Shown piece after piece: positions 1 to 64,000 of a DNA stretch of 64,000 nucleotides. Numbering within the stretch: the stretch's first letter is position 1; each line of letters opens with the position of its first letter. Under the pieces are notes generated by a model. It was given only the letters and a program-made list of their open reading frames with translations, was not told the DNA's origin and did not search any database. Both the position numbers and the translations under genes were made by a program. This DNA comes from an uncultured virus (IMG/VR IMGVR_UViG_3300000313_000091) (lineage: Duplodnaviria > Heunggongvirae > Uroviricota > Caudoviricetes), in IMG/VR virus record IMGVR_UViG_3300000313_000091; one strand, 5' to 3'.

Positions 1-202
1 AAAATTAGCAATTCAAATCGTGGACATGTAATTTTGTTCGTAAACCCCATTGTTTCAAAACTATATAATCAATGTTATTAATTTTTAGTGGACACTAGTG
101 AAAAAATAAGATGTTTCAACCTTATTCATACATTTAATGCATATTGCAGTACATTTTTTTAAGAAAACATGACAAAATATTTGCAGATTTCGGGGAAATG
201 GC

Positions 203-210
203 TACCTTTG
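203..210 (+). promoter_or_regulatory. Bacteroidetes -7 promoter box upstream of tRNA-Gly
   Basis: TACCTTTG matches TAnnTTTG, 11 nt before the tRNA 5' end. Confidence 0.6.
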
Positions 211-221
211 CAATCACAAAT

Positions 222-294
222 GCGGTAGTAGCTCAGTTGGTAGAGCATCAGCTTCCCAAGCTGAGGGTCGAGGGTCCGAGTCCCTTTTGCCGCT
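222..294 (+). tRNA. tRNA-Gly (anticodon CCC), prophage integration target
   Basis: Cloverleaf: GCGGTAG/TTGCCGC acceptor, GCTC..GAGC D arm, TCAGC-TTCCCAA-GCTGA anticodon arm, GAGGG-TCCGAGT-CCCTT T arm, discriminator U. Confidence 0.95.
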
Positions 295-363
295 CGCATT
301 GATTATTAGGCAGTTACATTGATTGTAGCTGCCTTTTTTACTTCAAAAAAAGCTTGGAATGTT
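250..363 (+). repeat. attL direct repeat (tRNA 3' half plus downstream terminator)
   Basis: AGCTTCCCAAGCTGAGGGTCG... near-identical to 62539-62652. Confidence 0.93.
308..339 (+). terminator. Intrinsic terminator after tRNA
   Basis: AGGCAGTTACA-ttgat-TGTAGCTGCCT followed by T-tract. Confidence 0.8.
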
Positions 364-410
364 ATAAAATTAACACGTTTTGTACCATAAAATAACACAT
401 ATTTGTTATA

Positions 411-432
411 TTTTGGGCAAATTTTGGGCAAA
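411..432 (+). repeat. Candidate integrase arm-type sites (left)
   Basis: TTTTGGGCAAA twice with 11-bp period; similar TGGGTAAA pair at 62464-62482. Confidence 0.55.
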
Positions 433-437
433 AAATA

Positions 438-1610
438 ATGGAAAAAGTAAGATTTTATTTGGATAAAAGGTCAACAATGAAGGATGGAACTCACCCAATA
501 AGGTTGTATATAAAAAATGTTGGAAGATTTCGGCTCTCTACAAACTTTTCTTCTAAGGAAGAGGAATGGGGAGAAAATGGATACATAGTTGCAAAGTATC
601 GTGCGAGAAATGCAGTACTGAATACAATGATTAATAAGGTGCAGACATTTATGTTAACCTGCGGTAATCTATCGGATGAAGAATTGAAGAAAGAGCTTGA
701 AAAGTTTCTGTTTAATAAAGAGAAGAAAACGAAGAAGAATTTCATATTCTATCTAAAGGAGTTCATTCGATTAAAACAGAGACCGGGTACTAAAAGAGTA
801 TATACGGAAACTCTTCGAAAGCTAGAAAAATACGATCCTAATTGTACACTGGAGTCCATTGATCGTAAATGGCTGATAAATTTTGATAATTGGTTGGCGA
901 AAACAATGAAAATAAATGCTCGGTCAATTCACCTGCGTAATATGCGAGCAGTATTCAATTATTGTCTTGATGAAGAAATAACAACCAATTATCCATTTAG
1001 ACGTTTTTCAATCAAAAAGGAAGAAACAGTAAAGCGTGCTTTGACGGTAGAACAATTGCGATTGTTACGTGACTATCCGGTTGAGCCTTTTCAAGAGAAA
1101 TACAGAGATATATTTATGCTGATGTTTTATCTTATTGGAATAAACTGTGTAGACCTGTTTTCTTTGACCGTAGACAACGTTTCGGATAACAGACTAATAT
1201 ATCATCGTGCGAAGACAAATAAGCTCTATAACATCAAAATAGAGCCGGAAGCTCAGATAATAATTGATAAATATAAGGGAGAAAAGAAACTAATTGATTT
1301 GCCTTATACGAATTATGAAAATTTTCGGCACCAGATGGATCATCGATTAAAGGAAATCGGAGAATATGATAGAGTAGGGCGCGGTGGAAAGAAAGTCTTT
1401 CATCCCATATTGCCGAATATAACAACATACGCCAGTCGGCACACGTGGGCAACGTTGGCATCAGAGTTGGATATACCAAAAGAGACTATATCTGCAGCTC
1501 TTGGTCATGAAATAGGAAGTTCTGTAACATCTATCTATATAAAGCTTGATAAAGACAAAGTTGATGAGGCTAATAGACAGGTGATCGATTATGTAAATGG
1601 ATATGAATAG
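438..1610 (+). CDS. int: Tyrosine integrase (Arm-binding, SAM-like and catalytic domains)
   Basis: Y-A-S-R-H-T-W-A-T, LGH and C-terminal Tyr; adjacent to attL. Confidence 0.95.
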   Translation: MEKVRFYLDKRSTMKDGTHPIRLYIKNVGRFRLSTNFSSKEEEWGENGYIVAKYRARNAVLNTMINKVQTFMLTCGNLSDEELKKELEKFLFNKEKKTKKNFIFYLKEFIRLKQRPGTKRVYTETLRKLEKYDPNCTLESIDRKWLINFDNWLAKTMKINARSIHLRNMRAVFNYCLDEEITTNYPFRRFSIKKEETVKRALTVEQLRLLRDYPVEPFQEKYRDIFMLMFYLIGINCVDLFSLTVDNVSDNRLIYHRAKTNKLYNIKIEPEAQIIIDKYKGEKKLIDLPYTNYENFRHQMDHRLKEIGEYDRVGRGGKKVFHPILPNITTYASRHTWATLASELDIPKETISAALGHEIGSSVTSIYIKLDKDKVDEANRQVIDYVNGYE

Positions 1611-1716
1611 CACAACATAATAAGGAGTAATTCATCATAATTTAATATTTTTTTTCTTCAAAAGTTACCATATATTGGTAATTTATTGTATCTTTGTATC
1701 GTAAAATTAAGTAACA

Positions 1717-2040
1717 ATGGAAGTACTTATAGCTGACGAAGACTTGCAGGAGCTCATAGAAACGGGTAAGAACAAGGCTTATAAGAAAATTTCAAGAGAT
1801 AAAATGCTTATGTCAGGCTTGGCCAAAGCTGTTTCTATTATGCGTACCGTAAGTAACGTAAGTGATTTGAAAGCTTTTAGCTACCTTCATTATGAACATT
1901 TGAAATATGAACTAAGTGACGTTAGCTCTGTAAGGGTTGTAAGCAATAGGGTTGAACGTTTATTATTTACAGAGAGAGAAGATGGAGTAGAAATAACATT
2001 ATTAAAATTAGATGAAACTCATTATGGCAACAAAAAATGA
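1717..2040 (+). CDS. higB: HigB/RelE-like toxin
   Basis: 107 aa upstream of and overlapping a HigA-type HTH gene; LHYEHLK..SSVRV..RLLF pattern, ending HYG. Confidence 0.75.
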   Translation: MEVLIADEDLQELIETGKNKAYKKISRDKMLMSGLAKAVSIMRTVSNVSDLKAFSYLHYEHLKYELSDVSSVRVVSNRVERLLFTEREDGVEITLLKLDETHYGNKK

Positions 2041-3118
2041 ATTATCGGTTCCCTTTATGGCTATTCATCCTGGTAGCATATTAAAGGAAGAGCTAAAAGA
2101 GAGAGGAATCAAACAAAAAGATTTTGCTCAGCTAATTGGTATGCGGGAGACACATCTGAGTACTTTAATAAAAGGTAGAAGAAACATCTCGGCTGAAGTG
2201 GCCGACAAGTTAGAGACGTACTTAGGTATTTCGTCTGTATCTTGGTTAAATTTGCAAACTCAATATGACTATGATTGCAGGGTGATTGAGAAGAGAGGGA
2301 TTGAGGAGCAATCGGCCTCAAACGAATTAACGGCTTATGAGAATGTCTTTTCTGTCAAAACTGTAATAAATAGGCTTGGCATAAATTGCTCAACTAGAAG
2401 TGGCCAACTGAAGAAAATGACTGAAGAATTGAATATTTGTCCTGCAGCCGAGCTGCAACTAAAGGTATCTGGAATGTTTCGTAAATCCGAGAAAAAAGGA
2501 TTGGACGAAAAGATGATTGCTACTTGGATATTATTGTCACGCGCAGCAGCAAAGAAAATAACTGTAAAAAATACTTTTGATAAAGATCGTATTAAAGAAT
2601 TGATTGTAGAATTACGCGATATTTTCAACAGTAATAGCGATACAGTAAACAGAGTTACATCAGCATTCTCTGAATACGGTATAAAATTTGGCATTGTTGA
2701 AAAAGTGGATGGAGCGTCCATTGATGGATATTCTTTTTATGACGATGATACGCCTTGCATTATTGTAACAAAGAGATATGATAAAATTGACAGCTTTGCG
2801 TTTTCTGTAATGCATGAACTCGGACATGTACTAAATCATCTTGGTCATGAGAATCAGACTACATGGATGAGTATATCCGATTATCATAAAGGAAATAGAG
2901 AGGAGAAAGAGGCTGACGAGTTTGCTTCAAACTCTTTAATTCCAAAGTCTATTTGGGATAAAGCTCCTGAAACAAAGGTTAATTCTACTTTGTTGCAAAA
3001 TACGTTCAGCGAATGGGCCAAAGGAATAAATTATAATAAATGGATTGTTCTTGGACGAGTTTCTTATGAACTACAAATGTATAAGTTCAAAGATGATGGG
3101 ACAAGAAAAATTGCATGA
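2012..3118 (+). CDS. higA: HigA-family HTH antitoxin fused to ImmA/IrrE-type metallopeptidase
   Basis: AIHPGSILKEEL HigA N-terminus, WLNLQTQYD, C-terminal MHELGHV (HExxH) and EKEADEFA. Confidence 0.85.
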   Translation: MKLIMATKNELSVPFMAIHPGSILKEELKERGIKQKDFAQLIGMRETHLSTLIKGRRNISAEVADKLETYLGISSVSWLNLQTQYDYDCRVIEKRGIEEQSASNELTAYENVFSVKTVINRLGINCSTRSGQLKKMTEELNICPAAELQLKVSGMFRKSEKKGLDEKMIATWILLSRAAAKKITVKNTFDKDRIKELIVELRDIFNSNSDTVNRVTSAFSEYGIKFGIVEKVDGASIDGYSFYDDDTPCIIVTKRYDKIDSFAFSVMHELGHVLNHLGHENQTTWMSISDYHKGNREEKEADEFASNSLIPKSIWDKAPETKVNSTLLQNTFSEWAKGINYNKWIVLGRVSYELQMYKFKDDGTRKIA

Positions 3119-3135
3119 TAATTTCAACCATTGAT

Positions 3136-3165
3136 AAAAGGCAGCCAAAATCGGCTGCCTTTTTT
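3136..3165 (+). terminator. Intrinsic terminator
   Basis: AAAAGGCAGCC/GGCTGCCTTTTTT hairpin. Confidence 0.8.
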
Positions 3166-3300
3166 ATCCACTTTTCTCAAACATTAATGTTGCTTCTAAT
3201 AAAAATGATCAAAAACATATAAGTACTTATAGATTACCAAAAGAGAGTATTGTAAGTGTTTTATTTTAATGTTATTTTTGCGGCAAAATTGTAAGACATC

Positions 3301-3546
3301 ATGAAAGCAGCATTGAGAATAAGAGAAATAATGAAACAAAAGAAAATGACACAACGTCAAATGGCTTTAGAATTGGGCATTACTGCAAGTGCTCTCTATA
3401 TATTATTGCGTACAGGTAATATGAGGGTAGAAAGACTTACAGAAATAGCAGATATATTAGGTGTCGACATATCAGAACTGTTTGAAAGCAAGAAAGATTA
3501 TATCACATGCCCTCATTGTGGTAAACGAATTTACATGGAACATTAA
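3301..3546 (+). CDS. XRE-family HTH regulator with C-terminal zinc ribbon
   Basis: HTH pattern and CPHCG motif. Confidence 0.85.
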   Translation: MKAALRIREIMKQKKMTQRQMALELGITASALYILLRTGNMRVERLTEIADILGVDISELFESKKDYITCPHCGKRIYMEH

Positions 3547-3875
3547 TCTTTCAGTTCTTCGTCCAACTTTTCTATTTCTTGATCTATCTTGCTTACTTCA
3601 ACCTTTACAGTAGACAGGTCAATATTTTGTAACGCTGGGGTTACATATTTCAGCAAGCCAACAACGATATCTAGTCTTTCTTTCGGCTTGCAAGCGGCCA
3701 AGTCAACTTTCAATTGCTCGCTGTTCATATAACCGGATGTAAAATCTTTGATTATCTCACGTACTTCACGTATACCTTTCTTCTCGTGTGCACCTCCGTT
3801 GCCTACGCGATTATCTATTGCACCCTTTTTTGTTTTACGTACCTCTTTCTTTGTCTCTTCTATTTTCTTTTTCAT
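3543..3875 (-). CDS. Putative terminase small subunit
   Basis: Basic/Gly N-terminus then DL..CKPKERLDIVVGLLKYVTPALQ, resembling Bacteroidetes phage TerS-like proteins. Confidence 0.5.
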   Translation of the reverse strand: MKKKIEETKKEVRKTKKGAIDNRVGNGGAHEKKGIREVREIIKDFTSGYMNSEQLKVDLAACKPKERLDIVVGLLKYVTPALQNIDLSTVKVEVSKIDQEIEKLDEELKD

Positions 3876-3897
3876 GCTCTTATAAAGATAAAACTCT
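3876..3897 (+). promoter_or_regulatory. Late-promoter motif copy 1
   Basis: GCTCTTATAAAGATAAAACTCT identical to 21653-21674. Confidence 0.65.
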
Positions 3898-3948
3898 GTT
3901 CACGAAAATACATCTTATTATTGCAGCTAAAGTTTTATCATTATAATT

Positions 3949-4497
3949 ATGAATCCATTATCAATAGCAGCAGCTGGCACAGGACTAGTCGGCAGTGTTT
4001 TCGGAACGATCTCGGCTGCGAGACAAGCAAGAAAAGCAAATAAACTTCTTAACCAAGAAGCTGAAGAGAATCAAGACTGGTATAATAAGAACTACAATCA
4101 GGATTATACCCAAACAGCCTCAAACCAGGCTCTAATTAATAAGACAGCAGAAATTCTACGTAATAGATCAAATGCAGAAGCTGGAAGACAAGCGGTCGGA
4201 GGTGGAACGGATGAATCTGTAGCACAGGAAAAAGAACAGGATAATCAAGCTTTAGGTAATTCAGTCCAGAATATAGCAGCACAAGCAGATGCTAGAAAGA
4301 ATCAAGTAGAAAGCCAGTATCAGAACCAAAAGAATGCAATCAACAACGCAAAGATCGGCGTAGCCAATAATCAAGCGCAGAATATTGCGAGCGCTACGTC
4401 GGGACTTGCGGGTACTTTGGGGACGATTGTTGCTAATTCAGGTACAGGAGGAGCTGCTACGACAAAGAAGAACTTATATAATTCCGGGTTAGCATGA
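3949..4497 (+). CDS. Putative virion ejection/internal protein
   Basis: Gly/Ala hydrophobic N-terminus and Q/N/A-rich coiled coil, first gene of the large-protein/portal operon. Confidence 0.6.
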   Translation: MNPLSIAAAGTGLVGSVFGTISAARQARKANKLLNQEAEENQDWYNKNYNQDYTQTASNQALINKTAEILRNRSNAEAGRQAVGGGTDESVAQEKEQDNQALGNSVQNIAAQADARKNQVESQYQNQKNAINNAKIGVANNQAQNIASATSGLAGTLGTIVANSGTGGAATTKKNLYNSGLA

Positions 4498-5960
4498 TAC
4501 TTAATCCACTAGAAAACATAAAAGGTATAAGACCGGCTCCTACAGCATTTCAAAATACAATGACGGGCGAGATTACAAATCCGTCTGTATTGGAGCAAAC
4601 AGGGAATGATGCTGTAGCTAAACTGAATCAGATCGATTCTGTGCCTGAAGGAACTCAACCGGGAACAATGCCTACGTTACAGCCTGCACCGGAGCAACAA
4701 CAAGCTCCACAGACTAATCAACAGCCCATACAACAAGCCACGCAACCAAATACCCAACAGGCTAACGTTGTAGACTTAAGAAACGCTCAGCCTGCGCAGC
4801 CAGCTCAACCCGTACCTGCTCAAACGACTCAACCCGCAACGCCACAAGTTCAAACTCCTACACCAACTAGTCAGGTTGGGGCGGATATTAGCAATCGTCT
4901 AGGTGATATCACTCAAGAAAATAAGAACACGGCCCAGATAAATAATTATCAGGATTATGTAAACAATGCTTTGAATGATAGCGGTGGTAAGGATTTATCT
5001 CTTAGTGATATATACAATCTTATGAATCCTAAAGATTCTTCACCCGAAGCTTTAGCTGCAGAACAGAAGAAGAAACAGACAGAGGATAATATATACAATA
5101 TAGCAGATATAGCGGATGCCTTTACCAATCTTATAGGTACAACGAAAGGAGCACCAAATCGTAAGACTCTCAATCTTACAGGTGCAAATGAGCAACGGTA
5201 TGAAAAGATACTTGCTAATCGTATGGCGATGGACAAGAATTATAGGGATGCCATGAAGAATGTTCTTGATATGTATTATAAGAATCAGGATTCTCACAAC
5301 AAACAAGTCAATCAGCAAGCTACGTTGGCTCAGGGGGCAATGAAAATACTACAAAGCCAAAATCAAAATATTGAGGAGAATAGATACAAACAAGATTCTC
5401 TTTCGGAAAAGACTCAACACGATACCGCTACGCAACAAGAAACAGCAGCGCATAATAGAGCAACCGAGAAGAGTGCAGAAGAAGGACATCAAATTACCCT
5501 TCGTGGACAGAATATTACAGCAGCTCATAATAAAGCAGAAGAGAATATTAGTAAAAACAATCTAGGCGTTTCAAAGGAGAGATTGAATTTTGAGGAATCT
5601 AAAGCGGGGAATGCAGCAGATAAGAATAAGCTATTATTTAAGACGCGTAATGGCTTTGTAAAAGTAGATAAAACTGATTGGGAAAATGGAGGTTGGAGAA
5701 GATTCTACAATAATGCTATAGGGGATGTTCGACGAGAAGCTCAACAAAGAGGATTGGCTAACATGAATAGTCTTATAGGAAAAGACGACCCGAATAAGCT
5801 TACTGATTCTGAGAAGAGGCACATTGTAGAGAATTCTTTCTCAAAATATGCTAACATGAGCAATATGATTCATAGCTATTCCCAAGGAAAGATCTATTCT
5901 CCCACCAATGCAGCCAATCAAACATTCCAACGTAAATACAGTAAATATAAAATAAAGTAA
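4494..5960 (+). CDS. Putative virion internal protein (P/Q-rich)
   Basis: 488-aa ORF overlapping its neighbour in the ejection operon. Confidence 0.55.
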   Translation: MILNPLENIKGIRPAPTAFQNTMTGEITNPSVLEQTGNDAVAKLNQIDSVPEGTQPGTMPTLQPAPEQQQAPQTNQQPIQQATQPNTQQANVVDLRNAQPAQPAQPVPAQTTQPATPQVQTPTPTSQVGADISNRLGDITQENKNTAQINNYQDYVNNALNDSGGKDLSLSDIYNLMNPKDSSPEALAAEQKKKQTEDNIYNIADIADAFTNLIGTTKGAPNRKTLNLTGANEQRYEKILANRMAMDKNYRDAMKNVLDMYYKNQDSHNKQVNQQATLAQGAMKILQSQNQNIEENRYKQDSLSEKTQHDTATQQETAAHNRATEKSAEEGHQITLRGQNITAAHNKAEENISKNNLGVSKERLNFEESKAGNAADKNKLLFKTRNGFVKVDKTDWENGGWRRFYNNAIGDVRREAQQRGLANMNSLIGKDDPNKLTDSEKRHIVENSFSKYANMSNMIHSYSQGKIYSPTNAANQTFQRKYSKYKIK

Positions 5961-5961
5961 T

Positions 5962-16392
<10,431 letters not shown>

Positions 16393-16395
16393 ATT

Positions 16396-18336
16396 ATGAA
16401 CTTAGTACCATTATCAAAACTTAGTTCCTATAAAGGAAAGAAGAAACATGTTTCCTCAAAGATGCGCTACGATGTAGATAGAGATGCAAAAGATCTTTTG
16501 GAACGTGCAGCGCAGGTTTGGGCAGATATGTATACGTTTAGAAAGGATATGGAACGGAACAGGAACTATACTTACGGTAAGCAATGGAACGACATGGTTT
16601 GTGTCGACGGCCGTATGATGACAGAAGAAGACTATATTCGTCAGCAGGGACGAGTCCCCCTTAAAAATAACCTCATACGTCGATTCGTAAAAACCGTATT
16701 GGGTGTATGGCACAGTCAGGATAAGGAACCGACCTGCACTTCACGTGATCGGGACGAACAGAAATACGGGGAAACAATGACTACCATACTCCAATACAAC
16801 CGACAAATGAATCGATTATCCGAACTTGACGGTCGTGCATTTGAAGAATTTATGATATATGGTGCCGTATGCCAAAGAAAGTGTCCAGATTGGAGGAAAG
16901 GGCGTTATGATGAATACACAGATAATGTGGACCTTCAAAAATGGTTTGTTGATGGAGATATGAAAGATCCTCGGAACTGGGATGCGGACTTAATAGGAGA
17001 GATTCATGATATTTCTCATGGAGATCTTTTATCGAAATTTGCAAAGACACCTTCCGACAAATTCATATTGGATGAAATCTATCCCGATTATTCGGGGTAT
17101 GTATCAAATAACAGTGAAGAATTCGGTTATAGGAAACAGATTGAATCAAGTTTCTATATACCCAAGGATGCCAATTTATGCCGTGTTTTTGAAATATGGA
17201 GTAAAGAAGAAAAACCACGTTATCATTGCCATGATTATGCGACGGGAGAATGTTTCAAGTGTGAAATAAAAGATAAACCAAAGCTTATTGATGCCGTAAA
17301 CAATAAACGTATTCAAGAAGGAACACAAGCCGGTATGGATAAAGAGGATATCCCTCTTATCGAATACGAGTGGTGTATAGATAGATTTTGGTACTTCCGT
17401 TTCATATCCCCAGACGGATATGTACTTGATCAGGGAGAAACACCATTTGAACATGGGGAACATCCTTACACCTACAAATTATATCCTTTTGTTAATGGGG
17501 AGATACATTCTTATGTAGCCGATGTAATAGACCAGCAACGCTATGTCAATAGATTGATTACCATGTATGATTTCATTATGTCTGCTAGCGCAAAAGGTTT
17601 ACTGTTGTTTCCCCAAGAGGCGAAACCGGACGAATACAGTTGGAAAGAAATTGGTAAGATGTGGGGCGACTTTAAAGGAATACTTCCTTATAAGTCTAAA
17701 AACACCACTTCATTGCCACAGCAAATTTCAAGTAATTCCACAAACATAGGTATTGGTGAATTGCTGAATATCCAACTTAAATTTTTTGAAGATATTGCAG
17801 GTGTGAATGGAGCACTACAAGGTAAGCCCGGATTCTCAGGAACAAGTGCCAGCAAGTATCAGCAAGAAACGCAGAATGCTACCATGTCATTACTTGATAT
17901 CCTGGAGGCTTTCTCTTCCTTCTTGAAAGATGGCGCATTGAAAGATGTGCAAAATATCCAGCAAATTTATGATGACCGAATGATACGGAATATCGTTGGT
18001 AAGGATGCGGATATGAATGTGGATCATCCTGAACGTGTAAAAGATATCGAGTTTGATTTGGCTATTGCAGAAAGTCAGACATCCATGGCTTCACGTCAGG
18101 TTTCAAATGATTTCTTGCTTCAGTTGTTGAATGCCCACTATATTACTTTGGAACAAATGTTGGATACCGGTTCATTCCCCTATGCTGATAAATTACTTCA
18201 GGAAATAAAGAAACAACAGGAAGCAGTACAAAGCGGGCAACAACCACAACCGTTATCACCCGATTTACAGCAGCAAGTTCAACAAGGTGTCAATATGCCC
18301 GCTGTAAATAGTATGTATAGCCAATTATCAGCTTAA
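16396..18336 (+). CDS. Portal protein (P22-like)
   Basis: 646 aa; RNYTYGKQW, PLKNNLI, DVIDQQRYVNRL; convergent with the terminase operon. Confidence 0.8.
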   Translation: MNLVPLSKLSSYKGKKKHVSSKMRYDVDRDAKDLLERAAQVWADMYTFRKDMERNRNYTYGKQWNDMVCVDGRMMTEEDYIRQQGRVPLKNNLIRRFVKTVLGVWHSQDKEPTCTSRDRDEQKYGETMTTILQYNRQMNRLSELDGRAFEEFMIYGAVCQRKCPDWRKGRYDEYTDNVDLQKWFVDGDMKDPRNWDADLIGEIHDISHGDLLSKFAKTPSDKFILDEIYPDYSGYVSNNSEEFGYRKQIESSFYIPKDANLCRVFEIWSKEEKPRYHCHDYATGECFKCEIKDKPKLIDAVNNKRIQEGTQAGMDKEDIPLIEYEWCIDRFWYFRFISPDGYVLDQGETPFEHGEHPYTYKLYPFVNGEIHSYVADVIDQQRYVNRLITMYDFIMSASAKGLLLFPQEAKPDEYSWKEIGKMWGDFKGILPYKSKNTTSLPQQISSNSTNIGIGELLNIQLKFFEDIAGVNGALQGKPGFSGTSASKYQQETQNATMSLLDILEAFSSFLKDGALKDVQNIQQIYDDRMIRNIVGKDADMNVDHPERVKDIEFDLAIAESQTSMASRQVSNDFLLQLLNAHYITLEQMLDTGSFPYADKLLQEIKKQQEAVQSGQQPQPLSPDLQQQVQQGVNMPAVNSMYSQLSA

Positions 18337-18705
18337 TTTGACTACTATTTTACTAGTGAGCTTGTATTTTTTGCACCAATTGAGAAATTTACTAGTGAGG
18401 TAATACTTATAATACTCGTTCATAATTTTTAGACCGTCCTCCACTTTCTTTTGCAAGAATTCGGGGGACGGTTTATTTCCGAACTTATTGCTTGTGTAAT
18501 AGAAACAAGTATTGATCACATTACCCATTTTGTTTCTACGGGGAATCAATCCATTTCTTTTATAATTAATGAAATCCTTTTTCGTGAATATCATTAGATC
18601 GAATCCGTAAGGTAGTACATAATATCTGTCTCCTGTTTTCTCATGTGCATTATCCGCTAAATTGATTGCGGCTTCAAGTCTCTTTTTAAATATAAATCCA
18701 AACAT
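18328..18705 (-). CDS. Hypothetical phage protein downstream of terL
   Basis: 125-aa ORF in the terminase operon. Confidence 0.6.
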   Translation of the reverse strand: MFGFIFKKRLEAAINLADNAHEKTGDRYYVLPYGFDLMIFTKKDFINYKRNGLIPRRNKMGNVINTCFYYTSNKFGNKPSPEFLQKKVEDGLKIMNEYYKYYLTSKFLNWCKKYKLTSKIVVKLS

Positions 18706-18716
18706 ATCTTTAAATT

Positions 18717-20798
18717 TTAAATGGTTGCTGCCGAAATGGCTGTATTTACTTTTACCTTATCTCCTCGCTGTATTAATTGGGGAATATCCATCTCATAAGT
18801 CGATACCCACAATGCAATAGCCGTACTCATCAATATATCATCATGTGCTCCGTCAATCGCTCCATATGATCCGTTTTTCTTTTTCTCATAAACCCTATAT
18901 TCATTCAAGCATCTTTCATCACGTTCGATATAACCTTTCTCACGAACAACCCTTATCATGTTTGATATGAGTGCCGGCTTGGTCGAGGTATTCGTATGGA
19001 AACCGTAACGGACAGGATTATGCATCTTTATATCTTCCTCCGATTGTCGGCGGGCATAGATATTATCGTATACATTCTTTATTTGGTTTAAGATAAACCC
19101 TGACTGATCTCCGTCGACGGATGGATCTTTTGTTTCCAGCGTATTGCTTTCAATGACTAATAGAGCATCATTGTAATATTTCGCTATCTGTGCCGCCTTC
19201 CATGACAAGAGATCGTGGTCAATATGTCCGTACCATTGTGCAACGAGTTCCGGACCTTCACCGTCTTTCATCCAAAAACGGTCGAATACTCTTATTACGG
19301 ACCAGTCCGCCTTGTTTGAGCGTCCTCCGATATCTACGGATACAATGTACCTATTTGATACTTTCATGGAGGATGGTTTCTTCCATATCCACAAGTGCCC
19401 CTGCCTATCATCTATAAATGAAAGATTCCTCAATGCTTTCTTTCCTTCAATACCATCTCCTTGCACTTCTCCGATAAATTCGGGAACTTTGCAGGCGGAT
19501 TTAAATTTGTCAACAAGGTATTGGTCAAATACCATCTGGCCGGAAAGTTTAAAGGCTTCGATATCATCTGTCGGAAATTCGGCGGCCATTGTCGCATGGT
19601 CCGTATAACTTTTCCTTTTTGTTATATACCAGTTTATCGCTTCCAATGAGGCACCACTTTCCCACAATTTCCATAGGTATGCCCCACATTCATGTCGTAA
19701 GTCTATTTCAACCTTATTTTCTTTTGATTCGTATAGATTTTTAGCAAATTCTTTTTTATCCTCGATAGATTCAAAAGATTTCCTGTAAATTTTTATTTGA
19801 AACCATGCAATAAACAATGCCTTGTAATTCGAGCGTAAATTTTTTGCATCGTCATATTCCTGATAGAAGAAGTCTCCATAACCGTTTGCCGTTGATTCTT
19901 CCACAATCATCGTCCAAGGTATATCCATGATTGATGAAGAGGTAGAACCAATAATATCTTTTGGAGATTTATTGTCTGTTTTCTTCCAATAAGCAACCTC
20001 CGAATAATGGGCTAAAGCCAAATCGCTTGAACGTGCCGATTCGGGGCTTTCAGCAGTACCTACACCGATCTTGCAATTACGTGAAGGTATGATATCTACT
20101 GATCCGGTACGTCCGAAATGTTTAATTTTCTGTTCCTTTCCATTATAAGAATCAGTGGAAGAATAAAGCATCCATAATGGGTAATGATTAATAAGCGTAT
20201 CGAACATACCCTTTACGTTATCTGAGGCAATAGCTTGATGCGCAATTATAATGGAACTCCAACCGGTCTTATGTACGAGTTGAATCCATGCCATGTATAT
20301 CTGCGTTAGTGTGGATCCTCCCCATTGGCGGGCTTTAAGAAGTATGACACGGATAGGCAATCCGGAAAGGCGCATCTCTTCCAATGTTTCGAGTAGTAAT
20401 CTCTGAGGATAATTTAATTTGAAATGTATATCCCAGCCCGTACTTTTATCATGAATGATAGCAAATATAAATGCCCAAAACGCAAAGTCGTATCTTGATC
20501 TTATCTTTATATATTTTCTTTCAAGCTTATCTTTTATCTCATCGTTGTATTCGGCTTTTGGGTGAAGTAGTTTCCACATTTTCTTGAATGACTTTGCAGC
20601 CTTAAGATAACGCACAAACTTATTCTTAAGCATATCTTTTGGAATGTACTGAGTTTGGCTATTCCCTGCAAAATCTTCAATGAATATTTTCTCACGTTTA
20701 AGTGGAGATCCTTCACCGGTTAGTGGATTGAAATTGTCATGTTCTACGTTGCGCCGGTCACTTTCTTCAATGATTTTTAATGCCACCTCTTCATCCAT
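18717..20798 (-). CDS. terL: Terminase large subunit
   Basis: LKARQWGGST Walker A, HYSEVAYW Walker B, ESTANG coupling motif, VDIGG and HDD nuclease motifs. Confidence 0.95.
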   Translation of the reverse strand: MDEEVALKIIEESDRRNVEHDNFNPLTGEGSPLKREKIFIEDFAGNSQTQYIPKDMLKNKFVRYLKAAKSFKKMWKLLHPKAEYNDEIKDKLERKYIKIRSRYDFAFWAFIFAIIHDKSTGWDIHFKLNYPQRLLLETLEEMRLSGLPIRVILLKARQWGGSTLTQIYMAWIQLVHKTGWSSIIIAHQAIASDNVKGMFDTLINHYPLWMLYSSTDSYNGKEQKIKHFGRTGSVDIIPSRNCKIGVGTAESPESARSSDLALAHYSEVAYWKKTDNKSPKDIIGSTSSSIMDIPWTMIVEESTANGYGDFFYQEYDDAKNLRSNYKALFIAWFQIKIYRKSFESIEDKKEFAKNLYESKENKVEIDLRHECGAYLWKLWESGASLEAINWYITKRKSYTDHATMAAEFPTDDIEAFKLSGQMVFDQYLVDKFKSACKVPEFIGEVQGDGIEGKKALRNLSFIDDRQGHLWIWKKPSSMKVSNRYIVSVDIGGRSNKADWSVIRVFDRFWMKDGEGPELVAQWYGHIDHDLLSWKAAQIAKYYNDALLVIESNTLETKDPSVDGDQSGFILNQIKNVYDNIYARRQSEEDIKMHNPVRYGFHTNTSTKPALISNMIRVVREKGYIERDERCLNEYRVYEKKKNGSYGAIDGAHDDILMSTAIALWVSTYEMDIPQLIQRGDKVKVNTAISAATI

Positions 20799-21262
20799 AT
20801 TCCATAAATTTGACCGAGATAAAAACAGTAGATGTGAATGAATATATTAGACATTCCTACCCATCTATAAATGAAGTAGGAAATGACGAATGTAATAAGG
20901 AAATAGATGTTGTCATGTAACCGGTTGTTCTGTGTCCCTACGCACATCCCTCCAATAGCGAATAATACCCCAGAAAATCCCATCGTAAGTTTATCTCCAT
21001 AAAGAAGTATGGGGCATGAAATAAGATACGCTACAAAGAAATATTTAAACTTCACTTTTCTAAATTCCCACAATGCGGTAAGATTGATAAGTAAATGCCA
21101 AATGGTTACATGAAAGAATTGATAGACAAATCTTGAGTACCAAACAGAATTGTGGTTAAATCCAATCTTGTATGGAAGGAAATAGCAAATGATCATAACT
21201 GCTAGAATAATCCATGCAGTCTTTTCATTCTGGAATTGTACCAGCTTTTCTTTATTTTGCAT
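20777..21262 (-). CDS. Rhomboid-family intramembrane serine protease
   Basis: Multi-TM; FFHVTIWHLLIN (HxxxxHxxxN), GFSG catalytic Ser motif, His in the last TM (IFIHIYCF). Confidence 0.85.
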   Translation of the reverse strand: MQNKEKLVQFQNEKTAWIILAVMIICYFLPYKIGFNHNSVWYSRFVYQFFHVTIWHLLINLTALWEFRKVKFKYFFVAYLISCPILLYGDKLTMGFSGVLFAIGGMCVGTQNNRLHDNIYFLITFVISYFIYRWVGMSNIFIHIYCFYLGQIYGIWMKRWH

Positions 21263-21633
21263 ATGTATATGGTTGCGGTTACGGGAGACATATAAAATTT
21301 TGGAGCGGGGGAATTCACTATCTCAAACATTGTGTCAAGTAAAGATTCTTCATTTGTCTTTGAGTATTCAAGGAATCTCTTATAAATCTCCTCAAACATT
21401 TCACGTTTAAATGGTTTCATATTTTCCAATCTATCTCCCTTTATCATTCTGGAAATAACATTTCTGGCCCTGTATTCAGAAACCCAAAATCGAGGGCAGG
21501 GGTGAAGCACTGCTTTCTGTATAGCTTCTTCAGAAGAAGTTATTTCCTTTTTTGACATTTCTTCGTGGTAAGCTTCCATTAACGCTCGCCTACGTTGTAG
21601 ACAAAAATCCAATGTACACCCCTTATTCTTCAT
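21202..21633 (-). CDS. Phage protein, possibly DNA-binding or packaging-related
   Basis: 143-aa basic protein, first gene of the terminase operon. Confidence 0.6.
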   Translation of the reverse strand: MKNKGCTLDFCLQRRRALMEAYHEEMSKKEITSSEEAIQKAVLHPCPRFWVSEYRARNVISRMIKGDRLENMKPFKREMFEEIYKRFLEYSKTNEESLLDTMFEIVNSPAPKFYMSPVTATIYICKIKKSWYNSRMKRLHGLF

Positions 21634-21652
21634 TTATGCAAATTTACGAAAC

Positions 21653-21674
21653 GCTCTTATAAAGATAAAACTCT
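21653..21674 (+). promoter_or_regulatory. Late-promoter motif copy 2
   Basis: Identical 22-mer; TATATTTG -7 box downstream. Confidence 0.65.
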
Positions 21675-21723
21675 ACTATCAAGGGCACTGTTTATATTTG
21701 TTTGTCATTAAAAATATAAAACC

Positions 21724-22500
21724 ATGGCGGATGAGAAAGATAAAAACATAGAAAATCAAGTAGCTCAAAATGAGCCACCTGTGAGTAAAAAAGATGCTTT
21801 CAGGAAAAGAATAGCCGATAAATTTCCGGAGGAGGACTTGTCTGACGAGAATGCTTACTATGGAAAAATGAGCGGATTAATGGATAATTACGATAAAAGC
21901 GAGAACGAAAGAAAACGTATCTCTGACGCTTTTTCTAAAAATCCGGCCAATGCCTCTTTGTTCCAATCCGTAATGAACGGAAGGGATTTACTTTCAACTT
22001 ATGTCACACGATATGGAGTAGATGGCTTGATTTCAAGATTGCAAGATCCTGAGGTTGTTGCCAAGCTCCAAAAGGAGCAAGACGACTATTTGAAGAAAGT
22101 AGAAGAAAGCGGAAAGACTAAAAAGAATTTTGACAAAAACATTAATAAGTCTTTGGAAACGATTGAAGGTCTTGTGAAGGATGGAACCTATACAGATGAA
22201 CAAGTAAACGGGGCTATTTCAAATATAGAAGAGATCGTCAATGATTATTTCATGGGTATTATCAAACCTGAAACTTTGGCTGATGTCATGCATGCAAAAA
22301 GTTACTCGGATGATATTGCCAATGCTGCTAATCAAGCCGCCGTAAAAGCGAAGAATGACAAAATAGATCGTGCCAAATTAGCTAAGCCTGAAGTTCCTAC
22401 TCTTAATGGCAAATCTGAATCTGTCATGCAAAAAAGCAGTGAATTCAAGTTGCCTAAAAATAGGAATATATGGGCTGGTGCCAAAAGAAACAATTTGTAA
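21724..22500 (+). CDS. Putative scaffolding protein
   Basis: Charged helical 258-aa protein immediately upstream of the capsid gene. Confidence 0.6.
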   Translation: MADEKDKNIENQVAQNEPPVSKKDAFRKRIADKFPEEDLSDENAYYGKMSGLMDNYDKSENERKRISDAFSKNPANASLFQSVMNGRDLLSTYVTRYGVDGLISRLQDPEVVAKLQKEQDDYLKKVEESGKTKKNFDKNINKSLETIEGLVKDGTYTDEQVNGAISNIEEIVNDYFMGIIKPETLADVMHAKSYSDDIANAANQAAVKAKNDKIDRAKLAKPEVPTLNGKSESVMQKSSEFKLPKNRNIWAGAKRNNL

Positions 22501-22503
22501 TTA

Positions 22504-24180
22504 ATGAAAAATATGAAAAGTAAAAAGTTTAAATTTATCCTGCGTGCTATATTATTTGTTATAGCTCTATGCGTGGGAGTCCCCGGCGGGGTCATGATGG
22601 CCGAAGATGTGGCGACTGCCGCTACAAATGCAAGTGATCTTGAAGGAGGTGGAAAGCAAGTTGCCGGTGACGGAGAAGGATTGGCTGGTGCCGCAACTGA
22701 GACCGGTGGAGAGATTATGAATCCGGATAATCTATATACAAAACATATAGATGAAATAATTACTAAGATTCGTCCGAATCGTACTCCGATTGATCAGATT
22801 TCCCGTAGGGCGGCACGTTCCGTAAAAACTAATTCAGCAGTAGTTAAATACTATTCAGTGGGAACACGCCCGATCCGGACTACATTGACTCAAGCAGTTG
22901 AAGCGCAGACAGATGAATCTACAGTCTCGTTGCATGTGGCAAATGTGAATATGTTTACAGCAGATGATACGATTGTTTGCGTGGGAGTTAAAGGCTATGC
23001 AGATGATGGAACCACTCAAACAACTCATGATTTGGAGTTGTGTGTTATCAAAAGAGATGACAACGGATATCCTGTATGTTATGCGATAAATGGAAAGATC
23101 GGATCGTCTAAACAAACGATCGTCATGCCTGCAATTCCTGCAAATACGGTTCTTGTTCGTGCTGCCAAAGCATGCGCGGAGGATACGATGAGAACAGGTA
23201 AGTTCTCCACTGTTCCAACAGCAGACGAACAATACACACAAAATTTCATGACGCAGGTATCTCAAACCACCTTTGATAAGATGGCCCAAAAGGAGATTGA
23301 TTGGAATTTCAACGACTTAGAGGAAGATGCAATCTTTGATATGAAGCGTACGATGGAAGTCAGTTTCCTAATGGGAACTAAACGCAAGATCAAACATAGT
23401 CTAAAAGATACCCAACAATACTTTACAGGAGGTATATTTTGGCAGGCTGGACGTGATGTACAAATTGGTACTCCTGATGTCTTGTCTTTATCTATAGATA
23501 GTGCAGCAACTAAAGCGGGGAATGCTACCATTAAATTAAATGGCGTGTCTTATACTATCGCTGTTACATTGGGAGAATCAGCCAGCAATATAGCAGCCGC
23601 TATTGCTGCAGTTTCATTTACAGGCTGGTCTACTGTCGCTAGCGGAAATATTGTAACTTTCACAAGACTTGTTGCCGGCAATTATGTAACTCCTACATTT
23701 ACCGATACCGATACTACCGGAGCTACAGGAACATTTACTGTTTCTTCCGTAGGCATAAGTGTAGATCAATTAGTCGACTTTACAAAAGCAATCTTTGTTG
23801 GAAACGATTCTTCCGACAAGAAAATTTTACTTTGCGGTTCGGACATGATGGCTGCCTTTGAAAAGATCAAAGGAGATAAATATCAGATTACCAAGAGCTC
23901 TATTGAAAACTGGGATTTGACATTCAAATCTTTCCGTACAGGTTTCGGAGAAGTTCTTCTTATCTATCATGATTTGTTTGATCAACTGGGCCGTTCCAAT
24001 CAAGGATTGGTACTTGATGCCGATTATCTTGTTAAAGCTGTCCGTTTCAACTGGACACGTTATGCCCTTGACTTGAAAAAAGCCGGTGTAAGCAACACCG
24101 ATGATGTCATACTGCAAGAGGTAAGTGCCTTGTATTTGCGTTACCCTGACGCTCATGCAAGAGCTAGCCTGGCAGCTTGA
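22504..24180 (+). CDS. Major capsid protein with N-terminal hydrophobic segment and an internal insertion domain
   Basis: 558 aa after scaffold; TPIDQISR, QYTQNF, DMKRTMEVSFLMG, FTGGI, FGEVLLIYH; terminator follows. Confidence 0.8.
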   Translation: MKNMKSKKFKFILRAILFVIALCVGVPGGVMMAEDVATAATNASDLEGGGKQVAGDGEGLAGAATETGGEIMNPDNLYTKHIDEIITKIRPNRTPIDQISRRAARSVKTNSAVVKYYSVGTRPIRTTLTQAVEAQTDESTVSLHVANVNMFTADDTIVCVGVKGYADDGTTQTTHDLELCVIKRDDNGYPVCYAINGKIGSSKQTIVMPAIPANTVLVRAAKACAEDTMRTGKFSTVPTADEQYTQNFMTQVSQTTFDKMAQKEIDWNFNDLEEDAIFDMKRTMEVSFLMGTKRKIKHSLKDTQQYFTGGIFWQAGRDVQIGTPDVLSLSIDSAATKAGNATIKLNGVSYTIAVTLGESASNIAAAIAAVSFTGWSTVASGNIVTFTRLVAGNYVTPTFTDTDTTGATGTFTVSSVGISVDQLVDFTKAIFVGNDSSDKKILLCGSDMMAAFEKIKGDKYQITKSSIENWDLTFKSFRTGFGEVLLIYHDLFDQLGRSNQGLVLDADYLVKAVRFNWTRYALDLKKAGVSNTDDVILQEVSALYLRYPDAHARASLAA

Positions 24181-24195
24181 ATAAATAAATAATAG

Positions 24196-24221
24196 AAGGC
24201 TGTCCTAGTGGCAGCCTTTTT
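24196..24221 (+). terminator. Intrinsic terminator after capsid gene
   Basis: AAGGCTGTC/GGCAGCCTTTTT. Confidence 0.75.
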
Positions 24222-24233
24222 AAATTTAAAATT

Positions 24234-24620
24234 ATGACGAGAAAATATTATAGAGCACCTTCAAATATAACGGTATCCTTATCAATGCTCGGAGTACCGA
24301 AAACAATTTCTTTCTTCCCTCAGATCGTAGGATCCTTGTATATAACAGAAAATTCCTCAGAACAAGAATCATTGGAGAGCAACCCATGGTTTGGGGATAA
24401 ATATGTATTGGAAAAGGTTGAGGAATCCGAAGATAAACCAAAAAAAGAAAAACATGAGGTGACGGAAAATCAACAGAATAAGATCATTTCTGTTGCATCC
24501 ATATCTGATGCGCAGGAATATCTGATGAAAGAGTTTCATGCTTCTGAAAAACAACTTACAAGTAAGAAAAAAATCAATGCTTTTGCTAAAGAAAAAAATA
24601 TTGAGTTTGTCGGATTATGA
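24234..24620 (+). CDS. Hypothetical virion-associated protein
   Basis: 128-aa ORF following the capsid gene. Confidence 0.6.
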   Translation: MTRKYYRAPSNITVSLSMLGVPKTISFFPQIVGSLYITENSSEQESLESNPWFGDKYVLEKVEESEDKPKKEKHEVTENQQNKIISVASISDAQEYLMKEFHASEKQLTSKKKINAFAKEKNIEFVGL

Positions 24621-25321
24621 AAAATGTATCTGATATAATAAAAGCTGTCCGTATTATTTTGGACGAGAATCAAAGTGATAGTGCCTTAGTCAGTGATGAT
24701 ACGCTGGATTTGGATTCTCTTATTGAAAGCCAAATAGCAAATGGACTAAGAAAAGTGTTGATCATTGCTCCGCAATCCATGATAGATAATGGACAGTCTT
24801 TTTCTTCCAATCAGATCACATGGGGAAAATCACAAACAGGTACAGGGTGGGGAAGCGTAGATCTCCCTACCGATTTTTTAAGGTTACTTTCATTCAAAAT
24901 GAGTGATTGGATTCGTCCGGTAGTCAATCCGATTACTCCGAATGATCCAAGTTATTCACAACAAAAATTCAACTATCCAGGATTAAGAGGTACACCTCAA
25001 TGTCCGATAGTTGCAATTTTAGAGGGAACATCCAATAAAAAGTTGGAATTTTTCTGTTCGTATGCTTCCACAGATGCGAATGGAGCTATTACTTCTGCCA
25101 CAACTCCAACTATCGAATTGGCAAAGTATGTGGCCTATCCGAGTGTTGTTACCAATAATAGCATAGATCAAATAGATTGTGGAGATAACTTATATCAACC
25201 GATGCTTTATTTCATAGCGTCTCAGGTATGCTTTTCTCTTGGTGATAAACAAGGCCAAGTGATGGATACACTTGCGAAAAATTTAATGGGTTTAGTAGAT
25301 GACAACAGATCTGCACAATAA
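24617..25321 (+). CDS. Head-tail adaptor / tail tubular A-like protein
   Basis: LPTDFLRLL motif; lies between capsid and tail fibre genes. Confidence 0.6.
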   Translation: MKNVSDIIKAVRIILDENQSDSALVSDDTLDLDSLIESQIANGLRKVLIIAPQSMIDNGQSFSSNQITWGKSQTGTGWGSVDLPTDFLRLLSFKMSDWIRPVVNPITPNDPSYSQQKFNYPGLRGTPQCPIVAILEGTSNKKLEFFCSYASTDANGAITSATTPTIELAKYVAYPSVVTNNSIDQIDCGDNLYQPMLYFIASQVCFSLGDKQGQVMDTLAKNLMGLVDDNRSAQ

Positions 25322-28300
25322 AGGAACATATAATAATCTTACCGAAGTATGGCTTAAGGTGCCGAACGGGGGAAATTCCGAAAAAGATTATGTCATGATA
25401 AATGACACAAAATGTTACTGGTCATTTGCAGAAAACAATTGGGTAACAGACGGTGTAATTGGCACGGTTGTGGATAATACCCAAGTAGTAGAAAATGATG
25501 TAGATATAAAAAAGAATTTAACCGTTGAGGGAAGTACGAAACTAAAATCTCTTTCCTTAAACGACGAAGATATACTAAACATGTTCCTTCGGAAAGATAA
25601 GGAAGATTCAGCAAGTGAAACGGTCTCTTTCATCAAAGGAATTAATTTCTCTAATGGTTCATCCATATTAAAAGGAGATGATGACAAATGGCATTTGATT
25701 GTCGATGATGAAACCATAAACGGGAAAAAAATAACGGATATATTGAGAACGTCCGATTTAGGGGATCCATCAGATATAAATATTTTAAGTGCCTTAAAAG
25801 CTATAGGTACATTTCTTAGAAAGGATGCAGAAAATACCGCTACAAAGAAGATCACATTTTTAGAGGGCATAGAATTTACTAGCGGTTCTTCCATCTATTA
25901 TAGTGATGGTTCATGGCATCTTACAATAGGTAGTATTGAAGCTGATAAATTAACGGTTGATGAACTGGACAGTAAAAACACCACCAATATAAACGGTAAA
26001 TCCATTTCGGATATTATTAGAACGACAGATAGTACTTCCGCAAGTGATACAAATGTCTTTTCAGCTTTAAAAGCATCTTCCATGTTTTTACGAAAGGATG
26101 TTTCAGACACAGCCTCTGAAACGATGTACTTTGAAAAGAATACACATGTTGCCGGCACAGCTTATGCTTATGATTTGAATGTGACCGATAAGGCAACTAT
26201 TAATGAGGTCGATGCAACAAAACTTCAGGTTACGACCGGCACGTTTTCTAATTTGATGAAGGCTGCTGCAGCTACAATTGTGGGACTGGCTACAATTGGT
26301 ACAGTAAGTGCAACGACTATAAATGTCGATTCTCTAGCAGCAACAAAGGGTACAATAGAAACATTGGGTGCAACGACCATTAATGCAGACACCATTAATG
26401 CGGTCGGCACTACCACTTCTTTAAATCTCGTTGTTCAGTCTTTGGCGAAGACGTACAACATGGAAGTAGACAATGTTGCTACAATCGTTCAAGTTATTTT
26501 AAACGATTATATATCAAGCAGCACATTTACTACAGGTTTTTCCGGATCAGGTTTCAAGCTTTGGAAAAATTCCGATTCTTGGAATTTGGAGTTAGACACC
26601 TTGACCGTTCGAAAAGTGATGAACGTTTTCGAACTTCTAATAAATAAAATTCGTTCGGTTAATGGCGGATTGATTGTGAGCCCCGGCAACGGAAAGATAA
26701 AGTCAGTCTCTTTAGCTGATAGCGTGTATACTCTCGAAATTGAGGGAGACATGACATTTGCTGCAGGTGATTTAATCCGTTGCCAAACATTCCGTACGAC
26801 AGGATCAAAATATTATTGGGTTCCAATAGCTTCTGTTTCAGGTAGTAATATAACCGTTGCGGCATCTTCCTTTACATCTTCATTACCAGAAGTTGGTGAT
26901 GAATTGGTGCAATTTGGAAATACAACCGATACAGATCGTCAAGGGGCGTTGTATTTAGTCGCAAGTGAAGATGGGAAACCGCGCATTGAGGTATTGAATG
27001 GAATTAGCTCTACTGACTTGACGGGAAAAGTTAAAGCTGTGTTGGGTGATTTGGATGGAATAACCGATACCGATTTTTCTAGCATTTCAGGATACGGGCT
27101 ATATGCACAGAATGTTTATCTTAAAGGTACATTCATGCTGCATAGTGGTGTAACATTAGAAACGGCTGTAGCAAATGCTCAATCAGCCGCCGCAACGGAC
27201 GCTACGACTAAAGCCAATGATGCATTATCCAGTGCTAAATCGTATGTCGATTCAAATTATGTATCCTCTTCGACTTACAATTCCGAAATAACCGTATTGA
27301 CTAATTCCATATCTTCAAAGGTTTCTCAAACGGACTTTGATTCTTTGAACACTGTGGTTTCCAATCATACAAGTACATTAAGTCAATTATCCGATACAAT
27401 AGATGCCAGAATAACAACTCAAACAAGTTCCGGTGGTTTAATCTATAAAGCCGTTGCGAGTTCTTTCACCTTATCGGAAAATGGAATTTCATTGTTTGGT
27501 AAGACAATAGATATAAGTGGAGCTGTCGTGTTTAATTCATTGGCAACACAGTCACAAGCCCAAAGTTATGCAAGTTCAGCTTTGAGTAGTGCTAAATCTT
27601 ATGCAGATACAGCCCAATCAAACGCTGTTAGTACTGCGGCCAGTGACGCTACGAGTAAAGCCAATTCTGCGCTGTCTTCAGCCAAGAGTTATACCGATAC
27701 TTTAAAAAGCTCTTTAGGAAGCCTTGCTTATCAAAGTTCCGTGTCTGCAGCTATGTTGGAGTCAACCATTATTTCAGGCGGGTATATCAAAACATCTCTA
27801 TTAGATACTGTAAGTATCGTAACAAACGGACTTTCCGCCCAAACGATAAATGCCAATAATGCGACGTTACAGAATTTAAATGTGAATGTCGGTACGTTCA
27901 CTAGCTGTACAATTGCATCTGCTACAATATCAGGATCGTTGACATGTACAAATGCAGCATTCAATAACGGCACATTTAATAGTATAACTATCAATACAGC
28001 TACAATTATCAATGCGAATGTTACAGGAACTGTTACAGCCACGGCTGGTGCCATTGGAAATTTTAGTATTTCGAACGGTACACTTACGAGTTATAGTATT
28101 ACAACTAGCTATATGACATTGTCGAAAAAAGAAATCGACATTAGCGGATATCACTTAAATGAAAGTACCGATATATATGAATATAGTAACAGCATTTATA
28201 TAGGTGATTTAGATGCGAATACTCCAATGATAAGTGGAACATATGCAATAGGCACAATTCGATCTGTTGTTTCAAGAACTTGTACCGGATCTAATTATGG

Positions 28301-28712
28301 CAATATAGGAGCCTATTTTGATATAACAGGAGCGAGATCTTATAATGAAAATGGAGATGTTTCAAGTGCATATAGTGGAAATAATGCTTTGTATATTCCA
28401 CGTGGTAGAATAACTGGGTTTAGACTTCGTGGAAGACGTGTCAGTGGGCAACAAACACTTTCAGTAATGGATAGTGTGATACTCTGTGAAGGAAATGGAG
28501 ATGATTACTCTTTATATTTACCTACATCTAATGTTGAAGATTTTCAACCATTTTTTATAAGGAAGTGTGGATCTGCAAATATATGGATTCAAGGAACAAT
28601 TCAAGACGGCTGGGGTGGAACTCAATCATCGGTTAAAATAGAAAATTCTCAGATGCATTTTTTTACCTATGATGCAACGAATGCTCGGTGGGAACACAAT
28701 TACATGTCATAA
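25299..28712 (+). CDS. Tail fibre/spike protein
   Basis: 1137 aa, S/T/A-rich; repeated FLRKD modules, ELDTLTVRK..FELLI and GYGLYAQNVYLKG motifs. Confidence 0.8.
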   Translation: MTTDLHNKGTYNNLTEVWLKVPNGGNSEKDYVMINDTKCYWSFAENNWVTDGVIGTVVDNTQVVENDVDIKKNLTVEGSTKLKSLSLNDEDILNMFLRKDKEDSASETVSFIKGINFSNGSSILKGDDDKWHLIVDDETINGKKITDILRTSDLGDPSDINILSALKAIGTFLRKDAENTATKKITFLEGIEFTSGSSIYYSDGSWHLTIGSIEADKLTVDELDSKNTTNINGKSISDIIRTTDSTSASDTNVFSALKASSMFLRKDVSDTASETMYFEKNTHVAGTAYAYDLNVTDKATINEVDATKLQVTTGTFSNLMKAAAATIVGLATIGTVSATTINVDSLAATKGTIETLGATTINADTINAVGTTTSLNLVVQSLAKTYNMEVDNVATIVQVILNDYISSSTFTTGFSGSGFKLWKNSDSWNLELDTLTVRKVMNVFELLINKIRSVNGGLIVSPGNGKIKSVSLADSVYTLEIEGDMTFAAGDLIRCQTFRTTGSKYYWVPIASVSGSNITVAASSFTSSLPEVGDELVQFGNTTDTDRQGALYLVASEDGKPRIEVLNGISSTDLTGKVKAVLGDLDGITDTDFSSISGYGLYAQNVYLKGTFMLHSGVTLETAVANAQSAAATDATTKANDALSSAKSYVDSNYVSSSTYNSEITVLTNSISSKVSQTDFDSLNTVVSNHTSTLSQLSDTIDARITTQTSSGGLIYKAVASSFTLSENGISLFGKTIDISGAVVFNSLATQSQAQSYASSALSSAKSYADTAQSNAVSTAASDATSKANSALSSAKSYTDTLKSSLGSLAYQSSVSAAMLESTIISGGYIKTSLLDTVSIVTNGLSAQTINANNATLQNLNVNVGTFTSCTIASATISGSLTCTNAAFNNGTFNSITINTATIINANVTGTVTATAGAIGNFSISNGTLTSYSITTSYMTLSKKEIDISGYHLNESTDIYEYSNSIYIGDLDANTPMISGTYAIGTIRSVVSRTCTGSNYGNIGAYFDITGARSYNENGDVSSAYSGNNALYIPRGRITGFRLRGRRVSGQQTLSVMDSVILCEGNGDDYSLYLPTSNVEDFQPFFIRKCGSANIWIQGTIQDGWGGTQSSVKIENSQMHFFTYDATNARWEHNYMS

Positions 28713-28732
28713 TAAATTAAAAATGAAAATAT

Positions 28733-29023
28733 ATGAAAATTGATTTTAGAAAGATTCAGATTAAAGGAATTGATGGTAAGGTTATAGAGAAAGATTTATC
28801 AAAAGAACTTGGTAACGCCATATTCGGCAAGACGGTAGATATCGGTGAGTTGGATTTGGCACGTGACATTTATCATAAAGGTGAAATTGAAGTAAGCAAA
28901 AAAAATGCCGAGATCATCAAACATTATGTCGAACAGTACTTCTTGGCATTCATCAAAGAAACGCTTGTTCCGGCATTAGATTTAATTATTAATGAGAAAG
29001 AAAAACCAACTAAAAATAAATAA
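28733..29023 (+). CDS. Hypothetical protein (possible fibre chaperone)
   Basis: 96-aa ORF directly after the fibre gene. Confidence 0.55.
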   Translation: MKIDFRKIQIKGIDGKVIEKDLSKELGNAIFGKTVDIGELDLARDIYHKGEIEVSKKNAEIIKHYVEQYFLAFIKETLVPALDLIINEKEKPTKNK

Positions 29024-29024
29024 G

Positions 29025-29342
29025 ATGGATTACGGAAATTCAACAAAGAAAAATTTTACATCTTTCACCGCTATCAGCGGAGATTTTAGTTATGCCACAT
29101 CGTACTACTATGATGAAAAAGGTGACATCACAGGGCTTAGCATTCAAGCTACAAAAACAGCTGACAATTCATATGTCGGATCGATGAGTGTTGCCGACAA
29201 CGGTCAGCAAAGCGTAAGCATAGCTAGTGGAAGCGATTTAGCAACTCATGCAGCAAATTTTGAAACTATAGTAACGAAGATTAAAGCCGATGTTGCGACT
29301 GCCATTTCGACAGCATCAAGTTCCACAACTGCTGCAAGCTAA
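29025..29342 (+). CDS. Hypothetical protein, paralog of next gene
   Basis: GSDLATHAANF motif; start taken at the second Met. Confidence 0.6.
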   Translation: MDYGNSTKKNFTSFTAISGDFSYATSYYYDEKGDITGLSIQATKTADNSYVGSMSVADNGQQSVSIASGSDLATHAANFETIVTKIKADVATAISTASSSTTAAS

Positions 29343-29373
29343 AATATAGAATTGAAATTTTAAAACGAAGAAT

Positions 29374-29655
29374 ATGTTTAATCAAACAGCAAAAACAGTT
29401 GCCATACAAGGCAACGAAGTAATAGGCGGTTTCAGATATGATGCCTCTTATAATATAGAAAATGGTAGTGTTGAAAATGTCCAAGTAAAGGTTACTGAAC
29501 TTGATGAGGCTGGCAAAGATAAATCTGAAATTGGTACGATGACAATCAAAGATGAAATCGAAATCAAGTTAGTTAAAGGTAGTGATCTTGCTACTCACGT
29601 CACCAATTTCTCTGCAATAATTACAGAAATAGATGCATCGTTAACAGCTCAATAG
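29374..29655 (+). CDS. Hypothetical protein, paralog of previous gene
   Basis: GSDLATHVTNF motif. Confidence 0.6.
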   Translation: MFNQTAKTVAIQGNEVIGGFRYDASYNIENGSVENVQVKVTELDEAGKDKSEIGTMTIKDEIEIKLVKGSDLATHVTNFSAIITEIDASLTAQ

Positions 29656-29664
29656 ATACTAAGT

Positions 29665-29910
29665 ATGATCAATAAAACAACATTGATAGGCATTATTTGC
29701 ACGATAGTCATTGCATTTGCAGGGGCTTGGGTACAAATCAATAGTCGTATTTCCGTACTTGAAGTCCAGGTACAGAATGATAGGGCAGTATTCAATCAGA
29801 ATACTCAAAAGATGGATGAGATAATGAACTCTGTAAATGAGATAAAAGAGAACATTGTTGAAATGCGTGGAGAAATGAAATTAAAGGCTGATAAGAAGTT
29901 AGTTAACTAG
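29665..29910 (+). CDS. Holin-like single-TM coiled-coil protein
   Basis: N-terminal TM, directly upstream of endolysin. Confidence 0.55.
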   Translation: MINKTTLIGIICTIVIAFAGAWVQINSRISVLEVQVQNDRAVFNQNTQKMDEIMNSVNEIKENIVEMRGEMKLKADKKLVN

Positions 29911-29921
29911 GAGGGTAAACA

Positions 29922-30350
29922 ATGAAATCAAGTGATATTCTAATAGAAAAAATAAAAGAGTTTGAGGGTGTAAAGCTTGTCGCTTACAAATGCCCTGCCG
30001 GTATTCCTACAATTGGAGTAGGGCACACGAAAGGAGTAAAAATGGGTCAAAAAATATCTATGGCGCAAGTCAATAGTTTATTGCGTTCTGATCTTTCACC
30101 GATTGAAGCCTTCTTGAATAAGCAGTCGGCTAAATTTACTCAGGGGCAATTTGACGCATTGGTAGACTTTGCCTTTAATCTAGGAATTGGAGCTTTAAGC
30201 GGATCATCACTTTTTAAAAAAGCTCTTGCTAAAGTGAAGGATACAGAAATAAAAAATGAGTTTATGAAATGGACTCATGCAGCAGGAAAGGTGTTGCCCG
30301 GATTAGTTAAACGTCGCCAATGGGAATCAGTTCGTTGGTGTGAAAAATAA
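29922..30350 (+). CDS. Endolysin (GH24 lysozyme)
   Basis: FEG..AYKCPAGIPTIGVGHT; QFDALVDFAFNLG; GLVKRR. Confidence 0.95.
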   Translation: MKSSDILIEKIKEFEGVKLVAYKCPAGIPTIGVGHTKGVKMGQKISMAQVNSLLRSDLSPIEAFLNKQSAKFTQGQFDALVDFAFNLGIGALSGSSLFKKALAKVKDTEIKNEFMKWTHAAGKVLPGLVKRRQWESVRWCEK

Positions 30351-30603
30351 TACGATTATGAAGATTATAAAAACATTACAAACAAGGTGGAAGGCTGAAA
30401 CGCCTGATGTAGCAAAGAAGATAAGAAATATAGCCGGCACAATAACCGCGGCTCTCCCTACAGCGTGGGGAATAGTAAGTTCAATGCCTAAGATGTTGGA
30501 TGTATTTCCCGATGGCTTTACAAAGTTTGTTGGATATGTAACTTTGGCATCAGCACTTATAACTACTATTGCCGGGTTGCAAACTAAAAAAAGTGATTCA
30601 TGA
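30340..30603 (+). CDS. Putative holin (2 TM)
   Basis: Two hydrophobic segments within the lysis cassette. Confidence 0.6.
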   Translation: MKNNTIMKIIKTLQTRWKAETPDVAKKIRNIAGTITAALPTAWGIVSSMPKMLDVFPDGFTKFVGYVTLASALITTIAGLQTKKSDS

Positions 30604-31103
30604 AAAAGTACATTATACTTGTTGTGGCTTTGGCATTATTAAGCTCGTGCGGATCCAGCAAGCAGACGATAAAAGAGAATCTTACAGCTCAAACCGATTC
30701 TGTTTATTTACATCATGATTCTATGGCCGTTCAGATTGTATCTAAAAAGGTAGAAACCGAAACTGGCACGGAAGAAGTGGAAACTACGACAACCACATAC
30801 GATACGAAGACGACTGATAAAGATGGAACGCATCCCGTTCTTTCTAGGACAACATCAACATCTAAGAAAGGGATTAAGACGAATAAAGAAGAAACGACTT
30901 CACAAGCCAAGCAAATGGTAAATAAGGATAGTGCCAAGGTTAATAAGAAGTCAGACCATAAAAAGGACGCGGATAAAGCTAAGACTGAGACAACTGTGCC
31001 GAAGCAGATATCTCATCTTGTTTGGTCTGTAATTGTTCTTATTATTATTTTCATTGGTTGGAAATTTAGGGAAAAGATAAAGTTGTTTTTTCAAAAGAAA
31101 TAA
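30600..31103 (+). CDS. Putative unimolecular spanin
   Basis: Lipobox LSSC plus C-terminal TM and basic tail, last gene of the lysis cassette. Confidence 0.6.
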   Translation: MKKYIILVVALALLSSCGSSKQTIKENLTAQTDSVYLHHDSMAVQIVSKKVETETGTEEVETTTTTYDTKTTDKDGTHPVLSRTTSTSKKGIKTNKEETTSQAKQMVNKDSAKVNKKSDHKKDADKAKTETTVPKQISHLVWSVIVLIIIFIGWKFREKIKLFFQKK

Positions 31104-31148
31104 ATATTTTTACGATGTAGAAGTTATACTTTCTTGAGAGAAGGCTTT

Positions 31149-31184
31149 TCCCCGGGCTCTGAAAAGAATCTGGGGATTTCTTTT
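31149..31184 (+). terminator. Terminator after lysis cassette
   Basis: TCCCCGGGCTCT-gaaa-AGAATCTGGGGA then T-rich tract. Confidence 0.6.
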
Positions 31185-31259
31185 GTAGACTAGTTATTGT
31201 CTTCATATCGACCGAATTTTCAGCATAGAACTATGCTAAGACTTGATGTGGTCACTCTA

Positions 31260-33005
31260 TTATTTATTATTTGCTTCCTTTTCATTCAGTATTAATGTAT
31301 CTATGTAGGATTGAAACCTGATTGTCTTAAGATTTTTATAGCCTTTTCTTTGAGCTTTTCTCATTAAGAATTTATTAAATGGTAGCATCTTATTATTTTC
31401 ACAAGTATTCCTATATGCAATAAAGTCATTAATTATTGTTCCGAGATGCAGTTTTCCAGATGAAAAAAAATCTTCTAATTGAATAAGAGAATTTAATGAA
31501 ATCATTACGACTTCTTTAACAATATAATTAGACGAGACTTGACGGATAGATAATGCCTCTTGAAATTTGTTATTCAAAATATAGTTTATCCCTTCTATAT
31601 CAAAGCTACAATCTTGATAAACTATAACCGGAAATACATATATAGGTTTAATGGAAATATCAAAATTATCTATTTCTGAAAGTATAACATGTACTTTTTT
31701 TTCTATTGTATTTAATAATTGAGTTATGCCTTTGGGAATCGGTTTCTTTTTAAGAGTATGTGTCCGTTTTTCAATGGTACTCCATTCAAACAGTTCCAAT
31801 ATTTCTTTTTCAATTTTATCAAAATCTCCAGAATGTTTTGTATTTGCATCCAACATTACATCTTTGAATTCAAATAGAAAGATTTTATTTAATTTCCGCA
31901 TATAATAGTCAGGTTCTCCGTCAACAAGTTTGATTTTAAGATCATTACCACTTAGCAATACAGAATGGCTTTTTTTAAAACAACCTTCCATTATTTGGTA
32001 AAATAAATTGTGCTCTGTAAAATGATATCCAATTTCGCTTTTTAATGAATTATAATTTTTAATGATATGCCGTTTTTCTAACACGTGTGATAAGTCAAAT
32101 ATAAAACTTTGAAACATTTTGTCGATAAAGAAACTAATAACCATTACTACATATTGATTATTTCCTAAAGACAAAATAGGCTTTTCTCTAATACTCTTAA
32201 AATCAGTAGATGATATATAATTGTCAACGTCAATACTCATTAACTTTAAATAATTGACTTTATATTCTATTTGATTTAAGTCAATAATTTTATTTACTCC
32301 TCCATCTTGATAGGTTACCATTCCCAAATATAAATCAAATACAAAAAATAAGTATGAACCCCAACTATTTATGTTATATTCATCGAGAAAAACCTCTAAA
32401 TAGTTTTTGTATTTATCGCTATTTATGCAGAATTTTACGAACATATAGAATTTCATAAATTCTACACGATAATCTTTCGGAAATTCTATTTCATCAACTT
32501 TTAATTGTTCAGGTAATAATATTCTAATTGCAGAATCAGTATCCTTGATTTCAAGCAAATTGCTGGTTTGAAGATTAATTCGTTTATTACAGCAGATGAG
32601 GTAACCTATCATTAATTTCGAGAATTGTTTTTTTGTAAGGTCATTTACCCCGTTATTATTATGAGCTAATAAGTTATCCATTAAGATTAGTAGAGCTTTT
32701 TTGTCCAGAAAGATATATTCACCAATATTAATCCTTTGTAAATAGGACATTATTGTATCCTGAAGTTCCTTATCTATCTTAAATATTAAAGGCATAAATA
32801 GTTCATATTCTTGTTGCCCAATAAGCATTTGTGTCTTTTTAAAATAAAGGAGAGACACAAATTCGATCGCAGAAAAAGTGGGTATTTGAGTTAGTAATTT
32901 ATTTAAAGTATTATCCGCCGGTTCTGTGTTGAAAACATCGCTATATGAAATCATTCTTTTTGTTAATATTTCCTCCATTGATTTATGTATATTTATAAAA
33001 TGCAT
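31260..33005 (-). CDS. Putative PD-(D/E)xK nuclease-domain defence protein
   Basis: 581 aa, AT-rich; GEPDYY..IFLFEFKD motif. Confidence 0.55.
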   Translation of the reverse strand: MHFINIHKSMEEILTKRMISYSDVFNTEPADNTLNKLLTQIPTFSAIEFVSLLYFKKTQMLIGQQEYELFMPLIFKIDKELQDTIMSYLQRINIGEYIFLDKKALLILMDNLLAHNNNGVNDLTKKQFSKLMIGYLICCNKRINLQTSNLLEIKDTDSAIRILLPEQLKVDEIEFPKDYRVEFMKFYMFVKFCINSDKYKNYLEVFLDEYNINSWGSYLFFVFDLYLGMVTYQDGGVNKIIDLNQIEYKVNYLKLMSIDVDNYISSTDFKSIREKPILSLGNNQYVVMVISFFIDKMFQSFIFDLSHVLEKRHIIKNYNSLKSEIGYHFTEHNLFYQIMEGCFKKSHSVLLSGNDLKIKLVDGEPDYYMRKLNKIFLFEFKDVMLDANTKHSGDFDKIEKEILELFEWSTIEKRTHTLKKKPIPKGITQLLNTIEKKVHVILSEIDNFDISIKPIYVFPVIVYQDCSFDIEGINYILNNKFQEALSIRQVSSNYIVKEVVMISLNSLIQLEDFFSSGKLHLGTIINDFIAYRNTCENNKMLPFNKFLMRKAQRKGYKNLKTIRFQSYIDTLILNEKEANNK

Positions 33006-33084
33006 GAATAATTTTATTTAGCAGGTAAAGGCTTTCTACAAAGCATTATTACCATCAAAAGTCTTTTCTGTATTCAATTTTTGA

Positions 33085-34062
33085 TTATTTATTCCATTCA
33101 GGACAAACTATATTCGGAAATCTTATTCGACGCACCTCTTTTAATTTGCTCAGGTAATATTCATACATATTTTTATATGTAGTAAAAGCAGCATGTTCTA
33201 TGTCTTCATTAATTGTAATGCCATTATTGAGTAGTAGCCACATCTTCATTGCAATAGCCATGTAGCCCCATAGATTATCCATTTCAGGTAGAGATAGCTC
33301 ATTCATTAAATTTTCTATTCGTGTATCCATATCAGGATGTGTTCCACTACCGGATATAGAATCTTCGCCCATAAGTAGTATGCTGGAAAGTACAGTTGCA
33401 ATTCCAATTTTATATGTAAATCCAAATCGGGTTTCGTATTCTTCTTGAATAAAACTTATTGCGGTTGCGTCGGCTTTCATTTCATCTTGAATAGCATATT
33501 TATAACTGTTTTCAAAATGCGTATGTCCTAAAAAATTATGAGAAAATTCATGAGCATATATAAATGTAATGGCTCCACAATATATACCATTTGCTTTTTC
33601 AATAATTTCGGTATATGGTTCTGGGAAAACTATATTAGGCTTGTTCCAATATAACTCTTTAATAAAATGATCCAAAAGTCTTCTACCATTAAAGAACATT
33701 TCATTTGCAAATTCTAAATCTTTCTCGTTAGCTACATAGTTATCGATATTTGTACCTGCCATATTCATCATTGGTATTTGTACTTTATTGTCAAAATATA
33801 CAGATAGATACAACCCAACAGACCATATATATTGGCCGAAGTTTTCACTTATTCGAATATGGAATAAATTATCCTTTGCTTTTTCAATATATGCAGTATT
33901 TTTAATTACCCCTTGTTCTTGGATAAAAGTAAAATGAGAGGATAAGTCATTTGTTAGGCAATCTCCTTTTACAGCATCAATTAATTCTTTGATTTGCTCT
34001 ATATATTCAATTGCATTAAATGATAATGATTCTATAGGTAGGAAAAATCGATTATTTTGCAT
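33085..34062 (-). CDS. Lit-like (peptidase U49) zinc metallopeptidase
   Basis: FIYAHEFSHNFLGH, DEMKADATA, THPDMDTRI. Confidence 0.75.
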   Translation of the reverse strand: MQNNRFFLPIESLSFNAIEYIEQIKELIDAVKGDCLTNDLSSHFTFIQEQGVIKNTAYIEKAKDNLFHIRISENFGQYIWSVGLYLSVYFDNKVQIPMMNMAGTNIDNYVANEKDLEFANEMFFNGRRLLDHFIKELYWNKPNIVFPEPYTEIIEKANGIYCGAITFIYAHEFSHNFLGHTHFENSYKYAIQDEMKADATAISFIQEEYETRFGFTYKIGIATVLSSILLMGEDSISGSGTHPDMDTRIENLMNELSLPEMDNLWGYMAIAMKMWLLLNNGITINEDIEHAAFTTYKNMYEYYLSKLKEVRRIRFPNIVCPEWNK

Positions 34063-34323
34063 ACTTTTTATGTTTAAAATTTAATTATATGACAACGTTG
34101 TATTGAAAATCTCATGAGTGACCGTATTCTTCATAAAAATGCTCAGATAAAACGATCAAATTAATCAAAAGTAAATAAACATCTTCATTAATCCCCATAA
34201 CACTTCTATGTTAAAATTTTATTGATGTGACAAAGGCAATAATGTTGGAGCAAAACCTTAAAAGCACATCAGCTGTCAAATACCCATCATTGTGCCGTCT
34301 GGTTTTTAAAATTATTTATATTG

Positions 34324-35103
34324 TTATTCAAATAAATTAGGTATACTTTCATTTAGATAGTTATTTACTATCTTATATTTTACAATTTTGTCTCCAGCCT
34401 TTAAAATTTCGACATCTACAATATACCCTATTTTTTGCCAATCCACTCCATCTTTAGAAGTAGTCATATCTTTTTTTGCTTTTGAATCATCATCTTCAAA
34501 AATAACCGGAATTGGTGATTCGGGTAAAATATTGTCTATGATTCCCTTATTTCCTTTATTAACTTTGTTTTTGTCGAAACAAGTTTGATACCAATAGAAT
34601 AATACCTTTTTTCTAAAATAAGAGCTTTCTGGTTCTTCTTGTTTACCAATACTACCTTTAATTAAGGTCGGCGTGTTTTCACCAATCATTTCAGATTCTG
34701 CTTGCGAAAAACTAACTTTTTGTTTTCCATAATTTATATTTATTGTACAGTTGTGACCGCAATTTAAAATTGGTTTGACAATGCATGAAGCATTCTCTAT
34801 ACTTTTATTCGTGAAAGAACTGATTTGATTATCTCCGAGAATATATTTTTTAATATCATTCATATGATTGAGAAAGTCAATCACAATATTAGTATCTGAT
34901 AGAAAAGCTAAAGTTGAAGGTATAGCTCCAATCACAAAATCGACAATGTAACTACCTTGTCGTATTTTGTCTATACGTAGTTCTTTACTTCCATTATTTG
35001 ATCTTTTGAATTCGTCATTTAAAGCTACTAGCGATTTTGAAAACGCTTCAACGGAAATGGTTTCTGTAGTGTCAATTACGAATGATAATTTTTCTTCTGG
35101 CAT
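34324..35103 (-). CDS. Hypothetical accessory protein
   Basis: 259-aa ORF in the accessory island. Confidence 0.6.
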   Translation of the reverse strand: MPEEKLSFVIDTTETISVEAFSKSLVALNDEFKRSNNGSKELRIDKIRQGSYIVDFVIGAIPSTLAFLSDTNIVIDFLNHMNDIKKYILGDNQISSFTNKSIENASCIVKPILNCGHNCTININYGKQKVSFSQAESEMIGENTPTLIKGSIGKQEEPESSYFRKKVLFYWYQTCFDKNKVNKGNKGIIDNILPESPIPVIFEDDDSKAKKDMTTSKDGVDWQKIGYIVDVEILKAGDKIVKYKIVNNYLNESIPNLFE

Positions 35104-35295
35104 GATTTTATTCGATTTGAGTTTTAATTAAATTTGTTAGTTCGCTTTAGCAATGTTTTTATCTACTTTAATTCATTGCTCATAATGAAGAAGGTTGCTG
35201 TACTAACTTTTCTATTTGCGTAAACATTTGCTGACGTGAAACATACAAGGTGAATGTCAAAAAGCAAAATTAGAAAAGCCATCAGCTACAATTTT

Positions 35296-37911
35296 CTATA
35301 TGCGTGGTTGGTATGTCTTAATGTTTTCTTGTAACTTTAGACAGTGTATGTTGTCACTGTCTAAAGCGAGCCCCATTTTTACATACTTCGATGCTAATAT
35401 TGGATTATTGTTATTTAAAAGAAGCCAAGCTAAGCGCGAATAATCAGTTGGTGATGCTTCTTCAATCCGTCGAATCATTGTGTCTGTAATTTTTTGAAGA
35501 AGTAGTTGCTTGTATTCTACTTGGCGCTCTTCTGGGTGATGTCTAAAATAATAATTAATTCTATTTGCGCAATTGCTAATTAGCTCGTAAGTAATTCCTT
35601 GAATAGTTGCTAATTCGGACAAAGCTTGACTTTCACCTTCCCAGTCTTTTGTAATCTTGCAGATATCTGCAAGATTAAACCACCTTTTTGCTTTTTCTTC
35701 ATCTGGCAATGCTGTCTTAAGTAATTCTCTTAATGCGTATTTCATACCCTTAAAATTATAATATTCTTGGTATATTGAATAAATATGCATCCATGCTTTT
35801 GGAAATCGAGACGCAATATATTCGAGAGAAGGTAGTTCTACTTTAAATTCCTCTATTGAGTTTATTCGTTTTGCAACTTCAGAGAATTTTCTTTCAATTC
35901 GAGATTCTAAACCACGACTGAGGTTTTTTTGATTACTTGCTCCAAATTCCAATAAAAGTGCTCTATCTGAATATATTTTTAATTTTTCTGGATAAACTTC
36001 TAACTCTGTTTTTCCAAATATGGCCGCAGCCAAAGGCACGTTTATGAGAGTTTCTTCGTCATCATTAGACAACTCAATAAATGAACTCTTTTGCAATTCA
36101 TCTATAGCCCCTTGAACATCTATTTTTTCGTTTGTTGGTCTCCAAAGAACAGCCTCTATTGCAATTTCAGGGATTGAAGAGTTCCAACTGCAAAGGGTTA
36201 GAAAAACACGTTTTGCTGCAGGAGATAAAGTATCAAATGTTCTTTTAAAAAGCGCAGAAAGAACTTTATCATTTTCAGCAACTATGCGTTGTATTTTTTT
36301 TATTTCTTTAGTTTTTGCAACTTCTCCTAGTAAAATTTTTATTATGTATGGATGCCCATCTGATTCTGTAATTAATTCTTCAATATATTTATTTGTTATT
36401 ACATTTTGGATGTTGAATTTAGATGATAAAACGTTAATTAGTTCATGACATTCGGGGTCACTCATACCACCCACTTCTATTGGGTAATCAGCCTTAAAGT
36501 TTCTGCTTATTCTAGACGTAATTAATACTTTATTGGGGTTTCTTACATATGTGTTTATCCATTCAAAAACTTCTATAGGATTTGTTATAGTCTCAAAATT
36601 GTCAAATACATATAATGCTTTTCCTAGTGAATTTTTCGTCAATTCCTTTGAAAAAAAATCAATTTTATCCTTAATTTCTCTATCAGGATATAATAGTTGA
36701 CAATAATCATGTGCAATATCTTTCTGATTTAATACTTTAGTTTGAACTTGTTTTGGACCCTCAAGATTCAAATCAATGTCTCTTGCACTAAACCATATGA
36801 TCAAATCAAATCTCTTTGTAGATGCTTGTTCCCTAATTACATGAATTGCTAGTGAAGTTTTTCCAATGCCTCCGCGACCCTTCAATGTGATTATTGGGAA
36901 ACGATCTTCAACTGAAATTACAGAATTGAGTTCCTCTTCTAATGTACCTCTTCTTATATAGTTCTCTGATTGAATTGGTAAATTTGTAAAGCAATTTCCT
37001 AAAACATCTAACTGAGATAATCCCTCTGTTTCTGAACTAGGCAGACTAGTAACTGGATTCATATATAATTTTGCACATTTTTCAACTCTACAATCACTTA
37101 TATAAGAAATTGTTTCAAATTTCTCATTTTTTAAATTCCCATTTGGATAATAGAAATCTGATAATTCTGGATCTGAATAAAGTAGATTGATTTTTCTAGG
37201 ATAGTCTACTAAACAATATATTCCACTTTCAAAATTATCTTTATTCTCTCGTTTTAAATAGTCAAATTGGTCGCAGCCCTTTAGTAAATATGATATTCGA
37301 TATTTTCCAGAAAGATTGCGGAAAAAATAGGCCCAAGGGCGATTGAATAAATTCAAATTATCAAGAATTAGACTTATTGAATGTAGCAGTAAAGGGCAAG
37401 CTTTAGAGCAAGGTTCCAACTTGGTTGCTCCGTGCCCTTTTGTTTTATTTCTTAAAACTGTGAATAGATGAAACCATATTCTTAATGGAGCTTTAGCTCC
37501 TATTTTTTCGTGTTCAATATTAAAAAGGTCTAAACAAATTCCGAGTTGAGTTAGCGCCTCAAATTGCCAATTCCCGCTAGCTACTCTTTGAGTTAATTCT
37601 TTATATTCTAAATCTAGAATGCTAGGAGATAAAATTTGTGCAGTTGGACCGACTAGTATGCCATCAATTGTTTTCGAAAAGTCTCCAATAGCATTTGCTC
37701 TAACCAGAAAATGCTCATGTCGATATTTGGTTCTTTCGTTATCCTCATTAATACATGCAACTAGAAAGAGAGTGATTGTCTTTGTTAGTTGTTCTCCTAA
37801 GAGCAGTAAATCGTAAAAGTATGCTAAATCGGAATCTTCTTTTGTTGATTCTAATCTGTCAATCATTCTTTCAATAGGTTTAATTCTTTTCATCCTTTTT
37901 TTTTTATGCAA
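35296..37911 (-). CDS. STAND/NB-ARC ATPase with N-terminal HEPN-like motif and C-terminal TPR-like region
   Basis: GRGGIGKT Walker A, VFDNFE Walker B, LITSR sensor, GHPY; RNKTKGH in the N-terminal domain. Confidence 0.8.
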   Translation of the reverse strand: MHKKKRMKRIKPIERMIDRLESTKEDSDLAYFYDLLLLGEQLTKTITLFLVACINEDNERTKYRHEHFLVRANAIGDFSKTIDGILVGPTAQILSPSILDLEYKELTQRVASGNWQFEALTQLGICLDLFNIEHEKIGAKAPLRIWFHLFTVLRNKTKGHGATKLEPCSKACPLLLHSISLILDNLNLFNRPWAYFFRNLSGKYRISYLLKGCDQFDYLKRENKDNFESGIYCLVDYPRKINLLYSDPELSDFYYPNGNLKNEKFETISYISDCRVEKCAKLYMNPVTSLPSSETEGLSQLDVLGNCFTNLPIQSENYIRRGTLEEELNSVISVEDRFPIITLKGRGGIGKTSLAIHVIREQASTKRFDLIIWFSARDIDLNLEGPKQVQTKVLNQKDIAHDYCQLLYPDREIKDKIDFFSKELTKNSLGKALYVFDNFETITNPIEVFEWINTYVRNPNKVLITSRISRNFKADYPIEVGGMSDPECHELINVLSSKFNIQNVITNKYIEELITESDGHPYIIKILLGEVAKTKEIKKIQRIVAENDKVLSALFKRTFDTLSPAAKRVFLTLCSWNSSIPEIAIEAVLWRPTNEKIDVQGAIDELQKSSFIELSNDDEETLINVPLAAAIFGKTELEVYPEKLKIYSDRALLLEFGASNQKNLSRGLESRIERKFSEVAKRINSIEEFKVELPSLEYIASRFPKAWMHIYSIYQEYYNFKGMKYALRELLKTALPDEEKAKRWFNLADICKITKDWEGESQALSELATIQGITYELISNCANRINYYFRHHPEERQVEYKQLLLQKITDTMIRRIEEASPTDYSRLAWLLLNNNNPILASKYVKMGLALDSDNIHCLKLQENIKTYQPRI

Positions 37912-38394
37912 AAGAGCAGGGAATCAGAGAGCTTTTTAACCGTAATTTATAGTCATATTTAAGGGCTTTCTTACGCAAATTATAAATGCCATTGAAACAG
38001 GATGGATTTATTCTTTGTTAGCCAAATATAAGCTCTGTTAGACTGTTTTTTGTAACTGATTATTTCTTAAGCTATTTATGCATTATGATTTTTTTTGTTT
38101 AATTTTGTCCAAATATAATAACACTTTTTTAATTTGCAATAAAAACATTTATTTAATTTCTAATTTATTTTGTATTTGATTGTTCTATGTGTAAAAATTT
38201 ATTATCAGAGAAATACTAATTTTGTGGCATCGAAGTTGTTTTTTTGAGAAATGATTTTAGTCCCATTCTCTGAAAAGGAGGTCGGATTTTATTTTTGCTT
38301 GATTAATTGTTATAGCTTAAATTGTTAAAAAGGGGAATAATTTTCTTATTATTAACCCATTATTCTAAATTTGCGGGAATAAAAGAAGAATGTA

Positions 38395-38772
38395 ATGGAA
38401 GAATTAGAAGCAAATAAAATGATTGAATTACTAAAGAAAGGTGATATACGTGTAGTAATGGAATCGCAAAGTATTTTTACTATTTCATTTACATGCAACA
38501 ATCGTGTTATTTATTTTCACAACAGTGGATCCTATGATTCATATTCTGTTAACCCAAGTGGCCTATCCTATAAAAATTTATTAGGAAGACTTTCATCAAT
38601 TATAAGAATTGAAAAAATAATTGACTCTGAATATTATCCTATTTGGACAAAAGAAGATGGAGAAATAATACGTGGTGAAAACTTTGTAAAACTTAGAGGT
38701 AGATATTACACTATATATTTTCTAGAACAATTAATTGATAAAATTTCAGAGTTCAAAAAAATGAATATTTGA
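38395..38772 (+). CDS. Hypothetical protein
   Basis: 125-aa ORF with TAAATTTG -7 box upstream. Confidence 0.55.
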   Translation: MEELEANKMIELLKKGDIRVVMESQSIFTISFTCNNRVIYFHNSGSYDSYSVNPSGLSYKNLLGRLSSIIRIEKIIDSEYYPIWTKEDGEIIRGENFVKLRGRYYTIYFLEQLIDKISEFKKMNI

Positions 38773-38930
38773 TGACATTGCTCAATATTCTCTGTAATTA
38801 AAGAAAATTGTCATGAGCTGTTTTATTTGTAAACTTTCTTCTAAGCAAAGATCTCAACGAGAATATTTTTGTCAGAAAAACTATTAACTAAAAAGATTAT
38901 CATAAGTTTTATGGGAAATTACTCATCATT

Positions 38931-38945
38931 TTATAAAGATAAAAC
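38931..38945 (+). promoter_or_regulatory. Late-promoter motif copy 3
   Basis: TTATAAAGATAAAAC, 25 nt before TTTG. Confidence 0.6.
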
Positions 38946-38988
38946 CTTAGTTTTCCAAAATGTTTCTTCCTTTGCAAAAATAGATATT

Positions 38989-39414
38989 ATGGATATTCAG
39001 ATATTGAAGTCGGATGTAATGGGAATCATTTCAGAAGAATCAGCCTATAAAAGTTCCCATGCTACGGAGAATAAGTTTGATAAGCAATTTATAAAAGTTC
39101 AGGACTGGACATATATCGGCAATCATTGGACCGCTGCAAAACAGATAATGATAGATGTGTTGAAGAAATTCCTTACTTCTGTCACGGATAGTACGGATGG
39201 AGATTTTGATGTGTCACTGACTATTCCAAACTTTGATTCTAATCTATCTACTTCATTGACATCTGCCATAAATCGTTTCATCATCAATTATCTGATGTGT
39301 CAATGGATGATAGTTAATGATGATGAGGATGCGAAGGAATATGATGCTTTGTATAAAGACAATATACAAAGTGTGAAGAATTTTATTTATAGTAGAACAA
39401 AACCAACTTACTAA
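38989..39414 (+). CDS. Putative neck/ring adaptor protein 1
   Basis: Start revised to ATG 38989 downstream of the promoter motif; paralog of the next two genes. Confidence 0.55.
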   Translation: MDIQILKSDVMGIISEESAYKSSHATENKFDKQFIKVQDWTYIGNHWTAAKQIMIDVLKKFLTSVTDSTDGDFDVSLTIPNFDSNLSTSLTSAINRFIINYLMCQWMIVNDDEDAKEYDALYKDNIQSVKNFIYSRTKPTY

Positions 39415-39899
39415 TGCAATCAATAGCTATCACACTAAACAAGAAAGATTTATTCTTTGAAGTGAAGAATAAACTCTATACGATCTCGGAAAGTCGTAAG
39501 ACGCCTGAGAATCTTGAAGCGGTTGACTATATTAAAGTCAATGATGATACTAATGATCAATATCGTGTATTGAGTTCTTTTGGTAAATCAAAAAATGAGG
39601 TAGAGAATTTATTATCAAAGTATTCGTCGAATAGTGCTACTATAGTGCAGGATGAAACGATTGATACTAAATTGACCGACACACTGACATTTGCTCTTTC
39701 TATGCCGGATAATTTCGCCAATAATGCAAAGTTATCAAATGCAATACATAATTATCTAGTTGATAAAGCTGTGTTTGATTGGCTGATGGTAGCTGCACCA
39801 AATGAGGCAACACCTTATCAAGGAGTATATACTAGTGATCTGCAAGAAATAGTTTTGATATTTAATAAAAGGAGTAAACCGACTTATGCTGAATCCTAA
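39414..39899 (+). CDS. Putative neck/ring adaptor protein 2
   Basis: AIHNYLVDKAVFDWL..RSKPT. Confidence 0.55.
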   Translation: MQSIAITLNKKDLFFEVKNKLYTISESRKTPENLEAVDYIKVNDDTNDQYRVLSSFGKSKNEVENLLSKYSSNSATIVQDETIDTKLTDTLTFALSMPDNFANNAKLSNAIHNYLVDKAVFDWLMVAAPNEATPYQGVYTSDLQEIVLIFNKRSKPTYAES

Positions 39900-40383
39900 A
39901 ACATTTACCGTAGCCCTTAACGTCAAAGCGATTATTTCGGATATTAAAATGAAAGCTTATTTGATTGCTCAAAAATACCCGGATAGTGAACAGAAGACAG
40001 AAATAGAGGATATCGGAACAAGTAACATTGATATGCTGTACCGATTTATTCAACGTGCCACTACCACATTGATAGAGGGGTTATATTTTGCAACTCGATC
40101 TATTGCTGATGATGGAACAAGTAAAGATAACTCTTTATCCCGCACCGATAGTATAGGCATTGTTCTTGTACTTCCTTTTGATTTTTCGTCAACATCACTC
40201 AATGCTGTAATAGAGTATTGTCATGATTATTTCGTGTCAACGGGATTATTTGAATTCCTTTTTATCTCTGACGAGAAAGAGGCTGAGAAGTGGAATCAGA
40301 AAGCCATGGACGATTTGGAAAAGATAAAAGAATATGCCTCCGAAAAGGTTCTCCCCTTTCGAAGACAATCAAGTGTATTTTAG
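39886..40383 (+). CDS. Putative neck/ring adaptor protein 3
   Basis: YCHDYFVSTGLFEFL paralogous pattern. Confidence 0.55.
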   Translation: MLNPKTFTVALNVKAIISDIKMKAYLIAQKYPDSEQKTEIEDIGTSNIDMLYRFIQRATTTLIEGLYFATRSIADDGTSKDNSLSRTDSIGIVLVLPFDFSSTSLNAVIEYCHDYFVSTGLFEFLFISDEKEAEKWNQKAMDDLEKIKEYASEKVLPFRRQSSVF

Positions 40384-40413
40384 AAAGAGCAGCCTAATGG
40401 TTACTCTTTCTTT
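40382..40413. terminator. Bidirectional terminator
   Basis: AGAAAGAG..CTCTTTCT hairpin between convergent genes. Confidence 0.65.
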
Positions 40414-40425
40414 ATAGCTATTATC

Positions 40426-41070
40426 TTATGGAAGATAATTTATTGCTTTGTTAATAGAGTCATACCATGAATAATTGAATATTGACGAAGATGGATGATA
40501 AATTTTGAATGCTGGTATTTTTTTTTGATCAATTGTATAATAGCGGAATGGTCCTCTGTCCTGATCTTCAAACATGATTTTTTCTTTGCCATAGTCATTA
40601 GTCTCTGGCATTTGATGCCAAAGCCTTTTTCCCCAGACAATTATTAAATCGGGTTTATATTCTTGGAGTATCTCAAAAAACGCCGATGCACTTTTTGTAA
40701 ATTCTTTAGATGTTGGTGATTCTCTTGGTCCGTTTGTAGAGGATTGAACAAAGTTGTAAAAAACTATAGAATCCCAAAAAGCTTGAACTTCATCAAAGCT
40801 TAAATGTCGATTATAAAATATATTCCCAAATTTAGTATACGTATTCATCCATCCTTCGCATTCACCGTCACCTTCTTTATACTTTAAAAATCCATTAACA
40901 ACATTTGTTGTAAACTCTCGGCAGTTTTTATCATCAATTTCTAATTTTCCACAAGTGGGACAATTTTCTCCACAATAGTGACTCTCTCCTAGAATAAGTA
41001 ATTTTTTTCCATTTATTCCTGTTGATGAATAATTTTTTCCCACCCACGGTTTAAAAAATACATTTTTCAT
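40426..41070 (-). CDS. Uracil-DNA glycosylase-like superfamily protein (moron)
   Basis: PWVGKNY..LLILGESHY, FYNFVQ, PDLIIVWGK, HPS; own TATATTTG promoter box. Confidence 0.7.
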   Translation of the reverse strand: MKNVFFKPWVGKNYSSTGINGKKLLILGESHYCGENCPTCGKLEIDDKNCREFTTNVVNGFLKYKEGDGECEGWMNTYTKFGNIFYNRHLSFDEVQAFWDSIVFYNFVQSSTNGPRESPTSKEFTKSASAFFEILQEYKPDLIIVWGKRLWHQMPETNDYGKEKIMFEDQDRGPFRYYTIDQKKIPAFKIYHPSSSIFNYSWYDSINKAINYLP

Positions 41071-41128
41071 ATCTTCATTAATTTTGTTAATGCAAATATA
41101 TGTATATATTAATTATAATAACTCTATG

Positions 41129-43250
41129 TCATCTAATTTTATTATTAAATTTCTCTTCAAATTCAACCGATGCCCCGTCAACATAATTACTGTTTGTAAT
41201 GCTCGCGGAATATGCCAAACGGAAATATTTATATGAACGCCCTAGTATTCTCAATATGGAAGAACTAGAACTCTTTACCGGTACCCAATTGATTAGATCA
41301 CGGCTACCATATAAAAGAAGTTTATCTGTTTGAGGAATATTCCCTCTCATGATAAGTCTCTGAACGGCTTTTAATACATCTCCGTCATTAAATCCCATTG
41401 ACCGGGTTAGTAGCCCGATTTGGACGTTCCCAGAATAGTAATCATTTGATGAAGAAAGATTCATTAGTTTATTCCCTGTAGTCATAACCCAACAATTAGG
41501 ATAACTATTTACTGAATAACTGTAGTTGCTTTCTATCAGGCTCCATGCTTTTTCATTTATAGCATACATGTATGCGTAAGAGTAGGAGGGATTGTAAATA
41601 ACAATTCTTCTATTCGTGTAATCGTATGCTATTTTAGCCCCGGAAGAATAAGTTAAGAAATTGACTGCAGGAATAGGCAATGTGTAATCCAGAAAACGAA
41701 TCAAAGTAATATGATCCATTAAGTAATGCATGTTTTGTTAGATTTACTTTTATATATGAGGTTGTAGTTCCGTCATATTTAGAAAAAACAACTTGATATG
41801 CATTCTGATTTGGATAATAGAAAAAGAATCCGCAATTTGTCATGTTTAATGATGCAGAGCTTTTTACAATATATGTTTTTCCATTTTCTTTTATATACAC
41901 ATACGATATCCATTTATTTGTATCGTTCGTTCCGTCTACAAGATTGAAGCTATAGTCGTATGTCCTTGTATCATTCCATGTCGTTTGTGCCGCTAAATCA
42001 AATCCATCAAATAATGATCTTTTTAATCCTGAAATGTTTAATCGGCTATTATATGAATAACTATATTCGGGAATTATATTATCATGAGATTGGTAGTCGT
42101 CGGTCATTTGTGTGGCTGTAGCGATATTATCTATCTCATTCTTTTTAACTTCAAAAGAACTCATGCTATTACTAAGCTCATTTACGTCTAAGCTTCTTAA
42201 AAGATAAAATAAGGATACATTTTTGACCTTATCCGCTATTTCTCTATCGGTAAAATGTGGCAAGCTGTAAAAATATTCATTTGTTCTTCCTGAACTTGGA
42301 TATGTAACATTTTGTTCTTTAAAACTCTGATTGTTGTTTTGAGAAGAAACTTTTATCCCTACGCTGTATCCTAAATCACTCTGAAGATCTGTAAAGTCTA
42401 TTTTTCCGGACTCATCATAAGTATATATTGGAGCGGAAATGTATATATCGACTTTTTTTATGATGTCTTTCCAATTTGATAATTTAGTCAAATCGGATAG
42501 CACCTGATACCAGACTTGCCCATATGTTGTGTATACTCTTCCGTATGTGTCTTCGTTATGAATTTTCCCATTGCTACTTTCCGAGCATACAGGAGTGGGT
42601 TTTGTATTAGGAATCATAAGTATAGGTGCGGAATGCATGTACAAACTCCCATCATATAGTCTATAAGCATATCTAATGAAAAATGGATAAATGAATCCGA
42701 ATTTTTCGTTGTGGACTGATGCTATTAATTTATTAGCATAGCCTAGTATTTGTGTCGATAGAGCTGTATTTATTTCTTCGCTATAGTTGGTATCGGATGT
42801 GCTGATATCATCATTTAGTTTGAATTCGTCGCTTTTGGCTGTAAATAAAGATAATCCAAATTGTATATTCATCTCAGGAGGTTTTTGCCCTATATAATTA
42901 TAGGCTCCGTCTTGCCATAAGAAATAATGCATTCCATCGTCACATAAAGCTATTAGAGTGTTGCCAATCGCATTTACGCTATTTATGGTTGAACTTAAAT
43001 CCGTAATTGACGTAGTCCCATTGTACAATGTGGTACCAACTGAATAGATGTAATTCTTTGTTTCGTCTGATGTGCTATGCACAAATAATAATTTCCCATT
43101 TGTTGGGATTGAAACGTCAAGCTCTGATGGGGATTGAACACCAATTATTGTTCCTCCTCTCACAGTTCCATTAATAAGTATAGCCAAGTTTCCATCTTCT
43201 ACGTTTCTCTCAGATCCGTTTCTTGACATTCCCTTGAAAGATATATTCAT
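41129..43250 (-). pseudogene. Tail nozzle/stabilisation-like gene split into two overlapping frames
   Basis: ORFs 41634-43250 and 41129-41731 overlap in different frames; both look like parts of one beta-rich tail protein (PFFIRYAYRLYDGS; AYDYTNRRIVIYNP; LYGSRDL). Confidence 0.6.
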
Positions 43251-43591
43251 AATAAATTCCTCCTTGTAATTATAGGCAAAGCTTCTACATCTTTGTCTAT
43301 TTTTGTTTTTTCTCCAACGGCATAACCGGCAATCAAATTACCCATTGTCATTTTAGTGGATAGTTCTTGGGATTGAGCGCGTAAATACGCACCTCTTCCC
43401 CAACAAACTAATTTTGTTCCTTTTGGAGCTTGACGTTCCTGAACATATAAGTAATATTCAATTCCGTCCGTCCAAATATTTATGGCATCCCCTCTATTAA
43501 TACCAAGCTCTTTTGAAACTCTCGAGGATATCCTTATTTCCCCGCTGCTCTTAAAAACAACATCAGGCTTTCTGCTTTGTATTAGATTCAT
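43247..43591 (-). CDS. Hypothetical phage protein
   Basis: 114-aa ORF in an overlapping operon. Confidence 0.6.
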   Translation of the reverse strand: MNLIQSRKPDVVFKSSGEIRISSRVSKELGINRGDAINIWTDGIEYYLYVQERQAPKGTKLVCWGRGAYLRAQSQELSTKMTMGNLIAGYAVGEKTKIDKDVEALPIITRRNLL

Positions 43592-43979
43592 CTATCCTAA
43601 AAGATTTGCGTTTACCGAACTTAGATTTGATTAGCTTGAATGTAGTGTCTTTTAATGGAAATTTTAAATCCAATAAGATACCTATCGTATTAATGTTGGA
43701 GTTATTTACTACAATTCCCACACCGGATTTCATGCGTGTAACTTGATAATAATCCGTATTGTAGCTCTCCATGAATTCTTCGTCTGCCTCCATCAAATGG
43801 TAATTATTTCCACTTTTATATAGGCACAGTTTATTTGCTCCGTTTCCAAGACGCAGCAGAGCCAGACGGTTAAATTCTATAAAACCGTCTGTCCTTATTG
43901 TTATTTTAGGCGTTAGCATTTCTCCACTTGCTTGTTTGATACGGATTTCTTGTCCACCATGACACGACCTCAACTGCAT
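43563..43979 (-). CDS. Hypothetical phage protein
   Basis: ORF overlapping both neighbours; true start may be later. Confidence 0.5.
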   Translation of the reverse strand: MQLRSCHGGQEIRIKQASGEMLTPKITIRTDGFIEFNRLALLRLGNGANKLCLYKSGNNYHLMEADEEFMESYNTDYYQVTRMKSGVGIVVNNSNINTIGILLDLKFPLKDTTFKLIKSKFGKRKSFRIDESNTKQKA

Positions 43980-44250
43980 CTAATGAGGGTAAATCTTTTG
44001 ATACATGGTCAAAGAATTCTTGGGCTTCCTCTTTGGTGCAGAAAATATACCCGGACAGATACCCCATACTAACAGAACCTTGTTTCCCATTTACGATAAC
44101 GGAATAACAACGTTTGCCAAATAATACAAAGAAAATTTGATGTAATTTTTCTCTTATAGGTTGATAGAATTTATTCAGCCTACTTTTTATACGGGACAAC
44201 TTATCTGTAAGGTTATTCCCTAGAGCGATTCTAATAATTTCTCTTACCAT
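43906..44250 (-). CDS. Hypothetical phage protein
   Basis: 114-aa ORF. Confidence 0.55.
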   Translation of the reverse strand: MVREIIRIALGNNLTDKLSRIKSRLNKFYQPIREKLHQIFFVLFGKRCYSVIVNGKQGSVSMGYLSGYIFCTKEEAQEFFDHVSKDLPSLDAVEVVSWWTRNPYQTSKWRNANA

Positions 44251-44756
44251 AACTTTAAATATTAGTAAAGTTGGTGAGCTATGGCATCACAAAGGTAGTG
44301 AATTTTGTAAATTCAATTTTAATTTTCGTGCATTAATTTCAAATGTTTGAGATAAATAGCTGTACTAAAATTTGGATATTAAATATTAAGCATTATCTTT
44401 GTTAGATCTTACATCTAATAAGTGTGATTAATATTAATATTACTTTTAGTAATATAGATGTTAGTAGTCTTAACGAGTGGTTCCTTGTAATTCTACAGAT
44501 TGTACAATTGTACAGATCACCAAAATAGTTTGAACCGAGATAAAATGGAAGCTTTCATAGCTTTAAAATCCAACAAAGATGTATGTTAGTAGAAAAGTCA
44601 CTTTTTAGTGGTTTTTCTACATATTTTCTCCATTTTTAATGAATATATTTACAGGGCTTGTTTGACCTATTAATCTTGCTTTGACCAATAGATATGTATT
44701 TTCTTTAGTTTAAAAATGAAGTTCTTTGCATACGTGAAAAGGTTAAATATTCTGAT

Positions 44757-46988
44757 TTAATTTTTAAAATTCAATCGTATAATTTTGGTTTTAGTATTGT
44801 TATCTAATAATTCCTTTGTCAATAGTTCAAGTTCAGAATCATACTGCCATTCATCATTATTATAAATAACAATATCAATCATATTAGAACTATCAGTCAA
44901 AGATCCAAGTCCTAATAATGTATTGCATTTACTCTTATATTTTCTAACCTTAGAATATATCGACAATCTTTTTTCTAAATCTGAAAGATCATTATTATTC
45001 AAGGAAATATAACAAATACATAAATCTGGCATAGGCATAGACATTGTATGCTGCCTTTTGTCATTTAAGGTGTTTCTTTTTAATTCTTTTATATTTTTTA
45101 CAAGATATGTTCTCGTATCTCCAGATAAATCTAAAAGATGAAAAATAATGTCTGTAACTTGAGGATTATTTTGTCGTTTAATTTCTGTACACAATTCATT
45201 AAAGCATTCATCTTTCCAAGAATTTTTGATTGGATCATTTTCATTAGTAACTAAGTGGGAATACCCAGCTTTTTGAGGATAATAGTTCCTATCAATAAGA
45301 TATCCAATATTAGAATCAATAGCCACAAAATCGGCATCATCCCATTTCCATAATTTATTTTTTAAGTGATATCCTAGATAAACAATTTCTTCATCAGCCC
45401 TGAAATACTCCATCAGAGAAATTCGCTGTCTTATATAATATAAAAAATCATATGGATCGCTTAAATAATGTACAAGAATTTCCATGTCAAATATTGACAG
45501 AAATATAGGAAAGGGATCTTTTTTTTCTTTTTTTAGCATAATATATGCTTGATGAGTAAGTGTAGGGTAATTTTCTGTTGTAATTCCCATAATATATGCA
45601 TCAGTGATTTTATCGGAAATTTTTATTTCTTGTCCTTTATCGTTATAAAATTTTGCATTATGTTCAAGTACTTTATTTCTAGAAATCAATCCTTGCTCAT
45701 AAGCATCTTGCACTGCTTCTGTAAAATCAGTTACTAATTTTTTCGTATCCCCCTGTCTTGCAGGAAGTGTAAGTTTTTTAGATTTTACTTGCACGCATAA
45801 TGCCTTGCTCCCTAAGAGACATAAAACATCAATATCTGTATCCCTTTCTCCTTTTTTTGAAGTTACAATTATAGATTTAAATGTATTTTCTTTCCCAAAA
45901 ACTTGGGATAAAAATTCATATGCCATTTCTTCTCCTACCTTACCACGATGAGAGGCTAACTGATCACCATATTTTTTATCATCAACCATCCAATAATAAG
46001 GGCTTTCATAGACAGCCTCTGCAACTAAATAATTAATGGGAACAAAATATTTATTTTCATCTAGTTTAATTAAAGGTTTAGCGTTTAATATATTGAAATA
46101 TCCGGCTCCCTTATATTGATTGTTTATACCTCTATCTGGTGAAAAAGAAAAAATATTGAAGAAGGAATTTATTTTCTCACCTAGTTCAAATTGCGATCGA
46201 TCAACAACAAATAAATCAATGAGGTTCTCATAAAATGAATTCCAATTTTGTTCTCTTTGCTCATCAATATTATTTCCATCTAAAATATCCGGCAAGGGTG
46301 GAAACAAATTTATATATTGGTAAAATTCTGCCGCTATAAAGACCTCTTTTAAATCCTCATCTTTATATTTTTCTTTCAATTCAGACTCTTTTTCTTTTAA
46401 TGGGATAAGATTTATTTTTGTGGATTTTTCCTGCAATAAATCTCTAATTTTTTTTACATTTTTTACAGTATCTCCAAAGTCAAAGCTTTTTTTGCTTAAA
46501 AGCCACTCTCTATCATATTTATATTTCTTGTCTAAATATTCCAAATATTGAAAATCATAAACTCCATCTCCACTATAAAACATCGGTTCTACCATTCCTC
46601 CATCATTTACAAAAAAATCAAATTTTTCTTTTTCACTATCATTCTGCTTTATTCCATTTCTTACTTGATCGTATAATTTTTTTATTTTTTCACTTTGCGG
46701 TATTAGATATGAATGATGTAATTCTTCCATTAATTTATATGTTCTTTCTTTTAGCCCAATTACGGTTTCAGGTGAATCTGGTGTGGTAAAATCTATTTTA
46801 TTTTGAACTAAAAAGCCTAATAATAAAGAAGCTTCTTTTACATTAAGTTTTGACTTATTGTCAACTTCATGAATTTTTTCTATTTCTATATGGAAATCTT
46901 CAAATAAAATTAGGCACAGAGCATAGATATATCCTTTGGTTGCGACTAGCTCTTTTATATCAACTATTACTAAATCTGTATTTCTCAT
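44757..46988 (-). CDS. Large NERD/PD-(D/E)xK-like nuclease-domain protein (moron)
   Basis: 743 aa, AT-rich; RGKVGE..DTDIDVL..CVQVKSKKL. Confidence 0.6.
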   Translation of the reverse strand: MRNTDLVIVDIKELVATKGYIYALCLILFEDFHIEIEKIHEVDNKSKLNVKEASLLLGFLVQNKIDFTTPDSPETVIGLKERTYKLMEELHHSYLIPQSEKIKKLYDQVRNGIKQNDSEKEKFDFFVNDGGMVEPMFYSGDGVYDFQYLEYLDKKYKYDREWLLSKKSFDFGDTVKNVKKIRDLLQEKSTKINLIPLKEKESELKEKYKDEDLKEVFIAAEFYQYINLFPPLPDILDGNNIDEQREQNWNSFYENLIDLFVVDRSQFELGEKINSFFNIFSFSPDRGINNQYKGAGYFNILNAKPLIKLDENKYFVPINYLVAEAVYESPYYWMVDDKKYGDQLASHRGKVGEEMAYEFLSQVFGKENTFKSIIVTSKKGERDTDIDVLCLLGSKALCVQVKSKKLTLPARQGDTKKLVTDFTEAVQDAYEQGLISRNKVLEHNAKFYNDKGQEIKISDKITDAYIMGITTENYPTLTHQAYIMLKKEKKDPFPIFLSIFDMEILVHYLSDPYDFLYYIRQRISLMEYFRADEEIVYLGYHLKNKLWKWDDADFVAIDSNIGYLIDRNYYPQKAGYSHLVTNENDPIKNSWKDECFNELCTEIKRQNNPQVTDIIFHLLDLSGDTRTYLVKNIKELKRNTLNDKRQHTMSMPMPDLCICYISLNNNDLSDLEKRLSIYSKVRKYKSKCNTLLGLGSLTDSSNMIDIVIYNNDEWQYDSELELLTKELLDNNTKTKIIRLNFKN

Positions 46989-47201
46989 TGATCTTATTTT
47001 TAATATTAGTTATTTCAAAGTTATGCAATAATATCAATAAACAAAAAAAATATTTATTTTGTTATGGAATAAAATATATTGATGGGGTTGATTCCATAAC
47101 ACTTTGACCTTTTCCCTATGATTAACTTTTTTTATCCCTTTTCTAATTAGTCAAGCATTCCTTAGATTTTCTGTGGGTGTTTACTATTTTCTTCGTTAAT
47201 T

Positions 47202-47555
47202 TTATTCCCATTCTATTCTTTCTCCTAATTTAAAAATAAATACACTTTTATCAGGTGCTCCCCAATTAGTGTTTCCACGACCAAATGAAATATTATTGAG
47301 TTTGAAAGTTATTGTTTGACTAGTATACCCTCTATGAAATCGAGCAAAATCAAATGGGTAACATAAGTAACCGTCAGGATTATCTTCTATACATGTCATG
47401 CAATTCCATTGTTCGCATAATGGCTTTTGATATTCTACCTTACAATCCTGAAAATGATAGCATAATCGTTTTATATCTCGTTAGTCTTCTTTTTTTATTC
47501 CAGATTCGATCATGTCGTACCATTTACCTTTGAGAACTAAATTGAGTGTCTTCAT
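47202..47555 (-). pseudogene. ASCH/PUA-like protein with in-frame stop
   Basis: MKTLNLVLKGKWYDMIESGIKKED*RDIK continues in frame to ..WGAPDKSVFIFKLGERI; TAA at 47481-47483. Confidence 0.7.
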
Positions 47556-47666
47556 AATAATTATTTATTTTTCAACATAAAAATAGCATCATCTTTATTT
47601 TCAACAAATCTGATAGAACTTTCCCAACATCATAAATGTGCTATGATATTGCTCCAGATTAATATA

Positions 47667-47927
47667 TCAACATGGATAGTATGATCCGTCTATATAGTGA
47701 AAGTAAAAAATCTTTCCGCATTCTTGTTTCAGGTTGATGATGCCTGTATTAAACAAATCATGGCTATATGTCATTGTTACTTCTTTGTTCAATTCATCGT
47801 CGTAAATTACCACTGTTTCGGTTACACAGGTTACAGATATTAGTTTGCACTCATGTACATCTACCGAATTTCCCTTATCACAACTAAGTAGCAATAAGGG
47901 GAATAAAAAAATTAATAAATATCTCAT
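47667..47927 (-). CDS. Small lipoprotein
   Basis: LLLLSC lipobox. Confidence 0.6.
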   Translation of the reverse strand: MRYLLIFLFPLLLLSCDKGNSVDVHECKLISVTCVTETVVIYDDELNKEVTMTYSHDLFNTGIINLKQECGKIFYFHYIDGSYYPC

Positions 47928-48288
47928 AACAATAAATTTTTTATAAAGTCCGCGTCAAGTCCTGGCATATGTTCTATGCTGAAAATTAAATCGATAAGAA
48001 ATAGTATAAATGTAGAATCTATCACGAACTGAGCATAGGATAACGCTCACAAGAGTTTCTGTTCGAAAATATTTTATAAAAATCCAATAACTTCATTACC
48101 TAGTTTCTTTTGAGGCATAAAATTAATGCATTTTTGATTAAATTGGTTATTTTATTTGAATTTTTTAGACTATTGCGGACACTTGTTTAATTTTGTTTGC
48201 AAATAAAATGTGCGGGATATTTCACCCGCATCGATGTTATTGAATCACATTTTTGTAAAATATATGGATTTCACAAGACCCTTCAAGA

Positions 48289-48864
48289 CTATATTTGTAT
48301 TCTTCTACTTAATTGCTTTTTAGCTTGTTCATCGCCTGATAATGCACGTCTTTCAAGCTCTTTATACCACGTAAAAGTATTGTACCCTTTAGGCACAGGT
48401 ATTAAATTTTTATCTCTTTCTTTCTCCTCTTTAATCACTCTAGCCAGCCTTTCGCTTTCTGTCTCAACAAGCTTGAGAGGAGTCGTTTCTTTCTTAACTG
48501 GCTCCCGAGATGCCCATGTATTTAGTCTCCGCTTTACGTCCCACGTTTTTTCTAGTTCCCATCTCATTTTAGTATGAGATTTGTTCGGTTCCGTCCAATA
48601 ATCATAGAATTTACGGATCATGTCCTTTTCATACATTTTTGTGTAAGGAATCAATGACTTATAGAAGATATCTTTTCTCTTTTCAAATTCAGATTTTTTC
48701 TTCTCGGTATCAATCTCGGATTCTTCAACGACTTTCTTGAAGAATAATTCAATTTCTGTATCAATGTCCCTTTCTAGGATTTTACAATCAACAGATCCGT
48801 TTGCCGTTTTTTGCAGGAACCGCATCTGTTTAACCATCAGATAAAAGTCTTTCTTCGTTTTCAT
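48289..48864 (-). CDS. Replication-associated protein (initiator C-terminal-like domain)
   Basis: FYDYWTEPNKS..MRWELEKTWDVKRRL..W pattern. Confidence 0.5.
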   Translation of the reverse strand: MKTKKDFYLMVKQMRFLQKTANGSVDCKILERDIDTEIELFFKKVVEESEIDTEKKKSEFEKRKDIFYKSLIPYTKMYEKDMIRKFYDYWTEPNKSHTKMRWELEKTWDVKRRLNTWASREPVKKETTPLKLVETESERLARVIKEEKERDKNLIPVPKGYNTFTWYKELERRALSGDEQAKKQLSRRIQI

Positions 48865-49046
48865 GCCAGATTCTTTTGATAATATGTATAAATTCTTATT
48901 TCCAATATTGCCCTCTCGTTACATACTTTGTCCCATTGCCTTACGTGAGAAAGTACGTTATCCATCAACCAGTTTGTGGTTCCATTATACCTGCTCTCCA
49001 GCTCTTGAATGTTTACCTGTTCCAATAGGCTGTTTTTCTTTTTCAT
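48861..49046 (-). CDS. Hypothetical protein
   Basis: Coupled small ORF. Confidence 0.45.
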   Translation of the reverse strand: MKKKNSLLEQVNIQELESRYNGTTNWLMDNVLSHVRQWDKVCNERAILEIRIYTYYQKNLA

Positions 49047-49179
49047 GTTTTCTCTTAAGTTTTCTTATGTGATAAGAGAGAATACGATGTGCATTCTCTC
49101 TTTTTATTAGGTTATTGCTATTTAGTCGTGGAACTTGATTTATAAGATCTTCCACAAGTTTGTTACTTACGTAATACAT
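48985..49179 (-). CDS. Hypothetical protein
   Basis: Coupled small ORF after the helicase. Confidence 0.45.
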   Translation of the reverse strand: MYYVSNKLVEDLINQVPRLNSNNLIKRENAHRILSYHIRKLKRKHEKEKQPIGTGKHSRAGEQV

Positions 49180-50537
49180 GACATTAACTCATTAAAGTAT
49201 TTTTCATCATTTGGAATATCATCACATGCTCCGGTTATACGGCTTGCTATTGACTTTTTCCCCATTATCAAGCTGTATATATGCTCGTCAATAGTTTGAT
49301 CGCCCAGCATTAAATATGAGCTTACAGGTAATTTCTGTCCTATTCTGTCGCATCGTGCTTCGCATTGTGTTAAGTCCGCATAAGTCCATGGCAGCTCAAT
49401 GAATAGTTCTTCATTTCCAGATGTTAAGGTGATTCCGACACCTGCAGCTTTGATGCTACAAAGGATTATTCTCGATTCTCCTTTTTGGAAAGAATCTATT
49501 GCGTATTGTTTGAGTATTTGTGAATCTCGGCCGGTGACTGTCACCGCATCAGGAAAAACTTCTTTCAGTCTATCTACGATAACATGCTGTGAGCAGAATA
49601 CAACAATCTGTTTACTTATATCTCTAATAAAGTCGATCGCAGCATCAACCTTTCCCAAACTAGCGATTGAACGAAGATTCATGAACTTGACTAATGCTTT
49701 CATTCGCATCTTCCGCCTGATTTCATCATCTGAACAATTCTTGTATTCAGAAAGATATTTTTTCAAGTCTTCGTAACATGTTTCATATTCCTCTCTATTT
49801 GAAATAGGGGTGATAATGGTGGAACGGGTAAGTTTCGGCAAGTCTTTCAGTACGTCCTTTTTCTCTCTTCGAAAATAACATGAAGCCTTAATTCTTTGCT
49901 GCAGTTCTTCCAAATTACCATCTTCGCCATAATCGTGTAGGAATTTCCCATATCCTCCGAACTCTTTTATTCGTCCCATTATCGCTATTTGTGTAGCAAT
50001 ATCTGCCGGCACATTTACAACCGGTGTTCCGGTAAGCATAATTACAAATTCTTTGCTGGCACATATCCCACGGACAAATTTTGTCTGCTGAGCACTTGGA
50101 TCCTTGCAACGATGGGATTCATCAAGTATAACCGACTTGAATAAGTTTATGGAGGGTTGAAAAATGACATCTTTTAGTCTAAAACCTTTTTTTGCCTCAA
50201 TAACGAAGTATTTCCGTAGGCTTTCGTAATTGACTATGGCCACATCGTACATCTTCATTGTTAGATAGTAGGGGAATGTCGTTTTTATTGAATCAGTCAA
50301 GACAATCGGTCTTAAATTGGTAAACTTTTCTATTTCACGTTCCCAATTTATTTTTAAGGAACTAGGACAAACAACTAATGTAGGCGTTGCACCAGAAATG
50401 GCAATGGTAGCGATAGCTTCAAATGTTTTTCCCAAGCCCATATCGTCACCATTAATCAATCTCTTTAGTTCTAGACTTTTTTTTATCCCTTCTTTCTGAT
50501 AAGGGTAGGGAGTTATCTTCAGTGTTTCCATTTCCAA
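49167..50537 (-). CDS. SNF2-family helicase/ATPase
   Basis: DDMGLGKT, DESH, LTGTP, QCEARCDRIGQ. Confidence 0.92.
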   Translation of the reverse strand: MEMETLKITPYPYQKEGIKKSLELKRLINGDDMGLGKTFEAIATIAISGATPTLVVCPSSLKINWEREIEKFTNLRPIVLTDSIKTTFPYYLTMKMYDVAIVNYESLRKYFVIEAKKGFRLKDVIFQPSINLFKSVILDESHRCKDPSAQQTKFVRGICASKEFVIMLTGTPVVNVPADIATQIAIMGRIKEFGGYGKFLHDYGEDGNLEELQQRIKASCYFRREKKDVLKDLPKLTRSTIITPISNREEYETCYEDLKKYLSEYKNCSDDEIRRKMRMKALVKFMNLRSIASLGKVDAAIDFIRDISKQIVVFCSQHVIVDRLKEVFPDAVTVTGRDSQILKQYAIDSFQKGESRIILCSIKAAGVGITLTSGNEELFIELPWTYADLTQCEARCDRIGQKLPVSSYLMLGDQTIDEHIYSLIMGKKSIASRITGACDDIPNDEKYFNELMSCIT

Positions 50538-50694
50538 CCATTTAATTTATAAATTCGTTCCCTTGCAACTTCCGGATCGGTAAATGTTTCATGTGTGTTC
50601 CTTGCGGAATGGACACCATTAACAGGTTTCTCTACTTGGAATATTTCGTAAGAGTTCCCGTTTATTGTATAATAATATTCTCCAACTTTTCTAT

Positions 50695-51129
50695 TCATAA
50701 GAATTTATATATTTCTTCCTCAATGTCTTGTTCGCTGCATTTAATGTATTTTGAAATCATAAGCTTTACCACACATTTGTAGAATTTCTCAAATTGAAAT
50801 TCATCCATGTGTGCAAAATCGATTGAGTGATACATGATTACTCCATCGGATGATTCATCATACATGTGTAAATCATGTTTGATTCGGATAAGAAATGCTT
50901 CTTTATCGTATATCTTATACTCTTCAATCTTTTCATTCGGCATATTATCCAAAACTAGCCGGATTAAAGCGAAGAGTTTCTTATGGAAACGGATGTTGCG
51001 TACTTTCTTTATTTCTACGCAAACGTCCGTCCCAAGTTTTAATTTCTTCTTATTGTCCAAATCTGAATCATATAGCGGAATAAGACCTTCGGATGTTACT
51101 CTACAATAGATCTTCATACGTAGCACCAA
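50695..51129 (-). CDS. DUF1367/NinB-like protein
   Basis: RNIRFHKKLFAL..SIDFAHMDEFQFEKFY. Confidence 0.65.
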   Translation of the reverse strand: MVLRMKIYCRVTSEGLIPLYDSDLDNKKKLKLGTDVCVEIKKVRNIRFHKKLFALIRLVLDNMPNEKIEEYKIYDKEAFLIRIKHDLHMYDESSDGVIMYHSIDFAHMDEFQFEKFYKCVVKLMISKYIKCSEQDIEEEIYKFL

Positions 51130-51800
51130 TACTTGAATGAGAGGTCAAGATATTTCTCTTTGCCTTTCTTATATACTTCACTGTCACGGGTGATCATTTT
51201 TTTGAATACTTTGAAATTCTTCTTACTTATCGCATAGATGAAATCCTGCTTTGAATAATTCGGATTAATGGCTTGGGCGATATCCATATACCAGGCTCTT
51301 GATCTGTCCCAATCAAAAAAATCAATTGATTGCTCGAATTGGTTTTGGGTGGTTGCAGCCGTTGTTTTTAAATCGCCTCCAAAAGTCCCGATCCACCAAT
51401 CCCATTTACAACGTGTATCCAGTTCATAGTTAAAGCAAGCATATTCAAATTGTTGTTTTTCTTTTACCATGAACTTTTGCGTTTCTGAATTTGCCAAGAC
51501 ATATTTCAAGAAAACGTCTTTTTTAGCTTCATGGTAAAGTGCCTTGCGAAGCTCTTGAGCCCATTCAAATTCTTCTTGGGTGTATTGTTCTTCATCAACG
51601 GTATATCTATAGAAATTCACCTTAGTAGGTTCTGTAATGATGCCGTCAACCAATGTTCCCCGCCTGAATGCTTCTATGCGATCTTTTTCTTTGATAAAAT
51701 TGAGTGATGGGTAAAGTTGATATTTAAAAGAGGTCAACGTTGAATTGCTGACCTCTTTTCGAAGATAGTATTCATCACTTGGAAGCTTTGACATCATCAA
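51114..51800 (-). CDS. PD-(D/E)xK exonuclease (RecE-like)
   Basis: GTLVD..TEP, RCKWD, GDLKT; in an operon with RecT. Confidence 0.7.
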   Translation of the reverse strand: MMMSKLPSDEYYLRKEVSNSTLTSFKYQLYPSLNFIKEKDRIEAFRRGTLVDGIITEPTKVNFYRYTVDEEQYTQEEFEWAQELRKALYHEAKKDVFLKYVLANSETQKFMVKEKQQFEYACFNYELDTRCKWDWWIGTFGGDLKTTAATTQNQFEQSIDFFDWDRSRAWYMDIAQAINPNYSKQDFIYAISKKNFKVFKKMITRDSEVYKKGKEKYLDLSFKYWCYV

Positions 51801-52938
51801 CGTATTTTATATAAGGTGATTCAATAATATGATCATTTTTGTTTGCCTCTTTTTCACAAGCAATAATCATAAAGCCAAGTTTCTTATATAACTTGTCAAT
51901 ATCCATTGCTGCACCTTCCGATGCCCACCACATTTGTATAATGTTCATGAATCCCTGTCGATCAGTAATCTCTATTTTCTTTGTTACTTTCGCTTTGATA
52001 GGAGCGGATATTTGCTGCGCAAATAGATTCTCGACGTTTGCAGTATTCTTTGCCAATGCAGTGGCTTGTTTTTCTTTTTCTTCATGGGCCTTTCGTTCCG
52101 CTTCTTTTCTAGCTGCATTCTCGGCATCTTTTTTTGCTAGTTCTTCTGCTGCTTCCTTGGCCGCTTCGGCATCAGTCTTTTTCTGTTCTTCGATTCTTTG
52201 AAGTTCAATTATTTTTGAAGGGAACTTTTGAAGTATTTCATCCACAGTACCGGCAATATCAAAATTAAATTGATTTTCAATTCCTCTGATTGTTTCGGAA
52301 TAGGCCTTATTTCCAACTTCCTTATACTCTTCTTGAGAAAGGATGTCAGGCTTTGGTGGAGCTTTAAAGCATGTCCTATCAAAAACTAATGAAGTTCCTT
52401 GAATTTTCATTTTTACCTCTTCTGCATTATTTAGAGTGACGGATGAAAAGAGCGTCTGAATGGTCTTAATCGTTTCTTCTATGGCTCTGTTTCCTGCTTG
52501 CTTTAAAGTTTCTATCGTGTCATTGCGAAGATTTTCTTTTGTCTGAGATATTAGAAGTTTCCTTTCTGCTTCTTTTCTGGCTTTCTCGGCTTCTTCCAAT
52601 TTCTTTTTGGCATAATCATCACGCATTTTTTGGAGTTCTTCGATTGATCCCCCTTTCAGATAGTTTTCCAAAGAAGTAAAGCCAGCACGAATCTTATCAA
52701 AAATTTGTGTCACAGGTTTACGCCTTTCGTTCATCGTCTTTATCGTTGTGTTTGTTTTGGCAAGGAACTTTCTTATTTCTTCGTCCAATTCATCATTCAT
52801 GCCGGATTTAGCTTTCTCAAGAAGTCTGTTGCCATAAGCCATGCAGTTTTTAGCACTTGTTTGGTTTCCAGCAATAGCATTCATTGTGAGTTCTTTTATC
52901 TCACTTATTCCTTCGACTTTTATCAATTCATTTTCCAT
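51775..52938 (-). CDS. Coiled-coil phage recombination-module protein
   Basis: 387 aa K/E/A-rich, between RecT and exonuclease. Confidence 0.6.
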   Translation of the reverse strand: MENELIKVEGISEIKELTMNAIAGNQTSAKNCMAYGNRLLEKAKSGMNDELDEEIRKFLAKTNTTIKTMNERRKPVTQIFDKIRAGFTSLENYLKGGSIEELQKMRDDYAKKKLEEAEKARKEAERKLLISQTKENLRNDTIETLKQAGNRAIEETIKTIQTLFSSVTLNNAEEVKMKIQGTSLVFDRTCFKAPPKPDILSQEEYKEVGNKAYSETIRGIENQFNFDIAGTVDEILQKFPSKIIELQRIEEQKKTDAEAAKEAAEELAKKDAENAARKEAERKAHEEKEKQATALAKNTANVENLFAQQISAPIKAKVTKKIEITDRQGFMNIIQMWWASEGAAMDIDKLYKKLGFMIIACEKEANKNDHIIESPYIKYVDDVKASK

Positions 52939-52949
52939 AGCCTCATAAT

Positions 52950-53855
52950 TTAAAAGGGTTCATCTTCCTTTAATTCTATATGTGCACCAGTTGTCTTGAC
53001 TTCTCCAAACGGTACATCTTCATCTTTTTTTTCTTCTCTAGGTTGGTTGTCTTCATCCGCTTGCATAACAGCACCGTCTCCAATGGCTATTCGTGGAAAG
53101 TTTTTGAAGGCATGCTTTATTACCTTAGCACATAAGAAACCGGTATCAATATCCGATCCGTCAGAACTATGACCATATAGCGCGTTAGCTAATCCATCGA
53201 CTCTCGTCCCGTGTTCCCAATGTCCATTGTTTTTCTTGGAATAGCCAATCAAGCGTTGGATATCTTCGAGCACCATTACTTTATAATCGGATGAACCGTC
53301 CGGTCGTACAAGCTTAATGAATGCACCTATTATTTTTGCATTTGCGGGACGGGGATATTTCATCATATACCGTACGATTGTTTTATCATTTTCCTCTCCG
53401 AAGCTGAATTCATCACAATTATATACGATCTTCGGGTTGTCCGCATATTTTATCTGGCCAGCACGTTGTCTTATTAGGAGCTCGCCGTAACCTGATATTT
53501 TTAGTACGGCCATCTTTTCATAGATGGCTTGATCTTTCCCGTCTTTTACTGGCTTTGTGCCAACCTTTACACTAGAAGCTTCAACATAGGCTTGCGTGGA
53601 GCTGTTTTTCTCAATGCTTATCCCATTAACTGCAATAGATATAAAAGCATTGAATAAAGACATATTAGAGCACTTTTTCAACTCTTCGGATGATCTTACT
53701 ATCTGATTGAAAAGTTGAGCTTGTTCGTTATAAAAAGATTCTGCCCCATCGTTACCGAATTTGGAGCCGTAAATGATTAGGAACTTTTCTTTTGTCTTGT
53801 CCAGTGTTGCCACTTCTTCGGGTTTCACTCCATTTAAAAAATCGAATATGTCCAT
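52950..53855 (-). CDS. recT: RecT-family single-strand annealing protein
   Basis: LKISGYGEL..RAGQIKYADNPKIVY..AKVIKHAFK. Confidence 0.8.
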   Translation of the reverse strand: MDIFDFLNGVKPEEVATLDKTKEKFLIIYGSKFGNDGAESFYNEQAQLFNQIVRSSEELKKCSNMSLFNAFISIAVNGISIEKNSSTQAYVEASSVKVGTKPVKDGKDQAIYEKMAVLKISGYGELLIRQRAGQIKYADNPKIVYNCDEFSFGEENDKTIVRYMMKYPRPANAKIIGAFIKLVRPDGSSDYKVMVLEDIQRLIGYSKKNNGHWEHGTRVDGLANALYGHSSDGSDIDTGFLCAKVIKHAFKNFPRIAIGDGAVMQADEDNQPREEKKDEDVPFGEVKTTGAHIELKEDEPF

Positions 53856-53857
53856 GA

Positions 53858-54064
53858 TTATTGTTTTTTGTATGATTCCATTATGATTTCAACTGCTGAA
53901 AGATGTCTTTTCATTTGTTCATTTTCCTTTTTATAAGTGTCATTCCAATATTTCAAAGAAGAGTTTTCACCGATCAGTTTCTTATTGGATTCAGATAATT
54001 TCTGATTCTCATTTTTCAGTTCTTCGATAATGTCGGATTTTCCTTCTTTTAATTCAGATTCCAT
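53858..54064 (-). CDS. Hypothetical coiled-coil protein
   Basis: Coupled ORF. Confidence 0.5.
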   Translation of the reverse strand: MESELKEGKSDIIEELKNENQKLSESNKKLIGENSSLKYWNDTYKKENEQMKRHLSAVEIIMESYKKQ

Positions 54065-54279
54065 TTCTTTTCCTCCTGTTCTTTTAATTCTTTAGTTATT
54101 TTCTTGAGCTCTTCCTCGGATATGATATTTATATTTTCTATGGATAAAGCACATCTACATCGTTTCTTAATGTCAGATTCTATTTCATTGATATTTATTA
54201 TCCCGCCCTTGGCTTCTACCAAGGCAATTCCTTTTTTCCCCTTTTCACCAGAAAAGGAAACGATCATATATCTATTCAT
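54049..54279 (-). CDS. Hypothetical protein
   Basis: Coupled ORF. Confidence 0.5.
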   Translation of the reverse strand: MNRYMIVSFSGEKGKKGIALVEAKGGIININEIESDIKKRCRCALSIENINIISEEELKKITKELKEQEEKKWNLN

Positions 54280-54679
54280 GTAAATAAGATTTTATTTCTT
54301 TTATAAATTCGTATATGGAGTGACAGATAACATATTTACTGCCGTTCTTTTCAGCTTCTTCTTGCCATTCCTTTTGTGCTGGCGACTGTTTACCTTGTGG
54401 GGTTTTCATTTCGATACAAAGTCCGCCGTAATGCTTATTCCCCTTTAATAAGATAAGGTCTGCAACTCCAGATGTAACGCCTTCATCTTTTAAGTTTTTG
54501 GCTGTTATTTTATCACGCCAACTTCCGTTAGGAATAGCAAAAAGTACTTTTGATAGGTAAGGGTATTGGTAACGAAACCAATTAACACAAGAAACTTGGA
54601 TATTATGTTCTCCATTACCGTGACTTCTTTTTTGTTTGGGAAGCTGCTTCATCATTTCGTCAAAAATCATCTCTCTCAA
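54272..54679 (-). CDS. VRR-NUC domain nuclease
   Basis: EHNIQ..IPNG..GVADL..IEMKT..QSPAQKEW. Confidence 0.85.
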   Translation of the reverse strand: MREMIFDEMMKQLPKQKRSHGNGEHNIQVSCVNWFRYQYPYLSKVLFAIPNGSWRDKITAKNLKDEGVTSGVADLILLKGNKHYGGLCIEMKTPQGKQSPAQKEWQEEAEKNGSKYVICHSIYEFIKEIKSYLHE

Positions 54680-54682
54680 TTC

Positions 54683-54976
54683 TTATAGTTTAAAGTATCT
54701 GTTGGCCGCCCTTTCATCGTGCGACTTTATAATGTTTATTAATCTTGTTTGTTTCTGTCTAAAAGATAAATCATCATCAAAATGACTATGACAGTCTCGG
54801 CACCCAGCAATAATATTCCATCTTTCAGTATAATATTCAGGATATTCACTCCTAGGGAGCATATGCATCAGATCACTTGCCGGTTTTCCACATATTTCAC
54901 AGAACCGCGGAAGTTCTTTTCTTATTTTATCAAGCTCTCTATTTTTAGCAGCTTGTTTCTTACTCACTTTTTTCAT
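54683..54976 (-). CDS. HNH/NinG-like zinc-binding nuclease
   Basis: CEICG..MHML..N..CRDCH; start revised. Confidence 0.65.
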   Translation of the reverse strand: MKKVSKKQAAKNRELDKIRKELPRFCEICGKPASDLMHMLPRSEYPEYYTERWNIIAGCRDCHSHFDDDLSFRQKQTRLINIIKSHDERAANRYFKL

Positions 54977-55039
54977 AATAAAAAAGCCCGTCACCCTTTC
55001 GGGAAACGGACTAAAAATCAAATTATATGGCTAACTAAT

Positions 55040-55801
55040 TCAGGCCGCGATTTTAGAATTGTAGATCCTTAATATGAATTCTTTTCCTTTTTCAGTCCAA
55101 TACATATTCTGGCGTGTTTTTATTTCACCATTAGTGGCTGTGTATGGATAAGGTTTATGTTCAGTATATCCTTTATCCCTATATTGTGAGTATAGGTAAT
55201 AAGTTCCACTTTGTTTATATTGTATATTCCATTGGCACAATAATTTATTGAGTTTGATATGTGATATTCCAAGGAATGCCGCAATCATATTTACGGTCAA
55301 TAGCCCTTTACTAGATAAAACCTTGTCGCAATATTCAACTTTTGGAGCGGATATCGTTAACTGTTTGGCTTGTTCTTCATTCTGTAGTGCCAAGCGTGCC
55401 TTTTCCGCTCGTTCCTCTTTTAATTTAGTAGCAAGGCTTATGACGAGATCGGGATTTGATACTACTTCCTCTATCGTTTCAGGTGTCATATAGGCTCCAT
55501 GTTTACGGATAGATGGAAGAACATCACTCGTTACCCATTTGCGAAAAGGCTTTGCATTTTCAGATTGAGATTTCAATATAAGTTGATACAGTCCCGATTC
55601 ATTGACATATTTAAATACGCTATTTTTAGGGGTACACACAATTTGTGTATCTTCTTCATCAACACATCTAAGTGCTGTATATCCATCTCGGTAGCCTAAT
55701 ATTTTTGCTAAATCTGTTCCATTAAATAGTGGTTGCTCGCATGTTCCAGTTACTCTTACTTCACCGAAAGTGGCATTACTAAATATTTGTATATTATTCA
55801 T
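55040..55801 (-). CDS. Antirepressor (Bro-N plus KilAC)
   Basis: FGEVR, NESGLYQLI, WVTSDVLPSIRKHGAY, APKVEY, WTEKG. Confidence 0.9.
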   Translation of the reverse strand: MNNIQIFSNATFGEVRVTGTCEQPLFNGTDLAKILGYRDGYTALRCVDEEDTQIVCTPKNSVFKYVNESGLYQLILKSQSENAKPFRKWVTSDVLPSIRKHGAYMTPETIEEVVSNPDLVISLATKLKEERAEKARLALQNEEQAKQLTISAPKVEYCDKVLSSKGLLTVNMIAAFLGISHIKLNKLLCQWNIQYKQSGTYYLYSQYRDKGYTEHKPYPYTATNGEIKTRQNMYWTEKGKEFILRIYNSKIAA

Positions 55802-55876
55802 TTCTCTTAAATAATAAAGGGCAAAATAAAGAATGCCTATGGATTGCACTCTGAATCCAATGCCCTATAAATATCC

Positions 55877-56614
55877 TTATTGCTCGATAATAACGATGTC
55901 AGGACAAACTAAGTTGATCCTTTGCAAAACAGAATTAATCATGTCGTCGCGTTCTTCTTGAATAATGTCATTTGCTTCAGGCGACACAAGTGTACAGGTA
56001 AAATCATCCGGATTAACATAAACCTCACATTCTACTTTCTGTTTTTCTTGCCCTTTAAAAATAGGAATGATCAGTGAAAACGCCTCCGGCAAGTTACTTT
56101 CTACAATCTGATTAACTAGAATTTTTCTATTGCCACGCGTATCATCTGAGTGTTCAAGATCTTTGTCCACTTTTGCCTTGAAATTACGAAGCTGTGTAAC
56201 AAGATTCATTGCAATTTGACGATTTTCAAAGAAAGTTCTATTCATCTTAATTAGCTCTGCCATTTCAAAGCTGGTAATATATTCTCCGCCATTAATGCCG
56301 AATTTCTTGTACTCCTCTGATTCTTCAAGTTTACCGGTAATAGTACTACCATATGCATTGTTTTCATCACATTTAAGCATAATCATAAGTTGTTCACGAT
56401 TCACAATAATATGGCCCGATTTTTGATTAATCATATTAATTCTATTACGTGTTTCAAGCCACCGTGCTGGAGCATCAATAGTCCCACAAATGTTAACTTG
56501 CAAAGGTTCTTTAAGATCCAATGCTTTACCTTCTCTAAATGTAAATTCTGCACATCCTGATAGAAAACTTTCTGCTATATGTTCCGAAATTTCTTTTTTT
56601 ACTTCTTTTTCCAT
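55877..56614 (-). CDS. Hypothetical early phage protein
   Basis: 245-aa ORF in the early operon. Confidence 0.65.
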   Translation of the reverse strand: MEKEVKKEISEHIAESFLSGCAEFTFREGKALDLKEPLQVNICGTIDAPARWLETRNRINMINQKSGHIIVNREQLMIMLKCDENNAYGSTITGKLEESEEYKKFGINGGEYITSFEMAELIKMNRTFFENRQIAMNLVTQLRNFKAKVDKDLEHSDDTRGNRKILVNQIVESNLPEAFSLIIPIFKGQEKQKVECEVYVNPDDFTCTLVSPEANDIIQEERDDMINSVLQRINLVCPDIVIIEQ

Positions 56615-56646
56615 GATTATATTTATTATGTTAGTTGATAATTACG

Positions 56647-57084
56647 TTAGTTAGTCCCCGTTGCTTGCAAGGCATTGCGTCTTAATTCACCTTGTATCGT
56701 GCCTTGCATCTCTTTTGGGGATGATTTTCGTAGATAAACGAGTTTACCCTCATTGTTATAATAACCGGTTTCTCCGTTCTCGGTGAATTTGAAACAAGCT
56801 TCTGTAACGAGCTCTGCTTTGGCTTTCATTTGTTGTATCAATTCATCCATTTCTTTTTCGAGGCTTTTTAATTGCTCTGAATATCCTTTCATAGCTTCCT
56901 TTTTCTCCTCGGTTACATCATGAACTTTTATAGCCATTCCGGCTAATTGTTCTTTTACATCTTCCATTTTGGCGAGTGAGAATTCTTTTGAGTAAGTTAA
57001 ACTCTCGACAGCATCGCAATTGTCTTTCAAAAAGTTTGTACGTTCCAATCCGGAAGTATACTCATGTCCTAATGTTTTATTCAT
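56647..57084 (-). CDS. Hypothetical early phage protein
   Basis: 145-aa ORF. Confidence 0.65.
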   Translation of the reverse strand: MNKTLGHEYTSGLERTNFLKDNCDAVESLTYSKEFSLAKMEDVKEQLAGMAIKVHDVTEEKKEAMKGYSEQLKSLEKEMDELIQQMKAKAELVTEACFKFTENGETGYYNNEGKLVYLRKSSPKEMQGTIQGELRRNALQATGTN

Positions 57085-57116
57085 TTCGTTTATATTTTAA
57101 TTAAATAGTTACTTGC

Positions 57117-57332
57117 TTATATTTTTGTAATATCATTGTCTGATGCGACACCTCTTAAGACATTTCCATCAACCATAATCCGATATACTTTTCCAAATCC
57201 ATCCTCTAAGGAGAAAGAGGCATATACTTTTTTTATTTGTGCGACTTTACCAACCATATTAGGTTGTAGATCGTTTGAGGTGATTTTTACTCTATCACCT
57301 ACACATAATTCTTTACCTGTTTCTACTGCCAT
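57117..57332 (-). CDS. Small SH3/KOW-like protein
   Basis: VGDRVKI pattern. Confidence 0.5.
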   Translation of the reverse strand: MAVETGKELCVGDRVKITSNDLQPNMVGKVAQIKKVYASFSLEDGFGKVYRIMVDGNVLRGVASDNDITKI

Positions 57333-57490
57333 TATTTTATATTTAAATGATTAATACTCAAATAAAAATGGAGCTCGGATGATTCCAAGCTCCATGCAAG
57401 AAGAAAATTTACCTAATGCCTTATGCAATTCATTCCATGGTGAGTATCAAACCCATACCCCAATCTGCTTGCATATTTTTCATATGATTG

Positions 57491-57650
57491 TGGGCAAAGC
57501 GGGGTTCGAACCCGCAGAAGTATCGTCGACGTTATGTTTTCGCAAAGCTACTCGCATTAATAGCCGCACCGGTCTTCATGATATTCAAGTTATGTACAAC
57601 TCACTTGAATTAATTCATTGAGCCTGTTTTTCCGTAATGCTCATTTGCCC
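57491..57650 (-). ncRNA. tRNA-like RNA with expanded arms (~160 nt)
   Basis: GGGCAAA/TTTGCCC acceptor, GAGC..GCTC D arm, GCGGG-TTCGAAC-CCCGC T arm. Confidence 0.55.
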
Positions 57651-57877
57651 GTTTGCCCGCCAAGAGGCGACGGGCTTAACCTTTTACCAAATAACTTCTT
57701 GCGATGTAGAACCAAGTAGGAGACTTTCGCTACACTTGTCTTTTTATTCAAAAACGAATAAATCTTTGTATGAAGACATAAATTTTAATAAAGCGTCTTC
57801 ATTTTTCTTTAGTGCGAAGTTTTTAGTTTCCCTTTACATCCCTTTTTTTGTTATGTATTAATTCATGGATTGCCACG

Positions 57878-58171
57878 TCAGCTGTTTACTTGACTAGGAT
57901 CTACTGTTCCAACTGCTATATCCGATGGACTTGGCTCACTAGATAGGGGAGGCGTAGGCTCATTTTGTGTATCAGTATTGGATGGAGTTGCATCTATTTT
58001 TCCACTTATCGAACCGTCTGTCTCTTCGATAGACTTGTTTGGATCCATCGCTACTTCATTCCTACTACAGAATTTGTAGTAAACATTAGCTAGACTAATG
58101 ATACTTTCATTTGGTTTTGCTTGTGTTGCTGCCAAATACAAACATTTTAATCTTAACTTTTTACCGAACAT
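57878..58171 (-). CDS. Hypothetical protein
   Basis: 97-aa ORF. Confidence 0.5.
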   Translation of the reverse strand: MFGKKLRLKCLYLAATQAKPNESIISLANVYYKFCSRNEVAMDPNKSIEETDGSISGKIDATPSNTDTQNEPTPPLSSEPSPSDIAVGTVDPSQVNS

Positions 58172-58233
58172 CTTTGTAATTTATATTGTTTCTCGGACTA
58201 TGCCGAGCCATTTTTTATTATAACTCACCAACT

Positions 58234-58282
58234 TTGTCGGATATGAGGATTCGAACCTCGCAAATAGTAACCATTTATCCGA
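58234..58282 (-). ncRNA. Minimal tRNA-like element (~49 nt)
   Basis: TCGGATA/TATCCGA acceptor, GAGG-TTCGAAT-CCTC T arm, single short hairpin between. Confidence 0.5.
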
Positions 58283-58499
58283 TCGCACATTTTACATCTG
58301 TGCCAAGATGTGTATTGTATTTATCCTCGTTGCAAATCTTCGCTCTTTATACATTCCTGCATACATCATCGCCGATTCTTGCTACTCCGATTATTTTTCG
58401 CTTTCTCTATAATGAGACTACGCGCCGATTTATAGGGGTGGTCTATAACCTATCGGATTAATCCCTATATTGTTCGTGTAAAGAATATTCTCTACGTCC

Positions 58500-58682
58500 T
58501 TACACGATCCTTTTACTATTAAGATATTTGTAAACTGATTCTTCGTTATAGATAATGTTATGTTTGCTTATCATATAGAAAGAGAAATAAGCTGCATCTC
58601 TTAATTTTTTAAGTGTGGAGGGACAAATGTTAAGAAGCTCGCAAACTTGTTCTCCTGTCATTGTTCTAATCTCTTTTTTCAT
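58500..58682 (-). CDS. Excisionase-like HTH_17 protein
   Basis: MTGEQVCELLNICPSTLKKLRD; start revised. Confidence 0.7.
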   Translation of the reverse strand: MKKEIRTMTGEQVCELLNICPSTLKKLRDAAYFSFYMISKHNIIYNEESVYKYLNSKRIV

Positions 58683-58836
58683 TTTGTGAATCGAATTATA
58701 AGGGTTGAACCTGATACAATAGTAATTATAAGGGCCACTAAACATTCTTTCATTGTTGCCGTATCGCTTTCGGCTACTATCAAGCTCCATAAAAGAGCAA
58801 TAAAACATGACATGATTATGATTATATTTTTCATCT

Positions 58837-59052
58837 TTAGAAGTTTTTTATGATTATCATTTCTTTTCTATATCCATCTTTATGTATGGAATACATTGGT
58901 CTTGTGGCTCCATTTCTTTTTGCCTCTTTATTAATCCGGCAAGCAATGGCGCGATAAACAGCTTCGTTGACATTTTCTGTCAATTTTATAGTTGAAGGCT
59001 TATTTGTTTTTGCCCTCATTATTTTCTTTTTTATCGTTATTTCTTTATCCAT
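58837..59052 (-). CDS. Cro-position small basic protein
   Basis: First gene of the early leftward operon behind an operator-flanked promoter. Confidence 0.5.
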   Translation of the reverse strand: MDKEITIKKKIMRAKTNKPSTIKLTENVNEAVYRAIACRINKEAKRNGATRPMYSIHKDGYRKEMIIIKNF

Positions 59053-59111
59053 CTTCTGAAATATTTATTACTTTTGTGCGTTCATATGTTAATTAGCTTA
59101 TGAACGTGATG

Positions 59112-59166
59112 CAAAGTTAGTACATATTTCTGTATTAAAAAATAAATAGTACAGAATAATGTACTA
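59112..59166 (-). promoter_or_regulatory. Early leftward promoter with two putative CI operators
   Basis: TAACTTTG on minus strand (59112-59119); 20-bp quasi-palindromes at 59118-59137 and 59147-59166. Confidence 0.65.
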
Positions 59167-59264
59167 TTTATTTTAATTTAGAATTATTCTAAATAATGAA
59201 ATTGGTAACTCCCGATAAATAAAGGGGGTGATTGTCCATTGAAATCTTGTACAAATAGCGTAAT

Positions 59265-59612
59265 ATGAGAAGAAAAATAACAGAAGAAGAGTTTGAATTT
59301 TTAGACCAAGCATTAAGGTGCCGTAAGATGTTTAGAAATGATATACTACAATATCCAAGTGAATTAGTTAACAGATTAGTTGGAGATGGAATGATAAAAT
59401 TAGGTAAGAGCGGAATTGAAATCGAAGCTGAAATAACAGAGGATGGGATAGGTAGTAGATCTGATTATCTCAATCCTCCTATAAAAGAAGTTCATAAAGA
59501 AGAAAAAATAGGCAATAAGGTAATAAACAGTTTATGGTTCAAAATTTTATTGCCTATTTTAGGATTAATAATTGCGCTGCTCGAATTGGCTTTGCAATGG
59601 GGGAAAAAATAA
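59265..59612 (+). CDS. Hypothetical protein with C-terminal TM
   Basis: 115 aa, hydrophobic C-terminus. Confidence 0.55.
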   Translation: MRRKITEEEFEFLDQALRCRKMFRNDILQYPSELVNRLVGDGMIKLGKSGIEIEAEITEDGIGSRSDYLNPPIKEVHKEEKIGNKVINSLWFKILLPILGLIIALLELALQWGKK

Positions 59613-59614
59613 AA

Positions 59615-59713
59615 TTACTTCATGCCGATTAAAATTGTGATAGCTATTTTCCAAAGCCAATCAATGATTGGAAGATATTGATCACATAATTCGTCTAACT
59701 TTTTTTTATCCAT
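59615..59713 (-). CDS. Small hydrophobic peptide (32 aa)
   Basis: MDKKKLDELCDQYLPIIDWLWKIAITILIGMK, read manually. Confidence 0.4.
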   Translation of the reverse strand: MDKKKLDELCDQYLPIIDWLWKIAITILIGMK

Positions 59714-59761
59714 AATTTATTTTTTATGTTTCTTGTCCAAAACTCGTTTTTGACTACATTA

Positions 59762-59857
59762 TCAAAAAAATAATGTAGCTATTGCTTCTACTATTAAGGT
59801 TGTAGTTGCGCTTGCAATAATGGAAGTGATAATACATTCTTTTGTCTCTTTTTTCAT
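59762..59857 (-). CDS. Small hydrophobic peptide (31 aa)
   Basis: MKKETKECIITSIIASATTTLIVEAIATLFF, read manually. Confidence 0.4.
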   Translation of the reverse strand: MKKETKECIITSIIASATTTLIVEAIATLFF

Positions 59858-60368
59858 TGTTCTTTGATTTATTTGTAAACGGTTTAATTTTTCGCGAAAA
59901 TTTTTGCCAAAAATATTTTTAATTGATTTACTATCTAATAATTAATATTCTTAAGCAAGAGTTTTGAAAGGAAACGGGCAGTAAAAGTTCTTTTAGGTGT
60001 TTTGGGTACCAAAAGAACAAAATACTACATGGTGATATGCTCTTAAGCAATGGCTCGTCAGAGGTTTCCGTATGCAGGTAGGCATCAAATAAGTTATCCT
60101 ACTCTCAGCTCTTTTCTTCATCTCTTATTCAGATGTATGCGCGTCGCTGATTTAGTTAACGCCCGGATATTAGCATATTTCATCGATCCGGTTTTCAATG
60201 CAGATCGACCATATACTAACCGAAAGCTCCTGCATTGGGGCATTACACTATTGTGCAATAAGAAACCCGTAATAGATAGCAGCTATTACGGGCATATAAT
60301 GAGACATTCCGGATGGATTGTCGTAAATAATCTATGTTCCTGTAACATCTGCTATATGTTACAAGAGA

Positions 60369-60394
60369 CAAAGTTAATACAGAAGTATGTAGTA
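60369..60394 (-). promoter_or_regulatory. Second leftward promoter with putative CI operator
   Basis: TAACTTTG on minus strand (60369-60376) abutting TAATACAGAAGTATGTAGTA (60375-60394). Confidence 0.6.
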
Positions 60395-60414
60395 TAAAAC
60401 AAAAATAAGATAAA

Positions 60415-61152
60415 ATGAATGAAATAACCGAAAGATTTTTTAATGTGATAGATCAAATGGGGTTAAAACCTTATACGGTATCTAAAGATATATCATTTAT
60501 TTCTCAGCAAAAAATGACAAATGCCAAAAAAGCTAGAAATGGTGTAAGCGTAGACATGATAAGTGCATTGTGCTCATATTATGAAAATATCAATGCAGAA
60601 TATATTATTACAGGAAAGGGTTCTCCATTAAAAGATAATTCGCCTATTCCTTTGTCTGAAGGACAGACAATAGAAACAATAGATGATTATAAAGAAGCCG
60701 TAAATAGGGGTGTGGATTTGATTCCAGAAGTGAATTTCAAATTTGCGGCTGGTCAAACGGCATTGGTCAATGGGGTAGAAAATGTAACAAGGTATTGGTA
60801 TTTGCCAGACTGCAAGGATTGTGAAGGAGTAGCTCAAGTAGTAGGAAATTCTATGTCTCCAGTTCTTCCTTCCGGATGTTGGGTAGCTTTAAAGAAGGTT
60901 ACTATTCCAAGCAATCCATTGCAAATTCCTTTTGGAAGTATATTTGGCATTGTGGTTGAAGATTCTGAAACAGAAGAATATCGCGGGCATATAAAGGTAT
61001 TGAGGAGATATAAGGATCCTGCAAAGGAAGGGAAGTATTGGATAGCTCATTCTATTAACGAAAAAGACTTTGATGATTTTGATATTGAGATATCTCAAGT
61101 GAGAAGTCTATGGATTGTGAAACAACATGTTGTAAGCGATATATTATTATGA
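60415..61152 (+). CDS. CI-like repressor (HTH plus S24 peptidase)
   Basis: N-terminal HTH, EYIITGKG linker, FAAG cleavage site, VGNSMSP, HIK. Confidence 0.85.
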   Translation: MNEITERFFNVIDQMGLKPYTVSKDISFISQQKMTNAKKARNGVSVDMISALCSYYENINAEYIITGKGSPLKDNSPIPLSEGQTIETIDDYKEAVNRGVDLIPEVNFKFAAGQTALVNGVENVTRYWYLPDCKDCEGVAQVVGNSMSPVLPSGCWVALKKVTIPSNPLQIPFGSIFGIVVEDSETEEYRGHIKVLRRYKDPAKEGKYWIAHSINEKDFDDFDIEISQVRSLWIVKQHVVSDILL

Positions 61153-61580
61153 ATATTTTAAATATTTTTTCTAGAGGGAGAAATTGGTTTGGATCTATTA
61201 TTTTGTTTTTAATTCCCTTGTTTATGTTTTCATGTAAGGGAGATGATGATGTATTATCCTCATTGGTGGGAAGAACTTATTCTGCAGTAATACATTCTTC
61301 AACGAATTTAGGGGAAACAATAAGCATTTGCAAAGTTTGGACATTTGAGTCTGATAGTACTTTTGAGGAAACAACAAAAAAAATTAGTGCAGATAGTGTT
61401 ATAGTAAGCAATCCGATAAATGGCACATACAAATTGAGCTATCCTAAGTTGGAAGTATCTATCAATTATGGCACTTCCAAGCGAATATATGATTGCAACT
61501 TCTCAGGTGTAAATACTATTATTGGAAGCTATTATGATAGTTCTAATAATGAGGTGACTTATGACTTTTATAAGAAATGA
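61149..61580 (+). CDS. Lipoprotein in the cI operon
   Basis: FMFSCKGDDD lipobox with acidic tract; start revised. Confidence 0.65.
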   Translation: MNILNIFSRGRNWFGSIILFLIPLFMFSCKGDDDVLSSLVGRTYSAVIHSSTNLGETISICKVWTFESDSTFEETTKKISADSVIVSNPINGTYKLSYPKLEVSINYGTSKRIYDCNFSGVNTIIGSYYDSSNNEVTYDFYKK

Positions 61581-61595
61581 AATATCTGAAATATT

Positions 61596-62141
61596 ATGAA
61601 GAAAATATTAATTATATCATTGTTGAGTCTAATATCAATAGGATGTTACTCTTTTAATACGAGTAATTGTAATATGAGAGATTCTTCTTACACTGAAGTT
61701 AGAGGAGAATTTTGGAATTTTTATTTTGGAACGTCAAAAGAAATTGTTGAAACATCATTAAAAAATAACAGCATAAATTGTTATATAGATAACTTGGGTA
61801 CATTATCTACAGATCAGCTTATGTTTGGTGGATATGGGTTTTCATATTCGTCTTTTTATTTTGTAAATAATAAATTTTTCGAGGTAATATTTGTAGCTAG
61901 ATTTGTAAATAAGAATGATGCTATTTCTAGATATAATGAGATCTTATCTTCCTTGAAAAATAGTTATGGAAATCCTTCAAAAAAGTATAATGTTGGATGT
62001 TCATTTTGGGGAAAAGAAAATACTTGCTCAATAGAGTCTGAAAAGTTAGAAGCTAATGATGGAAATCTTTACTACTATGTAAGGCTTTCTTATTGGAATG
62101 AAAGTTTGTATAACGAATACAATAAAGAAAATAAATTATAA
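61596..62141 (+). CDS. Secreted/envelope protein in the cI operon
   Basis: MKKILIISLLSLISIG signal peptide. Confidence 0.6.
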   Translation: MKKILIISLLSLISIGCYSFNTSNCNMRDSSYTEVRGEFWNFYFGTSKEIVETSLKNNSINCYIDNLGTLSTDQLMFGGYGFSYSSFYFVNNKFFEVIFVARFVNKNDAISRYNEILSSLKNSYGNPSKKYNVGCSFWGKENTCSIESEKLEANDGNLYYYVRLSYWNESLYNEYNKENKL

Positions 62142-62166
62142 GAAATACGTATATAGAAAAGACAGA

Positions 62167-62376
62167 ATGATTATGAGAAGGTTTGATCTAGTTTATAAGA
62201 TATTTAAAATGTTGTGCATGTTATTTGCAATAGTCGCATTGTTTTTATTGGCTGCTGATTTTCGATATGATTTTAACTATCAATCAAGTGGATTCACCTA
62301 TGACAAATGGACTGGAAAATGTTTTTGTTGGTATGAAGGGAAGAAACACTATATAATAAAGGGCAGCCAAATGTGA
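62167..62376 (+). CDS. Small membrane protein
   Basis: One TM and DKWTG motif; start revised. Confidence 0.5.
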   Translation: MIMRRFDLVYKIFKMLCMLFAIVALFLLAADFRYDFNYQSSGFTYDKWTGKCFCWYEGKKHYIIKGSQM

Positions 62377-62463
62377 TCTTAAGGAAGAGCGTACGGCGAA
62401 GCTGAGTTTCTGCAAATATAAATAAAGAGAGAATATTAAACAAATTATATGATAATGAATGTA

Positions 62464-62482
62464 TGGGTAAATTCTGGGTAAA
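62464..62482 (+). repeat. Candidate integrase arm-type sites (right)
   Basis: TGGGTAAA twice with 11-bp period, ~57 bp before attR. Confidence 0.55.
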
Positions 62483-62538
62483 CAATATGTAACGTGTTGT
62501 ATACTGCTAGTAATCAATAGTTTATAAAACAATAAATG

Positions 62539-62652
62539 AGCTTCCCAAGCTGAGGGTCGAGGGTCCGAGTCCCTTTTGCCGCTCGCATTGATTATTAGGC
62601 AGTTACATTGATTGTGGCTGCCTTTTTTACTTCAAAAAAAGCTTGTAATGTT
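62539..62652 (+). repeat. attR direct repeat
   Basis: tRNA-Gly 3' half plus terminator, near-identical to 250-363. Confidence 0.93.
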
Positions 62653-62704
62653 GTATTATTTACAGTGAGAGAAGATGGAGCAGAAATAACATTATTAAGA
62701 TTAG

Positions 62705-63004
62705 ATGAAACTCATTATGGCAACAAAAAATAAATTATCGGTTCCCTTTATGGCTATTCATCCTGGTAGTATACTAAAGGAAGAGTTAAGAGAGAGAGGA
62801 ATCAAACAAAAAGATTTCGCTCAACTGATTGGTATGCGAGAGACACATCTGAGTACTTTAATAAAAGGTAGAAGAAACATTTCGGCTGAAGTGGCTGATA
62901 AGTTAGAAACGTACTTAGGTATCTCGTCTGTATCTTGGTTAAATTTGCAAACTCAATATGACTATGATTGCAGTATGATTGAGGAGAGAGTGATAGAGAC
63001 GTAG
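62705..63004 (+). CDS. higA: Truncated HigA (HTH only), relic copy outside the prophage
   Basis: Near-identical to the first ~95 aa of 2012-3118, preceded only by the 3' end of higB. Confidence 0.75.
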   Translation: MKLIMATKNKLSVPFMAIHPGSILKEELRERGIKQKDFAQLIGMRETHLSTLIKGRRNISAEVADKLETYLGISSVSWLNLQTQYDYDCSMIEERVIET

Positions 63005-63534
63005 TTGTTATTGTTGCTATTTCATCTCAGCCTGATTCTCAGTGTAGAATAATTCTAAGACTTGATGCTGGCATTCAGTTAAAAATGATTTGTTGATCAA
63101 TTAATTTATTGCACATTTTTAAGAGTACTCTTTTTGCATATCAATTTAGCGAGTTGATTGATTATTTTTTTTGCTCTTGCATAGGATGCATATCTTTAGT
63201 GCGTACGAAAGATGCAAATGGAAAAGAAAGATAAGAGATATATCTGATCTAAAAAATAAGAATATAATAAATAGACAACAAGATAACTTACTTACATCAT
63301 AAGCATTAATTTTTGCTCGTAGGCGCTTTCTAACCTTAGCGCTTGCGAGCTTTTTCTGTGCCTTACTCAATTGACCGTTTTTTATTTCTGATCACTGATC
63401 TTTAATGAAGATGAAGAATCACTCTCCTAATGTATCTTTGTTTACAAAAAAAATAGATATTCAGATATTTCAAGTTTCAGAGCTGCAACTTGAATTTTGC
63501 ACTATTCTATACAAATAATTATGCCTACTCCTTA

Positions 63535-64000
63535 CTAGTCTTTATGTTTCTTAGGCTGTTTGTTTAATCGATAGATCACATGAAACAAGAAATATCTTGG
63601 AAGTACATTGTAGTAGGTTTCCACTCGTCCTTGCGCATTGATGGTGCGTTGCACATTGGAGAGGTTACTTAAAATGTCAAATCCGTCAAGTACAAAGATC
63701 AAGTTGCCATGCATAGCTCGTTGTGAAAGACGAGCATTCCATATCAACTCATTGGTGTTCATGTTGTGATCCTCATAGCCGCGTCGTCCGTACTCCGTTA
63801 AATCCATGTTGAGTTGCATATTCCAAGGAAATTCAACCTGCCCTGAAAAACCATAATTGAAATCTGCCGCATTGATCGTATTGAAATCTTCACGTGCGCT
63901 TTCGGAATGCGTCCATTTGCAACGACTAATAACATTTAAAGATAGCTTGTCTCTATGAAATCTGCATTCCAAGGATTGAGTGAGGTAAAGCGACTGTACA
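63535..64000 (-). CDS. Host outer-membrane beta-barrel protein, C-terminal part (partial)
   Basis: ELIWNARLS..GFDILSNLSNVQRTINA..PRYFLFHVIYRLN C-terminus. Confidence 0.7.
   Translation of the reverse strand, partial: VQSLYLTQSLECRFHRDKLSLNVISRCKWTHSESAREDFNTINAADFNYGFSGQVEFPWNMQLNMDLTEYGRRGYEDHNMNTNELIWNARLSQRAMHGNLIFVLDGFDILSNLSNVQRTINAQGRVETYYNVLPRYFLFHVIYRLNKQPKKHKD

Follow-up and report, generated by a model that had tools for sequence, protein, structure and literature searches.

Organization of the head module

The window, meaning the whole 64,000-nucleotide stretch of DNA analysed here, holds a ~60-kb Bacteroides-type prophage of a temperate gut phage. As shown in Table 1, its head module includes two divergent groups of genes separated by a 90-bp spacer. 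The minus-strand operon consists, in order, of a 143-aa gene, a rhomboid gene, the large terminase gene (terL) and a 125-aa gene, with the start of terL overlapping the stop of the rhomboid by 22 nt. On the other side of the spacer, the ATG of the major capsid protein (MCP) lies 3 nt past the stop of a scaffold-like gene. The original prediction described an apparently intact rhomboid overlapping the start of terL and divergent from the scaffold and capsid genes, and all of these sequence statements hold.

Table 1. Head-module features of the prophage, with positions in the window
Feature	Position	Strand	Basis
Portal protein, P22 type	16396..18336	+	PF16510, E=1.3e-29; also PHROG scan
Large terminase (terL), 693 aa	18717..20798	-	phrog_24361 terminase, E=7.6e-15
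Phage rhomboid, 161 aa	20777..21262	-	ORF; Pfam Rhomboid, family profile, AF2 fold
143-aa hypothetical protein, phrog_27246	21202..21633	-	Operon gene 1; 3' end overlaps rhomboid start
Divergent spacer, 90 bp	21634..21723	.	One TAnnTTTG word per strand
Scaffold-like protein, 258 aa	21724..22500	+	phrog_22323; scaffold role from position alone
MCP precursor, 558 aa, SU10 type	22504..24180	+	Pfam SU10_MCP; phrog_26635
MCP leader, codons 1-33	22504..22602	+	Lys-rich N-region, then single hydrophobic helix
Conserved boundary motif G25-VPGG-V30-M-M32-A33-E-D35, candidate recognition/cleavage site	22576..22608	+	Column counts, 165 N-termini
Acidic Gly/Ala/Thr-rich linker, leader to N-arm	22603..22734	+	Sequence composition; AF2 low confidence
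Head-tail adaptor, SU10 type	24617..25321	+	phrog_22135; weak Pfam match E=6e-4, below cut-off

The MCP matched Pfam PF17236 (SU10_MCP, formerly DUF5309) over residues 80-554 with E=1.5e-25 (90.7 bits against a gathering threshold of 24.1), and its match to phrog_26635 (E=7e-134) begins at residue 3. Its AF2 model was too poor for a fold search (mean pLDDT 58.7, pTM 0.45), and the family profile gave a weak match to the solved capsid protein 9in6 (E=4e-7). For terL, GenBank notes on relatives report structural matches to terminase.

Two features in the original prediction were borne out in part. A PHROG scan of 57 window ORFs gave no match to a prohead protease (S78, U9/U35 or ClpP-like), and a Pfam scan covered 9 of these ORFs. 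An HK97/ClpP-type protease is thus lacking among these ORFs, as originally stated, but this is not unusual, since such a protease is normally missing where the portal is of P22 type and the scaffold is a separate protein. Likewise, the proposed shared late-promoter motif TAnnTTTG occurs once per strand in the spacer (21639-21646 minus, 21693-21700 plus), but the window shows no enrichment of this word: its 97 matches compare with 84.6 +/- 10.1 expected and were reached in 10 of 100 shuffles.

A conserved rhomboid in the terminase operon

The ORF overlapping terL is a genuine S54/PF01694 rhomboid. It has six predicted helices and the signature H51-x4-H56-x3-N60 in TM2, G95-F-S97-G in TM4 and H143 in TM6. 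As a single sequence it scored under the PF01694 cut-off (18.5 bits against 22.6, E=0.0025), but a profile built from 37 homologues matched GlpG chains at E=4.5e-11 to 3e-5, the best being H. influenzae GlpG (2nr9). When its AF2 model (pLDDT 88.2, pTM 0.84) was compared with the PDB using Foldseek, the 37 matches listed among the first 38 ranks (rank 34 is missing from the listing) were all GlpG or iRhom, with probabilities of 0.63-1.00.

The homologues are otherwise just 18-33% identical to the window protein, yet 178 of 185 distinct ones retain the full six-residue signature. Ser97 and His143 are kept in 182/182 complete homologues, the other three ending at contig edges, and the TM2 residues H, H and N occur in 184, 185 and 182 of the 185. 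Judged by these residues, the rhomboid looks catalytically competent. A WR motif in loop L1 is a further rhomboid feature; here an Arg is often, but not always, found three residues ahead of Tyr47.

The protein shares with GlpG of E. coli and H. influenzae (MEROPS S54, PF01694; PDB 2ic8, 2nr9) the six-helix core, HxxxxHxxxN in TM2, GxSG in TM4, the His in TM6 and an N-in topology by charge bias, with a profile E-value of 4.5e-11 to 2nr9 and Foldseek TM-scores of 0.5-0.68. Unlike GlpG, it is only 161 aa long, lacks a cytoplasmic domain, has a much shorter L1 and is encoded inside a terminase/head operon.

A hydrophobic leader on the major capsid protein

The MCP begins with MKNMKSKKFKFILRAILFVIALCVGVPGGVMMAED, basic and then hydrophobic, exactly as originally quoted. 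This pattern recurs in 165 distinct MCP N-termini that have little sequence identity. A leader is present in about 123 of the 150 best representatives, drawn from 784 family clusters. Its best-kept part is not the hydrophobic core but the motif G-x4-V-x-M-A-x-A at its C-terminal edge (G in 155, V in 156, M in 157 and the two A in 161 and 151 of the 165), as expected of a recognition site. No window ORF other than the MCP carries this motif. AF2 predicted a helix at residues 7-23 and had low confidence over residues 25-123. With respect to signal peptides, the n- and h-regions of the leader fit and most relatives have A-x-A, while the window phage reads A-E-D, placing Asp at -1.

Codon variation was used to evaluate whether the leader is translated. 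Variable sites at codon positions 1/2/3 numbered 9/1/19, 2/2/7 and 0/0/4 in three groups, and seven leader variants read VLFA, with no Met at the V-x-M-A position. On this evidence the leader is coding, is part of the translated MCP and is under selection. A start at the MMAED Met was rejected on the basis of the same third-position variation and the VLFA variants.

Relatives carry the motifs LPDAG and GIATETxGR in the linker that follows the leader. Natural variants without a leader start 1-8 residues before LPDAG, directly after the conserved MA(x)A, which fits a mature MCP N-terminus at that point.

Co-variation of rhomboid and leader

Phylogenetic co-occurrence of the rhomboid with the capsid leader had been proposed as a check in the original prediction, and the outcome was positive in replicate. 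Among viral contigs, both were present in 224 of 226 loci whose sequence extends 2300 nt or more upstream of the MCP; the remaining two loci are one contig fetched twice, and it has neither. In the first 157 loci holding both genes, the rhomboid is divergent and about 1.1-1.9 kb upstream of the MCP.

Inside the rhomboid-bearing clade, all lineages without the rhomboid also have a changed leader. The leader was lost in seven of them and lengthened to two hydrophobic segments in one, an association of rhomboid loss with leader loss or lengthening that appears to be new here. In one leaderless lineage, L028, a homologue of the 143-aa gene abuts terL, tblastn found no rhomboid remnant, and the MCP starts MRKFW..MKMAASTLPDAGK while still sharing 81% identity with the MCP of L032, which has the rhomboid. 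This is a clean natural double loss. The lineage with the lengthened leader (L327) branches within the rhomboid clade, and a 140-aa homologue of the 143-aa gene overlaps its terL start. Across 23 whole Bacteroidales genomes, the rhomboid was found in 14/14 with a weak Ala-rich leader (one carries an in-frame TGA) and in 0/6 whose sole MCP is leaderless, where absence from MAGs may reflect incompleteness and some of the leaderless elements show rearrangement and may be in decay.

On the trees, the seven leaderless representatives require seven changes. FastTree on 106 rows gave four independent pairs on starred branches and seven on all branches, and a quick IQ-TREE run on 66 of the 106 rows gave six starred (supported) pairs. 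The rhomboid changes with the leader in every tree pair (sign test p=0.031, 6 pairs). Gains and losses of the rhomboid and of the short leader coincide.

A deep sister clade has long hydrophobic leaders and no rhomboid at 70 loci, with terL within the flank of 67, implying that leaders as such do not need a phage rhomboid. The split between short and long leaders is essentially one deep branch.

Proposed role in capsid maturation

Taken together, the leader/rhomboid co-variation points to a possible, undescribed membrane step in the building of tailed-phage heads. In our preferred reading, with a probability of roughly 0.5, the phage rhomboid serves as a peptidase dedicated to the MCP, from which it removes the short leader. 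The MCP would be synthesised as a precursor, its first 30 or so residues forming a signal-anchor-like helix that brings it to the cytoplasmic membrane. There, the co-expressed six-helix rhomboid would recognise the boundary motif G-x4-V-x-M-A-x-A (V30-M-M-A33 in the window phage) and cut at it or a few residues downstream. This would release a soluble MCP with its new N-terminus just before the LPDAG-type motif and flexible linker, free to assemble with scaffold and portal in the cytoplasm.

We infer that the leader inserts into the membrane, that the rhomboid cleaves it and where it does so. The step may serve to set the place or timing of assembly, or to exclude free MCP from the cytoplasm. 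That an MCP is membrane-inserted by its leader and then freed by a rhomboid throughout a large clade of Bacteroidales phages with hardly any cultured members is a claim we hold at a shade under even odds. The original prediction also had procapsids tethered to the membrane and cleavage coupled to packaging; tethering, actual cleavage and coupling we can only infer. If the rhomboid reading is true, the two-segment leaders of the rhomboid-less sister clade would represent a different, hairpin-type tether.

Topology is a difficulty. The original prediction cautioned that the positive-inside rule would place the capsid body outside the cytoplasm, and this caveat stands, sharpened by charge counts on both proteins. 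The rhomboid family has 7.1 K+R on loops of the N-terminal side against 1.5 on the other, and with such a GlpG-like N-in topology the active site is expected on the periplasmic side. For the leader, the median net charge is +3 before the hydrophobic segment and -4 after it, predicting an N-in/C-out signal. For the geometry to allow a cut at the leader, the beginning of the mature chain would have to reach the periplasmic face, which is awkward. Capsids must assemble in the cytoplasm, in tension with a periplasm-facing cut. Moreover, the helix of classical rhomboid substrates is on the C-terminal side of the cut, whereas in the candidate MCP leader it is on the N-terminal side.

Alternative explanations

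The A-x-A found in most relatives follows the signal peptidase I rule, so a host enzyme could do the cutting. Signal peptidase I or another host protease would then cleave at A-x-A, and the rhomboid would help on the same leader, for example by clearing tens of thousands of cut peptides from the membrane (like signal-peptide peptidase) or by preventing translocon jamming. Such a division of labour would account for the co-variation as well, and it agrees with Ala at -3 in 161/165 and at -1 in 151/165 N-termini, the Gly at the h/c boundary, the basic n-region before it and the acidic stretch after it. We nonetheless consider it unlikely. The window clade has Asp at -1, which signal peptidase I is not known to accept, cleavage of this kind implies export of the chain, which is impossible for a capsid protein, and the long-leader phages manage without a rhomboid. 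Also unlikely, in our view, is the idea that the rhomboid acts on some other substrate (a host membrane protein, a lysis protein or the ejection protein) and tracks the leader by shared descent only. The prophage does hold other membrane proteins, rhomboids are annotated without a capsid link in the excerpted text on Stenotrophomonas phages DLP3 and DLP5, and a single branch of the broad tree separates the rhomboid clade from the rest. Descent alone sits poorly with leader and rhomboid having been lost together six to seven times independently, with no discordant case, and with L327. The rhomboid also belongs to the terminase/head operon rather than a lysis cassette, and the boundary motif is confined to the MCP among the window ORFs; the 182-aa ejection protein (3949-4497), originally named as an alternative substrate, has no comparable motif. 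Lysis candidates in the window are an 81-aa protein with an N-terminal TM (29665-29910) and a lipoprotein (30600-31103).

The topology problem would be eased if the rhomboid were mainly a membrane chaperone or dislocase in the manner of derlins and iRhoms, helping the MCP to leave the membrane with proteolysis secondary or absent. iRhom structures are among the fold matches, but rhomboid pseudoproteases lose catalytic and oxyanion-region residues, and in this family the Ser and His of the active site and the His and Asn of the oxyanion region are nearly invariant, making this role improbable. It is hardly credible that the leader is never made, with translation beginning at Met31/Met32 and the upstream frame being an annotation artefact. 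Met does occupy the M of V-x-M-A in 157/165 N-termini, and the L028 MCP seems to start at about this point. However, leader codons vary mainly at third positions, the basic-then-hydrophobic pattern persists over 165 distinct sequences of little identity, the VLFA variants lack the Met, and the first MCP ATG closely follows the scaffold-like stop.

Relation to known systems

Tailed-phage shell proteins are regarded as soluble and cytoplasmic, and their known maturation proteases act inside the procapsid. The prohead proteases HK97 gp4 and T4 gp21 are soluble enzymes packaged in the procapsid, where they cut MCP propeptides. The present system resembles theirs in that an N-terminal part of the MCP precursor is presumably missing from the mature shell and the protease gene lies in the head module, but theirs involve neither a membrane nor a hydrophobic leader. 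In staphylococcal phage 80alpha, the N-termini of capsid and scaffold are trimmed by the host protease Prp, a soluble cysteine protease. There too a short MCP leader is removed by a dedicated non-prohead protease, as proposed here, although the 80alpha leader is 14 aa long and not hydrophobic. Prohead initiation in T4 is membrane-bound, with portal gp20 and gp40 at the inner membrane; unlike in our proposal, the portal rather than the MCP is tethered, and release occurs without an intramembrane protease.

Among rhomboids, AarA of Providencia stuartii trims a short N-terminal piece from TatA at one specific small-residue site near the periplasmic face, thereby activating it. TatA is N-out, retains its helix and stays in the membrane, whereas the proposed MCP helix is N-terminal to the cut and discarded, and the product is a soluble cytoplasmic capsid protein. 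Phages DLP3 and DLP5 similarly encode a rhomboid-family membrane protein (gp93), annotated among moron/cell-envelope genes of a siphophage, for which the excerpted source describes no capsid-protein link and no known function (PMC7326821).

With a conserved membrane leader on the MCP, head assembly would acquire a stage at the membrane, and one large clade would pair that leader with a dedicated intramembrane protease. If true, this would be the first capsid maturation step by an intramembrane protease and would give a viral rhomboid its first substrate and function. It would also be evidence that tailed phages can stage the assembly of their heads at the membrane via the shell protein itself. 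Very few substrates of bacterial rhomboids are known, and the phage pair is a natural, genetically linked enzyme-substrate candidate. Our literature search found no paper describing a phage rhomboid paired with a leader-bearing MCP. The idea is directly testable because three cultured relatives exist: BS-TP4, BKO1-TP3 and BF1-TP2. Excerpts of the paper on these phages mention neither a rhomboid nor mass spectrometry. Such phages are common in the human gut, BS-TP4 being reported there in 31.3% of 930 viromes (PMC12694917).

Prophage layout

Within the window lies a temperate phage of some 60 kb. A minus-strand operon diverges from the scaffold-like gene, the SU10-type major capsid protein (MCP), the adaptor, the fibre and the lysis cassette. 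For the 143-aa gene that opens this operon (phrog_27246), we obtained neither a family nor a fold match. The original prediction had the two sides share a late-promoter motif, but the candidate word, TAnnTTTG, shows no enrichment.

Features of the phage carried in the window
Feature	Position	Strand	Remark
Integrase	438-1610
HTH-metalloprotease regulator	2012-3118
Giant virion-type protein	5962-16392	+	3476 aa; immediately upstream of portal
Portal	16396-18336		P22-type
125-aa gene	18328-18705	-	minus-strand operon
Large terminase (terL)	18717-20798	-	minus-strand operon
Rhomboid	20777-21262	-	minus-strand operon
143-aa gene	21202-21633	-	minus-strand operon
Scaffold-like gene	21724-22500	+	divergent from operon
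MCP	22504-24180	+	SU10-type; divergent from operon
MCP insertion	23479-23754	+	MCP residues ~326-417
Lysis cassette	29665-31103	+
81-aa protein	29665-29910	+	lysis cassette; N-terminal TM
Endolysin	29922-30350	+	lysis cassette
87-aa ORF		+	lysis cassette
167-aa protein	30600-31103	+	lysis cassette; lipoprotein signal (…LLSSC) and C-terminal TM helix
phrog_19255 paralogues	38869-40383	+	three in tandem (181, 161 and 165 aa); function unassigned

The giant ORF matches PHROGs for DarB-like antirestriction, virion structural and peptidoglycan-hydrolase proteins, and its homologue is longer in the relatives BS-TP4 and BKO1-TP3 (CDS of ~16 kb). Probably this giant protein has several domains and is packaged or ejected. 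Within the lysis cassette, the architecture of the 167-aa protein resembles that of a unimolecular spanin.

The rhomboid and the capsid leader

The single rhomboid sequence scored 18.5 bits against Pfam, below the cut-off of 22.6 bits, and its assignment rests instead on profile and fold evidence. Alignment of 37 homologues, comprising 35 from other loci (18-33% identity to the window protein) and two database hits (70% and 29%), left exactly six invariant columns. These are H51, H56, N60, G95, S97 and H143, the rhomboid signature. The homologue profile matched GlpG of H. influenzae (E = 4.5e-11) and of E. coli (about 1e-7), and a Foldseek search with an AF2 model (pLDDT 88.2, pTM 0.84) returned rhomboid structures at 37 of the first 38 ranks, rank 34 not being printed. 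Across all loci fetched, the complete signature occurs in 178 of 185 distinct homologues, and contig ends truncate three of the remaining seven. On these sequence and model comparisons, the window protein is a genuine rhomboid and looks active. Loops of the rhomboid family hold 7.1 Lys and Arg residues on the N-terminal side versus 1.5 on the other, a charge bias that suggests the topology of GlpG, in which the active site would face the periplasm. Among the homologues, N60 is replaced by Cys in two (loci L473 and L474) and by Thr in one other, and H51 by Arg in one, with the catalytic Ser and His kept each time.

The MCP begins 3 nt after the scaffold stop codon. A common layout was found in 165 distinct MCP N-termini: a beginning rich in Lys and Arg, a single hydrophobic stretch and the boundary motif G-x4-V-x-M-A-x-A, followed in most of them by L-P-D-[AG]-G. 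The boundary-motif and LPD[AG]G positions (G 155, V 156, M 157, A 161, A 151, L 158, P 157, D 155 and G 165 of 165) are conserved more than the hydrophobic core. AF2 placed a helix at residues 7-23 of the window MCP and gave low confidence at residues 25-123, in a model that is poor as a whole (pLDDT 58.7). Judged from sequence, the leader is real. Its reading as a lipoprotein signal was rejected since the Cys is not conserved.

Cultured relatives and published descriptions

The closest cultured relatives are the Bacteroides temperate phages BS-TP4, BKO1-TP3 and BF1-TP2, which share the gene order of the window phage and have MCPs 42-51% identical to its own. Their GenBank records already identify the gene as rhomboid, either in the product field or in a note on structural matches. 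These phages were located by MCP search; tblastn with the rhomboid gave no match in 50,697 phage records. With three query MCPs, the leader-bearing family in the same 50,697 deposited genomes consisted of these three phages only. A term search of the paper describing them (PMC12694917) finds neither "rhomboid" nor "mass spectrometry", and the DLP3 phage paper (PMC7326821) lists a rhomboid gene with no function given. Literature searches linking a rhomboid, Bacteroides phage and capsid, or an intramembrane protease, procapsid and bacteriophage, found nothing, with most subscription journals outside their reach. Searches on rhomboid with bacteriophage major capsid protein (judged by listings) and on rhomboid with terminase and prophage returned nothing relevant, and those on DUF5309 nothing relevant to the pairing. 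We found no published description of leader and rhomboid as a pair.

Co-occurrence of leader and rhomboid

We scored 226 viral-contig loci that had 2300 nt or more of sequence ahead of the MCP, some contigs being counted repeatedly when they arose in more than one scan. Leader and rhomboid were both scored in 213, and in 11 others a "no leader" score reflected an ORF call too far upstream, with the leader visible further in. Both features are therefore present in 224 of the 226 loci, and co-occurrence across related phages, proposed as a check in the original prediction, comes out positive. The first two scans gave 157 loci with both genes; in these the rhomboid runs divergently, ~1.1-1.9 kb upstream of the MCP.

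The two remaining loci, which have neither leader nor rhomboid, are a single contig (L028 = L165). Its MCP begins MRKFWNVLYGIEGRRSQMKMAASTLPDAGK, with the leader absent, and still shares 81% identity with the MCP of L032, a locus that has the rhomboid. The record contains terL and no rhomboid, the 143-aa gene adjoins terL directly, and a tblastn search for a rhomboid remnant found none. Such a locus appears to amount to a natural "bypass" allele. This viral contig, of 55% GC, shows both features, the absent rhomboid and the leaderless MCP, at 1879-7066. An apparent short leader without rhomboid, L020/L178, was uninformative: the record is 56% complete and also lacks terL.

Two further kinds of MCP, mostly from Prevotellaceae, were found among 80 Bacteroidales genome loci, one with a weak, Ala-rich leader and one leaderless, starting 1-8 residues before LPDAG. 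Many of these loci initially showed no rhomboid within 6 kb. Because the MCP and terL modules of the Prevotellaceae elements lie 14-23 kb apart, we searched the whole genomes of 23 loci instead. The rhomboid was absent from all six genomes whose sole MCP is leaderless, possibly through MAG incompleteness, and present in all 14 weak-leader genomes, usually on the same contig and in one case with an in-frame TGA. Three genomes fell outside this comparison: in one the MCP is truncated where the contig stops, one was a misflagged locus with ordinary leader and rhomboid, and one contains two prophages, in which the rhomboid sits with the leader-bearing MCP. In two genomes, two elements adjoin the same host-like genes, and only the leader-bearing one has the block of 143-aa gene and rhomboid. 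Incomplete MAGs and possible decay of rearranged elements are caveats on co-absence in genomes. Between the separated modules (L317 in genome G003, L318 in G007, and L290-L315) lie a nucleoside kinase, a P-type ATPase and a SerB-like gene, all host-like, and these elements may represent old prophages, or ones that were rearranged or domesticated.

Independent changes were counted on trees. With FastTree on 106 non-redundant MCP cores, including seven leaderless representatives, the leaderless state took seven changes, of which supported branches force at least four. In all four supported pairs, and in all seven overall, the rhomboid changed with the leader. A quick IQ-TREE run on 66 of these rows (none of the 40 left out is leaderless) gave six supported pairs, all concordant for the rhomboid (sign test p = 0.031).

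Long leaders without a rhomboid

A search of 1.84 billion representatives with the MCP profile matched 784 clusters at E ≤ 0.001, and ~123 of the best 150 clusters have a hydrophobic N-terminal leader. With distant short-leader MCPs as seeds, a scan yielded seven short-leader loci with a slightly different leader motif, all in the order 143-aa-like gene, rhomboid, terL. The same scan gave 69 T7-like leaderless MCPs, all without rhomboid, as well as two loci with too little flank and one ORF call too far upstream. It also gave L327, which has a long two-segment leader, no rhomboid, and a 140-aa homologue of the 143-aa gene overlapping the start of terL. Seeding with long-leader MCPs produced 70 long-leader or two-segment loci without rhomboid, 67 with terL in the flank, and 10 short-leader loci, each with a rhomboid.

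Pooling these sets gave 300 distinct leaders, with rhomboid state known for 236. Leader length was measured as hydrophobic cover, an "uncharged span" measure having been discarded as unreliable. The median cover was 26 residues with the rhomboid versus 38 without.

Rhomboid state by hydrophobic cover of the leader (several off-diagonal rows are incompletely stored leader strings)
Cover (residues)	Rhomboid present	Rhomboid absent
0-8	0	7
9-17	10	3
18-27	92	4
28-33	65	6
34 or more	3	46

On the broad tree, rhomboid-bearing MCPs form one side of one strongly supported branch, with L327 nested among them. Because this is a single branch, the contrast between short and long leaders comes down essentially to one deep event, together with L327, and not to many independent ones. 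The large sister clade (L399-L463 and others) has leaders of ~35-47 hydrophobic residues or two segments, and no rhomboid. In the three long-leader loci read, no replacement membrane protease occupies the rhomboid position.

A putative leader peptidase

A short leader without rhomboid was found in no lineage with adequate data. This pattern fits a short, single-span leader that would need the rhomboid. The simplest role for the enzyme would be that of leader peptidase, with a cut at or just after V-x-M-A, and leaderless natural variants begin directly behind this point. Charge patterns of enzyme and leader suggest a scissile region at the periplasmic face, whereas the capsid body must stay cytoplasmic. 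One possible solution would be a hairpin intermediate in which just the leader and the acidic, flexible linker of 40-50 residues enter the membrane or translocon, and whose cleavage would let the MCP chain slip back. In the sister clade, the long two-segment leaders might fold into an N-in/C-in hairpin with no need of such rescue.

Other readings are less probable. Host signal peptidase might cut the leader and leave the rhomboid to clear leader peptides, which we consider unlikely, though the foremost of the alternatives. Slightly less likely is a different substrate: no ORF in the window other than the MCP has the motif, and the 182-aa protein named as an alternative in the original prediction lacks it and has a merely mildly hydrophobic, Gly/Ala-rich start. 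A role as non-proteolytic dislocase is improbable; all 182 complete distinct homologues retain the Ser and His. Least credible is that the leader is never made, translation starting at the downstream Met. Variable sites in the leader codons are chiefly third positions, and because some variants read VLFA, with no Met there, initiation at Met31/32 cannot hold in general.

The window MCP also contains an insertion of ~85-90 residues not present in BS-TP4 or BF1-TP2. It is rich in Ala, Thr and Gly with predicted beta strands, and may be an extra surface domain.
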